Assembly (NCBI GenBank): GCA_051294905.1
Contig: CM119371.1
Span: 13,518,001-13,582,000 of the forward strand
DNA: 64,000 bases
DNA from: Botryllus schlosseri
Taxonomy: Eukaryota
Direction of reading: 5' to 3'
Under the pieces are notes generated by a model, which worked only from the letters and a program-made list of their open reading frames with translations, was not told where the DNA came from and ran no database searches. The translations under genes were made by a program, and so were the position numbers. Position 1 is the first letter of the stretch. Each line of letters starts with the position of its first letter. Below are positions 1 through 64,000 of the stretch, one piece after another.

Positions 1-263
1 AACGTGCGTACCTCTTGCTGCAAATGCGCATCAAACAAGTCACGTGTCGAGCTGTTCGCTGAGGCTTTGTGGATAGAAAGCGTTGACTACTCGCTTCGTC
101 GCTCGAAGCGAAAGCCGTACTCGTGTGAGCAGACTGATCACACATTTATTTCCTATGGGAAATGATGATGAAACGCCGGTGGTAATAATGCGACGGCAAT
201 ACCTTACATTCCGTAACTGAATGCAGACATCGATAAATTCTAGGATATTGCCAAACTGTAGCA

Positions 264-770
264 CAGCGGTTCTCAACCTTTTTGTCTTCGCGGACCCCTT
301 TTGGACTGTCACGGACCCCCGCGGACCCTCCTACCCCCGTCCCAAGTTTTAGTTCAAATTTACCTCAATTATCGTGCAATCGACATCTGTCTTGTGCAAA
401 GGATAATAGCTGTAGGCTAGTGATAAACAGCAACAAAATGACATTTCGTGAAAATAACATCATACTTTTTATGTAGAAATTGCGTTGACTTTCATTATTT
501 CAAAGCAAATTCTGCAACTGCACTCCTTGAAAGTCGTGGTCGTGTCCTGAAAATCCGAACCTTCGATTTGATATGAACTAGTGCCGAAGATCCATTTCCA
601 GTAATATAGGTGCACCATGGCGTAACGCGTTACGCTTCCAACGACACATTTGGGTATGATCGCAACTTCGCAACAAATATGGCACCAAAATTTGACTAAC
701 AATTTTTTTAGTGAACATAGCGTCAAACCGCAAGCGCCAAGAGATGAAATGAGCGCCAAGTGGGGAAGTC
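264..770. mobile_element. hAT/Charlie-type MITE, one end plus body
   Basis: Starts CAGCGGTTCTCAACC (Charlie-like TIR). The body is a reverse-complement homologue of ~9620-10016, which ends GGTTGAGAACCACTG. Confidence 0.65.
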
Positions 771-789
771 ACGGATACCAGTGTTACTA

Positions 790-885
790 ATCAGGTCTTT
801 GGTCTGACCCGGCCGGGGATCGAACCCACGCGGCCTACCGATCAAGAATGCGGACCCTTCGCCATAACGCTACGGCGGGAGCAAT
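790..885 (-). mobile_element. tRNA-derived SINE head (fragment)
   Basis: Minus strand has B-box GGTTCGATCC followed by CCGGCCGGGTCAGACCAAAGAC. Homologous to the SINE at ~62480-62720. Confidence 0.6.
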
Positions 886-1259
886 GGGCAGCTATTCTCA
901 TTAATATATACCCAAGGACCAGCTCTTGGTTTCAAATGGGTTGTTGGAAATTGACATATAGTCTTCAGGGGTATTGATGAATATAAGTTGAGCTCACAAG
1001 GTGTTTTGAGTGAAAAAAAAGTATGGGAACCATCGGTGTACCATATTCCAAACTTAAGCATTTCCATGTACAAATGCAGTGTACTTTCGAGACTGCAATT
1101 TCACCACCTTACAGTCAAAAAACCAAAATTAAAAACCCATGGAAAATTGTCTTTGTAACCAGCTTTCATATGATACCCTACTCGCTTGAATATTTTTTAT
1201 AGGGTTTTGAACAATTAGCATTCTAAATTGTGTAACGCTTGACACTACACCGCATATAG

Positions 1260-2253
1260 CAGGGGTCGCCAACTCAAAACGGGTCGCGGGCCATTTTCCA
1301 AACTTCGTTGAGGCCGCGGGCCGCATGAATTCGATATCGATGTAAAATAGGCAACCACGTTCTAAAATTCTTCGTCAGCACAACGGTGAGCTATCTAACA
1401 TAGGCGATGGGCATTTTTGACCACAAAATAAATAATATTTCATTAAAGGAATACAAATACAACAAAAATCATTATCACCAATTATATTTTATTTTGAACT
1501 GTGAGCTGTGCAGTGTGCACGACACTTGGAAACGCTTTTCAGCAACTAAGGAATCGATATTGGGACTAGCGAGGTACGTTACGAGCTGAAAGACCATCTC
1601 CACGGAAAGCTTGATCTTGTGGGAATCCTAAGCCAGCGGTTCTCAAACTTTTTTTAGACACACACCCCTTTATGATACTGAAAAGTCGTCATATCACAAA
1701 ATGCAACCAGAATGTTAGCAATCCCAACGGCTCGTTTGATGGCATGGAAGGTTATGGCTGTTGATAACATAATTCTATAAGATGAATTCCAGACTATAAA
1801 CATAGCAATAAGTATGAAATAGAGGGAAATCGCGCGGAGCGCGAAAAAAATTCATTTGAGCGCATCTCCGCCTCCCCTTGAGATGGTTTCGCACCCCCAC
1901 AAGGGGCACGCGCTCCCCAGTTTGGGAACCACTGCTCTAAAAGCCGTTTTCTATGCGTCTCGGTCTTGGCAGTGCTTGGGCCATTGCAAGTCGAGACGAT
2001 ATGCCCATTTACATCAGCTGATTCTCCATCGATGCAATGCTGTTGCCATCACCACAGCTGTTTTAGCTATAATGACGAATAGTGATATGTTGGGCACAAG
2101 AGAATAGCTTATTTTGAAACAACAACCACAACATGTTGAAACTGTAATTAATTTCAGCATTTCAAATTGGTTTTCTTAGCTTTCTTCCTAAATCTCAAAT
2201 CAGGTCGCGGGCCGCAGAATATGACTTGGCGGGCCGCGTGTTGGTGACCCCTG
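1260..2253. mobile_element. non-autonomous hAT element
   Basis: TIRs CAGGGGTCGCCAAC / GTTGGTGACCCCTG with perfect 8-bp TSD GCATATAG. Contains a nested Charlie-like MITE at 1634-1934 (CAGCGGTTCTCAAAC...GTTTGGGAACCACTG). Confidence 0.85.
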
Positions 2254-3370
2254 GCATATAGAATTTCATACCACATGGGAATATAGACCAATAGACTAGC
2301 TACTCAGAAAACTCAGTGCCAAATCTCAACTGTAATCCAACATCCGTTTACACCTTTTTGAATTTTACATTGATAAAACCGAATGCTACAGAGCTTTATT
2401 GAGCAGAAAATCGTCAATTTTTTAAAATGACGTAATTCTTCACCCCTTGATCAATTTTCCCTAGATAAACTTTGTTGTGTTCGAAATTAACTCATCCATG
2501 CATGTATCAAATTTCAGAAGATTTGGGAATGTGGTGGTCCCAATTTTTGTTGTCCAGGTTGGGAATGGCTCCCGCCCAAGACATACTCTCAATGTACAAT
2601 GCGATATACAAGACACACAATGCGATGTAATGATCAGTCAGAGCAGGGGCGGGCAACTTCTCCAGTCGGCGGGCCGGATAAAGGAAAATGAATTACTTGC
2701 CTGGCCGGATTCCTAAATCAATACAGTAATCGTGTATTTATATCCACCTTTACAAGGAATACATCGTTATACTGTGAATTTTCAGTTGAAAGCATATAGG
2801 CCGAAAACAGTATTTAATGAATTGATTAAGGTTCAATAGCTGTTGAAGTCAATGAGATCTGTGGTCGAAAAAAGTTGTCGACAAGTTCTTTGAACTCTGG
2901 TTGCATGTCGGACGTAGACGAGACCCTTAGTAAAGACTACACATGATCATCAATTAGATTGGGGGGCTGCCAGTGTTAGCGCACTGAAGCCACTACAAAA
3001 ACTACAACATCAGGTCCCCCTATCATAGCCAGGGCCCCAAAAGGACCGGGATGTGTGTCCAACAAATCACTGCTCAATTGATTCGGTGTCCTAAACATGA
3101 AAGATATGCGGAAACTAGAAATTGCCAAGTTTATGCATCAGTTCCACTGCGGCCACTGCCCCGAAACCTTCAACAACTTCTTTACCTCGGTATCAAACGT
3201 GCATGCATGAGTAGGCTACGACACAGGCGAGTCCACGTCGTCCAACCACCATATGGTAGACCAGTGGTTCTCAACTTCCCTTGTATAGAGGGCCGCATTT
3301 GAACAGTGAAAGACGCGGCGGCATGTATTCGTGGGCTACTATTAAATTTAGGCTACTGTAGCCTATTTAC

Positions 3371-4319
3371 TAGGGATGGTGTGAACGTGAGGTTCACGTT
3401 CGTGTTCTGTGTGTGAACCTCGGAAAATTTGAGGTTCGCGTTCACAACAGAACCTTGGTAGGTTCTGCACTGTGAACCTTTTTCATATATTGCAATTTTC
3501 ACTTCATTATAAGATCTTTGGTTCGAATTTATTCACTTTCAACTGCGGGCCACTCTATGCATGGGGCTGGCAGCATAAACATTCAACACTAAACGAGCAT
3601 GCCCTTGACAATCTCAAAAATTTACTTGTATTGTTACAAAAGTTTGCTCGAAATATCTAGCCTTCCGTTTGTGCATATTTAGTGTCTCTGTGCTGTGAGC
3701 TTGACCCGCAATCACATGACATCAAGAGCGAAATACACTGTATTTTGTCAGCAAATGACCCTTATTCGACCAATCAATGAAATTGATATCGTCTTCTGAT
3801 GTAAAAAATCTAGCAGGCGTACGGGGTCAATCTTGACTACATATGCATACTGTATCATAAAAACCAAATCCGTGCGACTGGGGTGTTGGCTATACTGCTG
3901 TATAACTTGTTAATCGGTAGCAAGTATAGAAACCCATTTTACACTCTGCTCAATATCCATGTGGCAATACACAGACGCCGAATACATTGTCCGATCAGGT
4001 CGAAATTGTTGGCAAAGCGACGCAAGATACTGATTTTATGGGATTATTATATCATTTGATTGCCCCAGTTGATACATCTGGCGACGTTTCAAACGCCAAT
4101 ATGTACTTAAGTACTGAGCTATTATGTGGCCCCGAGTCGTCACTCTGTATAGTGTACAGTAGATTAATATAGGCAATCACCTAATTGAAATATGGGGTTT
4201 AAATTAGCAATATGACGTCACGTGACGTCATGAGGTTCACGTTCGTGTTCACACAGAACCTTTCAAAAAGGTTCACGTTCACACGAACCTGAACCTTTCA
4301 GAGGTTCACACCATCCCTA
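3371..4319. mobile_element. hAT MITE
   Basis: TIRs TAGGGATGGTGTGAAC / GTTCACACCATCCCTA; perfect TSD CTATTTAC; subterminal GGTTCAC/GTGAACC repeats. Confidence 0.9.
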
Positions 4320-5050
4320 CTATTTACCAGTCGTAAGCGGGCGTTTAGTACATTTTATGCATTCTAAAGCATTAATGGACAGTTCGTATGTTTGCAGTTT
4401 TTTTGTGAGAATATTATATTCCTGCGGCGCAAGTATATCCTATAATTGATTGTGCATTGCAATTAGTTGCTAAGTCGGTATATGCACCTTCAAACCGAGA
4501 ACCGAAGTCTCTGTTTCAATGTGTGGGCGAGCAAGTATAAAATTACGGTCACTTTTTTTTGCTACAGAGGCCATTATCACTTTGAGCTCCCAGTGATATG
4601 AGAAGTCTGGCGTTCGGTTCATTTCTGAACAAACCAATCAACACTACTCCTCTCCTTCCATGGAAGGAGCACTGCGCCAATACTGATAGAATCAAGCTTT
4701 GTTAAGTTGAAGTTTTTCGCTGGTCCCTACGCGCGTTTGCCCTGCCAGCATTTCTACTGTGATGAAAAGCATCCAGATAATTAATAAGCTATGTAATGTC
4801 TGTGGAGTCAGAGGATTCGTCCGATGCTAGGCTAAAGTAGTCTAAGCGTCAACGTATTTCAGAATATGCGATGAAAGATCGACTGAAATTGCTGTTACTC
4901 TTCTGGTCACGGTTGAATCAGACAACTATAACTTCAAAATTTGTCAGGTGATGTTGTCCTTGCTGTTAGGTTTCGGAAGCAGCGAAAATTCACACAGTAT
5001 GTTAAAGTTTTTTTGAAATCAAACTTTCGCTGGCAAATGTCATGAGTTTA

Positions 5051-5945
5051 CAGAGGTGGTCAAAGTAGTCAAGAAAGCTACTCAAGTAGAAGTAGAAGTA
5101 GCGACGCAAAAATCTACTCAAGTACAAGTAGAAGTACTTCTTACACAAGCAACCTAAAACTACTTGAAGAAGAAGTAGAATTTGCTGGCTTTAAATCTAC
5201 TCAAGTAAGTAAGTAGTTTTGAAAACGGTGATAATACGTTTGCATGGACTTTCGAAAGCTGCAAATTGAGCTATGAGGAGGGTGCAGAGAGCTTCATGTA
5301 CAATGCATATTGATGCATCCCAGAAGGTATAAATTTCCGACAGCATGAGCATTCAACTGAATCATGAAATGTAAATGATTGTTTTGCTATAGAAATGAGA
5401 TACTAGCCTTCTGTTTACTAAAACATCCCGTTTTAGAAAATGTCATGGCATGCTCCCTCGCGCATATTACGGCCTTTAATTTAGTCGAAGAGCAATACGG
5501 AGAAGTTGTATGGATACGATGTTAACACTTTGCGCGATTCATATACGATGATAAAAAATATGGCATAATGTTAAAATGCCATAGGAAAATAGACGGCGAT
5601 GCTACACTTGCTTTTACACGTAAACATACATGTTCTCCAATGCAATAGGTATGATTTTCATCGGACCTATGACTTTCGTTGATAAATTGCCTTTTAGTGG
5701 CGATAGAAGCGTAACTCCGTGAAAACAGCCCGAGAATTCCCCAGTTTATCTTTCTAATTGGAGGGTTACACTACTTCTACTTGACAAACTGGAAATAGCG
5801 AAAAGTAAGTAAGTAGATCACTAAATATTATGAAGTAGAAGTAGAAGTAGCAAAGATTCCATCTACTTGAGTAAGTACCAGAAGTAGTGGAAAACTACTT
5901 GAGTACTTCAAAAAAGTAGAAGTACTTCGTTACTGACCACCTCTG
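5051..5945. mobile_element. hAT MITE with AGTAGAAGTA subterminal repeats
   Basis: TIRs CAGAGGTGGTCA / TGACCACCTCTG; perfect TSD TGAGTTTA. Confidence 0.9.
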
Positions 5946-6195
5946 TGAGTTTAGCGATATTCCAAGCAATTGTGAACCATGCGTCTGTAACATCGTCGAT
6001 ACGTATAACTTCAGAAGAAAGTGTCGTGGTATAGTTTGAAGCTTCTACGCTTCGTTACCAAAACTGTTATTCGACAAATATGTCAGATCGGTTTTCCATT
6101 TATATCTGAGAAAGCAAATTGATTGTTCCGCACAGAGTTACAAACCCATTTACCGCTGTTTAATTTCCCGATCCTTGTTCTTGTATCTGAGTTAA

Positions 6196-6685
6196 AGGGG
6201 CACTGCGCTCTAAAAATGATGAGGTCTCAAATTGAAGGTAAAAACGAACAAGAATTTTTGGCCGCAGCCATTTCCTTCAGAACGCCACCGTAATGGAGCT
6301 GCAATTTATTGAAATTTCTACAAGACCAGCTGCCGCGGCTGCTTAATCCGTTACATGGCACGATGTCTTCATCGTCGCACTTGCTCGACGCGATAAGGCA
6401 GACACGCAGAGAACGAAACTTAGTCACATTTTCTTCATAACATCGGCTGACAACTATCTAAAATTCGTTCTCTGCGTGACTGCCTAATCGCGTCGAGCAA
6501 GTGCGACGGTGAAGATATCGTGCAATGTAACGGGTTAAGCAGCCGCGGCAGCTGGTCTTGTAGATATTTCAATAAATTGCATCTCCATTACGGTGTCGTT
6601 CTGAAGGAAATGATCGAGGCCACAAATTTTTGTTCGTTTTTACCTTCAATTTGAGACCACATCATTTTTAGAGCGCAGTGCCCCT
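6196..6685. mobile_element. palindromic TTAA-targeting (Kolobok-like) MITE
   Basis: AGGGGCACTGCGCTCTAAAAATGAT...ATCATTTTTAGAGCGCAGTGCCCCT; arms ~228 bp, spacer ~35 bp; flanks TTAA/TCAA. Confidence 0.85.
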
Positions 6686-7799
6686 TCAAACACTCTTGAA
6701 CCGGTGTCCAGCGGAATACCGATTCAAAACAATAACAATCTACATTCGAGCAGATATCAAGAAACCAGAACACATCAAAGAATGAGTAAAAAACGATACA
6801 TAGACGGTGCGATAGGAGACCCAAGTAGCAAAGTTAATATGTAACATCGTGCCAGTAGTAATTGCGTGTATAATGAAAGATGTCGCGGGCCGCAAAATAA
6901 ACGTCTGCTGGCCGCGGGTTGAGAACCCCTGTGGTAGACAAAAAAGATCATCGCTCTATCAAATATGCCGGACCTGATTTGTGACCATCCGACAGTCATC
7001 GAACATGTCCACATTCCAGTCGAAACACGAACAATTTTTACTGAATAAATACTAGTTAGCCCTCTAGTTTAGCGGACCACGACATGACATATCAATCTCA
7101 CCTTCCATCACATGCTTCTTTTCTTGTCACCTGTCCTTTTATATAATCTTCTTTTACTTTACATTCAGTGTGCATGCCTCCTTTTTACATTGCCTAGGCC
7201 AGATGGGTGTCTGATTTCGAAGACTAGGCTACTCCAAGTCGTTTCGACACATTCCTATCTTTCATTTTATTGCAGTCTTGTGGTGTTATGAAATAATAAA
7301 GAATCATGCAATAAACTGAATTGAATTGAATTGAACGCAGCTCTATGGGCTGCTCTACCTGTTCATTTTCATGGTCGAAAATGCTTGCTCGCAGATGTAA
7401 GTAGACCCGAACAAAACGAGTAGTTTCGTGGCCACCTTTCTCCGGTCGCGGGACGCATTATCATATAAGACCGGAAACTCTCCGCGGGCTTCTTAAAATC
7501 CGTTCGCAGGCTGGATCCGGCCCGCGGACCGTATGTTGCCCGTCCCTGAGTTAGGGGGATGCCGAACGACCAACCAGTTGAGGTAACTTTTGAACTGTCA
7601 TCCACCTCGACCTAATGCCCGATGTCACAGTCTTCTTCACGATGTTATAAGATCTTTCTTCGTTGGTCCTTTTCAGAATTTCTTGTTCTTTTTCTTACTT
7701 CATCGGGTCTTTTTTTCTGGGCTTTTTGTGGCCGTAGGAACAACGACTCGAGGGACGAGGAGCCCAGAATAACCTCTGACGGCGGGATGGCTTGGATGG

Positions 7800-8600
7800 C
7801 GCCGACGCTCATCACTTCGCTATCTCCCCCGATAGCTTCCTTATATCTTCCATGTTTAGAACCAACACCAAATCCTTTAAGTAGCGATTTATCAGTTGCA
7901 CATCCATGCCGCCGTGGGGATTTGGCAATGATACGGATGATCCAATATTTTAGTTTTTGCAGTGGGTCCGTATCCTTGCAGGCGGCACCACAGCGAATAA
8001 TTGCGTGTTGTAACTTTGATAGGAATAGAGAGTTGAAGAATATCAATAGAACCCTAACTTGGCAGAAGAGTAGGCCTAACTATATAAGGCGGCGGTATAC
8101 AAACCACATACCTTCGATAGCTGTGGTTTGAGGGGTGGTATGTGACTCTCCTAAGACATGACCGAATCCAGTAAAACACCAAAATGTTATTGACATTTTT
8201 AGCGTTGGAAATTGGTTGGTTAGCGATGCCAAAGATTAGGTTATCGCTGGAGTATACAACCAATAAATCGGTATTTCGCAGCGTTAACCCGAAGGCTATT
8301 ATGGGACGTCCACTCTTGCACTTTGGGCATTTGATCACAGGTGACGGCATTCAAGCCTGCGGTATAGGCCCGCAGTAACACCGTTTCGCCGCGACTAGAG
8401 GTTCATACTAATTGTTAGCACTCAAGTGTGCCGATTTCGCCGTCCGTTACACGCCACCTTATTTTGTCGCTTGTCCTTCTGTATTAGCTTCTTTTACTTT
8501 CATTCAGTGCGCGTGCCTCCTCATCTTTAGGTCGACTAGCTGTAGGCCCAGATGGGTGTCTGATTTCAAAGACCTCTCCCAGTCGTTTCGACAACTTCTG
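7800..8600. mobile_element. L2/CR1-type LINE fragment with internal inversion
   Basis: Minus-strand RT-distal remnants (FGVLLDSVMS*ESHI; FFNSLFLSKLQHAII...LQKLKYWIIRII) at ~7800-8390. Plus-strand 3'UTR at ~8400-8600 matches 7050-7250. Confidence 0.65.
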
Positions 8601-8785
8601 TGGATATCACAATAATGAGTCTGGGAAATCTGTTTGTTATCCGTAGTAGCCTACACTACTGCATTCGATGGGAACAAAAGTCGTCGGTTCGCGGCGAAAT
8701 AAGTTCGTTCGGAGAGAAGGTCAAACGGGCTCGGGCAATGGTGAGGTAATAGTTGATTGGTCCCGTCATCCATTCTTGAATCTGC

Positions 8786-8851
8786 GTATTTGGCTATTTG
8801 ATTTTCGATTCCGTTGCCACGAATATCAGTATGTCCTGCTGGTATCCAGAT
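8786..8851 (-). mobile_element. retroelement RNase H remnant
   Basis: IWIPAGHTDIRGNGIENQIAKY resembles the RNase HI motif WxPGHxGIxGNExADxLAK of non-LTR retrotransposons. Confidence 0.5.
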
Positions 8852-10111
8852 GAATGTTATTAATTTATTGTTATTTTGAAGTCAAATATATTCAGGTATA
8901 TTGTGCACAACTATATAGCCTACTTAATTAAGAATGCGTAGGCTACTACTTTGCCAACTCTATAATACCTACTCTGGAATTGAATTTATCAATACTAACC
9001 ATCTGAATTTGCCAATGAATTCCAACCACGTGAAACGAGTATCTCGTAAATTTTGATCTCAAATCGAGTAAGAAGCGGACAAAATATTCTGGATTTTGAC
9101 ACAATTCCTCATAAACGTGGACCTGCCGTCAACATCGTTAGGAAGAAACCCTGTGTCGCGTTAGCGACGAATATAGCTTCGTATCACATATACCTATTTA
9201 AAAACCGTAGAGTTGTTATCATCTACTGGTAGTGATCTATCTAGAACAGTATGGTTATCAACCAGGGGTCCGCGAAACCTCCAAATTTACAAAAGGGTTA
9301 ATAATCTATTTTGTATTAGGATATTTTAATTTTAAGAAATGACGAGAATATTTCGCTTCATATAATTGCTAAAACTTCAGGACAGAATGAATGGCAGATG
9401 GACGTCTGAAATGAAATATTTCACCGTGCAAACTCATTTTAATTGCCAATATAGCCTATTGATACAAACATATATTGTTGCTTGAAGATTAGTTGGGTTT
9501 TAGAAAAAAATTGTTAGTGAAAATCTATTTTCTCCTATGATGTACATAACCGCTATTACAGAATAACTTCAAGATGAGATGCTAGTTAGAAATGACTACT
9601 CTTGACATTATATGTTCATTAAGAGGAGTTTCTAAATTTTGGTGTCATATATGTTGCGATCATACCCAAAGGTGTCGTTGGAAGCTTTACGCGGTATTAT
9701 TACATTCGACACCACATATCTTTGTGGAAAAGGATTTTCGGCACTCGTTCATATCAAATCGACGGACTTTCAAAACACGACCGCGTATTTCAAGAAATGC
9801 AGCTACAGAATTCGCTTTGAAATAATAAAAGTTATCCCAATTTGAACATAAATCGTATGATGTTATTATTAAGAAAAAACATTTTGTTGCTGTCTATCAC
9901 TAGCCTACAGGTAATATTTGCACAAGACAGATGACGGTTGCACAATAATTGAGCTAAATATGAACTAAAAGTTTGGTCGCGGGGGTCCGCGGAGACAAAA
10001 CGGTTGAGAACCACTGAACCATTGTCTCACGGAACGAACTGACTTGACTTGACTCGAGTCATCTAAAAAAAAATCGACTTGATTCGAGTCACCTTCAAAT
10101 ATCAAGTGTAT

Positions 10112-11209
10112 TAGGGTTGACATTGACAATTGAAAATATAAGGTGAATAATTATGGCTAGTTCGACGAAAAGGGGTTCCGACCACTGTCATAAACAGACC
10201 AAAATATCTTTAACCAGGACTGCATCGTTATGCAGCATTTTTACGGTCGACGGTAATCATCATCAGAACACCCATTCCGTACCAATGACCTACCTTATCT
10301 AGTATCTACCTGCTATAACCGTCGAACCAATGGTGATTTCGAGGGTTCCAGCTTTTCCATATGGTATACGATCTCAAGGCCCACGCAGTTTGAAAGGTTT
10401 TGACTGCTAAACATCACAGAAATCCTAAACGAGATTGACATAATTCGGATCACGAGTATGATTTCAGATTGCCCACTCCAGTTTTAGTTATTTCAGTGAT
10501 GTGCTAATAGAAAACGATTCGCGCGTGTGTTAGGTAGATTCGTTCTCTGTATGCGTAGGATTTGGGAATATATATATTTTATCTGCACATAGTATAGAAG
10601 CGTGGTAGAAGCTAACATGGTTAGGATGCTGTCAGCATTGTGTGTCCTGGAACTAAACCAAAAGTGGAATGAATAAATATTGAACAGATCGCTGCTCGCA
10701 GATTTAAATTTCAATCCTGTTTTAAGAATCGGGACAACCGACTTTCATCTCTGTAGTTTTGACAAATTGGTTATTGAGGTCGATCAGCATATGAGATCTC
10801 ACCACTGTTTCTGACGCGTGCACGAAATCATCAAAGCAATGTTTGGTTTGTTTCAAAGAAGCATATATATTATCTCCATGTCGTCACTATATCATCAAAT
10901 ACCAATATTGCGTTTTGGTTTATAATCCCAATTTTATATAGTGCGGCCCGCGAATGGATTCAGTTGTGGAATGCGTCCCGCTGGCTCAGAAGTGTGTCCA
11001 CCCCTGGTATACGTCGACTATATTGGGTGCAAATCGTCAGTAGTCACATACTACATGTTCTCCGAAAGGATTTACACAATTATGGCATAATTATAGAACG
11101 TTTGAAAAAAAACACCATTTTTGTTCAAAAGGCAATTGTTTCAAACACTATTTTAAACATGTTTTGAACAAAGTGTTTTAAAACAGCGTTTGTATTAAAT
11201 GCAACCCTA
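10112..11209. mobile_element. TAGGGTTG-ended hAT MITE, reverse-orientation copy
   Basis: Ends TAGGGTTG / GCAACCCTA; ATCAAGTG near both flanks. Homologous to 12716-13176 and 35937-36472. Inserted into a GACTTGACTCGAGTC-repeat element also seen at ~24145-24310. Confidence 0.65.
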
Positions 11210-12715
11210 ATCAAGTGGCTTCGAGTACTTGTTATAACCTGTGACTCGAAGGTAATGACATGTTCCCAACACTGCTCCAAATGCATTTGTTTGTACTTTA
11301 TTTGACAATTTATTGGGGTACAAAGGGTCCCTAACTATGGTTATGATGAAAGTATAAATATACATGGGCGTCAGTGGCAGTACGAAGCAACGACGTACAT
11401 TCAGTTTGAAGAAATCATGCGATTGATCGCGGGAATTGCACATGCGACATTTTCAATATTGTCAAAATTCTCGGGGCAAAAGCAAACCTATCGTATACGC
11501 ACGTACAAGTGTCGTCATTAAAATTACGCAAAGTTGAATGAGGTCGCACCGCAAAAGTCCCGGCGTCGTTCGTACAATTGAGAGGAAGTTGCATCGTCGG
11601 GCAAGTCACAAGCCGCGATGTCATTAGACATTACAAATCGCAACCAATACAGGTTTTTCCGCGTGGGCTGTTAAGCGCATTGCGTAATTTCAAGCTTAAA
11701 AACAACGACTGGCCTGATGTGTTTTGCATTCCCGTCAACGTTGACGATGTTTGAAGATATGAAAGGAATTGGTATATTGAAGATCATTATAGCAGAGCTA
11801 TCATTCGCGGTGTATAGTTTTCCAGCAGGAAGTTATATGATGGACCTGTCGGATACAAATATGCCGGCAGAATGCATCAAGTTACAAGGAATTGACGACC
11901 ATGACACCTCATTAAAAAGGTATGGACGGAATGGTTTCATTGGTCAACCTATGCTTCTTTGTCGCTCGCTTCTTAAAGCTCATAAGTTGCCACAACGCAT
12001 TACAATTCGTAAAAGGTTTCACGCCGGATGCCCGTCGCTTACCGCATGTCTGCCAATTCTCCCTTGCAGGGAGAATTTTTATGAAGACTTCTTATGCAAA
12101 ATTTGACTAAATGCGACAGCACCATTCAGCGAAATGTGACAAATCTTGCAAACAGTGAAGTCGCATCTTATTCGAAAGGAATCCAACAGTCAAACGATAG
12201 TTGATGTGTTTAACAGAACTTGGCCTTGCAAAACATTCATAACAACCACTCATATAGCTGATGTAGCAAAAAAAAATACATCACCAAATTAGAGTTCCAG
12301 TTATTCGCACACTTTTGCCGTAAAAATATTCGGGTAGATTTTGATTTTTGAAAGTACAACAGTCTGCAAAATTTGTTTGGAAACTTTACCGGTCCGCAAG
12401 ATTTAGAAGAACCACTAATATAATATCAGTATAAATAGGCTTTGCTATCGTTAATATCTCGGTAAATGCACAAGAATGAGCTGTCGGCGATTTCTATTGC
12501 GATAAATTAATAATTAATTAGTTTATATTTGGATAATCATAAACCTTGCGCCAGATTAACGTATATATAATCTGTAATGCTAGGTATTGGGTTGAATGTT
12601 ATCGCGTGCTCAATAAATATGCAGCATAATAATGGTTTTAGCTCCATTTGTGTGCATTATATGTATGTATATGTATTTATACTTCATTAAGGAATAGACT
12701 TCAGATATCTGCAGA

Positions 12716-13176
12716 TAGGGTTGCATTTAAAACAAATGGTTTTCAAAACACTTTATTTAAAACGTGTTCTAAACAGTGTTTTAAACAAAGGCCCTTTTTT
12801 AAAAATGTGTTTTTTAAGTTGTAAAATCATACCATAATTGTGTAATTATTTCGAAAAAACATGCTGTATGAGCCTACGGACAATTAGCCTACCACCCGAT
12901 ATAGCCGACGTATATAGCCTACGATATGGGATGGTTGGAACCCTCAAAATAGTCGGCACAACAGCTATTTAGTACGTAGATATTTCGTCAAAGGAGCTAT
13001 ATATTTACCCTATATTTTCAATTGTCAATGCCAATCCACTATGACATTGCAATTGAATATTTGTGACGTCATCACTTAAAAAACAAACAAAAAAACAATA
13101 AAAAACATGTTTTAAACGAGGGCCTTGTTTCAAACATATTTGCTTTAAATTGATTTTTGTTTTAAATGCAACCTTA
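12716..13176. mobile_element. hAT MITE (TAGGGTTGCA family), uninterrupted copy
   Basis: TIRs TAGGGTTGCATTTAAAACAAA / TTTGTTTTAAATGCAACCTTA; TSD TCTGCAGA/TCTGCAGG. Confidence 0.85.
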
Positions 13177-13530
13177 TCTGCAGGGCAGTGTAAATAACGG
13201 GATCATATGATGTGATAGCTTCATCTTCTGCTTGCTACACAGCAGCTTCTGTAGTTCTGCGCTGACATAAGATCGTATTACATACAATAATGGTGCATAA
13301 AATTAGGTGAACCCGTTCTTTTTGTTGAATTCGCAAATTGACCGTATAACATAAAGTTAAATAATATGAAATCCCCAAACGGAAGATATTCTTTTCTGAT
13401 TCGGATCTTATTTACTTCCAAAACAAAAGTCCCGAATAGGTGTTTCACTATGTCTACAACTTCCTTCGATTATCCCAAATCACCTAGGACGGGTTATTGA
13501 GGCCAATAAAGTTTACTTTTCTATTTCAAG

Positions 13531-13782
13531 AGAGCAATGCCGGAAGGTTTTTGACAATGAATACATCAAGTGGTCTCAAAAGATGCTCAACGACTATGAA
13601 TTCATGAAAAACGTGCAGCGATACGAGATGACGATAGATGTTGATGTCCCAGCAAGAAAAAAGAGGGACTTGCACAGTAGCGGCTGTCCGGAATTCACGG
13701 AAGATTATTTGAAGCAATATCAAAGGTTGAATCAACGCAGCACATCTCCTTGGGAATACATCGTAAATTCAGATGTGAATAG
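13531..13782 (+). CDS. IL-17-family cytokine, internal exon
   Basis: Acceptor ttttctatttcaag|13531 and donor AG|GTACGT. Encodes EQCRKVFDNEYIKWSQKMLNDY...ARKKRDLHSSGCPE...LNQRSTSPWEYIVNSDVNR, including the IL-17 RSxSPWxY motif. Confidence 0.85.
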
Positions 13783-15103
13783 GTACGTAATGCGCATATA
13801 ATTTCACCAATATAGTTTATAAGAATATAGTCGTAAAGTAAGCCAACAGTAGGCTACTCCTCAGCCGGGTGCATTGTACACCCACAGTCTTAGCGAAAAA
13901 AATATGCAGTCAAACCCAAAGGACCGAAAAAGGCAGTGCACGAAAACAGAACCTAACTCGGAATCATATCGCGATCATAAATCCTACGTTCCTACGTGCA
14001 TGTTTCCCTACCGCCTACGGACATACTTCCCTACGTTCCTACGTGTATGCATAATTTGGATTCAAATCTTGTACTCGATTTATACCGCGGTATACATCTG
14101 AGGTATGTTCTGGTTTCCTGTGCCATGGGTGTATATTCACACCCGTATATCAGGGATGGCAGAAGGGTGGAAATACTCACCCTTTTCGCTAAGAGAGTGC
14201 GTAATGCTGTACCAGAATGTTAAATGGTATGCCACTTTTAAGGGTTGTACTAGGGTGTATCAGTGGACCTGACCGCAACTTGCAGCTGATAATGATGCCG
14301 TTTTTAGCTATCACAAGGGCGAGATTGATGACCGTGTTTTAGTCAATATATAGCTTTTCACTTATTACTCCTAGACTGGGTACTCCTATAACTTTTATAT
14401 AAACATAATAAGGGAATACTATTTCGTAGAAGATTAGAGAACACTGGTCTAGCATACTACGTATAGCAACGAATCCTTTCAGTAAAATGAAACCCTTTTA
14501 GTCATATAAACACGCACAACTTAATACTTGGTTTCCCCTCAGCCTATACTACAGGAGAATATATGTAATATATATCAAGTCCACATTAAGTTTTGTATTC
14601 ATTCACAAGTAATACTTTTTATAGCCTCCATCTAATATCACACGGAAATTCAATACCTATCTCAACGCAATACCGAGAATAAAATCATATCTGGTTCATG
14701 GAAAATTAATGCTGAAAACACGTTCTGTCATAGTAGTAATTACAAGGGAACATTCAGACAGAGACGAGACATTTATTCAAGGCTTGTGGAACCCTATTGC
14801 GATATTCGACACCATTTGGGAAATTGAAATTATATATGCCATTCTCGATGGGTTCAGCGTGACGGTAACGTAATAATGATAATGCAACCGGCTCACCGGT
14901 TCATATAACAACTGACACAAAAACGCCACGTGAGCTTATCAATTGTGCATCTATGAAGTAAAAAGGCATAATGCCGCAAGAAGCTAGCTATGATTATAGC
15001 AATATACATAGCGGGAGGATTTCCTGCGTAGCCTGAAACCAATTTAATTCGATATAATTATCGACGTATTATAGATTTGACTCACTACATTTTTGCATCA
15101 CAG

Positions 15104-15293
15104 GATCCCGGAGAGACTTATCGACAGTTTATGTCGCTGTAACGGTTGTATCAGCTTAATCACGGCGGTGGAGGATTCTGCTAACTCCAGTAGCATACCG
15201 CTGCGTATAACCGTTCCTGTACTCCTGTATGGGCAGCAAACCACCGTCGAGGTCCACATAGGATGCACATGCACGACTCCCATAGTTTTATGA
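15104..15293 (+). CDS. IL-17-family cytokine, last exon (cystine-knot)
   Basis: Acceptor ttttgcatcacag|G joins in phase 2 to give DVNRIPERLIDSLCRCNGC...NSSSIPLRITVPVL...EVHIGCTCTTPIVL*. This matches IL-17 CxCxGC and V.VGCTC motifs. Confidence 0.88.
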
Positions 15294-15313
15294 TTTGCAG
15301 TTTTCTATTGACT

Positions 15314-15319
15314 AATAAA
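15314..15319 (+). promoter_or_regulatory. candidate polyadenylation signal of IL-17-like gene
   Basis: AATAAA (overlapping AATAAATAAA) about 20 bp after the stop codon. Confidence 0.45.
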
Positions 15320-15578
15320 TAAATTCATTTTTATATGTTTTCATCAACAGTCAATATCTGAGTGTTTAGTAGGCCTATTACGTAGCTATGAGCTTTGAAT
15401 AATATAGCTATTTTTACAACTAATTTTTGGATTAAAGTTCGCTTTTAACATACAAGTATTATTATAACGTATGTTGACTTCATGTGGGTGTCGCTGGTTC
15501 AACATGTCAACAGGGTAGTCTCACAAAGAATTTAGCTTTGCGATACACACTGTCATACGTTTGATATAGACTAATAAG

Positions 15579-16630
15579 TAGGGCCATTTAAAGTCATTAA
15601 AGTCATATTTTTTTCTATGCATCAGTAAGTCGTGAAATCAATTTTAACGCGAAAACCACGTCCCTATGGGGTATATTATGAAAGTTATAAAGTCATATAA
15701 AGTCATATTTTCCTTGTTAGGTCATATTTGAGTTATAAAGTCATATTGTTGTATACTTTAAATGAAAAGTGCCAATTTAGGCGGTGAAGCAATTAAGCAC
15801 TAAGAAAGTAGGGCAATTTCTGATTGAACGAAGGCAAGCTGTAAGGTTAGCCTACATCGCATTACAGTCACAGACCTATGAGGTCACACATAGCATTATG
15901 AGGTCACACATTGCATTGTGTTGCTACACAATCTGTTTTACTTCTGTGCGTTGAAGTAGGACGTCATTTGAAGTTCATTCAGTGGGTAGGCAGGCTAAAA
16001 AGCTCTATCTTGGTCTACTTATATACAAATACATTTGGGTTTGAATAAAATAGTATTTACGATGGGCACCACGATAATAAATAATTGAAGAATTGGTCAC
16101 CGAAATATGCCTCCACTACAACAATATTTCAAACTTGATGCAGAAAATGGAAAGTTGTAAGTACACCATCAGAGAGGCTAATGCTGATCTAAATGCCCTT
16201 GATTTCAGAAAAGATCCGCTGGAGCTCAAAAATTACATTAAGAAGCGAGTTGACAAAAACGATGTTAAACAAATTATGGAGCTACAAAGGCAAGGCATTT
16301 CACCAGCGCTGTATGCAAAACTGCAGAAGTGTCAATCCACATCAGCGTCTGTGGAGCGCTCATTTTCCTTACTTAAGTCATTTTACGTCCAAATTGTCAC
16401 TTTAAAGACTCCAACATTCCACACAACATGAAACTGTACTACAATAGTGGTTTAAAATAAAAATGGATGCGTATTACTGCTATGTTGTGCATGTTTCACT
16501 CCTCAGTTCCATGAGTGACGTTGGTTACATATAAAAATACACTATTTTCACATAAAGTCATATAAAGTCATATTTTCCATAAAATAAAGTCATATAATTG
16601 ATTTTTTAAGGTCATATAAAAATGGCCCTA
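15579..16630 (+). mobile_element. hAT deletion derivative with transposase C-terminal remnant
   Basis: TIRs TAGGGCCATTT / AAATGGCCCTA; perfect TSD CTAATAAG; AAGTCATA subterminal repeats. ORF 16093-16431 contains STSASVERSFSLLK (hAT dimerisation-region motif). Confidence 0.85.
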
Positions 16631-19600
16631 CTAATAAGGCAAAAGCTTGACAACCTGATGAATTAGTTTTCGATGCACATTATCTGTTTGCTTCATAGCA
16701 TAGAGGCAGGTTAAACCTTTTGAGCGTATAGGTTGCACAATGGTGGTGCTCCTCGCCCGCGACTCAAGACCGGCGACCCACAGAACTGCTATGTCACCAT
16801 CGGAAAGAGGTCATTTTGCAATCGGAAAATTACATATATCTGACGCACAGGACCTACGTCATACACCAACTGTATATTTGAAGTCATATGAATTACTCTA
16901 AATAAACCTACAGGTTTATATGATGCCATGAATGCATCATAATATGGAATAGTTGTTTTGATCGCGTATTCAATAACATCGTGTGTAAAATATTGTGGTA
17001 AAGCAACAGTAAATCAGTTTCGCGAAGTCTTTGTGCTGCGTAAAGCGACGTAAATAGTTTGTCAAACCCAGCGATCTGCAGAGATAGCGATTTCAATGAA
17101 ATTTTATGATGTCTCAATTCAGCGCAATTGCTAGACATTGTTTTACATATCATGGAAGCAAATTTGGTAGCAAATTAAAGTGGAGCCATGCCATACATAG
17201 ATAATAATATATAGGCCATAACGGAATATATCATGGTAACGCCATTATAATTACTCGATAGATTAAATACCACATATTATCTTCAATTTATGTCCAGGAG
17301 GTGAAAAGCCGATAGGACATGTGGTGTGATATACTATGTGTGCCGTATGAACTATCGATAGGAAGGAATACGTGTAAGATACATCGTTGTACGACCTCGT
17401 TTTTTCTACGAAATATATATTTGCGAGTGTAAACATTGCAAATATATGATTCAACATTACATTTTGAAGACGATTCGCATATCGTCTGTACGATTGGTTC
17501 AATAAAATTACAAGTCGTGGAGACAGAAACAAGGAAATTTATCCGTATGATCTTGATATACGTCTGTACGAGACAGGCTCCGTGGTACGTAAGCCAACAA
17601 GCCGTTCGCTGCCGTGGAGGCCGGTCCGTCGAAAGGAAGACATACACAGCGAATTCGACAAGTAACATTCTGGAGTCAGACACAAGTTAAACATCATAAA
17701 GACATTCGCCCTGCGGTTTATATGCCCTTCAAGTATATATATGTGCCGTTATTTTTCTCTAAAATAGATTTGAGCTACAAAGCCGAATCCAAAAGTAAAA
17801 ATTGTTATCATTGCCGGATCGTCAAATCAATATCCGGCTATAAAAAGTGACACTCGCTGTAGAAGAGACATCAATTTCGAGAAGCTTGCGGACACAATAT
17901 GCGTTTCTGGTTTCGTGCTACACGCGAAGCGACATCTTCCCGACTCTTCAAAATCCATTTAATTCAAGTCAGAAAAGTATAAAATACGGGTCGAAAGCGC
18001 ACTCCTCTTCGGAAGTTGATAATAATGGCCCGATTAAATTTTTTATCCGATCCAAGACATACAATGTACAACGCTATATACAGGATACAGTGCGATGGAA
18101 GAATAGGAGAATGCTGAAACGATAAGTTATGGTCTCTTAATCTTGCATCCACCGCGGATTAATCTGCGACGTCACAATTGTTCGATGTTAATAACGCTGG
18201 TCAACAAAATTTGACAGAACATCTAGCAGTGTTATCTGGATATTTTAAAATCGCTGATTATGGCAGGAAAACTGCGATTCGCGAGACGCATGCAGCTCTT
18301 TCAGCCTTTGATTGCGGCTCTGCAATGATTGCACAAATGCACAATATCCACATACGCTTCCCCGTTTTACTGGATGCGTTTACGCAAGACTTGTAAAATA
18401 TGGGGGAAGGTGGCACTACCGGGTTAAAAATTTGCAATAGAACTCTTGAAGTATAACAGCTACGAACTGCTTTGATGTCATATCTACTAATATTAACGAC
18501 GAAATTCATTCGTAAATCTGAAAAACTTTCGCACTTCGTGCTTCCTCTTCCATGAAGGACCCCTCACTATTTCGGTGCGTATAGTAAGCCAGTATGAAAT
18601 AACTAGATTTAGTCCGGAGTTCACCGGAAATGGACATGGACAGTTTAAAATGGGTATTTGGCGTTTAGCTAGTTCGTTACGACCATGCCGTGGAATGCGA
18701 ACGTATGCTACATGAGTAATCGAAATGCGGCCATTAATATCAAGAAGTTTGGCAGCCCCTGGCATGAAGAACCCTCACGTGCACCGCAGTTATTCAATCA
18801 ATCTGTAGGCCTACTGGACCTGGTGCGAGATCTTTGTTTGTAAAAATAGCAGTCTGTCAAGCTTAGAAATTGTACTTTTGCGCAAAAGAAATATATTTAC
18901 CCCTGTACCAATTGGTCATTCTACCAAGATGCGAGATAAGTATGGAGCTATCTGAGGTTGTCTGAAAAGCTTAACTACAATAGTCATATGCGACTCATCT
19001 CTGTTGACTTCTAAATCGTCAATATTCTACATGGCCAACAAGTTGGTCAGGTCACCAAGTATACCTGTTTGCTATGTGAGACAGCAGGACAGGGATCCAG
19101 CACTGGTCCAAGAAGAAAGAAATAAGGCCGGAATGAACCAGTCTTCAAGTTGTAACATCAGTATAATCAATGAGCATTTGGTACCGGGGGATAGAAATGT
19201 CTTTCGTCCTCAGTACATCAAAATAATGACGTTTGATTAATGAAGCAATTCGTCAAAGCACTAATCGTAGAGGGGAATTGCTTTATTTCAATCTGCAGAC
19301 TATTCAGTCATCTTGATATATTTCCTGATCATCTTGGTGATTATAGTGAGTAGCAAGGGAAAAGGTTCCACCAAGATACCACAACAACAATAATAGAAAG
19401 TGTTGTACCCTTTGATAGAGCTCAACACGATCGATTCCTAGGCTTTTAGTAACATAAAAGTAAGCTAGTGTATCTGAATACAACACGGCAATAAAGCAGA
19501 GTTAACGCGGGTACAACGAAAACAAACGATGCCTCACCCGACTAGTACAGAATGGACATGGTCACGAGACGTAAAAGATAACCAACAACCAGAAAGCAAT

Positions 19601-22144
19601 CAGCAGAAACACCATCTAGTGACCAAAGGTACTGAATCACCACAGAAATATGTCAGAGTAAATTAGATGGGCATACTATCGCAAGCTATTGCTGGAATCT
19701 TTCGGGAAATTGCCCTAAATCGGTTACAAGCGCCAATCGCACAAGAAACAATTCTATTTTAAAATATATGATTGGGAATATTATTATTATTATTGTATTC
19801 CAGGTGCTTTATATGACATAAAACTGATCAAATGATTGCAACATCATTTGAGTAACCTATGTAAGGTTGGAGTTTATTTACATGATATCCATGGAAGTCT
19901 TCAGCAAGGATAAATAGAATATCCCGAGAATTTATTGATGTTGCTGCAATATGATTTTAAACTGCCTAAAGCATATACGAATACCAATTTGATTGAATTT
20001 CTGAACTTTATAATGCGAATGATCTTTGCATTATGTTCTTGAGCAATCCGGACTTTGCAACGGTTTCGCATCAGCGTTTTCGCGGCTGCAAATAACCGCC
20101 TCGACGTCACGGGCTTGTTACTATTATATAATTTGGTTCGTAGTAATAATTTACTACGTGATCAACATAAATCGTAGCACATCACGGTAACTTATACGTT
20201 TTAATTTTATCATATTCTCTCATTACTGCATTACTGCAGCCTGAGAATATAATCTCGTTCCCAGCGTTTAAGTTTTAGACTCAATCCACGCTACATATAC
20301 GACTATCAGGTATATGAAAAACGGTATTGAGTGCATCTGTGCCAGGCTGAGAATTAACTAACCAGGACAGTAACGGACGCATGGTCATCAAGTCGCTGGT
20401 ACAGCGCAACCCATAATATTTGGTGACGTACCATTGTACGTCACGCAGAGCAAAGTTTTTTAATCCGTTGCCCCGCCTCAACTTTGTATAGTTTACGATC
20501 AGTACAGCGTGATCTTGCAAGCGTGCATTCATGGATTCGATTATGCTTAATTGTACTTTGTTTCGTGCTGAACAGAGACATCTAAAACACTTCTATCAGC
20601 AGAATCGGCGATCATCCGACTGATGCGTACTTTCTCATCGAAACATTTGCTTTGTTTGCGATCCTGGAGCTGGTGGTTCAAGCGAACTGGTTTCGTGTCA
20701 GGCTTCGAATCCCTCTACAGAATTCTGCAGAAAAAGAGCAAATGAAAGCGGTTGAAAAAGAAAAGACATTAGACTCAGGTCTGTTTATTATTGCCTCAAA
20801 TTGTGTCTTGTTTGTCGCATCGAATATTATGTATCTTACGCTAATGAAAATGATAGAGCCACAGATAATGATTATGATTCGCAGTAAAACATTCGCAATA
20901 TCACAAGCCCTAATGTGTTTTCATCAAGAGACATGCAGCTCATGTTACTAAAGGGCGGAACATGGTCGAAATGAGGACTTCTTCATTGTTGAATCCGGGG
21001 CTTTTCTGTTTTAGTTCACAAGATACTAGTGCAGATTTTAACTTTGCTTAGGTTCACTTTACAACTGCGATTCAGCGTTTACAAACACTAACTTTATAAA
21101 GAATAGATTTCACAACTGTGCGTGTGTGACCAACCAACTGATCAACTAAATAACCATATATCTGAAACCTACAGAACTAAATCGCCAGAATATGATTGCA
21201 TCGCATCAAAAAAGATGATAGTTTATTTTCGGTATAATAAGGGTTGCTTCGTTAACTACATTCATGTTAATTATAGGAACGGTGTGCAGTAATCCCTATG
21301 TTTTAACAATCTGAATTCAATATGAGCAAAGGTCTCTACCACATTTTTAGTGGACATACTAGTCGCACATACCAATAACGCAATAACCCCCAACTCAATA
21401 GATATACCCTCCCCGCATCCCAAACTCAGACGTGGATTCGGGATGTGTATAGTGTACATTGGGCTCGAAACCAATGGGTATATGCCCGTTGGTTGTTATA
21501 ACAACCTTGATTTGATCCCGAATATTGCACATATAATAGGGTAACCATATTTTGAAATCGGGAGAGGAGGACACTTTTACCTAATCATAAAAGTTGGTTT
21601 TGGGTTGACTAAAAACCATGTAATGATTAGATCGTTAACTAGTCAAGTGGCCACCGGCACGATTCAAGCACGAAATATTTTCAATATTTAATTCCCAACC
21701 CGAAAAGACGGACCGGACTTCGAACACTTCCCCATTGTGTTTAGTTCAGTCCGTAAATATGGGGCACCAGACCATGGCAATTGCTGAAAAGAGGCTCAGT
21801 TGGAAAAAAGGTTAAGAACCACTGGTATGCGCTGTTTGAGCAACAGACTGCGACAGGAAATATGACACAACTATATGGAATTATATGTGTCCAAATTCAG
21901 CAGAATTTCTAATGCTTGCAAAATTGAGTCATGACTATAATGCGTTCGTTAAAACACGGATAGAATGGACTGGACGTCACTTTTGCGTATCTGTGTCCAA
22001 CAAGTTACCAAGAGTTGAAAGCTCGTTAACCTATCTTGGTAAGTAAAGGTCCGGATAAACGGGAGTGACTGCTTGGATTGTTTCCGTAGCGAGTAGCCTA
22101 CCTCAGGACACATATATAAGTTATCAAATAATGGTGTGGTGATA

Positions 22145-22350
22145 GGTTTGTTTTTGTGATATTCATGGTGTTGGTCGACTACTATGGTCATTTACACAAG
22201 GCCGATATTGTTCATTATTTTCCGTAACTGCCGACTTATAGCACGGCCTACCTCTAGGCTTTTGTAAGACACCGCCGACGCGGATGACGTGGCGAGGAGG
22301 AGCCTAGATAAACCTCAAAGACTTAAGGATCGAAATTCTGAAGTCGACCT
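22145..22350 (-). mobile_element. SINE, same family as 41676-41951, 5'-truncated
   Basis: Reverse complement of the SINE body GCCGTGCTATAAGTCGGCAGTTACGGAAA...GACCATAGTAGTCGAC..CACCATGAATA. Confidence 0.8.
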
Positions 22351-24650
22351 CAAAGATAGCCTACCCTGCCTAGTCTATTCAAACCAGCATGATTGCTTGC
22401 TTAAGTTCTTCTTCACTGTCGACATATTAATTTGCTGGATGCGACTGGACGTAGGGCAGTGCTTGTGACACATAAGATTCATGTTCGTATTGAGCAGGCA
22501 ATGTACGACCCGCGGGGCAAATGCGACCCGCGACGAGATTTTGAGCGGCTGGTGAAAAGTTACCTGGAATTCAGAATATATAAAACCTACTTTTGAATGT
22601 TAATCCTGAACTAAAATCATCGGCTGTATAAACTGAACCGCGCATTTGCCCACTAAGAAGCATGTTTATGCATGTGCCGCGATTACTTAGCCTACGCACG
22701 TCGTATGAGTAATCCAGATTCAGAATAAAGCCGATATAGCAATGTGTGCCGTAAATATTGAAGTTGCGAGAAGTCACTGTTTCCATAGAGTTTAGTTCAA
22801 GCATTATTTGTTGCCATTCTCGTATTTACACGTTCTGTACTTCAAATTGTTACATAATATATGTGATACGTTTCCAAATCCCTAAACCAGGTGTGGGCTG
22901 ACTTACGAAAATTCCAAGTAGATCCGGAGCACTAAACATTTGTTAGCCAGAGTTAGAGAACAACCTGTCCTTTTCGTTTGTGGCTATATCAGGTCGCCGT
23001 GGAGTACAATTCAAGTCGGTATTATGACAACAATAAAGACGAAGACAGGCTCAGCAATGGCGATTTTCGAAATCACTGCTATAGTGCAGTTTGGTATTTT
23101 ACCAAACTGGACACTGCTCGGGAGCGACCAACACATTGTAGCATCCAAAATAAATTTTAATGTCTCAATAGAAAAACGTGCCTGCTGGGTTATGAAAGAG
23201 TTTAAAATCTATTATGTTCATCATTGTTCATCATTACATTATGACACCGACAAAATATTAGTTTTTGTTAATTAACCGTCACTTTCTCCTTTCTTAATAC
23301 CATATATCGAGACTCGAAAAAGAGGATACTTTTCTAAAATTCTCAAAGCTATAGTGCCGGAAAGAAAACGAGTGATTTGGAAATTTTTCAAGTAATTAGT
23401 GTTAACAAAAAAAGGCCATTTGTTCGATCTTGACTCCCGAAATACCTGCTGGGCCGTACTATCGTTTATCTTCTTGCCAACTCTGAGTGCGGTTTGGTTC
23501 GGTGAGTTGGAATCCAGTTTTGATCGCATTTTAACACTTTTTCTAAAAAAAGAGGACGAATTCCCAACAAATAGGACATCAAGTAATCGGTGTGGATAAA
23601 AATCACTGTATCTTGAATATATTCGGATTGTTCGCGAAACGCTGGTGTAACCCGTGAGAGCGAATAATCATTCAAATATTGTGTGTTTCACTGAGTCTCG
23701 ATTTACCGCAAACGAAGTGATCGAAGCTTACGTTGTCGTAACTCGAGTAGTAAAGTAATAAAATAGCGAAATGTCTATTTCAGTTCTCTGTTCTTACCTT
23801 AACCAAACCTCTTGTCTTATTGAAATCGAATATATTTTATATAGTTCTCAACCATTGGCGCAGGCTCGAATTGTATCATCAATTTGTAAATGGGTAATGT
23901 GTGGCATCTTATCAAATCGTTTGTCTATTCCCTATTTTGGCTGGTAACTTTAAACTGAGGCTATGCAATATGAGGTTCGTTCTACGTATATATGAGCGAT
24001 GCAGCATGTCCTTGCGAGTATATTCAACTATATATTCGTTCATTGGTAAGGAATTAATGACCACTCAATCTGTATTTCAGACAGCTAGCAAATTGCAATG
24101 ACGTAATCATGCCTCATACTTCGAAAAGGCCCCTTGACTTAAAATATGACTTGACTCGACTTGACTCGAGTCAACCCCAAAAATCGAGTGACCTGACTTG
24201 ACTTGAGTCACCTTTGCAAATCGATTGACTTGACTTGACTCGAGTCAAAATGTGGAATGTCTCGAAATGACTCCTGGCTCGAAAGTAGTGACTTGATCCC
24301 AACACTGCTTTTCAATAGTGATAATCCGCTATTACTCTATGTGACACAGCATGTGAGGTTGAACCATTCGAAGCAAAAACTGTTTCTAAATACTTATGAC
24401 ATTCCTTCTAATAATAGGTCCAATAATAGGACTCGTGGCCACATACTTGTACCGTAGATGTTTGGATTTGGGTTTTCACGCCTTTTAAAGGTTGCAGTTC
24501 AGTCAAATTTGGTTTACAAAGTTATTGTAGGCCACATGAAAAATAAACTCATGAGACCAGACATTTTGAAAAAAAAAGTTTTGCTATAGGCTTACTGAAG
24601 TATGAATATTAACTACAAATCACGAATTTTCCTATTGTGTTATTTGTATA

Positions 24651-24763
24651 AATTATTTAAATAATATTCTCGCATTGAAATAATTCCGAATATTTTCAGC
24701 TGACATTCATCAGGGGTAATCGTCGGCCGCTGATGTGGGTCGATTATGAGCAGGGGCTACAAC
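24651..24763. mobile_element. old Penelope-like element, piece 1: inverted pLTR with decayed hammerhead
   Basis: Reverse complement of 24686-24727 is GCCGACGATTACCCCTGATGAATGTCAGCTGAAAATATTCGG, homologous to the pLTR at 53124-53165. Confidence 0.7.
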
Positions 24764-25755
24764 TAGGGTTGCAATTAAAACCACACGGTGTTTTAAAACA
24801 GTTTATTTAAGGCCCTAAGGTGCAGCTAGACTCACAAAATTTTCAAATCGCGGTATGTTATGAACGGTCAATCCTAAATTCTCAAAAATTGTGGTGTAAG
24901 CTATTTATACCCAACTTCACATACTGTATAAATTTCAGGATTTCACAATAATTTCTTGCGCCCAAATTGGGGGGGGGGGAGATTGGTGAATAGGGAATTG
25001 CGGGGGAGTTAGCGTAGTGGTGACGATCATGCCTACCACGATCGTGCCTACCAAGCACGCGGATCTGGTTCCCGCCGGAGGTTCATTTGGGCCCCTCTTC
25101 CCTCGCTGTCGCCGTTCTTACGGCGACAAAAAGCCCAGTAAAAATACCCGCAGAAAGAAAGCACTCACAAGGAATGGAAAGAACTAGTGGAAAGGGCCGC
25201 GGCTTCAAAAAGATCAACATCGAAAAAAAAAGAGCTGTGACATCGCCCAGCAAACACTCGATTTCCAGTTGACTTCCTGCGGAATAGCCGCAGGGCGCCC
25301 AGCGTTACTTCCCTGGAGTGAATTTGTCGACTACTAGAAGCGTCCTAAACACTTCCTGAGTTGGTCTACTATAGACGTGAAGTGACTCCATATGGACTCA
25401 TTGGATCTGCTGTGAACGTGACGTGACTCCCTATGGATGCGTCAGACCTACTGTGGACGTGACGTGACTCCCTATGGATATGTCATTTACCACCTGTTCT
25501 ATTCCTCAGGATTACCATACCAGGACTCCCATCCACACCTGGTGCAATTACATGGAATTCAACATCATATAAACTAACGAACTGTTTATATTGGGTTACT
25601 GAAAACCGACAATTGCAAAATAACTAATAACTAATGAACTATTACTTGTTAACAAAGTTCAGGCTTACGTGAAAAATCGATCAGGAAATCACTACGAATA
25701 AATGTGTCAGTGGGATTTTGTATATAACAGCAAGTTCTAAGTCAATTTTAAAATA

Positions 25756-28700
25756 CACTGTAAAAAATAAAAACCTCGATTTACCGCGAAATGTTTGGAA
25801 GCACGGTAGCCAGACATTTCGTGGTAATTTAACATTACCGTTAGTCAATGTAAATTGAACTTACATTCGTCCGGTAATCTCACTTTACACGCCAGACTGT
25901 AATGTTACAGTCACCTCCGGTATATCCAATCTACATTTTATCCTGTATATTTGCCACCCAGACTGTAATTTTACTGCCTACCTACATACATGCTGTCTGT
26001 GTAAATCAGGATTACATACCAGCTTGTAAATTCACGTACATCCCATACCTATCGCAAAACAACCTGATGCTAAAATATCGCAAAAGCTTCTTCACAGCCC
26101 CAAAACGAGATTGGAACAAACTGTATATTCATTCATGATTCACGATGAGAAGATTATCGATGGAAAAGTATTGCGGCTGGTGGTCTAATTCTTCTTTAGG
26201 AGACATGCAGTAACACGAGTGGTCTCCCACCATCGGCCAATCTTTCAATTGTTTCTCTTTTTCGTCCTCATTCTTTCTGTGTAGCTAGTATCTTGCAGCT
26301 CCACTAAAAAGAATTCATGCGTAAGTCGCTATAATAAGCAAAGTTCCTAACCTAGACATGACATTATAAAGACTACCAAGACAAAGAGGGTAACAAAAAT
26401 ATAACAATTTTTGAAGTACCGGTACTGATACATTGTGTGGTGACGGCTCCGCCTTTTACATGATATAGCAGAGATTCATGACCTACTTCACCATGCACTT
26501 TATTGCATGCTGTTATTTCTTGACCCCCGATCAGGATTGTCCAATGTCCAGCGTATCGGTAGTGGAAATATATTGAAATCGCCCAAATGTACCATAAAAA
26601 AAATTCTTTCGTGAGGAGCACACGATTCTGATTCCTGGTCAGATTTAGAAGGGCGCTACTATATTAAAATCGAAAAATTAAGTTATGTTGAATTGAGTGG
26701 AGCGCGAAAAAAATTTCAAGAATAATTAAAATCTCTAAAAAAATTGGGAGTGAATTAGTAATTTCAATTTGCATGTCGACGGATGCTAACACATACTAAT
26801 TGAATTAGATGTTGGCGGCCGCACAAATTCCCATCTCCGGCAGCAGGTTGCCCATCCCTGATCTTATGTCTTACGCCATTCAGCCATTGAATCCGTATTC
26901 CAGTCTTTAACATTTTCGACAAATTTCCCCAAACTTGTTTGAAAATAGCAAAAAATAACATTGGACAGGACATCAATTTGTTTCAAGGTAGGTTGCACTG
27001 AGACTAACCCTAATGCTGGTAGTGTCTACAGAGAACAAGGCGTCGTTCTGTACTGCCATGCCCAATTTGATCAGTTTTGGAATTGAATTGAATTAAATTG
27101 TGTTGATATAGGGTAGCTTAATTGAGGGCGAAACCGAGCAACCAATATTGCATCGAAGTCTGTCTTACGCAGTGCAGTTCGCCAGCTATTAACAACAGCT
27201 ATCCAGCGCAACGAGCTTTAGGCTACTGCCAAAGCTATGAAGTAATGAATGACTTACACGTGGGAATTCCTCTAAATCTTCAAAGAATATCACAAATTTG
27301 CTTAAATGAAGTTGAGGGCGACTGCTGGAGTTTGAATTTGGCGAGCTTTCTTGAATACGAAATAAGTTTCATCTTCAACAATCGTCTTCTGAAAATGGTT
27401 GTGAAACACATGTTTAGTCAGAATTCATACAGACTTTGTCAATTTCTCGCGTTCCCCAGGTTGAGAACCACTGATCTTATGTATTGAAGCGAAAGGTTCC
27501 TCATTTGAGGTGGCATGCGTACCAAACAAATCTAGCAGTGGATGTAAACATGTCTATGTTATGGCCCAAAATGACATAAACATACCAAAAGTTTCAACTA
27601 CTCCGCGGCAGAGTATGTGGTGTCACAGGTCAGTATATAGGTCGACTAACATCCCAAAATAGAACAGAGAATGCGGCGAATGAAATATTTCAATCATGAA
27701 ATCAAAGTCATCCCGGTGGTGTGCACAGTCGTAGATATTCAAGGTAACGAATATTATGTAGTACTGTACCTTTTACGATGCGTATCCCAATCAGCATTCC
27801 TAGGAATCTTCAACGATCGTGTCCACTTTCTTCAAGCACAAGCTTCGCTCCACCCTTTGCTCAAATCTCTATAATTGCTAGACGACGATACGCCAGTCGC
27901 CACTCTAACGATTTCAAAATAAGTGGTATTCATCCGCTGACATGCAACCAATAATATTTACTGGTCACTGCGTTATAATGTTTGATTTAGGTCGTTTTTT
28001 TTTTACAGAAACATTTATCATTACATCTAGTCCTTTTCTTTCCCATCTAATTGCGTATAAATTGATATTTATTCCATGTGATGTCACTACTTACCGTACT
28101 TACGTAACCAGACGCTGCTTGTGATGTCACAGTGGTGCGTTGGTTGTTTACTACGAATCTCAGAAAAATCAGTAGCGCGTAACGGTAACCTAATGTAAGC
28201 TATTACAGGTCGCCTTGTTCGCCATTAACAACTGGTCAACTTAGCATGCGGCGCTGATATTTCTAGTTTCCCGAACAATATTATACATCCTAAACTGATA
28301 TTCCAACTCATCAGTCCTATCCGTGACAACGAATGTAACCAGCGAGACCGGCCGATAGCCACAGCCTTATAATATAATATAGTGGCTATATCTACGATTG
28401 TCAGTTGTTTCTTTTACCCTACTATGTACTGTGCTGAAATTGGTACTACGGCCAACAATTTCCGTATGACAGACCCCAGTCTCGCGAACGAGGTTGAATC
28501 AGGTCAAATCACCACGAGAATGATATCAGTAACAATCAGTTCCACGTATACATTGACTGCAGAGATTTTCAAGCTAATCAATTTTGCCAATAGCCTGGTA
28601 AACTTCAGAAACGAGCAACTGTCAGTAATTTTGCGAAGAAATTCTGGAAACTTGACTTTAGAGCTAAATTGAGGTAATATTACATATCAAAATGTAAAAT

Positions 28701-28791
28701 TACAAGCTACGCACAGTTATTGGCAGCTACCGGTAATTCGTTGCAAAATTTACGGAGATTTCCCAGTAAATCTACCAGATTTTTTACAGTG
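25756..28791. mobile_element. CACTA/EnSpm-like non-autonomous element
   Basis: TA|CACTGTAAAAA...TTTTTACAGTG|TA, with many TTAC/GTAA subterminal motifs. Confidence 0.65.
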
Positions 28792-29979
28792 TACCATTAC
28801 AAATATTTCAATTGAAGTGCATCACGAAATTAGAAATAAACGTGTCACATGACTTTGAAAAAGTACAAATGCTAATACAACTAAAACAGGGAAAAGCATG
28901 GAGCAATCATAAGTAATAATTTACATTGCATATTATAAAACGATGGATCATTTGCACCGCATCATGTTAAGAGCGCGAGCGCGTATTCGCAATAAACTTG
29001 GTTGCAGCAACAGTTTTCTTCTTGGTCTTTGTTTTGCCTGAAACATATACAACAATGTCAGCAAATCATTTGTAGAGCCACTCTGCTGACATAGCACATG
29101 AAATTTCTATTTCCTCATGCATTAATTGTGATATGTCTTGTGATCCGCTGCTTCTACTTGTGCTGAGTGATAATTTATGACGATACTACCATGTCTACTC
29201 GAGTGCGGGGAGTTTCTGATGTTGTGATACGGAGTATGCAACCCGTCAATCAAATTAAATTGTGGAAACACCTCAAGTACATACTTCAGTACTTTCCATA
29301 ACTTCTACTTTACCTAAAATAGTTTTGATAAGCCGTGTATATCGCTGCTTGAGTGCTTGAACCCGAGTAGAAATACATTGTGTTACTCTTACTTGTACTA
29401 GAATACTGACGCTACAAATATTTCTAATTGAGTGCTGAAAATGATTACTTTCCTTATCTCTGTTTAAAAGCATACAACTACGACATTCCTCAAGTCTCCA
29501 TATTTTGACCGTGTCGACACTTGAAAGTAGTTCGATGTCTTGTAAATCGCTATTTATATTATTTAGTACGGTACTAACGATGAATACTTTGACCACCTTC
29601 ATTTGGCACTTACCACCTACTACAACTAGGGCTTGCCACGAATCTGAATAGAGTAACGATAAGTCGAGACAGATGATCTTTTCGGGTACATAAATTGTAC
29701 TCAACAAGAATTAGAATTCCGATTCTATGTACCACTGCGAGGCCTAAAAACATCGATTGGTCATATCTCAGAACGCGGCACATGTAGGACGTAGCTACGC
29801 ACGATCGTGTGAATGACAAATGTATTGTCTCAAAGTACAATAAAATAGGAATTATCTTCAATCTAAAAAACATTCTTTGATGTGATGTAGAGCCGGCATT
29901 CATTTTCTTTGAAGTCGTATACGAGGTAGATATTTCAATTTTTCCTTGTTCATAATGTTGTCACATCATATATATAGAG

Positions 29980-30765
29980 CAGAGGCTTCAAATTCAAATG
30001 TGGTCGCAGGTCAATTTCAGGATTTTTGACGACGCAGCAAGATAGGGATATTCAATGTATAATTTCCATGTAGGCCTTATTTGACGGGAGCTTGCAGACA
30101 GGCATTCCACAAACATTTCGAGAATGTAATTTACCATTGTATTATTCACGTTTGACACGAAAAAAATCACAGTTTTGAATATTTCAATAAAATTATTTTT
30201 GTGCTGGGCATAATTTGTTAAAATAATGAGTTATAGAGATAATGCAATAGGATGCATCATGACATCGTCAAACTCTGGGTTATAATATTGCAGTTGGTGG
30301 ACCTTTGACGTGTCACAGTTTTATGTCGAGTATTTTAAAATCTACTGAAATTTGATCTGGTATCAGAGCATTTGAGCGGTGTAGCCTAAGCCGGGTTTTG
30401 ATATAGTCGTGATAAGTAGGCTGTTGCTACTGTCATTACCGAAGTCAAATTAATTCAGAATTAGCTGTTGCCTTCGATTATTATTAGAACATATCAATAA
30501 CAACTTTAGCCATAGTAATAGCATTGTTTCTTAGCCTTAGCGATCGCACCCTTCATGCTACCAATAAGATTTCTAGCAGCCCAAAATTTATTTTCAACAC
30601 AATTTCTGATGGTACCTATATTAAAATCAGATAGTCAATTCACATAAAATTGCGCAAAGCACGAGAACCACAGCATATAGGTCTAATCCCACGATGCATA
30701 TCGTACCCTCTGATGTGGTGCTTCGTACCACGAAAGAGTCTACGCGCCCTGGTTAAGAACCCCTG
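29980..30765 (-). mobile_element. composite hAT MITE, reverse copy of 40673-41508
   Basis: Begins CAGAGGCTTCAAATTCAAATG and ends GGTTAAGAACCCCTG; colinear reverse-complement homology to 40673-41508. Confidence 0.7.
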
Positions 30766-32695
30766 GGATAGAATAGAGCACAAAATCTTATTTTAGAATT
30801 TTTTACTTCATTTTGAAGTGCATCTTACAAGCCTGGTAAATGGCTAATTGTACAGCAGTAGAAATTCAAGGCGTTGCAACTATTTCAACTCCAGTGCAAA
30901 CAATAATTACTTTGACCACAAACTATGATTAAACGCTAAGAAGGCCTACGCAACACCTCAACCAAATCTACTTTTTAAAACTTATTATTTGTATACTTTC
31001 CAGAACTGCATTATCTACTTCCATTTCGAGTAGATCTAACGCAACTTCAAAGTTGTTACCTCTAGGTGTGTATAAATCCATAACATTACATCTACTTCAG
31101 TTCAAAAGATGATTACTTTCACAGCCTCTGGTTTCCATGAAGTGTATTCAATGTTTTATACCTTCTGACTTTTTCCTGAGGATGACGCAGCAACGATTTT
31201 ACAGCAACGCTTGTTCCATGTGGCAGTAGTTCTTGCGAACGTTTTCGGTTCCAGTCATAAAGACATTCTTTATACAGTGTTCTTGACGTTGTTGAACACT
31301 ATCAATTGATGACATTGCCGATCTAAATAATCAAAATTATTATAATGTTTGTAGTGAAGCCATTTGTCAAGAAGCCAAGCCAGGAATCTAGAATATCCTG
31401 TAAAAAAAACAAAGACAATGAAGTTCATGCTGGACCATTCCCACATTCTACTCACTGAAATGACTAATCAGTAGGGCTGAGCACATTGGTATGGTTACTC
31501 AAATCTCGAACGAGCATCAATTCTTATGATTCGAGCCAAGTATGTGACTATTTTCAAGACAGCCTACTGAAATTACACGCTCTATGCACCTTTAAGAATG
31601 CAGTTTATAATAAATTATAGTTCCACCCAGCACGTTTTAGCAGCCCGATTGCGAACCACCGTCAATAGTATATTTCCGCATCATTGATGGCATTTTTTTC
31701 AGGGTAGTAAATTGCTAATTAATGAACAATCATAAATCATCATATATAGTTCGTAACTTCAACTTACATAATTCAACATCTTGATCCATGAACAATGCAC
31801 CACTGCGGCGCCTTCCTCTGAAGTTTAGAACTATACATAACATTGCCTGTTCGATATCTAGTCTCCTGGTAGAAATGAAGTAACTTTGTATACACAAACA
31901 CAGATATGTCCCATCCATATATAGTAAGAATCCATTGATAATAAGGTTGAGATTTCTTATCGACGGCAAGATGACCATGAGCAATCAGCCTTCCTCAGGG
32001 CCCATCCATAGCCTACTTTTTTAATACTGCTGCAATGTAGGCAATGTTTCCGTGTATATATACTAAAATCGAAAGTTATAATCAAGCAATAAAAGTATGC
32101 ACGGAGGCCGTGCCAACATTGCGGTAACATTGCCAACAACCCGTCTGCACCAGGCCATGAACATGTTAAGTTTATAGAGTTTATAATTGGTTTAGTGTTG
32201 GAGTATCCTTTGATTAGAGCGAGGTTAAAGATGGGCTAACAAACTAATATAATCTTGTTCCTAAAATACCCTAAATATAAACCAATATTGCCATAAATTC
32301 TTACATGTTCACTGAAAGCCTCAATTATTTTACTAACGCTATTATAGATGGTTATATACTGTTGTGGACACAAAAATACGAAAATGGATGGTAATGTGAT
32401 GCTACAATCTTCATGCATCCACAAATTCAGCAATCTCACATTCCATAAAGGAACATTCCACATTTCTATTAGCCTGTGACATAACATTTCAAAATTCAGC
32501 ATATACCGATATGTTATAAAATACCGGTACATTACTTTATGCGGCCTCTGGTTTGCTGATTGGGTCCTGCAGTCCTAGGAAATCCTTGTAAAACTTTTCA
32601 CAGGATGCACATGAAATGTCAAGTTATTGCTTGTGAGACATTATGCAACAGAGCACGATAAATCAGACTACTATGATCAATACATTAGCCTATCA

Positions 32696-33164
32696 TAGGC
32701 TTACCATACGTCCTCTTTTAAGAGGATTTGTCCTCTTTTTTTGACTTTTTTGAGAGTGTCCTCGGAGGACGCCCTTTTGTCCTCTTTTTTGAGATTTTGT
32801 TCTCTTTTTTGAAAATTTAGGTCAGATATAGAGGAAATTGCGAGTGATATGCCGCAAATTAGCGCAGAAGTGAAGCTCCGGCGGGTATTTCGGAGGAAAA
32901 AGCGGTGATTTCAGCTCTGAGCGAAATGAAGACCTTTTTTTTTTTTTTTTTTTTTTTTAGTCATCCACCTAGCAATGTGGAGTTAAAAACGTGTTTTTGA
33001 GCTCTGAGCAGAAGTGAAGACCTTTTTTTTTTTTTTTTTATTTTAGTCAACCGATCACAAAGTGGGAAAAATTAACCGTTTTTGAGAATTTCACTCCGGT
33101 TTTGCATGTTGCAAATTTCTGAAAAAGTGTCCTCTTTTTTGATTTCCAAAATATGGTAAGCCTA
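32696..33164. mobile_element. hAT MITE (young)
   Basis: TIRs TAGGCTTACCATA / TATGGTAAGCCTA; perfect TSD GCCTATCA; GTCCTCTTTT repeats. A related copy lies at ~48132-48506. Confidence 0.9.
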
Positions 33165-36100
33165 GCCTATCATATATAGTATCAAATGTACTACAAGAAT
33201 TATCGGCTTGCATGAGTTACCGATTAGCAGCGGGTCGATCAATTTCGTCTGTAGGTGATATTACAGCCGTGTCACTATAATCATATAGTCGAATTCATTA
33301 TATCGCATCAGCAGTTCATGATGATCGAGACTGTTGCTGTTTATTAAATATAGCACTCAAATACCAAGCTTCCTGCCCTTCCGGTACTCATGATAGAGAC
33401 ATCTCACAATCCACGCTGTTAACGTTTCCCATTATGAACTAAACCATTACTGTGATAAATTCGTCCCTCCGCCATTGCTACATACACTGATCAAATTGAA
33501 TTACAACGCGCATGCGCGATGCTCGCCAAATAGAAGAAGGCAGGCTTCTGGTTTTATGGTTGGATGAATTTCAAGCAACAGGCGTGTTCGAGTCCATTAT
33601 CGAAATGGCCGAGAGGATTGCTTACTGCGTTGTTCCGTGATTGGAATAGTATCATAACAATCCCATCATGACGATTATCAAGTTCTGATGTCGGAAGATT
33701 TAACATGCATTACGAGTATTTGCCCCTGATGTGGGCATTTTCGACCCAGTAATGTCACAATAAAATAAGCTACTGTGTCTCTGTATCGCACATTACATCG
33801 AGCCTCTTTAGCACTGTGCGACCGCAATGATCGATAGCCGGGCATGTGAAGTTCCACGCGATGGGAAAGTCATCACTATATCACCATTCACGGCTTCACT
33901 CCACTAGATTTCACTTATATCATAAGTGCATTCAACACAGCTTATTTAGCATTGACTGCAGAATAATGCACATTTGAGTTCATAGAAACGATTTCCCAGT
34001 ATAAGGACATCCAAATCAACTCCGGTGTAGGTGGCATCCAGGCATCACACTATTATGACATCCACTGGAATGGTCATTGGTGACTGGCATAGGAGAACTC
34101 CAAAAGTTACTTCCTCTGGGGGTCACTTGGAGTTACATAATTGGACGTCAATTTGTGACTTACTGAGCAAGTCCTCAGTCACTAAAAGTGGGACGTGGGA
34201 CGATTGGGCACAATTGTGGACGTACATGTAAGTCCGTGGGAGATCGGGTGTTTGCTGGGCGGGCACTCTAGGCCGAGGTGGATGTTTGAGTAAAGGATCG
34301 CTACTGATGCGTGTCGGTAGACATCCTTCTATCTGTTCGTTGCATTGCATTGTGTCTTATCGCATTGTACATTGTATGTGTAGCTTGTTCATATGAAAAT
34401 TATAACCCAATGTATTGTATTGTATTGTAATAGGCCGGTTAGCACGGGGAAACACCTGTTTTAACAATGGATGCTGAGAGATTCTAACCAATGCTTCATA
34501 AAGTGTCCCGAGGCCTCTAAACACCTGCTAAACTGCTTAAAACTAACGAATTTTCGAAAAAATTACCAAAATATTTGTTTGGTACCAGTACGGTGCCGAA
34601 TTTTATATTTTTTTCATAAATTTCAGATCATAAGTAACATAATAAGTACACCTAAACTTCTATAGCAAAAACAATAAGTTCAGCAGGTAGAACAGTCTTA
34701 CTGCTTGTACTGAGCCAAGTTTGATCTGGATTGAAGGTCTTCTGATATCAAAATTTCCTGTCCCCGTGACATCATATTACCAAAAACTAGAAATGGGAGA
34801 AAATCAACTTTAAAGATTGAAAAATATTTTGGTGAAAAAGTAAAGCAGGTATTTGAAATTTATTGCTTGCAAATGGTGAAGGCATGCTTTATTCAGTATG
34901 TAGCCAAATTTGAAGACAGTTGTATGTGCCTAAATGCAAAATAAGTCGTATAAAGTACAAGTTTTTTGATGATTTTTTACTCCAAACTGCGAGACCAGAC
35001 TTAAAAAATTTGCAAACCTTGAACTAAACATCAGTTAGATGTTGTGAAAATGGAACAACATATCAAGTGTATTGTGACATTGTCAAATTACCCATTTCAG
35101 TTGGTATGAGTCAAGATACTACACACATATTCCCCCCTCGACATCTTTGAAACATACAATTTTAGCACCGATTTCATCATAACACTGCGACACTAATTTT
35201 AGTTGCATAACACTTATGCATAGCCTGTGCAGTTCCAATATCCTTTGCCGGATGAGTCACAGTCAGAGTCTGGCAATTCACAATTTGTAGTAGAACAACT
35301 GCGTCAAAACTGTAGAAATTGCGAGGAAAAACGATTCCGCCGATTCGATCCATCATTATCAGATGTTGAAGGCGGTGAAAGCTCCAACATATTTCAAAAG
35401 ATTTCTTCGATTATTCATTTCAGGAACCACTGGTCCTTGTCAACCATGGTTTTATCTTTCCGTGTGCTAAATGACTTCGCAGTGTATGTCTTTGTCCTAA
35501 TCGTCACTTAAGCGATTAGCTAATAGCTATCAACAATATACCACTGCGATCTTGAAAAATATGCAATACGATAAACAACGCTCATATTATCAACAGCTTT
35601 CAGCTCTTCCCAGGTGAGGGATCGGCTGCTGGGCGGCTGAATGTTTTGAAAATCACGCTTCATCGATTAAACATATGGCTCTTCTATTTATTGTATAAAA
35701 TCAGCATGGCAATTGTGCTTATAGATCATTTTGAGTAAATTTAAATGAATGAAAGTGTATGGGGGGGGGGGGTGTATTTCTACGAAAATGGGGGATTTGA
35801 AATCGTATTTTAACATACTTCTAATTCGAAATCTGACAAGAGCAATACATTTTTGAAAAAAACTAATTTCATACTTCAAGATTATGCAATAAAAAAAATT
35901 TGGAAAATTTTGTAATTCCATCCGCACCTTAGGGCCTTAAAACATGTTTCAAACAGTGTTTTAAAGAAATGCCGTTTAAAATAAACTTTTTTCAAACGTT
36001 GTATAATTATTTCATAATTGTGTAAATACTTCAGAAAAACATGTTGTATGATCCTACAGACGATTCACACCCAATATAGTTGACGTATACCCTTTTGGGT

Positions 36101-36472
36101 GGATGGGTCCTCAGAATCGTCGTCGGTTCAACAGTTGTAGCATGTAGATACTAGATATAGATCATTGGTACGGAATGTTTGTTCTGATGATGAAGACCGC
36201 CGACCGTACAAATGCTACATAACGATCTGGTCCTTGTTAAAGATATTTTTGGTCTGTTTATGACAGTGGTCGGAGGCCCTTTTCGTCGAGCCAGGCATAT
36301 TTACCCTAAATTTCATTTATCAAAGCCAATCCACTGTGTCGTCACAATGAAATATTCGTGTCGATATGAGTAAAAACAAACGAAAAAACAAACAACAAAA
36401 ACATGCTTTATACAAGTGCCATGTTTTAAACATGTTTGTTTTAAATTGACTTTTGTTTCAAATGCAACCCTA

Positions 36473-36746
36473 GGTACAATCCAACGAAAATCTAACTGCT
36501 AGAGCTAAGAACTTATTTCTGCATTTTAACAAATAATGTAGTCTATAAATACAGGTGCCTCAGCAATTTTTGATAATTGGTAGTTTTGATTGTGGGAAGA
36601 ATAACTCGACGTTTGAGGGACCGCAAAAACGCAGCATGTCTCTAGGTTTATTACAACATGCCTATCACACTTCGAAAAAATGTCGTCCTTGTTTCATCCC
36701 CTAACTAAAGCCTGCATCAGAACAAGAAACTGCCATGAATTCTGCC
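36473..36746 (+). mobile_element. old Penelope-like element, piece 2: GIY-YIG N-terminal half
   Basis: Degenerate NNVVYKYRC...VGRITRRLRDRK..QHV...AMNSA. It continues in 50968-51170 after removing the 36747-50967 insertion. Confidence 0.65.
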
Positions 36747-37743
36747 CAGGGCCGTAACAGCACTTCGTCAGCCCCCCCAAAACGTTCGTCTTGGGCCCCC
36801 ATAGGGTGATAAACCCCCAGATCCCCCTCAGCCTGTGCGCTGTTTTCCGCTACTTGTCCTCTACATTGGCTGTCCATTCACTGTGTCACCTTTTGTCGCC
36901 TAAACGCGCGAAGCGCGAGAAATTTATATAATTCGATGACTGACTTGGTCAATATCATCGGGAACTGCATATATATTGCTATTGATTTTTACTCTCTCTC
37001 TCTGCTCATGTAATCAGATATAACGGTAGAGCTGAGTGATGTGTGTTTGAAAAGGTAGGACCCCTCAATAATAATTGAACATCTCCGGGTGTATACCCGT
37101 TGCCAGGAACGAAACAGCACTTCGTCAGGCCCCCACCGCCCCAAACAAACTTGAGTCATGGGCTTCCATGAGGTGATAAACCGTCCCCCATCACGTTGTT
37201 CGGTTTTACCACGAAATTATAGTGGTGCCGTTTCGCGAGCCAGCGCGAGGCGCGAAAGTTTTCGCTAAGTCATGATAAATCGGTCAATAAGGTCGGGGAT
37301 TGCATATATATTGTTATGAATTCATTGTCCTATCTACTCATATTTACCTGGATAGCTGATTGAGGTGGATTCGAAACTGTAGAGTCCGTAAATAATAATT
37401 AAACATATTCGGGCGGGCGGACCCGTTGGTATGACTTCGTTACATGACGTTATTTCGTTACCTCCTGTCTGTTATATCAAAAAATATAGAATCGCGCGAA
37501 CGTAAGTATAGTAGGGGTTGGTCAAATTGGTAAGCACCAATCAAATTTCGCCACGTCGCCTTAATTGCCACGCTTCTATGACGCCCATTGCCACGTCACC
37601 CTAATTGCCACGCCTAGATGACGCCCATTGCCACGCCTAGATATTTTAATGTTTTGTGAATTTCAATACCGATTTTCCATGTGTATTTAGCAATATGTAT
37701 TGAATGACTTGCTTCCCAGAAATGAATAACATTCAGTATACGT

Positions 37744-39754
37744 CAGTGCTTTTTAACCTGTGTGACGGTTCGCACTCGTGCGAATGAAGAAAATTGCAGT
37801 GCGAATGACGAAGGTGGTGCGAATAGTGCCAATGAAAATCCGGATCAAGTGCGAATGACGAAGGTGGTGCGAATGGTGGGAATGAAAATCCGGATCAAGT
37901 GCGAATGAAAATCGTGGTTAATTGTTAACTTTTCTGACGTGAAATAATTCAAATAAACCTTATAGGAAATTTAAGGTCAGTGTACCTTCTGTAGTTGCGA
38001 CGAAATTGTATAACTTAATACGACCCACCACATATCGTAGCTCTCGCAAGCCGTAGTTAATTAATATTCCCGCACTATAATTATTACGTAACCAAACGCC
38101 AGGTTTGGAAGCTGGTTTAGTGGCAGTATAGAGATCTCTACAATCTCTATAGTGCCAGGCATACAATATATCAGCCCGTCTGAGCCTGCGACAGGCTGGA
38201 AAAATGACTTCAAATTGACTTTCTGTACTCTCTTTCGATAAACAATCATCATATTTTCGTAATAGCTGTTCGATAAGCGCGAGGCACGAGGATAGTAAAT
38301 ACCATCATTACACACTCACATTTGCAATTTACTGTAATGCAAATTTTTACCCCTTCAAAGGTTATCAAAGTATGAACCGCAAAGGGTATATTTTGGGTCG
38401 ACATGGTGCTATCTGTTAATATATATGTAATATTTATTGAATTTATTGCAAAAAATCCTGCGATAGTTTTTACATATTCAAAGTCACTGTGTTGGATACT
38501 GTAGCCAATAAGCGAGACACGCAGAAAATATAGCTTTGCTATGAGAATTCATGATATGATTTGTCCGATTGTTTTTTCTGGAAAACATGGTCGAAGACCG
38601 TTGGGATGAACTAATGTAGGGGTGAGCAACGAGCAAGCTCAGGCTTATGAATTTTATTCATTTCGAGGCTAACCCCTTCGGCGTCGGGGCACTTGAAGAC
38701 GTAAAGTTTTGGCGAACAATCCGCTGGTAAAAGGCGGAGCCAAAAACAAAAGCTGCGCAAAACCTCAGTCTAAAAATGACCGATGCTGGATGGCCGAACC
38801 TTTCGAAATGGATTGGATATGCTCCGTTGTCGGCACAGAATGGTCCCGTTCTTGCAATCTGAGTAGACAGTAGTACAACCGCGATACGCAGAGGAATTTA
38901 ATTCGCCCTAATTTTGAATCGCGTGCGTCATACATGTTTTGTAGAGTTGTCGTGGGTAGAATTGTGGTGTACGAGTTCTGTATGTCACACATGCCCCTAA
39001 AATCGTAGCACACAACTGTAATATCAAAAATTAATTCCTTTTCATGGGTGAGGCACGGGTCGCTAGATGCCACAAAAACTCAAATTTTGGTGGCCGTCTA
39101 AAAGCAACTTTACCGTTTTTTAACTGTTATGAATTCTCAAGTTAGATTTAGCTAATGAGTAAAACACACAGTATATCGTGAGTTATTTGCTCTTCTCATA
39201 AACTCGCGAGACAGAAGTTGGAGCAAAGTATCATAAGGTAGCGAGCTCTAATGTGCCTTGATCGTTTTGCACCATATGTTCCAAAGGCGGAAGGCAAAAG
39301 TCTCAACAGAAACATGTGGGTTTTCCATCCTTTCGACAAACTGGAGCCTCGCGGGATCTTTGTGTCAGCTCTCAAAAACGATTTCTGCCAGCAAGCATTT
39401 TTCACTCGCGAAAAATACGCTGTATGTTGGATAGGAGGGCAAAACAGATCATAAGACCTGGTCATCCAAGCACTAGTACACGTTCTTGTACAAATTCCCA
39501 ACAACATTGTTTGGCTGAGAAGGGTTTTAGTGAAATAGTTGAAAGCAAAACTAGCGAATAAAGTTGCCTTTTTAATGAGACACTTGATAGCGTAAGCTAT
39601 ATAGTAGTCAATTCACTACACATCTGAACAAAATGTTGTTAAGTAGGCCTATCTTCATCTTCTTTATTTATAACAATTTTCGATTAGTTTGTGCGAATGA
39701 AATTAATTGTACAAAAAAAGTGCGAATGGAGTTCAAAAAGATTGAAAAGCACTG
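37744..39754. mobile_element. hAT-like element with degenerate interior
   Basis: Ends CAGTGCTTTT / AAAAGCACTG; GTGCGAATG subterminal repeats at both ends, including a ~50-bp tandem pair at ~37800-37910. Confidence 0.6.
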
Positions 39755-39973
39755 CGTTAGATGATTAAATTCCGAGACTTTATAGTAACTTGCTTTCGAA
39801 AAATAAATATAATTCAGATGTTACATAAGTTCCGAAAACTATGCAAGGCTATATTCGCCAGATAATATTATTATGTGTATTTGGACTTTGTATTTTAGCG
39901 GATAACATGAGCTCTCAGATAATATTCATCAACGTTGAACTATAGCCGCGGTTTTATGATGATTACGTTAGAT

Positions 39974-41508
39974 CAGAGGTCTCAAACACGCGGCTCGCGG
40001 GCCACATGCGGCCCGCGAGAGCATTTTGTGCGGCCGCGACGGCATTTCGGAATTTCAAGTAATCAACAATATATTAAAGTGCCATATATCTTTTTTAGAT
40101 ATAAGAACTTAAAGTTCACGCAAAAACTACTATAAAAATCACTGAAATCCCAACAAACATCACTATCACATCACTTTTAAAAGCTACCATGCGGTAGAAG
40201 ATCAGCTATTACGTCACATTTCTAGTTCATGATGATAAAACATGACCCGTTGATGATTCGCGACTGAAAATTGTGATTTGGTTTGGCGCGACCTTCTCGT
40301 AAAATTATTTGATTTCGGATTGACTGGGTGATTAAATAAAAATGACTCGAGTTAAGTCGGGTCAAACGCTGAAATCGGAGAAGGACTTGCGACTCGGAAT
40401 GGTGACTTGGTAATCCTACGGACGCATCAATCTATGCAACTTTTATGGGGAATAGTAATATATCAAAAGGTCGTAGCTTGCGTTGCGTAGGGTATATAGA
40501 TATTTAATCAGGTCAGTATGGCAACCATGGGTATTCTGTTACCCCAGTGACGTATATAGTTGGTTACATGTTGTTTTTTCTCTTCATCCATGTTATTATC
40601 GGTGGCGAGTAAGGTAGTACGCTCTACAGCTGTAGCACCAACGAATTCTTCGCCGATTGAACATTTATATTCCAGGGGTTCTTAACCAGGGTCCGTAGAC
40701 CCCATCGGGGTACGAAGCACCATATCAGGGAGTAAGAGATGCATTGTAGAATTTGTAGGCCCATATGCTGTGGAATGTTTTCTTAGCCAATTTATTCAAC
40801 TGGAAAATAGTATTCGCGCTGCGCGCGATTTTGTGAATGGGCTTTCTGATTTAAATAGGTACCATCAGAAATTGTGTTGAAAATGGACAGGGGCTACGAG
40901 AAATCTGGAAAGATGGAAGCACAAGGGGTACGATCACTAAAAAGGTTAAGAAGCAATGCTATTACTATGGCTCAATAATGAGTGTTTTTAAGTTGTTATT
41001 GATATATCTAAGGCAAAATCTTACGCTTATATAATTTGTGTTTGGCAATGACAGTAACAATAGCCTATACTTACCACGACGATATCAAAACCATAGGATT
41101 ACAGGCTACACCGCTCGAATGCTCTGGTATCAGGTCAATCTTCAGTAGATTTTAAAATAGTCTACATAAAGTTGTTGCTCGTCATAGGTCCACTAGTTAC
41201 AATATTATAACCCGACAGTTTTACGATGTCATGATGCATCCTCTCACATGATGTCTATAACTCGTTGATTAAAAAAATTCTGCCCGGCACAAAAATAATT
41301 TTATTCAAATATTTGAAAATGTGATTTTTTCCGTGTCAGGCGTTAATAGTACAATAGTAAATTACACTTCCACGATGTTTGTGGAATGCCTGTCTGCAAG
41401 GTCCCGTCAAATAAGGCCAATAAATATCCCTATCATTGATGTTGCGGCCCGCGGCGTCATCAAAACTAGGAAATTGGCCCGCGAGCACATTTGAATTTGA
41501 GACCTCTG
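39974..41508. mobile_element. hAT/Charlie MITE with nested MITE
   Basis: TIRs CAGAGGTCTCAAA / TTTGAGACCTCTG; perfect TSD CGTTAGAT. A nested CAGGGGTTCTTAACC element starts at 40673. Confidence 0.85.
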
Positions 41509-41675
41509 CGTTAGATGATTAAATTCCGAAACATGATGATATATGAAAATTCTACGCCTCATCACTAATTAATTAATATAAAATGCGATTTTGAGCGCAG
41601 ACAGATCGCGGTATCAATTGCCGAGGTCTCCGCATTTCACGACCTAATATGAACGCGCACTACAACTGAATGGGG

Positions 41676-41951
41676 GTGGCGAGATAGCGCAGTGGTATAA
41701 TCCGCGGCTGCAACACCAATGGGTGCGGGTTCGAGTCCGACCGAGGTGCACTTCCGAATTCCGATACCTAAGTGTTGGAGGTTCACCTAGGTTCCTCCTC
41801 GCCACCTCATCCGCGTCAGCGGTGTCTTACAAAAGCCTAGAGGTCGGCCGTGCTATAAGTCGGCAGTTACGGAAACTGAGAAGAATATATTGGCCTGGTG
41901 TAAATGACCATAGTAGTCGACAAACACCATGAATACCCCTAAACAAACAAC
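41676..41951 (+). mobile_element. full-length tRNA-derived SINE
   Basis: A-box TAGCGCAGTGG, B-box GGTTCGAGTCC, AAAC tail, TSD CTGAATGGGG/CTGAATAGGG. Other copies at ~22145 and ~57230. Confidence 0.85.
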
Positions 41952-44198
41952 CTGAATAGGGCTTCATTCGAATACCTGCAAATTTACTTTGCATGTCGAG
42001 TATAAGGATAATTTAATCAGCACTAAAACGCTAACGGACTAGCCGCAGGCGCACAATTCTCGGCGTTATAACTAAACAAAGTTTTCGCTGCAGGTACGCG
42101 ATTCCTAACTCGCAGTTACGGTTTCTACAGTTTCCACATTTTACGACGTATTTTCATTAGACGCATACAAGCGATTCCCAAGGTCGGGGCTATGGAAACA
42201 AATCAAGCATGAGTACGTGATTCTAAGGTCGTACCATCTCCAACCCCTGAGGCTATTACGTTCATCGCTCACCGCCAGACTATCGCCGTGGGTGTTTTAT
42301 GTTCATCGCTCACCGCTAGACTATTGCCGTTTATATTTATGAGCAAATTTCGAGAACTATGATGTCTACGCAAGACTATATTCGCAAGATATTCTATTAT
42401 GTGTATTTAGTGCTGTGTATTTTCATAATAAATCGCTTCCGAGAAATAAAAACACGACGTTTTTTGTAAGATGAATATCAATTTTAATGAAACAATAAAA
42501 AAGTAAAAAAGCGCGAAAAAATAATTTGTAAAGTAGATAGAAAATTACTTATTCATGACATAATAATAATTCTACTTGTACACATTTTCCACATTTTATA
42601 CACTTTTAGTAGTACCCAACAGTCTCAGTTGTGAATAAAATTCGGAATATAAACTAATTGAATAATTCACGAAGTCCTGATACGCTATATCGGAGTTTAA
42701 AATATTACTCATCCACATGAGTCGAGATGTTAATTAACTCATGTTTTCAATACAACTGAGGTCCTATTCCATTATTCCATGCAACACTATGTTGGCAACA
42801 GGTCTGATTTGAACACACTAATTTCCCGAATTAACTTATCGCCCACCACGGACACTCAATGAAGAACACCCTGGAGCATTCTCATAAATGCTATTCAATT
42901 CTTGACATATAATATACTGAGCATATAATAAGCTGACAAAACTTATACTTGAGTACTCCGAAATGTGCAAGTACTTTACCTTTACACGACGTTTTTTTGT
43001 AAAATGAATACTAATTTTATTGAAAAGTAAAAAAACGCAAAAAACAATTTGTAAAGTAAATAGAGAAACTACTTATTCATGACATAATAAAAATTTTACT
43101 TGTATACTTTTCACATTTTATAACACTTTTAGTAGTACTTAACAGTTTCAGCTTTAAATAAAATTCGGAATATAAACTAATCGGAAAATTCGGTAATCAA
43201 TTCCGCGTAGGATGCATACAAACGAGGAAAGTTACATCAACGAGTGTTAACTATGTGTATTATGTAGCTTGTAATTCATGCAAGTAAGTCGGACAAATTC
43301 GTCGCATGAACATAACGACATGAAAATTTTGTCGAGTAGATCTTTTTTCGGTATACTAAATTTGATATTGTTCCATACCGATTTGGAAGAGAGCACACTT
43401 AATTTCGTAATGTATCTAGATAACTACTTTTATTAAACTAATCGAAACATTCATGAAGTTCCGATACACTATATTTGAGCTTTTAAAAATTATTCATCAC
43501 AATGAGTAGAGATGTAGTTAAGTAAATCATGTTTTCGATTTTAATCATTACCTCACTTCCAAAAACCAACAAAATAGATTACTTTTACTAGTACTTGAAA
43601 GTTTAATTTTTAGATAAAATTCGGAATATAAACTATTTGAAAAGTTCACGAAGTCCTGATAGGCTATATTTTAGTGTAAAAAATTATTCATCTTCATGAT
43701 TCGAGATGTTAAGTAACTCATGTTTTCAACATGAGGTAAGCGCGAAGTACGCAAAATTCGATAACATACAAATACCAAAAATTGCGCTATCCTTCAGAGT
43801 TGATAATTTTAATTCTTGTAACAAAGATTTCTGTGCACAATTTATGTTTATCGTAAGTCCTGCACGTTCATGATTTCATCCGAGTTTGAGTTTCAGAAAA
43901 TATTATACCGACATCGCGACATCTTTCAAAAACAAAACCACGGTCACTGCTTGAGAGACCTATCAATGTGATCACAATAATTTAGTTACTTCCACAGAAG
44001 AGTAGATATGTATTTGACTTACGTTCCACAAAGCTAACGCGAAAACAATTTACTTTACTAACTAGAAGTGGTGAGTTATCGAATGATTTCTCCTTACATC
44101 AAAACAACTAGAATGTGGAACTATATTAAGAAAACGTTCCTAACCCTTTGTACACCGCTGATAAATCGCACAAGCTACGAGTTTCGAGAATCGAGATA

Positions 44199-45610
44199 TA
44201 CATAGTCAATTTTAATAATAGAATTAGCATGCTAAACATTTAATTCTCACATTGAAAGTTGATACGCAGTGGTAGGACATAATAACAATGCACCATACCA
44301 AATTTCATCACACATTTCATGATGTAACACTTTTAAAACTAACGCATTTCTATACCAACTTTTGCGCAAATCTGTTTTTCGGTAGCGCAGCACGTACCTA
44401 TACATAGTAAGCTTTTATAACGGTATTACCATGCTAATAATCAAATCCCCACCCTGAAACTTGGTACGTAGTTGTAGGACAATATGACAATGCACCATAC
44501 CAAATTTCGTCAAACATTTTATGATGGAGCAACTATAAAATTAACGCAGTTCCATACCAATTTTGCCTTAATCTGTTTTTCGCTAGCGTGTACCTATACA
44601 TAGTCAGCTTTAATAACGGAATTACCATCCTAATATGTGACTCCTCACCTTGAAACTTGGTACGTAGTTGTAGGACATTGCGCTTATGCAGCATACCAAA
44701 TTTCGTCACACATTTCATAATGAAACAACTTTAAAACTAACGCAGTTCTATACCAACTTTTGCGTAAATCTGTTTTTCGGTAGCGTGTACCTATACATAG
44801 TCAGTTTTAATAACGGAATAACCATGCTAATATGTGACTCCTCACCTTGGAACTTGCTACGTAGTTGTGGGACATTGCGATTATGCAGCATACCAAATTT
44901 CGTCACACATTTCATGATGGAACAGCTTTAAAACTAACGCAGTTCTATACCAACTTTTGCGTAAATCTGTTTTCGGTAGCGTGGCACGTACCTATACATA
45001 GTAAGCTTTAATAACGGAATTACCATGCTAAGAATCAAATCCCCACCCTGAAACTTGGTACGCAGTTGTAGGACATTATGAAAATACACCATACCGAATT
45101 TCGTCAGACATTTCATGATGTAACACCTTTAAAACCAACGCAGTTCTCTACCGACTTTTGGCTGAATCTGTTTTTCCGTAGCGCAGCACGTACCTATACA
45201 TAGTCAACTTTAATAACGGAATTACCATGTTAATAATCGACTCCCCGCCTTGATACACGGTACGCAGTTGTAAGACATTATGACAATGCACCATGTCAAA
45301 TTTTGTTACCCATTTCATGATTGAACAACTTTAAAACTAACGCAGTTCTATATACCGACTTTTTCGTAAATCTCTTTTGCGGGAGCGTAGCACGTACCTA
45401 TGCATAGTCAACTTTAATAACAGAATTACCATGCTAAACATTGAATGCGCAACTGTGTAGGACATCATGACAATGGACCAAATCAAATTTCATCACACAT
45501 TTCATGATGGAACACCTTCAAAACTAACGCAGTTCTATACCGACTTCGCGTGAATCTGTTTTGCGGGAGCGTAACACGAACCTATGCGTAGTCAATTTTA
45601 ATGACGGGAT
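44199..45610. repeat. tandem array, ~7 units of ~200 bp
   Basis: TACATAGT anchor at 44199, 44401, 44597, 44794, 44995, 45197, 45401, 45585 (periods 184-204 bp). Most units contain the inverted pair GAAACTTGGTA...TACCAAATTTC. Confidence 0.92.
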
Positions 45611-47560
45611 TATTGATTTAATTAAGTTTCAACACCTTTACAATGATTCGTCTTGCTTCCTATAACATCCCACTCGAAGCCCTCGTTATGAGGCTGTGAT
45701 CTCGGTCTGAGCTATGTCTTGAAGCCCACCCGAATCTGCAAATTGTTTCGATTTATTCTGCCCGTTTTAATTTAAGATAAGGAAGCCCATTTCACTCAAT
45801 GTATCGATGCCTACGGTACTCTACAAAATTTTCTGATTAATTCTCCCCATATTAATTTATCACAAGATAGATGATTTGACTCCTAAAGTACGAAATACTT
45901 GTTTGCTTGAGCTAAGCCGCAGCGCTTGGAGTGGGATTTTACGAGGTATGTGGACTCATTTCGAAGGGTTCTATGCCATAGGAGCTTACTTTACGCTCAA
46001 ATTCGATTCCCACACATTCCATATAACTACTAACAGAACCATTGAGTACCAGCCTTGAAATTTTGTGTAGTACTAGATGGCATGTATACAATTTCATGCC
46101 ATCCGACAGTACGACGGAGACTATCCAAATATCGAAAGAAGTCCTCTATTCTTTTTTGAAATATTCAAGGTTTCATCAGGACTTCCCTTTATATAAACTC
46201 CAGCAGAATCACTAATAACCTCTCAAGTTTACTCAATTTACTCTAATTTAATACTCGAGTACTAAATCCCTATTCTCCGCAAGTATGATAGAGGCTATCG
46301 CTCGATACTCAACGATTCGTAATTTTGCTGGAATACAAGTACAATTAGGGATTTAAAAGTAACTAATATAGGTGGTTATGTTTGTAGATTATTTACACTA
46401 CTACATATCGGTTTTTCAGGAGAAACTACCTACTTTTAGGACTTTATATTTTAAAGTAGTTTGAGGTTACTTTTGTATCACCTTGACAAGTGCTATTATC
46501 AAAAACTGGTTTTACTAAACTCTTACACTTTCACTAAACTTCTACACTGAATCTTGTAAAGTAGATAGAAAAGGAAAATTATTAACACAAGGTAAGCGAG
46601 AAGCACGCAAATTTCGATTTCATACAAATACCATAAATTGCGCTAACTTTCAGAGTTGTTAAGTATAGAAGTACTCGTACTTCCTGAGAATACCCAAGTA
46701 GGTTTTTTGCCTACATGCACCAAATACTCTCAAGTCCTTATGATATTGGAGTACATCAACTTCGTGATAGCTACAGTATTAAACAGAAATAGACCTAGAG
46801 TACTAACGTTTTACTTACTCGGAAATGACTACTTCTACCTTATTCCTCGCTCGGAGCGAAATTTCATGTGGTTTTGGATAATATCCAAGAAGTAGGCTCA
46901 CTTTGAAGCGTACTTCGTAAAACTCAAATATTGCGCAGTGAGAGTTCGCAAATTCTCGAAGTATTTTTGTTATTTTTATTGCGATAAGTCATTCTGCAGC
47001 GCGAAAATGCGTAGTAGGATATAGATGAAACTAGCACCACTCATCAAGACCACTGAAAACAGTACATTTCAACATTTAGTAGCAGTAAATTTCTAGTAAA
47101 GTACAAGAAGTGATGATTTCCGAGTGAGTTAAAAAGTAAGTATTGAAGGTATAGTTTACCCGAAAACCGAAGAAAACTCTGAAATAGAAGTAGCAGTGTA
47201 AATAGTTAATCACTCGATAAAGTATAGTGCAAGCAGATAAAACCTATACTTGAGTACTAAAAATGCACGAGTACTTCGCTATCGACTCCCTGCACGTAAA
47301 AAGTGACTACGGTTTAAGACTAGATTTACCGATACTCGGCGATTTCAGTTTTAGATAAAATTCGGAAACCAAGTAATTTCATAAACATAAGCTAATTAAA
47401 TGAATTTACGCGAATGTACTATGCCGCGCTGATAAGCTTATTTATAATATACTCATCATGTTACAGTGATTTTTCTAGCGGAGAAAATCTTTTTAATGTA
47501 GTAAGCAGGCCAAAATGAAGATATTTGTTGAGCTGAATAAACATAAATAATACTCTAGAC

Positions 47561-49541
47561 CAGTGGTTCTCAACCTTTTTCACCTCGCGGACCGGTAAAA
47601 TTTCGAAATATATTATGCGGACCGGTAGACCTTACAAAATTGAAATCAACCAAAAATGTAATGTAGGCAACCGTTTTTCCGCAAGTGTGGTACTAGAGCA
47701 CGGTGGCCAACCGTTTTGCTATTCACGGCCGCATTTTGATTACGTATTTGGCCTACGTCCGCATTCCAGGAAATAGTCATAAGGAACGCGAAATGCCCAT
47801 TTTAAACTGATCATGTCCATTTCTGGTGAACTCCGGACTAATCTACTTGTTCACATCGTCATACTATACGCACCGAAATCACGACATAGTGATAATGTTA
47901 AGAATAAGCACTGGGAACGGTCGTGGTCGCGCGAAGCGCGAAAACTTTTAACGATTCACGAATGAATTTCGTCATTAATATTCGTAGTTCCACATGTTAC
48001 TATCAAATATTTATCCTTTCTCAGCCAATGCGATCAGATTCATCGGTAGAGTGCATGGAGGGAGTGATTTTGAAAATTTAGGGCACAAATAAACGATGAT
48101 GCATCTTCGAGTGGGCCAATTGTTATTGTAGTAGGGTTGCCATATTTTGGAATTCTTAAAAGAGGACACTTTTCCAAAATTTTCAGGCTTACAATACCGG
48201 AAAAAAATTGGTTACTTTACTCCGAATTTGTAGTTGGTTGATAAAAAAAGGTCATCACTTCCATTCGACTTCAATTTCACCCACTTTTACTTGAGTTTAG
48301 TGGTCTTGACTAAAACGAAAAAGAGGTCGTCTTTCTGGCTCAACTCCCGAACGACCAGCCTTAGCGTTACTTGAGTACTTATTTCCTATATCTCAGTCCA
48401 ATTATCACATACATTTAATCAAAATTTTAAAAAAGATGGCATTTGGGCGTCCTCCGAGGACACTTTCAAAAAACTTCGAAAAGGAGGAGGACGTATGATA
48501 ACCCTATGTCACTTTGTTGCGTGTTGTTATTTCTTGACCTCCTATCAGAATTGTCGGTATAGTGGAAAGATATTGGAATCTTTCAAACGACCAGAAACAA
48601 ATTTCTTTCGTGAGGAGCGCACGATTCCAAGTTGGTATTTCTATATGGAGTGCATCATTTTCCTCCGCGGTTCGCATCTGTTTTGTGGTGCTCAGATTGC
48701 AAAGGGCGCTACAACTATATTAAAATCGAAAAAAGAATTCACATTGAATCGTGCGTAGCGTGAAGAAAATTTCAAGATTAAATAAAATATCTCAAAAAGG
48801 TAAGAGTTAATTCGTAATTTTAATTTTCTTGTCGACGGCCGCCAACACCTACTAATTGAATTGCGTGTCCACGGCCGCAAAAATTTATATTTCTACGGTC
48901 GCAGGTTACCCCCTCTGTACCAGAGAGCGACATTTTCAGGGTTTTTTTCGTAATTAAATATGTTTATGATGGTATTCATGTGATTTTACGGTGCTGAGTC
49001 GAGGTAAAATTGACTTGCCCAGATAAGCACAGGCTATAATTACGCGCCGAATGCCGTGGATTGTAACCGACCGCACCAACTCGAATAATATTATTCTCTT
49101 CGACAATATCCAGAGATGAAGCGTTTTGGAGTAGGACCAATCACCTTGTCCAGCTATGTTGTTCATCTCCCACTACTACCAGCCATAGCCTACTACGAGT
49201 GAAATGCGCCACACGAAACCACCCGGCAACGGCGATACCTGGCCTTCCACAAAATTATGGAATCGAAAACGAACGATTGTACGAATTATGTGGTTTAGCG
49301 AGTCACCGGAGACAGCTTGGACTTGGACAAGTCAAATCGATCATGTTTCCGGGCCTATAATCCTACCTCACGAAGTTCTGCATCAGTTCGAAATTTGACG
49401 TTTTATTATTTTACCAATGGACAAGCCTTCAACATCTTGCATCTTGAAATTAAGTTATAAAATCCTAATTTACCTTGCGGACCGGCAGAAATGTCGTCGC
49501 GGACCGGCACCGGTCCGCGGACCGGCGGTTGAGAACCACTG
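47561..49541. mobile_element. Charlie-type hAT MITE with nested elements
   Basis: TIRs CAGTGGTTCTCAACC / GGTTGAGAACCACTG; perfect TSD CTCTAGAC. Contains 47699-48917 (TSD TACTAGAG/TACCAGAG), which itself contains ~48132-48506. Confidence 0.88.
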
Positions 49542-50967
49542 CTCTAGACTACTTTATCGGTACTTTACAGTTTCAGTTTTAGATAACATTTTCCCCTTTC
49601 ACCTATTATTACAACTCCTCGCTATCTAAACATGTTTAGAATATATTATTTGCGATGATATGAACCCGTAAAGTACTCAACTAGCTTTTCGTAGAATATA
49701 GATGAAACTGACAACAGTCACCAAGACCACTGGCCCACTGAAAAAAGTACATTCAACATTTTAGTAGCAGTAAAGTCCAACTAAAGTACATGAAGTGATG
49801 ATTTCCGAGTGAGTTAAAAAGTAAGTATTGAAGGTATAGTTTGCTCGAATACCGATAAACTCTGAAATAGAAGTAGATGCAGTGTAAATAGTTAATCACT
49901 TCATTAAATATAGCGCAAGCAGGCCAAACCTATACTTGAGTACTCCGAAAATGTACAAGTACTTCGCTATGTACCCCCTCCACGTAAAAAGTGACTAGGT
50001 TTTAGACTACTTTATCGGTACTTGACAGTTTAAGTTTTAGATAAAATTTGGTAAGACTTTAAATTTTCTAGTAGTTTTAGCTTGCGTTTGTATCACCTTG
50101 AAAAGTAACATTATCAGACATGAAAATGATATTATCACCTAATACAGAAGTTAACACACGTCAATGTTCTTCGGAATTCACGAGAAATTGCTTACTAAGA
50201 GAAGTATATTCTTGTATACACAATAGTGGAGAGAATATTTAAAATGTAGTAAGCAGCCCGATGGGTATTCGTTGAGTTGTATAAGCATAAAAAACATTCC
50301 CGCGCGCTCCTAAATCTAACTCTTCCTAACCCTATACTATAGTAAGACGCGCGCGGGTGACGGGGCAATGGGCGTCCTAGAAGCGTGGCAATTAAGGCAA
50401 CATGGTGAAACTTGATTGGTGCGTACCAATTTGACCAACCCCTACTACTAATGTAGCCTACTAAACTAAAAGTTCACACGATTTCAAATTGGTATTTCTT
50501 CACTGCCATATTATTTTTCCGTGTGGGATGGTATTTGTCTTATGCGCCGTTGGACAATTAAACCTGTGTGTATTTTGTAGGACTATATATAACGAAGTTT
50601 TCGGTCATTATAAGGGAAGTGCCTTTAGGCCAAGGTTTTCTCGTCGCCGATCGTTCTGGCACACGTCTTAGAGTTGCATATTACATGGCCTAAAACTTTA
50701 TGCATTGGTGCGTCGTGACGCGGTAATGACCAACGCCGATATGCCCATTTCTTTAAATGTTGTGTATTTTTTCTTGGGGGGTAAGAGTACCCAATAGTAA
50801 AGATATTTGCCACGTTGAAATCGCGCACAGCGCGAATTTTTTTCAGAAAGTTCCACAAATTGCCAAAAAATACTCTATAATTTATGCTAATTCACCAAAT
50901 AATTTTGGGCCCCTTCGAGCTCGCCCCCCCTAATTGGGGGGTTTGGGGCGCGGTAGTTACGGCCCTG

Positions 50968-51350
50968 ATTCTGCCATCGAAAAAAAACTTGATTGATAAT
51001 CCTATTTGCGTGGAAAATTACCAGACCGATAGATTTCAACCGATGTGGTTCATTCCTTCATTTATGTACTTTGGAGTATAGTTTAATCAAAATCTGACCA
51101 CCCAATTTGTGCCAACAGAACGAGTTTGTGTATAATCTACAATAGTACATTTTTCGCAAACCGTCTTTTCGCCATGATAGATTGTATTTTCATGGCGCTG
51201 ATGCCATATTTGGTGATACGATTGTTGATATAGAATATTCTTTTCAATTCTCTAATACTTGCCGACGATTTCCGACGAGTGTTAACCGAAAATATTTTGG
51301 TTTGTTTCAGTATGAATATATTATATTATATACCGAAATTCTTGACGTCT
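50968..51350 (+). mobile_element. old Penelope-like element, piece 3: GIY-YIG C-terminal half and pLTR
   Basis: NLIDNPICVENYQTDRF...LCQQNEFVYNLQ is homologous to 52840-53030. The pLTR at ~51200-51350 is homologous to 53060-53230, with a mutated hammerhead core at 51261-51300. Confidence 0.75.
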
Positions 51351-51413
51351 AAGAGTCTTTGGCAATTTATCTTCTACCTCCAGGTTATTATTTACTCATG
51401 GTAAAAGCTGATC

Positions 51414-51426
51414 ATGGCTGAAGGGG
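51414..51426 (+). CDS. NLR gene, putative start exon (MAEG)
   Basis: ATG GCT GAA GGG G|GTAAGG phase-1 donor; upstream acceptor cttctacctccag ending at 51383; 64-bp intron to the next exon. Confidence 0.5.
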
Positions 51427-51490
51427 GTAAGGATGTCGCTTATTTGGTGTTTTTACACTTAATTTATACGAGGTAAAAATTTCATTCCAG

Positions 51491-51589
51491 CCTCTTGTAT
51501 TCAAGGCACGGGTCGCGATGTCAACGTGACAGTGAGAGATCAAGCAACAATACAAGTGACTTTTAATCCAAGTACGTCAGATCCCAAAG
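51491..51589 (+). CDS. NLR gene, putative N-terminal exon (beta-prone motif)
   Basis: ttcattccag| 99 bp |GTGAGT, open in phase 1-1: (A)SCIQGTGRDVNVTVRDQATIQVTFNPSTSDPK. Confidence 0.55.
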
Positions 51590-51780
51590 GTGAGTTGGGT
51601 TAATGACTGGCGGCTCGTGTCAATAACGGGTAGTGGGGCAAGGGATCCACCCGATGTTTGTTGTCTAAATGTGGTCACCATGGTGTATTCCGACGTGGAA
51701 ATGTGACTTCGTGGTGGTCATACACAGTTTATATGGGGTATAGACACTGGGCATGGTTACCTAGGCTAATGTATTTGAAA

Positions 51781-52077
51781 TTATTCTGAAGAAAATATAG
51801 TACAGTATAGTCCACCTGCATACTTTAACGTTTGTATGAGTAGGCCAATTGTGCGCGTGTGGCGTGATTTAATAGTTGCAAAATGTTTAATGACGAGTTC
51901 ATTGAAATCCGGAATATCCAGAATAACGACGTTGTGAATCGAGACCCCAGCTAAAGCATCGAGTCTATCTTTACACATCCAAATTCTAAGAAAAGTCTCG
52001 ATGTGTTTCAATGTGCTGAAACCACGCTCAGGCTTCATGTTGTGATATGCGTAACCGCTATTCCGGAATAACTTCAA
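51781..52077 (-). mobile_element. hAT (Tip100/ZMYM1-like) transposase C-terminal remnant
   Basis: PERGFSTLKHIETFLRIWMCKDRLDALAGVSIH...VIKHFATIKSR resembles the hATC dimerisation domain. Confidence 0.7.
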
Positions 52078-52690
52078 TATGAGCCTGTAGAATCTATAAA
52101 TAGAAATGACAAGGCTGGACGTTATTTTTTCATTAAATATTTCTTACTAAATTTTGGTACCAGATATTAAGATCATACCCTATGGCAGGGATTCTCAACT
52201 TCCCATGCACCGCGGGCCGCATTTGAGCAATAATAGATGCAACGGGCCGCAGATCATTTTTATCACGCATTTGTATTATTTGGTTCCCCGTCGGCTTGTT
52301 TCACCTGTCCTATCCTGATGTCTAATTCATTCTTATGAATTTAAAAAAAATAAGTGGACATACTTGGACAGTGTTCGTAATTCTGCATTTGTAATCACGT
52401 TCTAGAGCGAATTATACCAAACAACAAGTGTCTGTTCCTTCACATGCAATCTATAAAACAGAGTACAATTGTTGACTTAGTGAGAGTTTTGAGTCTGCAT
52501 TTTGTTTACAAGCACTTTAGAATCCGGTTGCAGCTCCGTTGTAGCAGCTCTCATGTAATCTTCCAAATGTATGTCAGTTATACGGGTGCGCTCTTTTGAT
52601 TTTATCATTCCCATGGCAGAGAAAGAGGCTTCACATAAATAAGTGGATCCGAAACAACAGAGAATCTTATGAGCACACAAAATCAATGCT

Positions 52691-53230
52691 ATTAAATAGT
52701 ATATTCATATTGAAATGAACCCGAATATTTTCGGCTGACACTCGCCCAGATTTATCAGAACACGTGCGTAACGCGATGTGAAAAGCTCACCCTTAACTCA
52801 TCCACTTAAGATTGATGCTGATCGATCAAAGGCCATTAATTCTGCCATCGGCAAACATCTGTTGGATAATACGATTTGTGCGAATAATTATCGAGACGAC
52901 GGATTTCGAATCGTAGGTCGAGGCCGTTCACAATTCCATTTGTGTGCCTTGGAATCAACTTTTATCAAAATACACCAACCAAAACTCTGTCAACAAAAGG
53001 AGTTAGTGTATCACCTAAAAATAGTACATTGAACGCTCTCTCATTCGAAATTTCATGTCGGTGACGTCATATTTTGTGATACGATTGTTGATATACAATG
53101 TTCTTTCCAATTCTCTACTAGTTGCTGACGATTACCCCTGACGAGTGTCAGCCGAAAATATTCGGGTTCATTTCAATATGAATATACTATTTAATTGCAT
53201 ATTGAAGTTCTGTACCTCCAAGAAGCTCTT
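52691..53230 (+). mobile_element. 5'-truncated Penelope-like retroelement with inverted pLTR
   Basis: 13-bp TSD CAAAATCAATGCT (52678-52690 / 53231-53243). ORF 52778-53032 SAIGKHLLDN.ICANNY...HLCALESTFIKIHQPKLCQQKE matches a PLE GIY-YIG C-terminus. Perfect 54-bp inverted repeat 52691-52744 / 53142-53195. Confidence 0.88.
53124..53167 (+). ncRNA. minimal type I hammerhead ribozyme in Penelope pLTR
   Basis: Helix I ACCC/GGGT, core CTGACGA, G-C-closed helix II, GAA, palindromic helix III AATATT, cleavage triplet UUC (C53163). Upstream GCTGAC is complementary to loop-II GTCAGC. Confidence 0.7.
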
Positions 53231-56200
53231 CAAAATCAATGCTGGGTATAAATTCTTCGGTACGTAGGATATCCAGAATGTTTGAATGCTCTCCTCCTTT
53301 TGTCTTCCTTTGAGGATATTGTTGTGCTGCAGTTCGATCAGTTGTTCCTCAAATTCAGCCCTTTTTACTCCAAATTTTGCTGCCTCAACTGACAGTGAAG
53401 TTGTCTGAACGTTGCAAGAAAACGGATTTTCTGTGAATGCCAGCACGGCTCCCAAGTACTTAATGTCCGCGAATCGAGATGAAAATTCCGCCATCAATTC
53501 CCTGACGTAGGTGCAATAAGGGGTTGGTGAGTAAAATCCTGGTTGTTGCGACACTTGGGTCTCTAGAACAGGAAAATGCGTGAAATCACCGACCTCAAGT
53601 TGCTGCGCAAACAGGCTCAGTTTTGTCTCGAATGCAGCCACGTCATTCATCATCGTTGGCAAAATCTTTTTTTTCTCCTTGAAGGGTAAGATTTAGTGAA
53701 TTCAAGTGGCGCGTTATATCAGTAAGAAAAGCTGCGTTCTGTACGAATATTTCATCTTCCAGTGACGCAAGTAAATCATGTCGATTTTTCTCTTTCAAAA
53801 ATATGCGGACTGCCGGAAGCAGCTCCATGAATCGAGCGAGAACATTTCCGCGACTAAGCCACCTCACTTCCGCATGCATTGTCAAGTCGGTATATGCACT
53901 TTTATATCCTTCCACAAGAGAACGGAACTCTCTGTGTTTCAATGCGTGAGCAAGTATAAAATTGACTGTTTTCGTCTCGGAATCCATTGTTACTTTCAGC
54001 TCTCCACCTCTCAGCTTGCTGCACAATTGCTCTTGGTGCAAAATGCAGTGATATGAGAAGAAGTCTGGCATTTCGTTAATTTTTCTGAGTAGACCAATCA
54101 ACCCTTTTCCCTTGCCTACCATGGACGGAGCACCGTCAGTAGTGACAGAAACCAGCTTTTTCAAGTTGATGTTTTTTCCTGGTCCTCGAAAGAAGCTCAT
54201 CATTGCGGCACAAATGTCCTCGCCCCGCGTTTGCCCTTTCATCGGTATCAAAGCCAGCATTTCTTCTGCAAATGTGTCCACTTTGAGAAAACGCACCCAG
54301 ATAATTAGCTGCGCAATGTCTGTGGAGTCGGTCGATTCATCCAATGCTAGACTAAAGTACTCAGCTCTCTCAACGTGATTAAGCAACTGCGATAAAAGAT
54401 CGTCTGAGATTGCTTCTACTCGTCTACTCACGGTTGAATCAGACAACTGCAACTTCGAGATTTGCCTGGTGATGCTGTCCTTGTTTTTAAATTCCGAAAA
54501 CAGAGAATTCGCATAGTCTGCCAGTGTTTTCTTGAAGAACTCACCTTCTGTAGCAGGCTTCTTGGCTTTGGCGATGTTCCAAGCAATTGTGAACGATGAC
54601 TCTGTAACGTTGTCTGCACTATTGAGAATGCCGCGAAATACGGACCGCTGGGCTTGAAAACAAGCTAGCCACGCCTGGATTTTGTTTTTCCTAAGATCTC
54701 TATCAGGTGGATGAGTAGTTTTAAACTCCGGGTGAAGCCTTTCGTGGTGCCATCTTAAATTATCTTGCTTCATCACGCTCACTGCTCTCTGACAAATCAG
54801 GCACATAGGTTTGCCATTTATCTCGGTAAAAGCGAATTCATTTTTCCACGCAGAGTTGAAAACCCTGTGTTCGTCGTCCACCTTCCTTTTCTTTGTCGCC
54901 ATATGTTCCAGTCGGTCGCGGCGAGTAGGCTACATCAGTCGAATGTGAATCAGCCCGGAATTAGCGTACAAAGTCGGAAATACGGCATTGTCCGATAATA
55001 ATCGGAACATCGCAATAGGTCATTGTTATGATCATTGTGTTACGACGCTCTGATTGTTCTGAACAACGCATGTTTAAGACGTTGACGACGATTTTGCGAT
55101 AGGATCCAGTGCCCTGAGCTGATTTAAATTTTTATTTTTGTGATCAGTGCGACGATAGCTTTCTGTCAAGGGATGGGGGGGAGATGAGCGAGCTAAGTAA
55201 CTGAATTAAGGTGCTAGGCTGCCCTCGAAATAGAAAGTCAGTCATACACCCATAACTTTGAAACTAAGGAAGCGAATCTTTCCAAAATTTCGAGTCCGGG
55301 TGCTTTGGTGGACATCCCATTATTTCAATGATAGCATAATTTTCTCTTTAGTAGATGATCCTGATACAGGAAAACTTTTCAGAATTCATTCAGTACCGGT
55401 AATTATTCACCTACTTCACAATTTTCAAAATCTGGACACTTTAATTCATGCCTCATACCTCGATTAGTGGGTATATCGAATAGAGATGGACGAGTACGAC
55501 TACGAAAGTCGCATATTAACACGTAGTAGCACCGAAATAATAATTTCGGTTTTAATCAATATGAGAGTTTCGGTTTTAATCAATAAGCCGCGGGCCACAG
55601 AAAATGCCTCCGCGGGTTGAGAACCCCTGCCCTATGGTGTCGCCAGAAGCATTACGAGATATTATTCCATTCGCTATAGCTATTAACTATTTTTGTGGAA
55701 ATTGAATTGAAGAAAAGTCATTTATTTTCTGTTTATCACTAGTCTAGAGTAAACATATGCAGAGGACAGATGACGGTTGCACGATAATTGAGTTAAATTT
55801 GAAGTAAAACTGGGATAAGGGGGTCCATGACTGTCTAAAAGAGGTCACCGAAAACAAAAGGTTGAGAAGTACAGCACCAGTGGTTTCTACTTCGGAAAAA
55901 GATGTGTTGGAATATAAATAACGATTTACAGGAAAGTAAAAAGCACGTGTTCTAGGCTGGGTTTTGCCTAAAGAGAGGAAACTGTGAAGTAAAAGTGCGA
56001 GCAGTCTATAATCAAAGCGGCTCAAGGAAATAGTGCAAGAAGGCAAAACCGACACAGATAAATATATCAACATAAATTCAAGTACACCCCTAGCTTTTGT
56101 CTTTGCGACGCATTCGCAAGAGCTTGTTTGACTTACGCCGCACCACTAATTGTAGCTTTCACAATAACTATATCTCGCACCATCATTATTACGTACGACT

Positions 56201-57092
56201 GGATCGAAGGCGGGTATCAGCGAAATGAGAACGTCTGAGCCCACGATACGCATAATTTCCAATAACCATAATTTCGTAATAACGGTCTGCCCGGCAAGTT
56301 GTATGAAGATAGTAGTAAATACCATAGTGTCCTACAATGGTGCGGACAGGACACAAGCAAATCGCACGGCTCACTGCGATTGGTTTACATCACACTTTCC
56401 GTTTGGTTAAAGGCAATTTTGCGGTAATATTGTACAGGTTGGGCGAGGTAGGCTACTGATTGCTAAAATATAAATTTTATTCTTCTCGTGGTCCTGGAAC
56501 CCTACAAAATCAGCCTCGAATGTTGCATTGTAACGGAGTAAGATATTGTGAAGCAACAAGTCCGTCTGTAATAATATGGCGCAGCTCAGGAGCAAGTGCG
56601 CACGAGGGTGAGAGTGTGAATGCTCATGCTCAATCGTTCGCGCAATAATGTCCAATACGCTTGCGGTTCACGCTGCAACTCACCTGCTTACAGACGGCAT
56701 TGTTGCGTCGCAATACCAAACTACTTCGTCTCCACAAAAGAGACGAGGTATGAGTCATAACTTATGACTGTATACTTTCAAACTCGATTGCTGGGTGAAA
56801 AAAGGTTCAAAGTTACATTGTCATTTTCATCGTAATGGCTGTCTATTCAGGGCTTTTCAGTTTCGACTGAAAATGAAATCTGCTAATGAAAGAGACTGCT
56901 AGGAATTTACTACGATATGTCGGTATGTTTATCAACAATACACCTCGTTTCAGTTGTATATGTTCGCACTATCAAGCATATAGCACTACCACGCAATGTG
57001 CCGCGGCCGTTATATCATTTTCAAGGGTGCCACAAGCTGAAAAAGTTTGAGAAAAACCCCGTAGTGAGAAAAACGTAAGGTTAATTTCACAG

Positions 57093-57170
57093 ATCATGGG
57101 AATCATTATCCAAAACTCGTCGATCCAAAAGATAATCCATGGAGCGAGAAATTTCAGGAGTGGGTGACAG
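57093..57170 (+). CDS. NLR gene, linker exon
   Basis: ttaatttcacag| 78 bp |GTGAGT, open in phase 1-1: (D)HGNHYPKLVDPKDNPWSEKFQEWVT. Splices in frame to the NACHT exon. Confidence 0.7.
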
Positions 57171-57229
57171 GTGAGTATTGAAGCATTATGCATATATTAC
57201 GCATATATTAATGTCGTTTTCAACGACGC

Positions 57230-57500
57230 GACGCCAAGTGGTAAAGCGTAAAGGTATGATCAACAGCCGGAAAATCAACTGGTTACGGGTTCGAGTGCGA
57301 AGTTGACCCCAGAATTCCTATCACAGTTTGGGAGGTTTATCTTGGCTCTTTCTCGTCATCTTATCTGTGTCAGGGGTTTCGTGAAAATTTCCGAAATTTT
57401 GCCGTGCTACAAGTCGGCGTGCACGAAATCATAATATAGTATTATCAGCCTGGTGTGAATGCCTATAGTTGAAAAACACCATGAATACCACAAACAAAAA
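57230..57500 (+). mobile_element. degenerate SINE (family of 41676-41951), intronic
   Basis: B-box-like GGTTCGAGTGC; body GCCGTGCTACAAGTCGGC; 3' end CACCATGAATACCACAAACAAAAAC. Confidence 0.65.
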
Positions 57501-57558
57501 CAATATTGTAAGCCCCATATGTTATATACAATAACTGTAAATCTTTGCACACTTTTAG

Positions 57559-58959
57559 GACGTCACCTTAATCAATTCCTCGCGAAGATCAGACATTTTT
57601 CGTGGAAGAACGCCCAATACGGCCTAATGGAGTCTTATAAAGATTATTTGGAACCGGAAGGAAAGGAATGTCATCCACAATTAAAGACCGGATTTCAGTT
57701 ATTTAAAGGAGATTATTTACCACAGGATGGATTCAGTGCACACGGAAACCCGAAAGAGGGATATTATATAGATTTCGAAAAGGTTTTAGAAAACATCCAG
57801 GACGAACAAAATATGTCGTCTGCAATCATTGGACAGCCAGGGAGCGGTAAAACAGTCATAATGAAACGTCTTGCACAGAGATTGATGATCGAAAATGATT
57901 GTTGCGAACCGAAACCGATGAAAACTGGCGGGAAGGGATTAAAACAAAATTGTGGGCAGTATGATTTTGTTCTTTATATGAATTTTAGAGATATACAAGA
58001 TTCCGATGATGTAACTTTATATGAAGTTATATTTAGTCCCCTCGTTACCAAGGTGAATCAGAAAGAAGCTCAGTATGGTTTGAGAGCAATAATGAGTGGC
58101 AAAATCAAGGTAATCATGTTTTTCGACGGATTAGATCAAGCTACGTGGCTCCCGAGATTTGACCGAACTGTTGGCCATTGGGAAAAGGCAAACACTGCCA
58201 CGATATTTGGTAATATATTGAAAGGTGATCTTTTACAAAACGTTCCTATCGTCTTATCATCGAGAGAACATTCCGTTGCTCTCTTACCAGAATTATTGAG
58301 ACCATCATTCGTTGCAGCCTTAGTGGGATTCACCGAAGAAGATGCTAAAAATCTGTATTGCCAATTAATGGGCAATGATTCCGGTTTGGATTGGGATGTC
58401 ATGAAGATGTCCAATCCTGGCATGCATTACATGTGTCTAACACCTCTGTTCTTGATATTCTACACGATAGCAAGGAAGTTAGATCCGTCTGAACCTCCGA
58501 CCTGCGCATCTGGAATCATGGTGCTGGTCTTTAGGCAACTTATGGAATGTGAAAATACTCCAAATCTTGAACGTGTTAACGTCACGCAAATAATAGACAA
58601 ATTGAAAAAAATGGCTTACCATGGCACCCGGGAGAAACGAGTGATATTTGAGGAAAAAGATCTAACAGAATATCAACTCGAATATAAAGACATCAGTGGC
58701 ATGGTTATAAAAGCCCCAGGAGAAGCAATTCATGCTCATAAAATTTTCGAAGGAATGTGCAGATACTTTTTTAGTCACCAAACACTTCAAGAGACATTAG
58801 CAGCTCTATTTATTGCACAGATGAATTTGACCGATTTCAAACGACTCGTGAATTCCAAGTTTACGGAACCCCATTGGGCAGTTGTTCGGAATTTCACAAG
58901 CGGTATTTTGATGAACGAAAGGGTAAAAAGTAAACTCACCGATGACATCCTCAAATCAG
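57559..58959 (+). CDS. NLR-family NACHT NTPase exon (NBD-HD1-WHD-HD2)
   Basis: Acceptor cacttttag|57559 and donor CAG|GTCAGT; 1401 bp, phase 1-1. Walker A GQPGSGKT, Walker B VIMFFDGLDQ, sensor-1 IVLSSR, MCLTPLFL, WHD FFSHQTLQETLAALF. Confidence 0.93.
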
Positions 58960-61900
58960 GTCAGTAAACAATTTCCTCCAACACGAAAGTAATGTGCAAT
59001 CAGTTGCACTTTGATGCCCACAATTGTTAACACTTTAAATATATCTATATAGAGGCCTATACCATAGATATACCTACTTGAAATACAAAAAGTGATTTAC
59101 TGCGTGGCAGTTCCAATCAACGAGTTATAATTTCTAGTCTTACACGTCCGACTAACAGCAAAGATCTCGATAATAACCGCTGTCGTGAAATCAGATCGGT
59201 TAGTAGAGTTTTTTAGAATGTAGATCATTTCCTATTTAAATATCAGTCGCAAATGCATAATCCAAACGAAAACGAGATAGTAACGATCTAACGAAGATCG
59301 TATCTAGGTAATATTTTCAATTTGATTTAGCAATTGTTTTTGGCTAAATTTCGGCGCTGAATCAAAAAATGATACAACTTGGTCTTCACGTCAGGTTTTC
59401 GCCTTATAATCAGGCCGTGTTATTTTTTGTCATTTTGGGAATCAAATGGCAAAACTGATTAAAATAGAAAATTTAAAATGTCAACAATAAGGCTTTCTGA
59501 AAATATCGGTTTTCGTGAAGGTTTAAGAGAAAAATATCAACAAGTATTGAAATGAGTATGCATAAAGCGACCAAACAAGCGTGTAACACTAAATTCGTAA
59601 ATTGAAGTCCGTAAACCCTTCGGAAGGCCGTAGTCTACCGTCCGAGGGATCTATGTTATGCGAATGAAACTTTCAGGGTTGAGGCAGAAAAGTCGAGTAC
59701 TGAAATTTGGATCTGCGACATAGCCTAATTGGATTGATCAACCCGAGTAATAAATTATATCCAGCAATTAGGGATATAGCTCAATGACTATGCATATTCC
59801 TGTTGTCACCGCTCGTGAATTTTATTACCTCATAATAGCGCGACCCATGTTGCATTCCATTTATTTTCAACTTGTTAATGAAAATATCAGCATATAGTGC
59901 AATCAGTGATAGACATCGTCTCGTTGGACAAAAGGGATATAGTTTCATCAATGAACAATTGAACATACACACTTACACCACGCAAAATACCCCAGTCGCC
60001 AAGAAGTAACCCTAATCAATGCGTACCATACACATGCCTGAAAACATTCAGTTATTTACTGTTTTTTTTGTACGCCCGCTGTAATTTTTTCGTATTTTAT
60101 TGCAAAAATAAATCACTCATGATTTCTAACCATTGGTTAGCGAGTAGCGTTTTACATCGTTAATTCGAGTAAACAAATATGAAATCCTGTCGACGCTAAA
60201 ACTGCCCAAAATAAAATCTGAAAAATGCCAAAAATGAGCTTTTGGTTGCATAGTGAAGGCCGCTATCCAAACGTGTTATAGACCCTTTTGACTTGTTGTC
60301 GTGAGTATTGTGACCTATGTGGGTGCCGGTAATTTTGTAATCATAGTGAATCGACTATTGAGAATAGATATTGCAGAAGCAGTCAGTTTTGTACAGGGTA
60401 AATTTGGTATCTAACATCGTTTTTAATTTGGAATTAAATTTTGCTGTTCGAGGGCAGATTGTGGATACTGCATGTTTTTTGACATCTCTTTGATGAAGCG
60501 ATTTAAATGGAGTCTATAAATCCGAATTCATGGCGACGCCAAATTGCCAGAAATAAATTATGAAAATTGCCAAAAATAAGCTTGTAATTCAAATAAATGA
60601 TCACATTTAAAATATGTTGTTTTTGTAAGAAAATTTCAATAACTACATGCAATCGAAAAGTAACGCAATAATTTTCAAATAAACATTAATACTGAACTAT
60701 TTGGTTGTATTAATATTTTTGAAATCAAGAGCTAGTTTTTGGGAACTGATTATTGCGACGGACTACCATTAACTTCACTTTCTCAATGCTCATCGTTGAC
60801 TACTCCAATATTTCCCGGGAAATTATTGGCTATTTCAAAATGTATTTAGATGCTTATGTTGCAGACGAATTCGTTTTAGCTTCAAATGGATTCTAAGCAA
60901 TGTAAATTATCTGTCCGTGTATTCTCAAGTAATCTCCACATTACTTCTAAATAATTTACAGACAAATTTTTTTCAAGTCCAAGATTGACGTTGACCACTG
61001 ATTCAATCATTTTTGCTGATTTTCCGAATTTGTGGACCATCAAATGTACCAGCTTAAAATTTTTGTATTAAACAGGTCGGGAAAAAACTTTCTCTGTGTC
61101 AACAAAAGACAGATGTTAGATATTGTGATAGACAGTTACAGGTAATGGCGGAGGCCAGTTCCTCAGCACCCAGTGCTTCTTTCGATCTCGTGTCCCACAT
61201 ACACATATAGCAGTGGTACATGGGTTGAGTATAAGGGTCACATGTGCATCGGATTTTGAAGTCGACATATATTATCGAATTGTGCTTCTGATATTATAAC
61301 AACTCAATTTTCACGAATTTCTTCACGAAGACTACCTGAGTGTACTGTACAATTTCTACTCTACAGTAGAAATGGCATAGTAGTAGGAAGGTATCGTTTG
61401 GCGCCCGCCAAAGCGACACCTTGTGATTCAGTGGTGCGAAAACTATGATGTCTATGCAAGGCTATATTCTCCGGATAATATTATTATGTGTATTTAGGAC
61501 TTTATATTTTGGCGGATAATATGAGCTCTCAGATAACACGTTTTTGTGAATGTGAATTTGAATTCATTTGATTTATGTGCGTATTTATATCAGCAATAGC
61601 ACTTTGCTAACGGAAACCAGTTATTGTCATGATAACCAAAAACTATGATGTCTATGCAAGGCTATATTCGCCAGATATTATTATTATGTGTATTTAGTAC
61701 TTTGTCTTTTCACGGATATTGTGAACAACCCTGAACTAGGTGTGGTTTTATGATGATATATCAAAATTCTACACATCATCACTAATTAATTATTAAAAAA
61801 CGCGATTTTGAGCGCTGCGACTTGATAATAATAATCCCTGCGCTTCTGATGCATGATTTTTTGTGATAATGACCTTGGTAACATTCAGATTCTGTAACGA

Positions 61901-62151
61901 TTGTTTGGATATACATTATAGCAATGCCCCACTAAACTATGGGCGGTTATATTACTCAATTGCTCAGAGATAACTCAGCCGTCCATATTTTCAAACTTGA
62001 TTTTATGTATACAAGTTACGGTCTCTGCAGGCTCCACATTTTACGACTTATTTTCATTAGACGCAGGCAAGCGATTCTCAAGTTCGGAGCTATACGGAAA
62101 CAAATCACTGGCATGTGCGCGTTCCGAAGTCGTAATTACGATTCAGCCCTA

Positions 62152-63350
62152 TTCATGTCACTAGAATAAGGGTAATTAAACCGACAGTGAAACGCCGCCG
62201 GCGTCTTATAACGTAATAATGTAAGCTGCGTCGGGTGCTGCTATAATGTTAGGAGCGAATATAGTAGAAAGTCCACGTCTGGACACCTGTAAGCAGGTGC
62301 GCATACTACCGTAGTAAAACGCATAACAGATTTCACGCGAAAGTCGATATTGCTTTGTGATGATTTTGATGTTGTTAGAGTATGTATGTTCACGAAGACT
62401 GCGATATCGCACGGATAAATACATCATAACTAATTATTCACTTGAATGCGACTTGATAATAAGAGAGAGAGAGATATGATATTCTTTCTCGCCTGCACCA
62501 TCGAGATGCTTTGGCGACTGAGTTGCGATACGGCCCCATGAGGTCATCTAGTCTGCGCCCCCGTTTTTTTTCTCCTCCACGCTATCCGTGATTGCTGAGC
62601 GCCTAGCAGGATAACTGCAGGATAACTCGAGTCTTTGGTATGACCCGGCCGGGGATCGAACCCACGACCTACCGCTCGAGAAGCCGGACGCACAACCATT
62701 ACACTATCTCGCTCGGTCCCTAGAATAATATAAAATGCGATTTTGAGTGCAGACAGATCGCGGTTTCGATTTCCGAGGTCTCCACATTTTCAGCCTTATT
62801 ATCAGCTCGCAGCACAACCGCTACCTGTATAATGTTTGCATGTCGAGTATAAGGGTATTTAACTCAGCACTAAAATGCCAACGGACTAGCCGCAGGGGCC
62901 CGGTTCTCGTCGCTATAATTGAACGAACACCTTCGCCGCAGGTACGCGATCCCCGACGTTATAATGATAGGGACAAATTAGCCGCATGAAAGCGAGTCTA
63001 ATGAATATAACGACTGACAACAAGTTAGTTGAAAAGTAAAACTAATCGTGACCTATGCAAGACGGCGTGAAACAGCGCTTTCGCGCGATTCTTGTAGTGA
63101 CCACATTTCATACGATTCAGTCCTTTTCATGTCACTAGAATAAGGGTAATTAAACCGACAGTGAAACGCCGCCGGCGTCTTATAACGTAATAATGTAAGC
63201 TGCGTCGGGTGCTGCTATAATGTTAGGAGCGAATATAGTAGAAAGTCCACGTCTGGACACCTGTAAGCAGGTGCGCATACTACCGTAGTAAAACGCATAA
63301 CAGAATTCATGCAAAAGTCGATATTGCTTTGTGATGATTTTGATGTTGTT
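62152..63350 (+). repeat. near-identical ~225-bp direct repeat (62152-62376 and 63126-63350)
   Basis: TTCATGTCACTAGAATAAGGG...GATGATTTTGATGTTGTT appears twice with only a few mismatches. Confidence 0.9.
62480..62720 (-). mobile_element. tRNA-derived SINE
   Basis: Minus strand has A-box TAGTGTAATGG and B-box GGTTCGATCC, then CCGGCCGGGTCATACCAAAGAC. Confidence 0.75.
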
Positions 63351-64000
63351 CGATACCGATTGGGAAGATAGGACTCCTAATTTCCTAACTAACTACATAA
63401 TCTCTCGTTACGTAGCCAGAAGCATAACGGAATATACGCAAAATCGGTATTGCTCTGCGATAATTTTGACCACTATGTTTTGATAATAACTTGCTTCCGA
63501 GAAATAAATAACATTCAATATACGTCAGATGATACTTTTCCTTGATATTCTATTATGTGTATTTAGGGATAATGCGACATCACTATGTTGGCGACAGGCC
63601 TGATTTGAACACACTAATTTTGCGAATTAAACTTATCGCCCAACACGGACACTCAATGAAGAGCACCCTGGAGACTCACATAAATGCTCCACAATTCTTG
63701 ACATATAATATACTGAGCATATAATAAGCTGACAAAACCTATACTTGAGTACTCCGAAATGTACAAGTACTTTACCTTTACACGACGTTTTTGTAAAATG
63801 AATACTAATTTTAATGAAAAATAAAAATTATGTACTCAAGTAGGTTTTTGTCTACACGCACCAACTACTCAAGTGTTTATGACACAGGAATGATTCATTA
63901 AGTATAGCGCAAGCCGGCCAAACCTATATTTGAGTACTCCAAAATATACAAGTACTTCGCCATGTACTCCCTCAACGTAAAAAGTGACTAGGTTGTAGAC

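Follow-up and report, generated by a model that had tools for sequence, protein, structure and literature searches.

A NACHT gene with a short predicted N-terminus

The window, by which we mean the whole 64-kb stretch of DNA that was analysed, carries on its plus strand four segments with AG/GT ends (exons 1 to 4, Table 1), which are predicted to splice with every junction in phase 1 and whose joined 1591 nt contain no stop, as the initial annotation had proposed. Pfam recognises in exon 4 a NACHT domain (E 1.9e-17) and a winged helix (E 6.9e-5), and both Walker A (GQPGSGKT) and Walker B (IMFFDGLDQ) are intact, with the P-loop at residue 155 of the reconstructed protein; a NACHT with Walker A/B plus a winged helix is the combination by which an animal NLR is recognised. 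An HD2/LRR exon, which many relatives possess, was not found in 58960-64000, the window ending 5 kb past exon 4, and candidate exon 5, read in the phase dictated by exon 4, reaches a stop after 13 codons. The best explanation is that exons 1-4 make up the 5' portion of a gene of the ascidian NLR type, no LRR part of which was found in the window.

Table 1. Features of the NACHT locus, in positions of the window.
Feature	Position	Strand	Description
Exon 1	51384-51426	+	30 nt leader, ATG 51414, 13 coding nt
Intron 1	51427-51490	+	64 nt, GT..AG, phase 1
Exon 2	51491-51589	+	99 nt, symmetric phase 1, encodes SCIQGTGRDVNVTVRDQATIQVTFNPSTSDPK
Target duplication, 8 bp	52178-52185, 55631-55638		flanks the hAT/Spin-like transposon
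hAT/Spin-like DNA transposon	52186-55630	-	inserted in intron 2; short terminal inverted repeats
59-nt inverted-repeat element	52686-53200		nested inside the hAT/Spin-like transposon
Transposase	53643-54929, 53168-53692		of the hAT/Spin-like element, in two frames
Alternative ATG exon of the initial annotation	56648-56747	+	overlaps one arm of a 35-nt inverted repeat, 56537-56722
Exon 3	57093-57170	+	78 nt, symmetric phase 1; Pro/Asp/Lys-rich linker, Trp-containing stretch at its end
Dispersed repeat	57245-57501		overlapped by the 5' end of the long ORF, 57459-57558
Exon 4	57559-58959	+	1401 nt; NACHT and winged helix
Candidate exon 5	61076-61141	+	66 nt, AG..GT

Splice sites were ranked with an ad hoc consensus score over the plus-strand GT (n=3666) and AG (n=3358) sites and the minus-strand GT sites (n=3742). 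Only two plus-strand GT sites reach the top score, namely those that serve exons 2 and 3 as donors; the minus strand likewise holds 2 top-scoring GT sites of its 3742, so that chance alone can produce such donors too. Within 40000-57500, no open phase-1/phase-1 candidate is better than exon 2, and among the 34 strong donors of the window it is one of only two that go with a strong acceptor and an open symmetric frame. The donor of exon 1 is moderate (68 of the 3666 GT sites score as well) and the acceptor of exon 3 mediocre (1034 of the 3358 AG sites score as well). The acceptor immediately 5' of 51384 is strong, its score being equalled by only 5 of 3358 AG sites, and exon 1 may start there by cis- or trans-splicing; since an in-frame TAA (51402-51404) stands 5' of the ATG, an upstream coding exon joined via this acceptor cannot continue in the frame of exon 1. 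Exons 2 and 3 stand 5.5 kb apart, and one transposon insertion makes up 3.4 kb of this gap.

With the splicing predicted here, about 64 residues without a death fold precede the NACHT exon. Most animal NLRs carry a folded death domain at their N-terminal end. In agreement with the earlier observation that no such exon was apparent, none of the 105 plus-strand frames of at least 36 aa in 44000-57560 matched CARD, Death, DED, PYD, TIR or RHIM in Pfam. The sole open frame of at least 210 nt ending at a phase-1 donor in 40000-57540 falls within an inverted-repeat element and has no Pfam match, and tblastn of 163 relatives, Death-bearing ones included, against the window returned, besides the NACHT gene, only transposase and one weak match. 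The N-terminal CARD, PYD, DED or Death that marks the NLRC, NLRP and NLRD types was not found at this locus.

The exon 2 peptide and its counterparts

Exon 2 encodes about 25 proline-free, beta-prone residues followed by a P/S/D/K tail, on a symmetric exon of its own, much as had been described. The core of the motif holds four charged residues (R-D twice) and few Asn. Its proposed identity as a RHIM was not supported: the peptide lacks the V/I-Q-V/I-G tetrad that forms the RHIM core (PMC12119088), the nearest stretches being IQGT and IQVT, and it matched 0 Pfam families, RHIM included, and 0 PDB sequences, all at E<=10. HMMs of short motifs are described as insensitive in the available text of PMC12261475. 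What stands of the initial reading is an invertebrate (styelid-ascidian-like) NACHT gene with a beta-prone motif exon and no death fold, while the RHIM identity is not supported.

On a composition score, which is ad hoc and was devised after the sequences had been seen, exon 2 comes 84th among the 1775 frames scored in the window (top 5%), the 83 higher frames being mostly non-coding. Searches with the peptide gave nothing at E<0.37 against the N-termini of 48 relatives and nothing at E<=10 in the protein database (a weak search, 4 candidates); the best lead in ESM Atlas reached just 0.78, and a four-copy complex prediction of the peptide scored 0.03, which bears neither way.

The closest named relatives of the NACHT are Styela clava NLRs. 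It is 31-33% identical to that of the S. clava NLRC3-like or uncharacterised NACHT-LRR proteins P0005-P0017, and in a quick tree of 35 rows picked out of 164 sequences the window gene and this group share a 17-row clade (SH-aLRT 97); P0018, a Death/TIR-bearing member, falls in the sister group of the window gene's branch. As in the window gene, the N-termini of P0005-P0017 have no Pfam domains, but they are longer (100-490 aa), contain several repeated units and are not significantly similar to exon 2. The four closest relatives, P0001-P0004, come without N-termini and are thus unable to confirm exon 2. Among 30 relatives chosen from the 163 for possessing an N-terminus, 26 had no N-terminal Pfam domain at E<=0.001, 2 had Death, 2 had TIR and 0 had RHIM; as judged by such matches, the N-terminal slot of the clade is mostly non-globular, and V/I/N/Q-rich stretches open the N-termini of many relatives. 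In the available text of PMC11508797, ascidian NLRs are said to have no N-terminal domain.

The named S. clava NLRs start with V/I/N/Q/H-rich stretches and tandem 22-26-residue units (up to three copies in P0008), and a VQVG tetrad occurs in three S. clava NLR N-termini; in 10 relatives whose stretches look RHIM-like, Pfam searched to E<=1 recognised no RHIM. On the same ad hoc composition score, 46 of 64 relatives' N-termini, a redundant set, outscore a same-length NACHT control. AlphaFold leaves the N-terminus of P0020 unfolded (pLDDT ~25) and places six short strands over the repeat units of P0011 at low confidence (pLDDT 34-46), and ESM Atlas gave no usable match for the Styela repeat region. 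A by-eye alignment of exon 2 with the Styela 'NVEI' unit is unproven and was rejected, since the profiles of the two unit types scored rank exon 2 only 191 and 721 of 2224. A first metagenome scan came back empty, and a later one turned up 3 loci matching at 29-30% across the P-loop region.

If the predicted splicing holds, exon 2 is a short motif N-terminal of NACHT/NB-ARC with no globular effector, and its length and position agree with receptor-side amyloid signalling motifs, given as 21-40 aa within N-termini of 23-134 aa in the part of PMC12261475 available. In Branchiostoma floridae, the RHIM-NACHT-repeat protein BF82280 likewise joins an animal NACHT to a short putative amyloid motif in the death-fold slot, a prediction there too according to the accessible text (PMC4262963), which treats further RHIM proteins of invertebrates as well; the motif of BF82280, however, is a profile-detected RHIM (Kajava et al. 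2014, PMC4262963), unlike exon 2. The motifs of fungal NLRs (NWD2/HET-S HRAM, PP, sigma and PUASM), as outlined in PMC9815663 and PMC7889193, resemble exon 2 in that a short N-terminus presents a beta-prone motif of ~25 residues before the NACHT; exon 2 differs in matching no Pfam motif model, in its animal host and in being an exon of its own, and neither the window nor the weak protein database search yielded a copy on the effector side. In bacteria, BASS motifs sit at the N-termini of NLRs that pair with BELL/CHAT/TIR effectors; going by the excerpts available of PMC7889193 and PMC12261475, they share motif length and position with exon 2. What defines a BASS pair is a neighbouring effector gene that carries the motif as well, whereas no second copy of the exon 2 motif, for example on an effector gene, was found within the 64-kb window.

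Possible roles of the motif exon

We tentatively favour the reading, plausible though short of probable, that exon 2 fills the effector slot with a real self-assembly tag other than a RHIM, as the signalling end of an ascidian NLR-type gene. It is established for NLRs that ligand sensing activates the NACHT and leads to oligomerisation. Ligand sensing would here switch on the NACHT, which would oligomerise, and within the NACHT ring multiple motif copies, tethered by a flexible Pro-rich stretch, would come to lie next to one another. On the model of the NWD2/HET-S and BASS systems, the clustered motifs might nucleate a beta-arch/cross-beta stack, and this stack might recruit and activate a separately encoded effector (a kinase or a pore former) with a like motif.

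An alternative that we regard as possible but rather doubtful is that the exon is real and functional without being amyloid, either as a short linear docking motif contributing a beta strand to some folded partner or as the leader of a sensor NLR that uses Death/TIR helper NLRs. The charged residues in the core and the failure against RHIM and every Pfam motif speak for this, and the Death/TIR members in the same clade (4 of 30), with P0018 in the sister group, could serve as helpers. However, the tandem duplicated similar units in the Styela N-termini suit stacking motifs better than single docking sites, and exon 2 occupies the position of known amyloid signalling motifs.

The RNA look-up covered 4 of 24 listed runs and was dominated by reads from the repeat at 52.7-53.2 kb. 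One contig of run X1 ceases to match 2 letters short of the acceptor of exon 4, where 22 letters of the contig remain; this break is consistent with splicing at 57559, X1 being only guessed to be RNA. Contigs of run X2, also only guessed to be RNA, include the intron sequence 57524-57558 and 59086-59283. The bulk RNA runs X7 (6% read) and X11 (13% read) had zero depth across 57648-59357 and gave no NACHT coverage, which favours a reading that we consider unlikely, namely that the exon is spliced but an inert, fast-evolving leader or linker, or that the NACHT gene is decaying or truncated in this copy. The searches that found no homologue of exon 2, the early stop in candidate exon 5 with no HD2/LRR exon found, and the transposon carried by intron 2 point the same way. 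Against decay, exon 4 is stop-free with intact Walker motifs, exons 2 and 3 keep near-perfect donors, and LRR exons may sit past the window end.

It is quite improbable that exons 1-2 are foreign to the gene and that the transcript begins elsewhere (e.g. at 56648) or uses a death-fold exon further upstream: neither 51426>51491 nor 51589>57093 was found among the 15 joints listed (137 further joints), exons 2 and 3 are far apart, the minus strand too has top-scoring donors, and death folds split over small exons would escape the size and Pfam screens, but a single transposon insertion accounts for most of the distance, exon 2 outranks every other candidate over 17 kb and pairs with an ATG exon lying 64 nt to its 5' side, and the tblastn search showed little besides the NACHT gene. 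The segment starting at 56648 is probably not exonic, given its weaker donor (114 of 3666 GT sites score as well) and its overlap with an inverted repeat.

Meaning for ascidian NLR immunity

In Basidiomycota, as far as the available text of PMC9815663 and PMC7889193 goes, dozens of motif NLRs per strain stand beside few and unlinked effectors. A similar organisation is conceivable for ascidian NLR immunity, though we hold it to be speculative: the death-fold adaptor would have been replaced by diversified non-RHIM amyloid motifs on shuffleable phase-1 exons, and many receptors would template few motif-bearing effectors. A literature search, which lay mostly outside subscription journals, found no description of such motifs in tunicate NLRs, and Daskalov and Saupe, in the accessible portion of PMC7889193, leave open whether the RHIM is the only animal signalling amyloid. 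Tunicates are reported to be without RHIMs and RIPK1 homologues in the available text of PMC4262963 and PMC12119088. With a defined peptide of 25 residues and the repeat units of Styela, both the animal-amyloid question and that of the ascidian N-terminus become testable, by means of synthetic peptides and seeding in yeast or Podospora. Were ascidian NLR immunity organised in the way just outlined, animals would possess a second signalling-amyloid family besides the RHIM, located in the vertebrates' sister group, for which RHIMs are reported absent.

Exon anatomy and the start of the gene

The initial annotation had spliced four plus-strand segments into one NLR. They were indeed found at the proposed coordinates, with canonical AG/GT ends, phase-1 joins and 530 codons free of stops, and the four-exon observation is real. 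On our own simple consensus score, the exon 2 and exon 3 donors were the sole two at the top among 3666 plus-strand GT sites, and the minus strand also had two equally top-scoring donors among 3742. Exon 2 was the best symmetric phase-1 candidate across 40000-57500, and of 34 strong donors across the window its donor was one of just 2 to combine a strong acceptor with an open frame, phase 1 at both ends; the exon 3 acceptor is ordinary (1034 of 3358 equal or better). Considering that the minus strand has two top donors as well, and that the exons were possibly picked on these same signals, the splice-signal evidence is good, not overwhelming.

A strong acceptor lies directly ahead of exon 1 and an in-frame TAA 12 nt upstream of the proposed ATG, which is the translation start if exon 1 is used. 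An out-of-frame upstream ORF overlapping this codon could damp translation. Most of the distance from exon 2 to exon 3 is taken up by a single hAT-type transposon. RNA and contig coverage is dominated by the very high-copy element nested in this transposon, which has a related copy just ahead of exon 1. The long ORF overlaps a dispersed repeat at its apparent 5' end.

Downstream, a search of the 5 kb remaining after exon 4 turned up no HD2 or LRR exon, and the frame of the one clean candidate exon closed after 13 codons. Just past it, a short frame starting MAEAS resembles the proposed start of the window gene and that of the relative P0083, probably by chance.

Positions of the exons and neighbouring features in the window
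Feature	Position	Strand	Remarks
Degenerate copy related to the hAT/Spin-like transposon	near 4472-5997		
Tandem array	44200-45620		units of roughly 200 nt, seen in sequence
2-kb element	47551-49551		ends resemble those of the intron 2 transposon; no transposase match; 127-codon frame, no Pfam match
Copy related to the high-copy element	50968-51354		end 30 nt ahead of exon 1
Exon 1	51384-51426	+	
Upstream ORF	51398-51421	+	7 codons
Proposed ATG	51414	+	
Exon 2	51491-51589	+	99 nt
hAT/Spin-like transposon	52186-55630	-	8-bp target duplication; transposase in two frames
Very high-copy element	52686-53200		59-nt inverted ends
Alternative ATG exon	56648		donor weaker; overlap with inverted repeat
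Exon 3	57093-57170	+	
Exon 4	57559-58959	+	NACHT exon
Candidate exon 5	61076-61141		
MAEAS frame	61146-61211	+	

The second exon and the search for a death fold

The peptide of exon 2 runs for about 25 residues free of proline, in which V/I/F alternate, before a P/S/D/K tail; the exon had been proposed as a RHIM/amyloid-like motif replacing the death fold. On a composition score made ad hoc after the sequences had been seen, it ranks 84 among 1775 frames of the window. The RHIM label failed every test run: exon 2 has no tetrad (consensus from the accessible text of PMC12119088), no Pfam family and no PDB match. No homologue of the exon was detectable among the N-termini of 48 relatives or in a weak protein database search, and against profiles of two Styela clava repeat units it ranked only 191 and 721 of 2224.

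The proposed lack of an apparent death-fold exon was borne out: none of 105 plus-strand frames of at least 36 codons in 44000-57560 matched death-fold, TIR or RHIM families, and tblastn of 163 relatives against the window returned, outside exon 4, only transposase and one weak match, in screens that could miss a death fold spread across a number of small exons or placed further upstream. Among open frames that run up to a phase-1 donor, the only long one sits within an inverted-repeat element. An absent death fold is typical of the NACHT clade of exon 4.

Possible role of exon 2

NACHT domains of NLRs oligomerise upon activation. In fungi and bacteria, effectors are templated by short N-terminal motifs on NLRs, according to the accessible parts of three papers (PMC7889193, PMC12261475, PMC9815663). 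By analogy, exon 2 might be the templating motif of the window gene, acting by beta-stacking, and the stacked motifs would recruit an unlinked effector; we favour this reading tentatively. The nearest working analogy is the NLR system of Basidiomycota, where, according to the available text, each strain has NLRs with such motifs in the dozens and few effectors, which are unlinked (PMC9815663). An amyloid role of exon 2 is a reasonable hypothesis.

A non-amyloid docking or helper-dependent role is somewhat less likely, an inert or decaying copy unlikely, and a wrong gene model more unlikely still.

The exon 4 product comprises NACHT and winged helix with intact Walker motifs. Bulk RNA from runs X7 (6% read) and X11 (13% read) had zero depth across 57648-59357. 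In one comparison of four runs, in which repeat reads dominate, contigs of X1 and X2 (both taken as RNA by guess) matched exon 4 at about 95-98%, those of X2 covering intron sequence too. One 203-nt X1 contig matched 57557-57737 with 22 letters left unmatched; on our reading of the record's orientation, the contig would be spliced at 57559 to an upstream exon with AG at its end, a description that suits exon 3 but also exon 2 and the 56648 exon. Neither of the two upstream introns had a joint among the 15 joints listed (137 further joints stand outside this list).

N-termini across the NACHT clade

The best matches to exon 4 were four unnamed proteins (41-51% identity), all lacking N-termini, followed by Styela clava NLRs (31-33%), and a quick tree placed the window protein and the Styela proteins in one 17-row group (SH-aLRT 97), which suggests a styelid or a related ascidian. 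In the accessible parts of the literature, ascidian NLRs are described as having no N-terminal domain (PMC11508797), a search for RIPK1 homologues found none among tunicates (PMC12119088), and one paper already predicts a RHIM-NACHT architecture in amphioxus and states that tunicates appear to lack RHIMs (PMC4262963). Whether RHIM is the sole animal signalling amyloid is listed as an open question (PMC7889193); the available portions of a 2026 review name, for animal immunity, only RHIM and cryptic RHIM (PMC13506858), and those of PMC12881547 and PMC8662601 add nothing on tunicate motifs.

Among 30 relatives picked for possessing an N-terminus, Pfam found Death in 2, TIR in 2, RHIM in 0 and no N-terminal domain in 26, two of which looked by eye Death-like (P0035) and kinase-like (P0083). 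Other architectures within this NACHT family (P0083, P0097, P0065, P0076) include this kinase-like N-terminus, BIR C-terminal to NACHT, and TIR after a short beta-prone stretch. VQVG is present at residues 39-42 of three near-identical Styela paralogues (P0005, P0007, P0014), a strict tetrad in tunicate NLR N-termini, the group being reported to lack RHIMs; the Pfam RHIM model gave no match to P0005 at E<=1. In P0063, P0024, P0020 and P0019, NACHT is preceded by long arrays whose short, beta-prone repeats resemble beta-solenoid rungs. AlphaFold gave no confident fold for the N-terminal regions modelled and left the P0020 array unfolded.

Results showed that Styela NLR N-termini, which do not align with exon 2, begin with tandem units of 22-26 residues and with stretches rich in V/I/N/Q/H, and that more distant unnamed relatives often have N-termini of 50-100 residues with one such stretch and then a Pro/Ser linker. 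On the ad hoc composition score, 46 of 64 N-termini (redundant rows) lay above the NACHT control. Independently of the Botryllus genome, then, a second species shows this kind of leader, non-globular and beta-prone, where the effector domain would sit.
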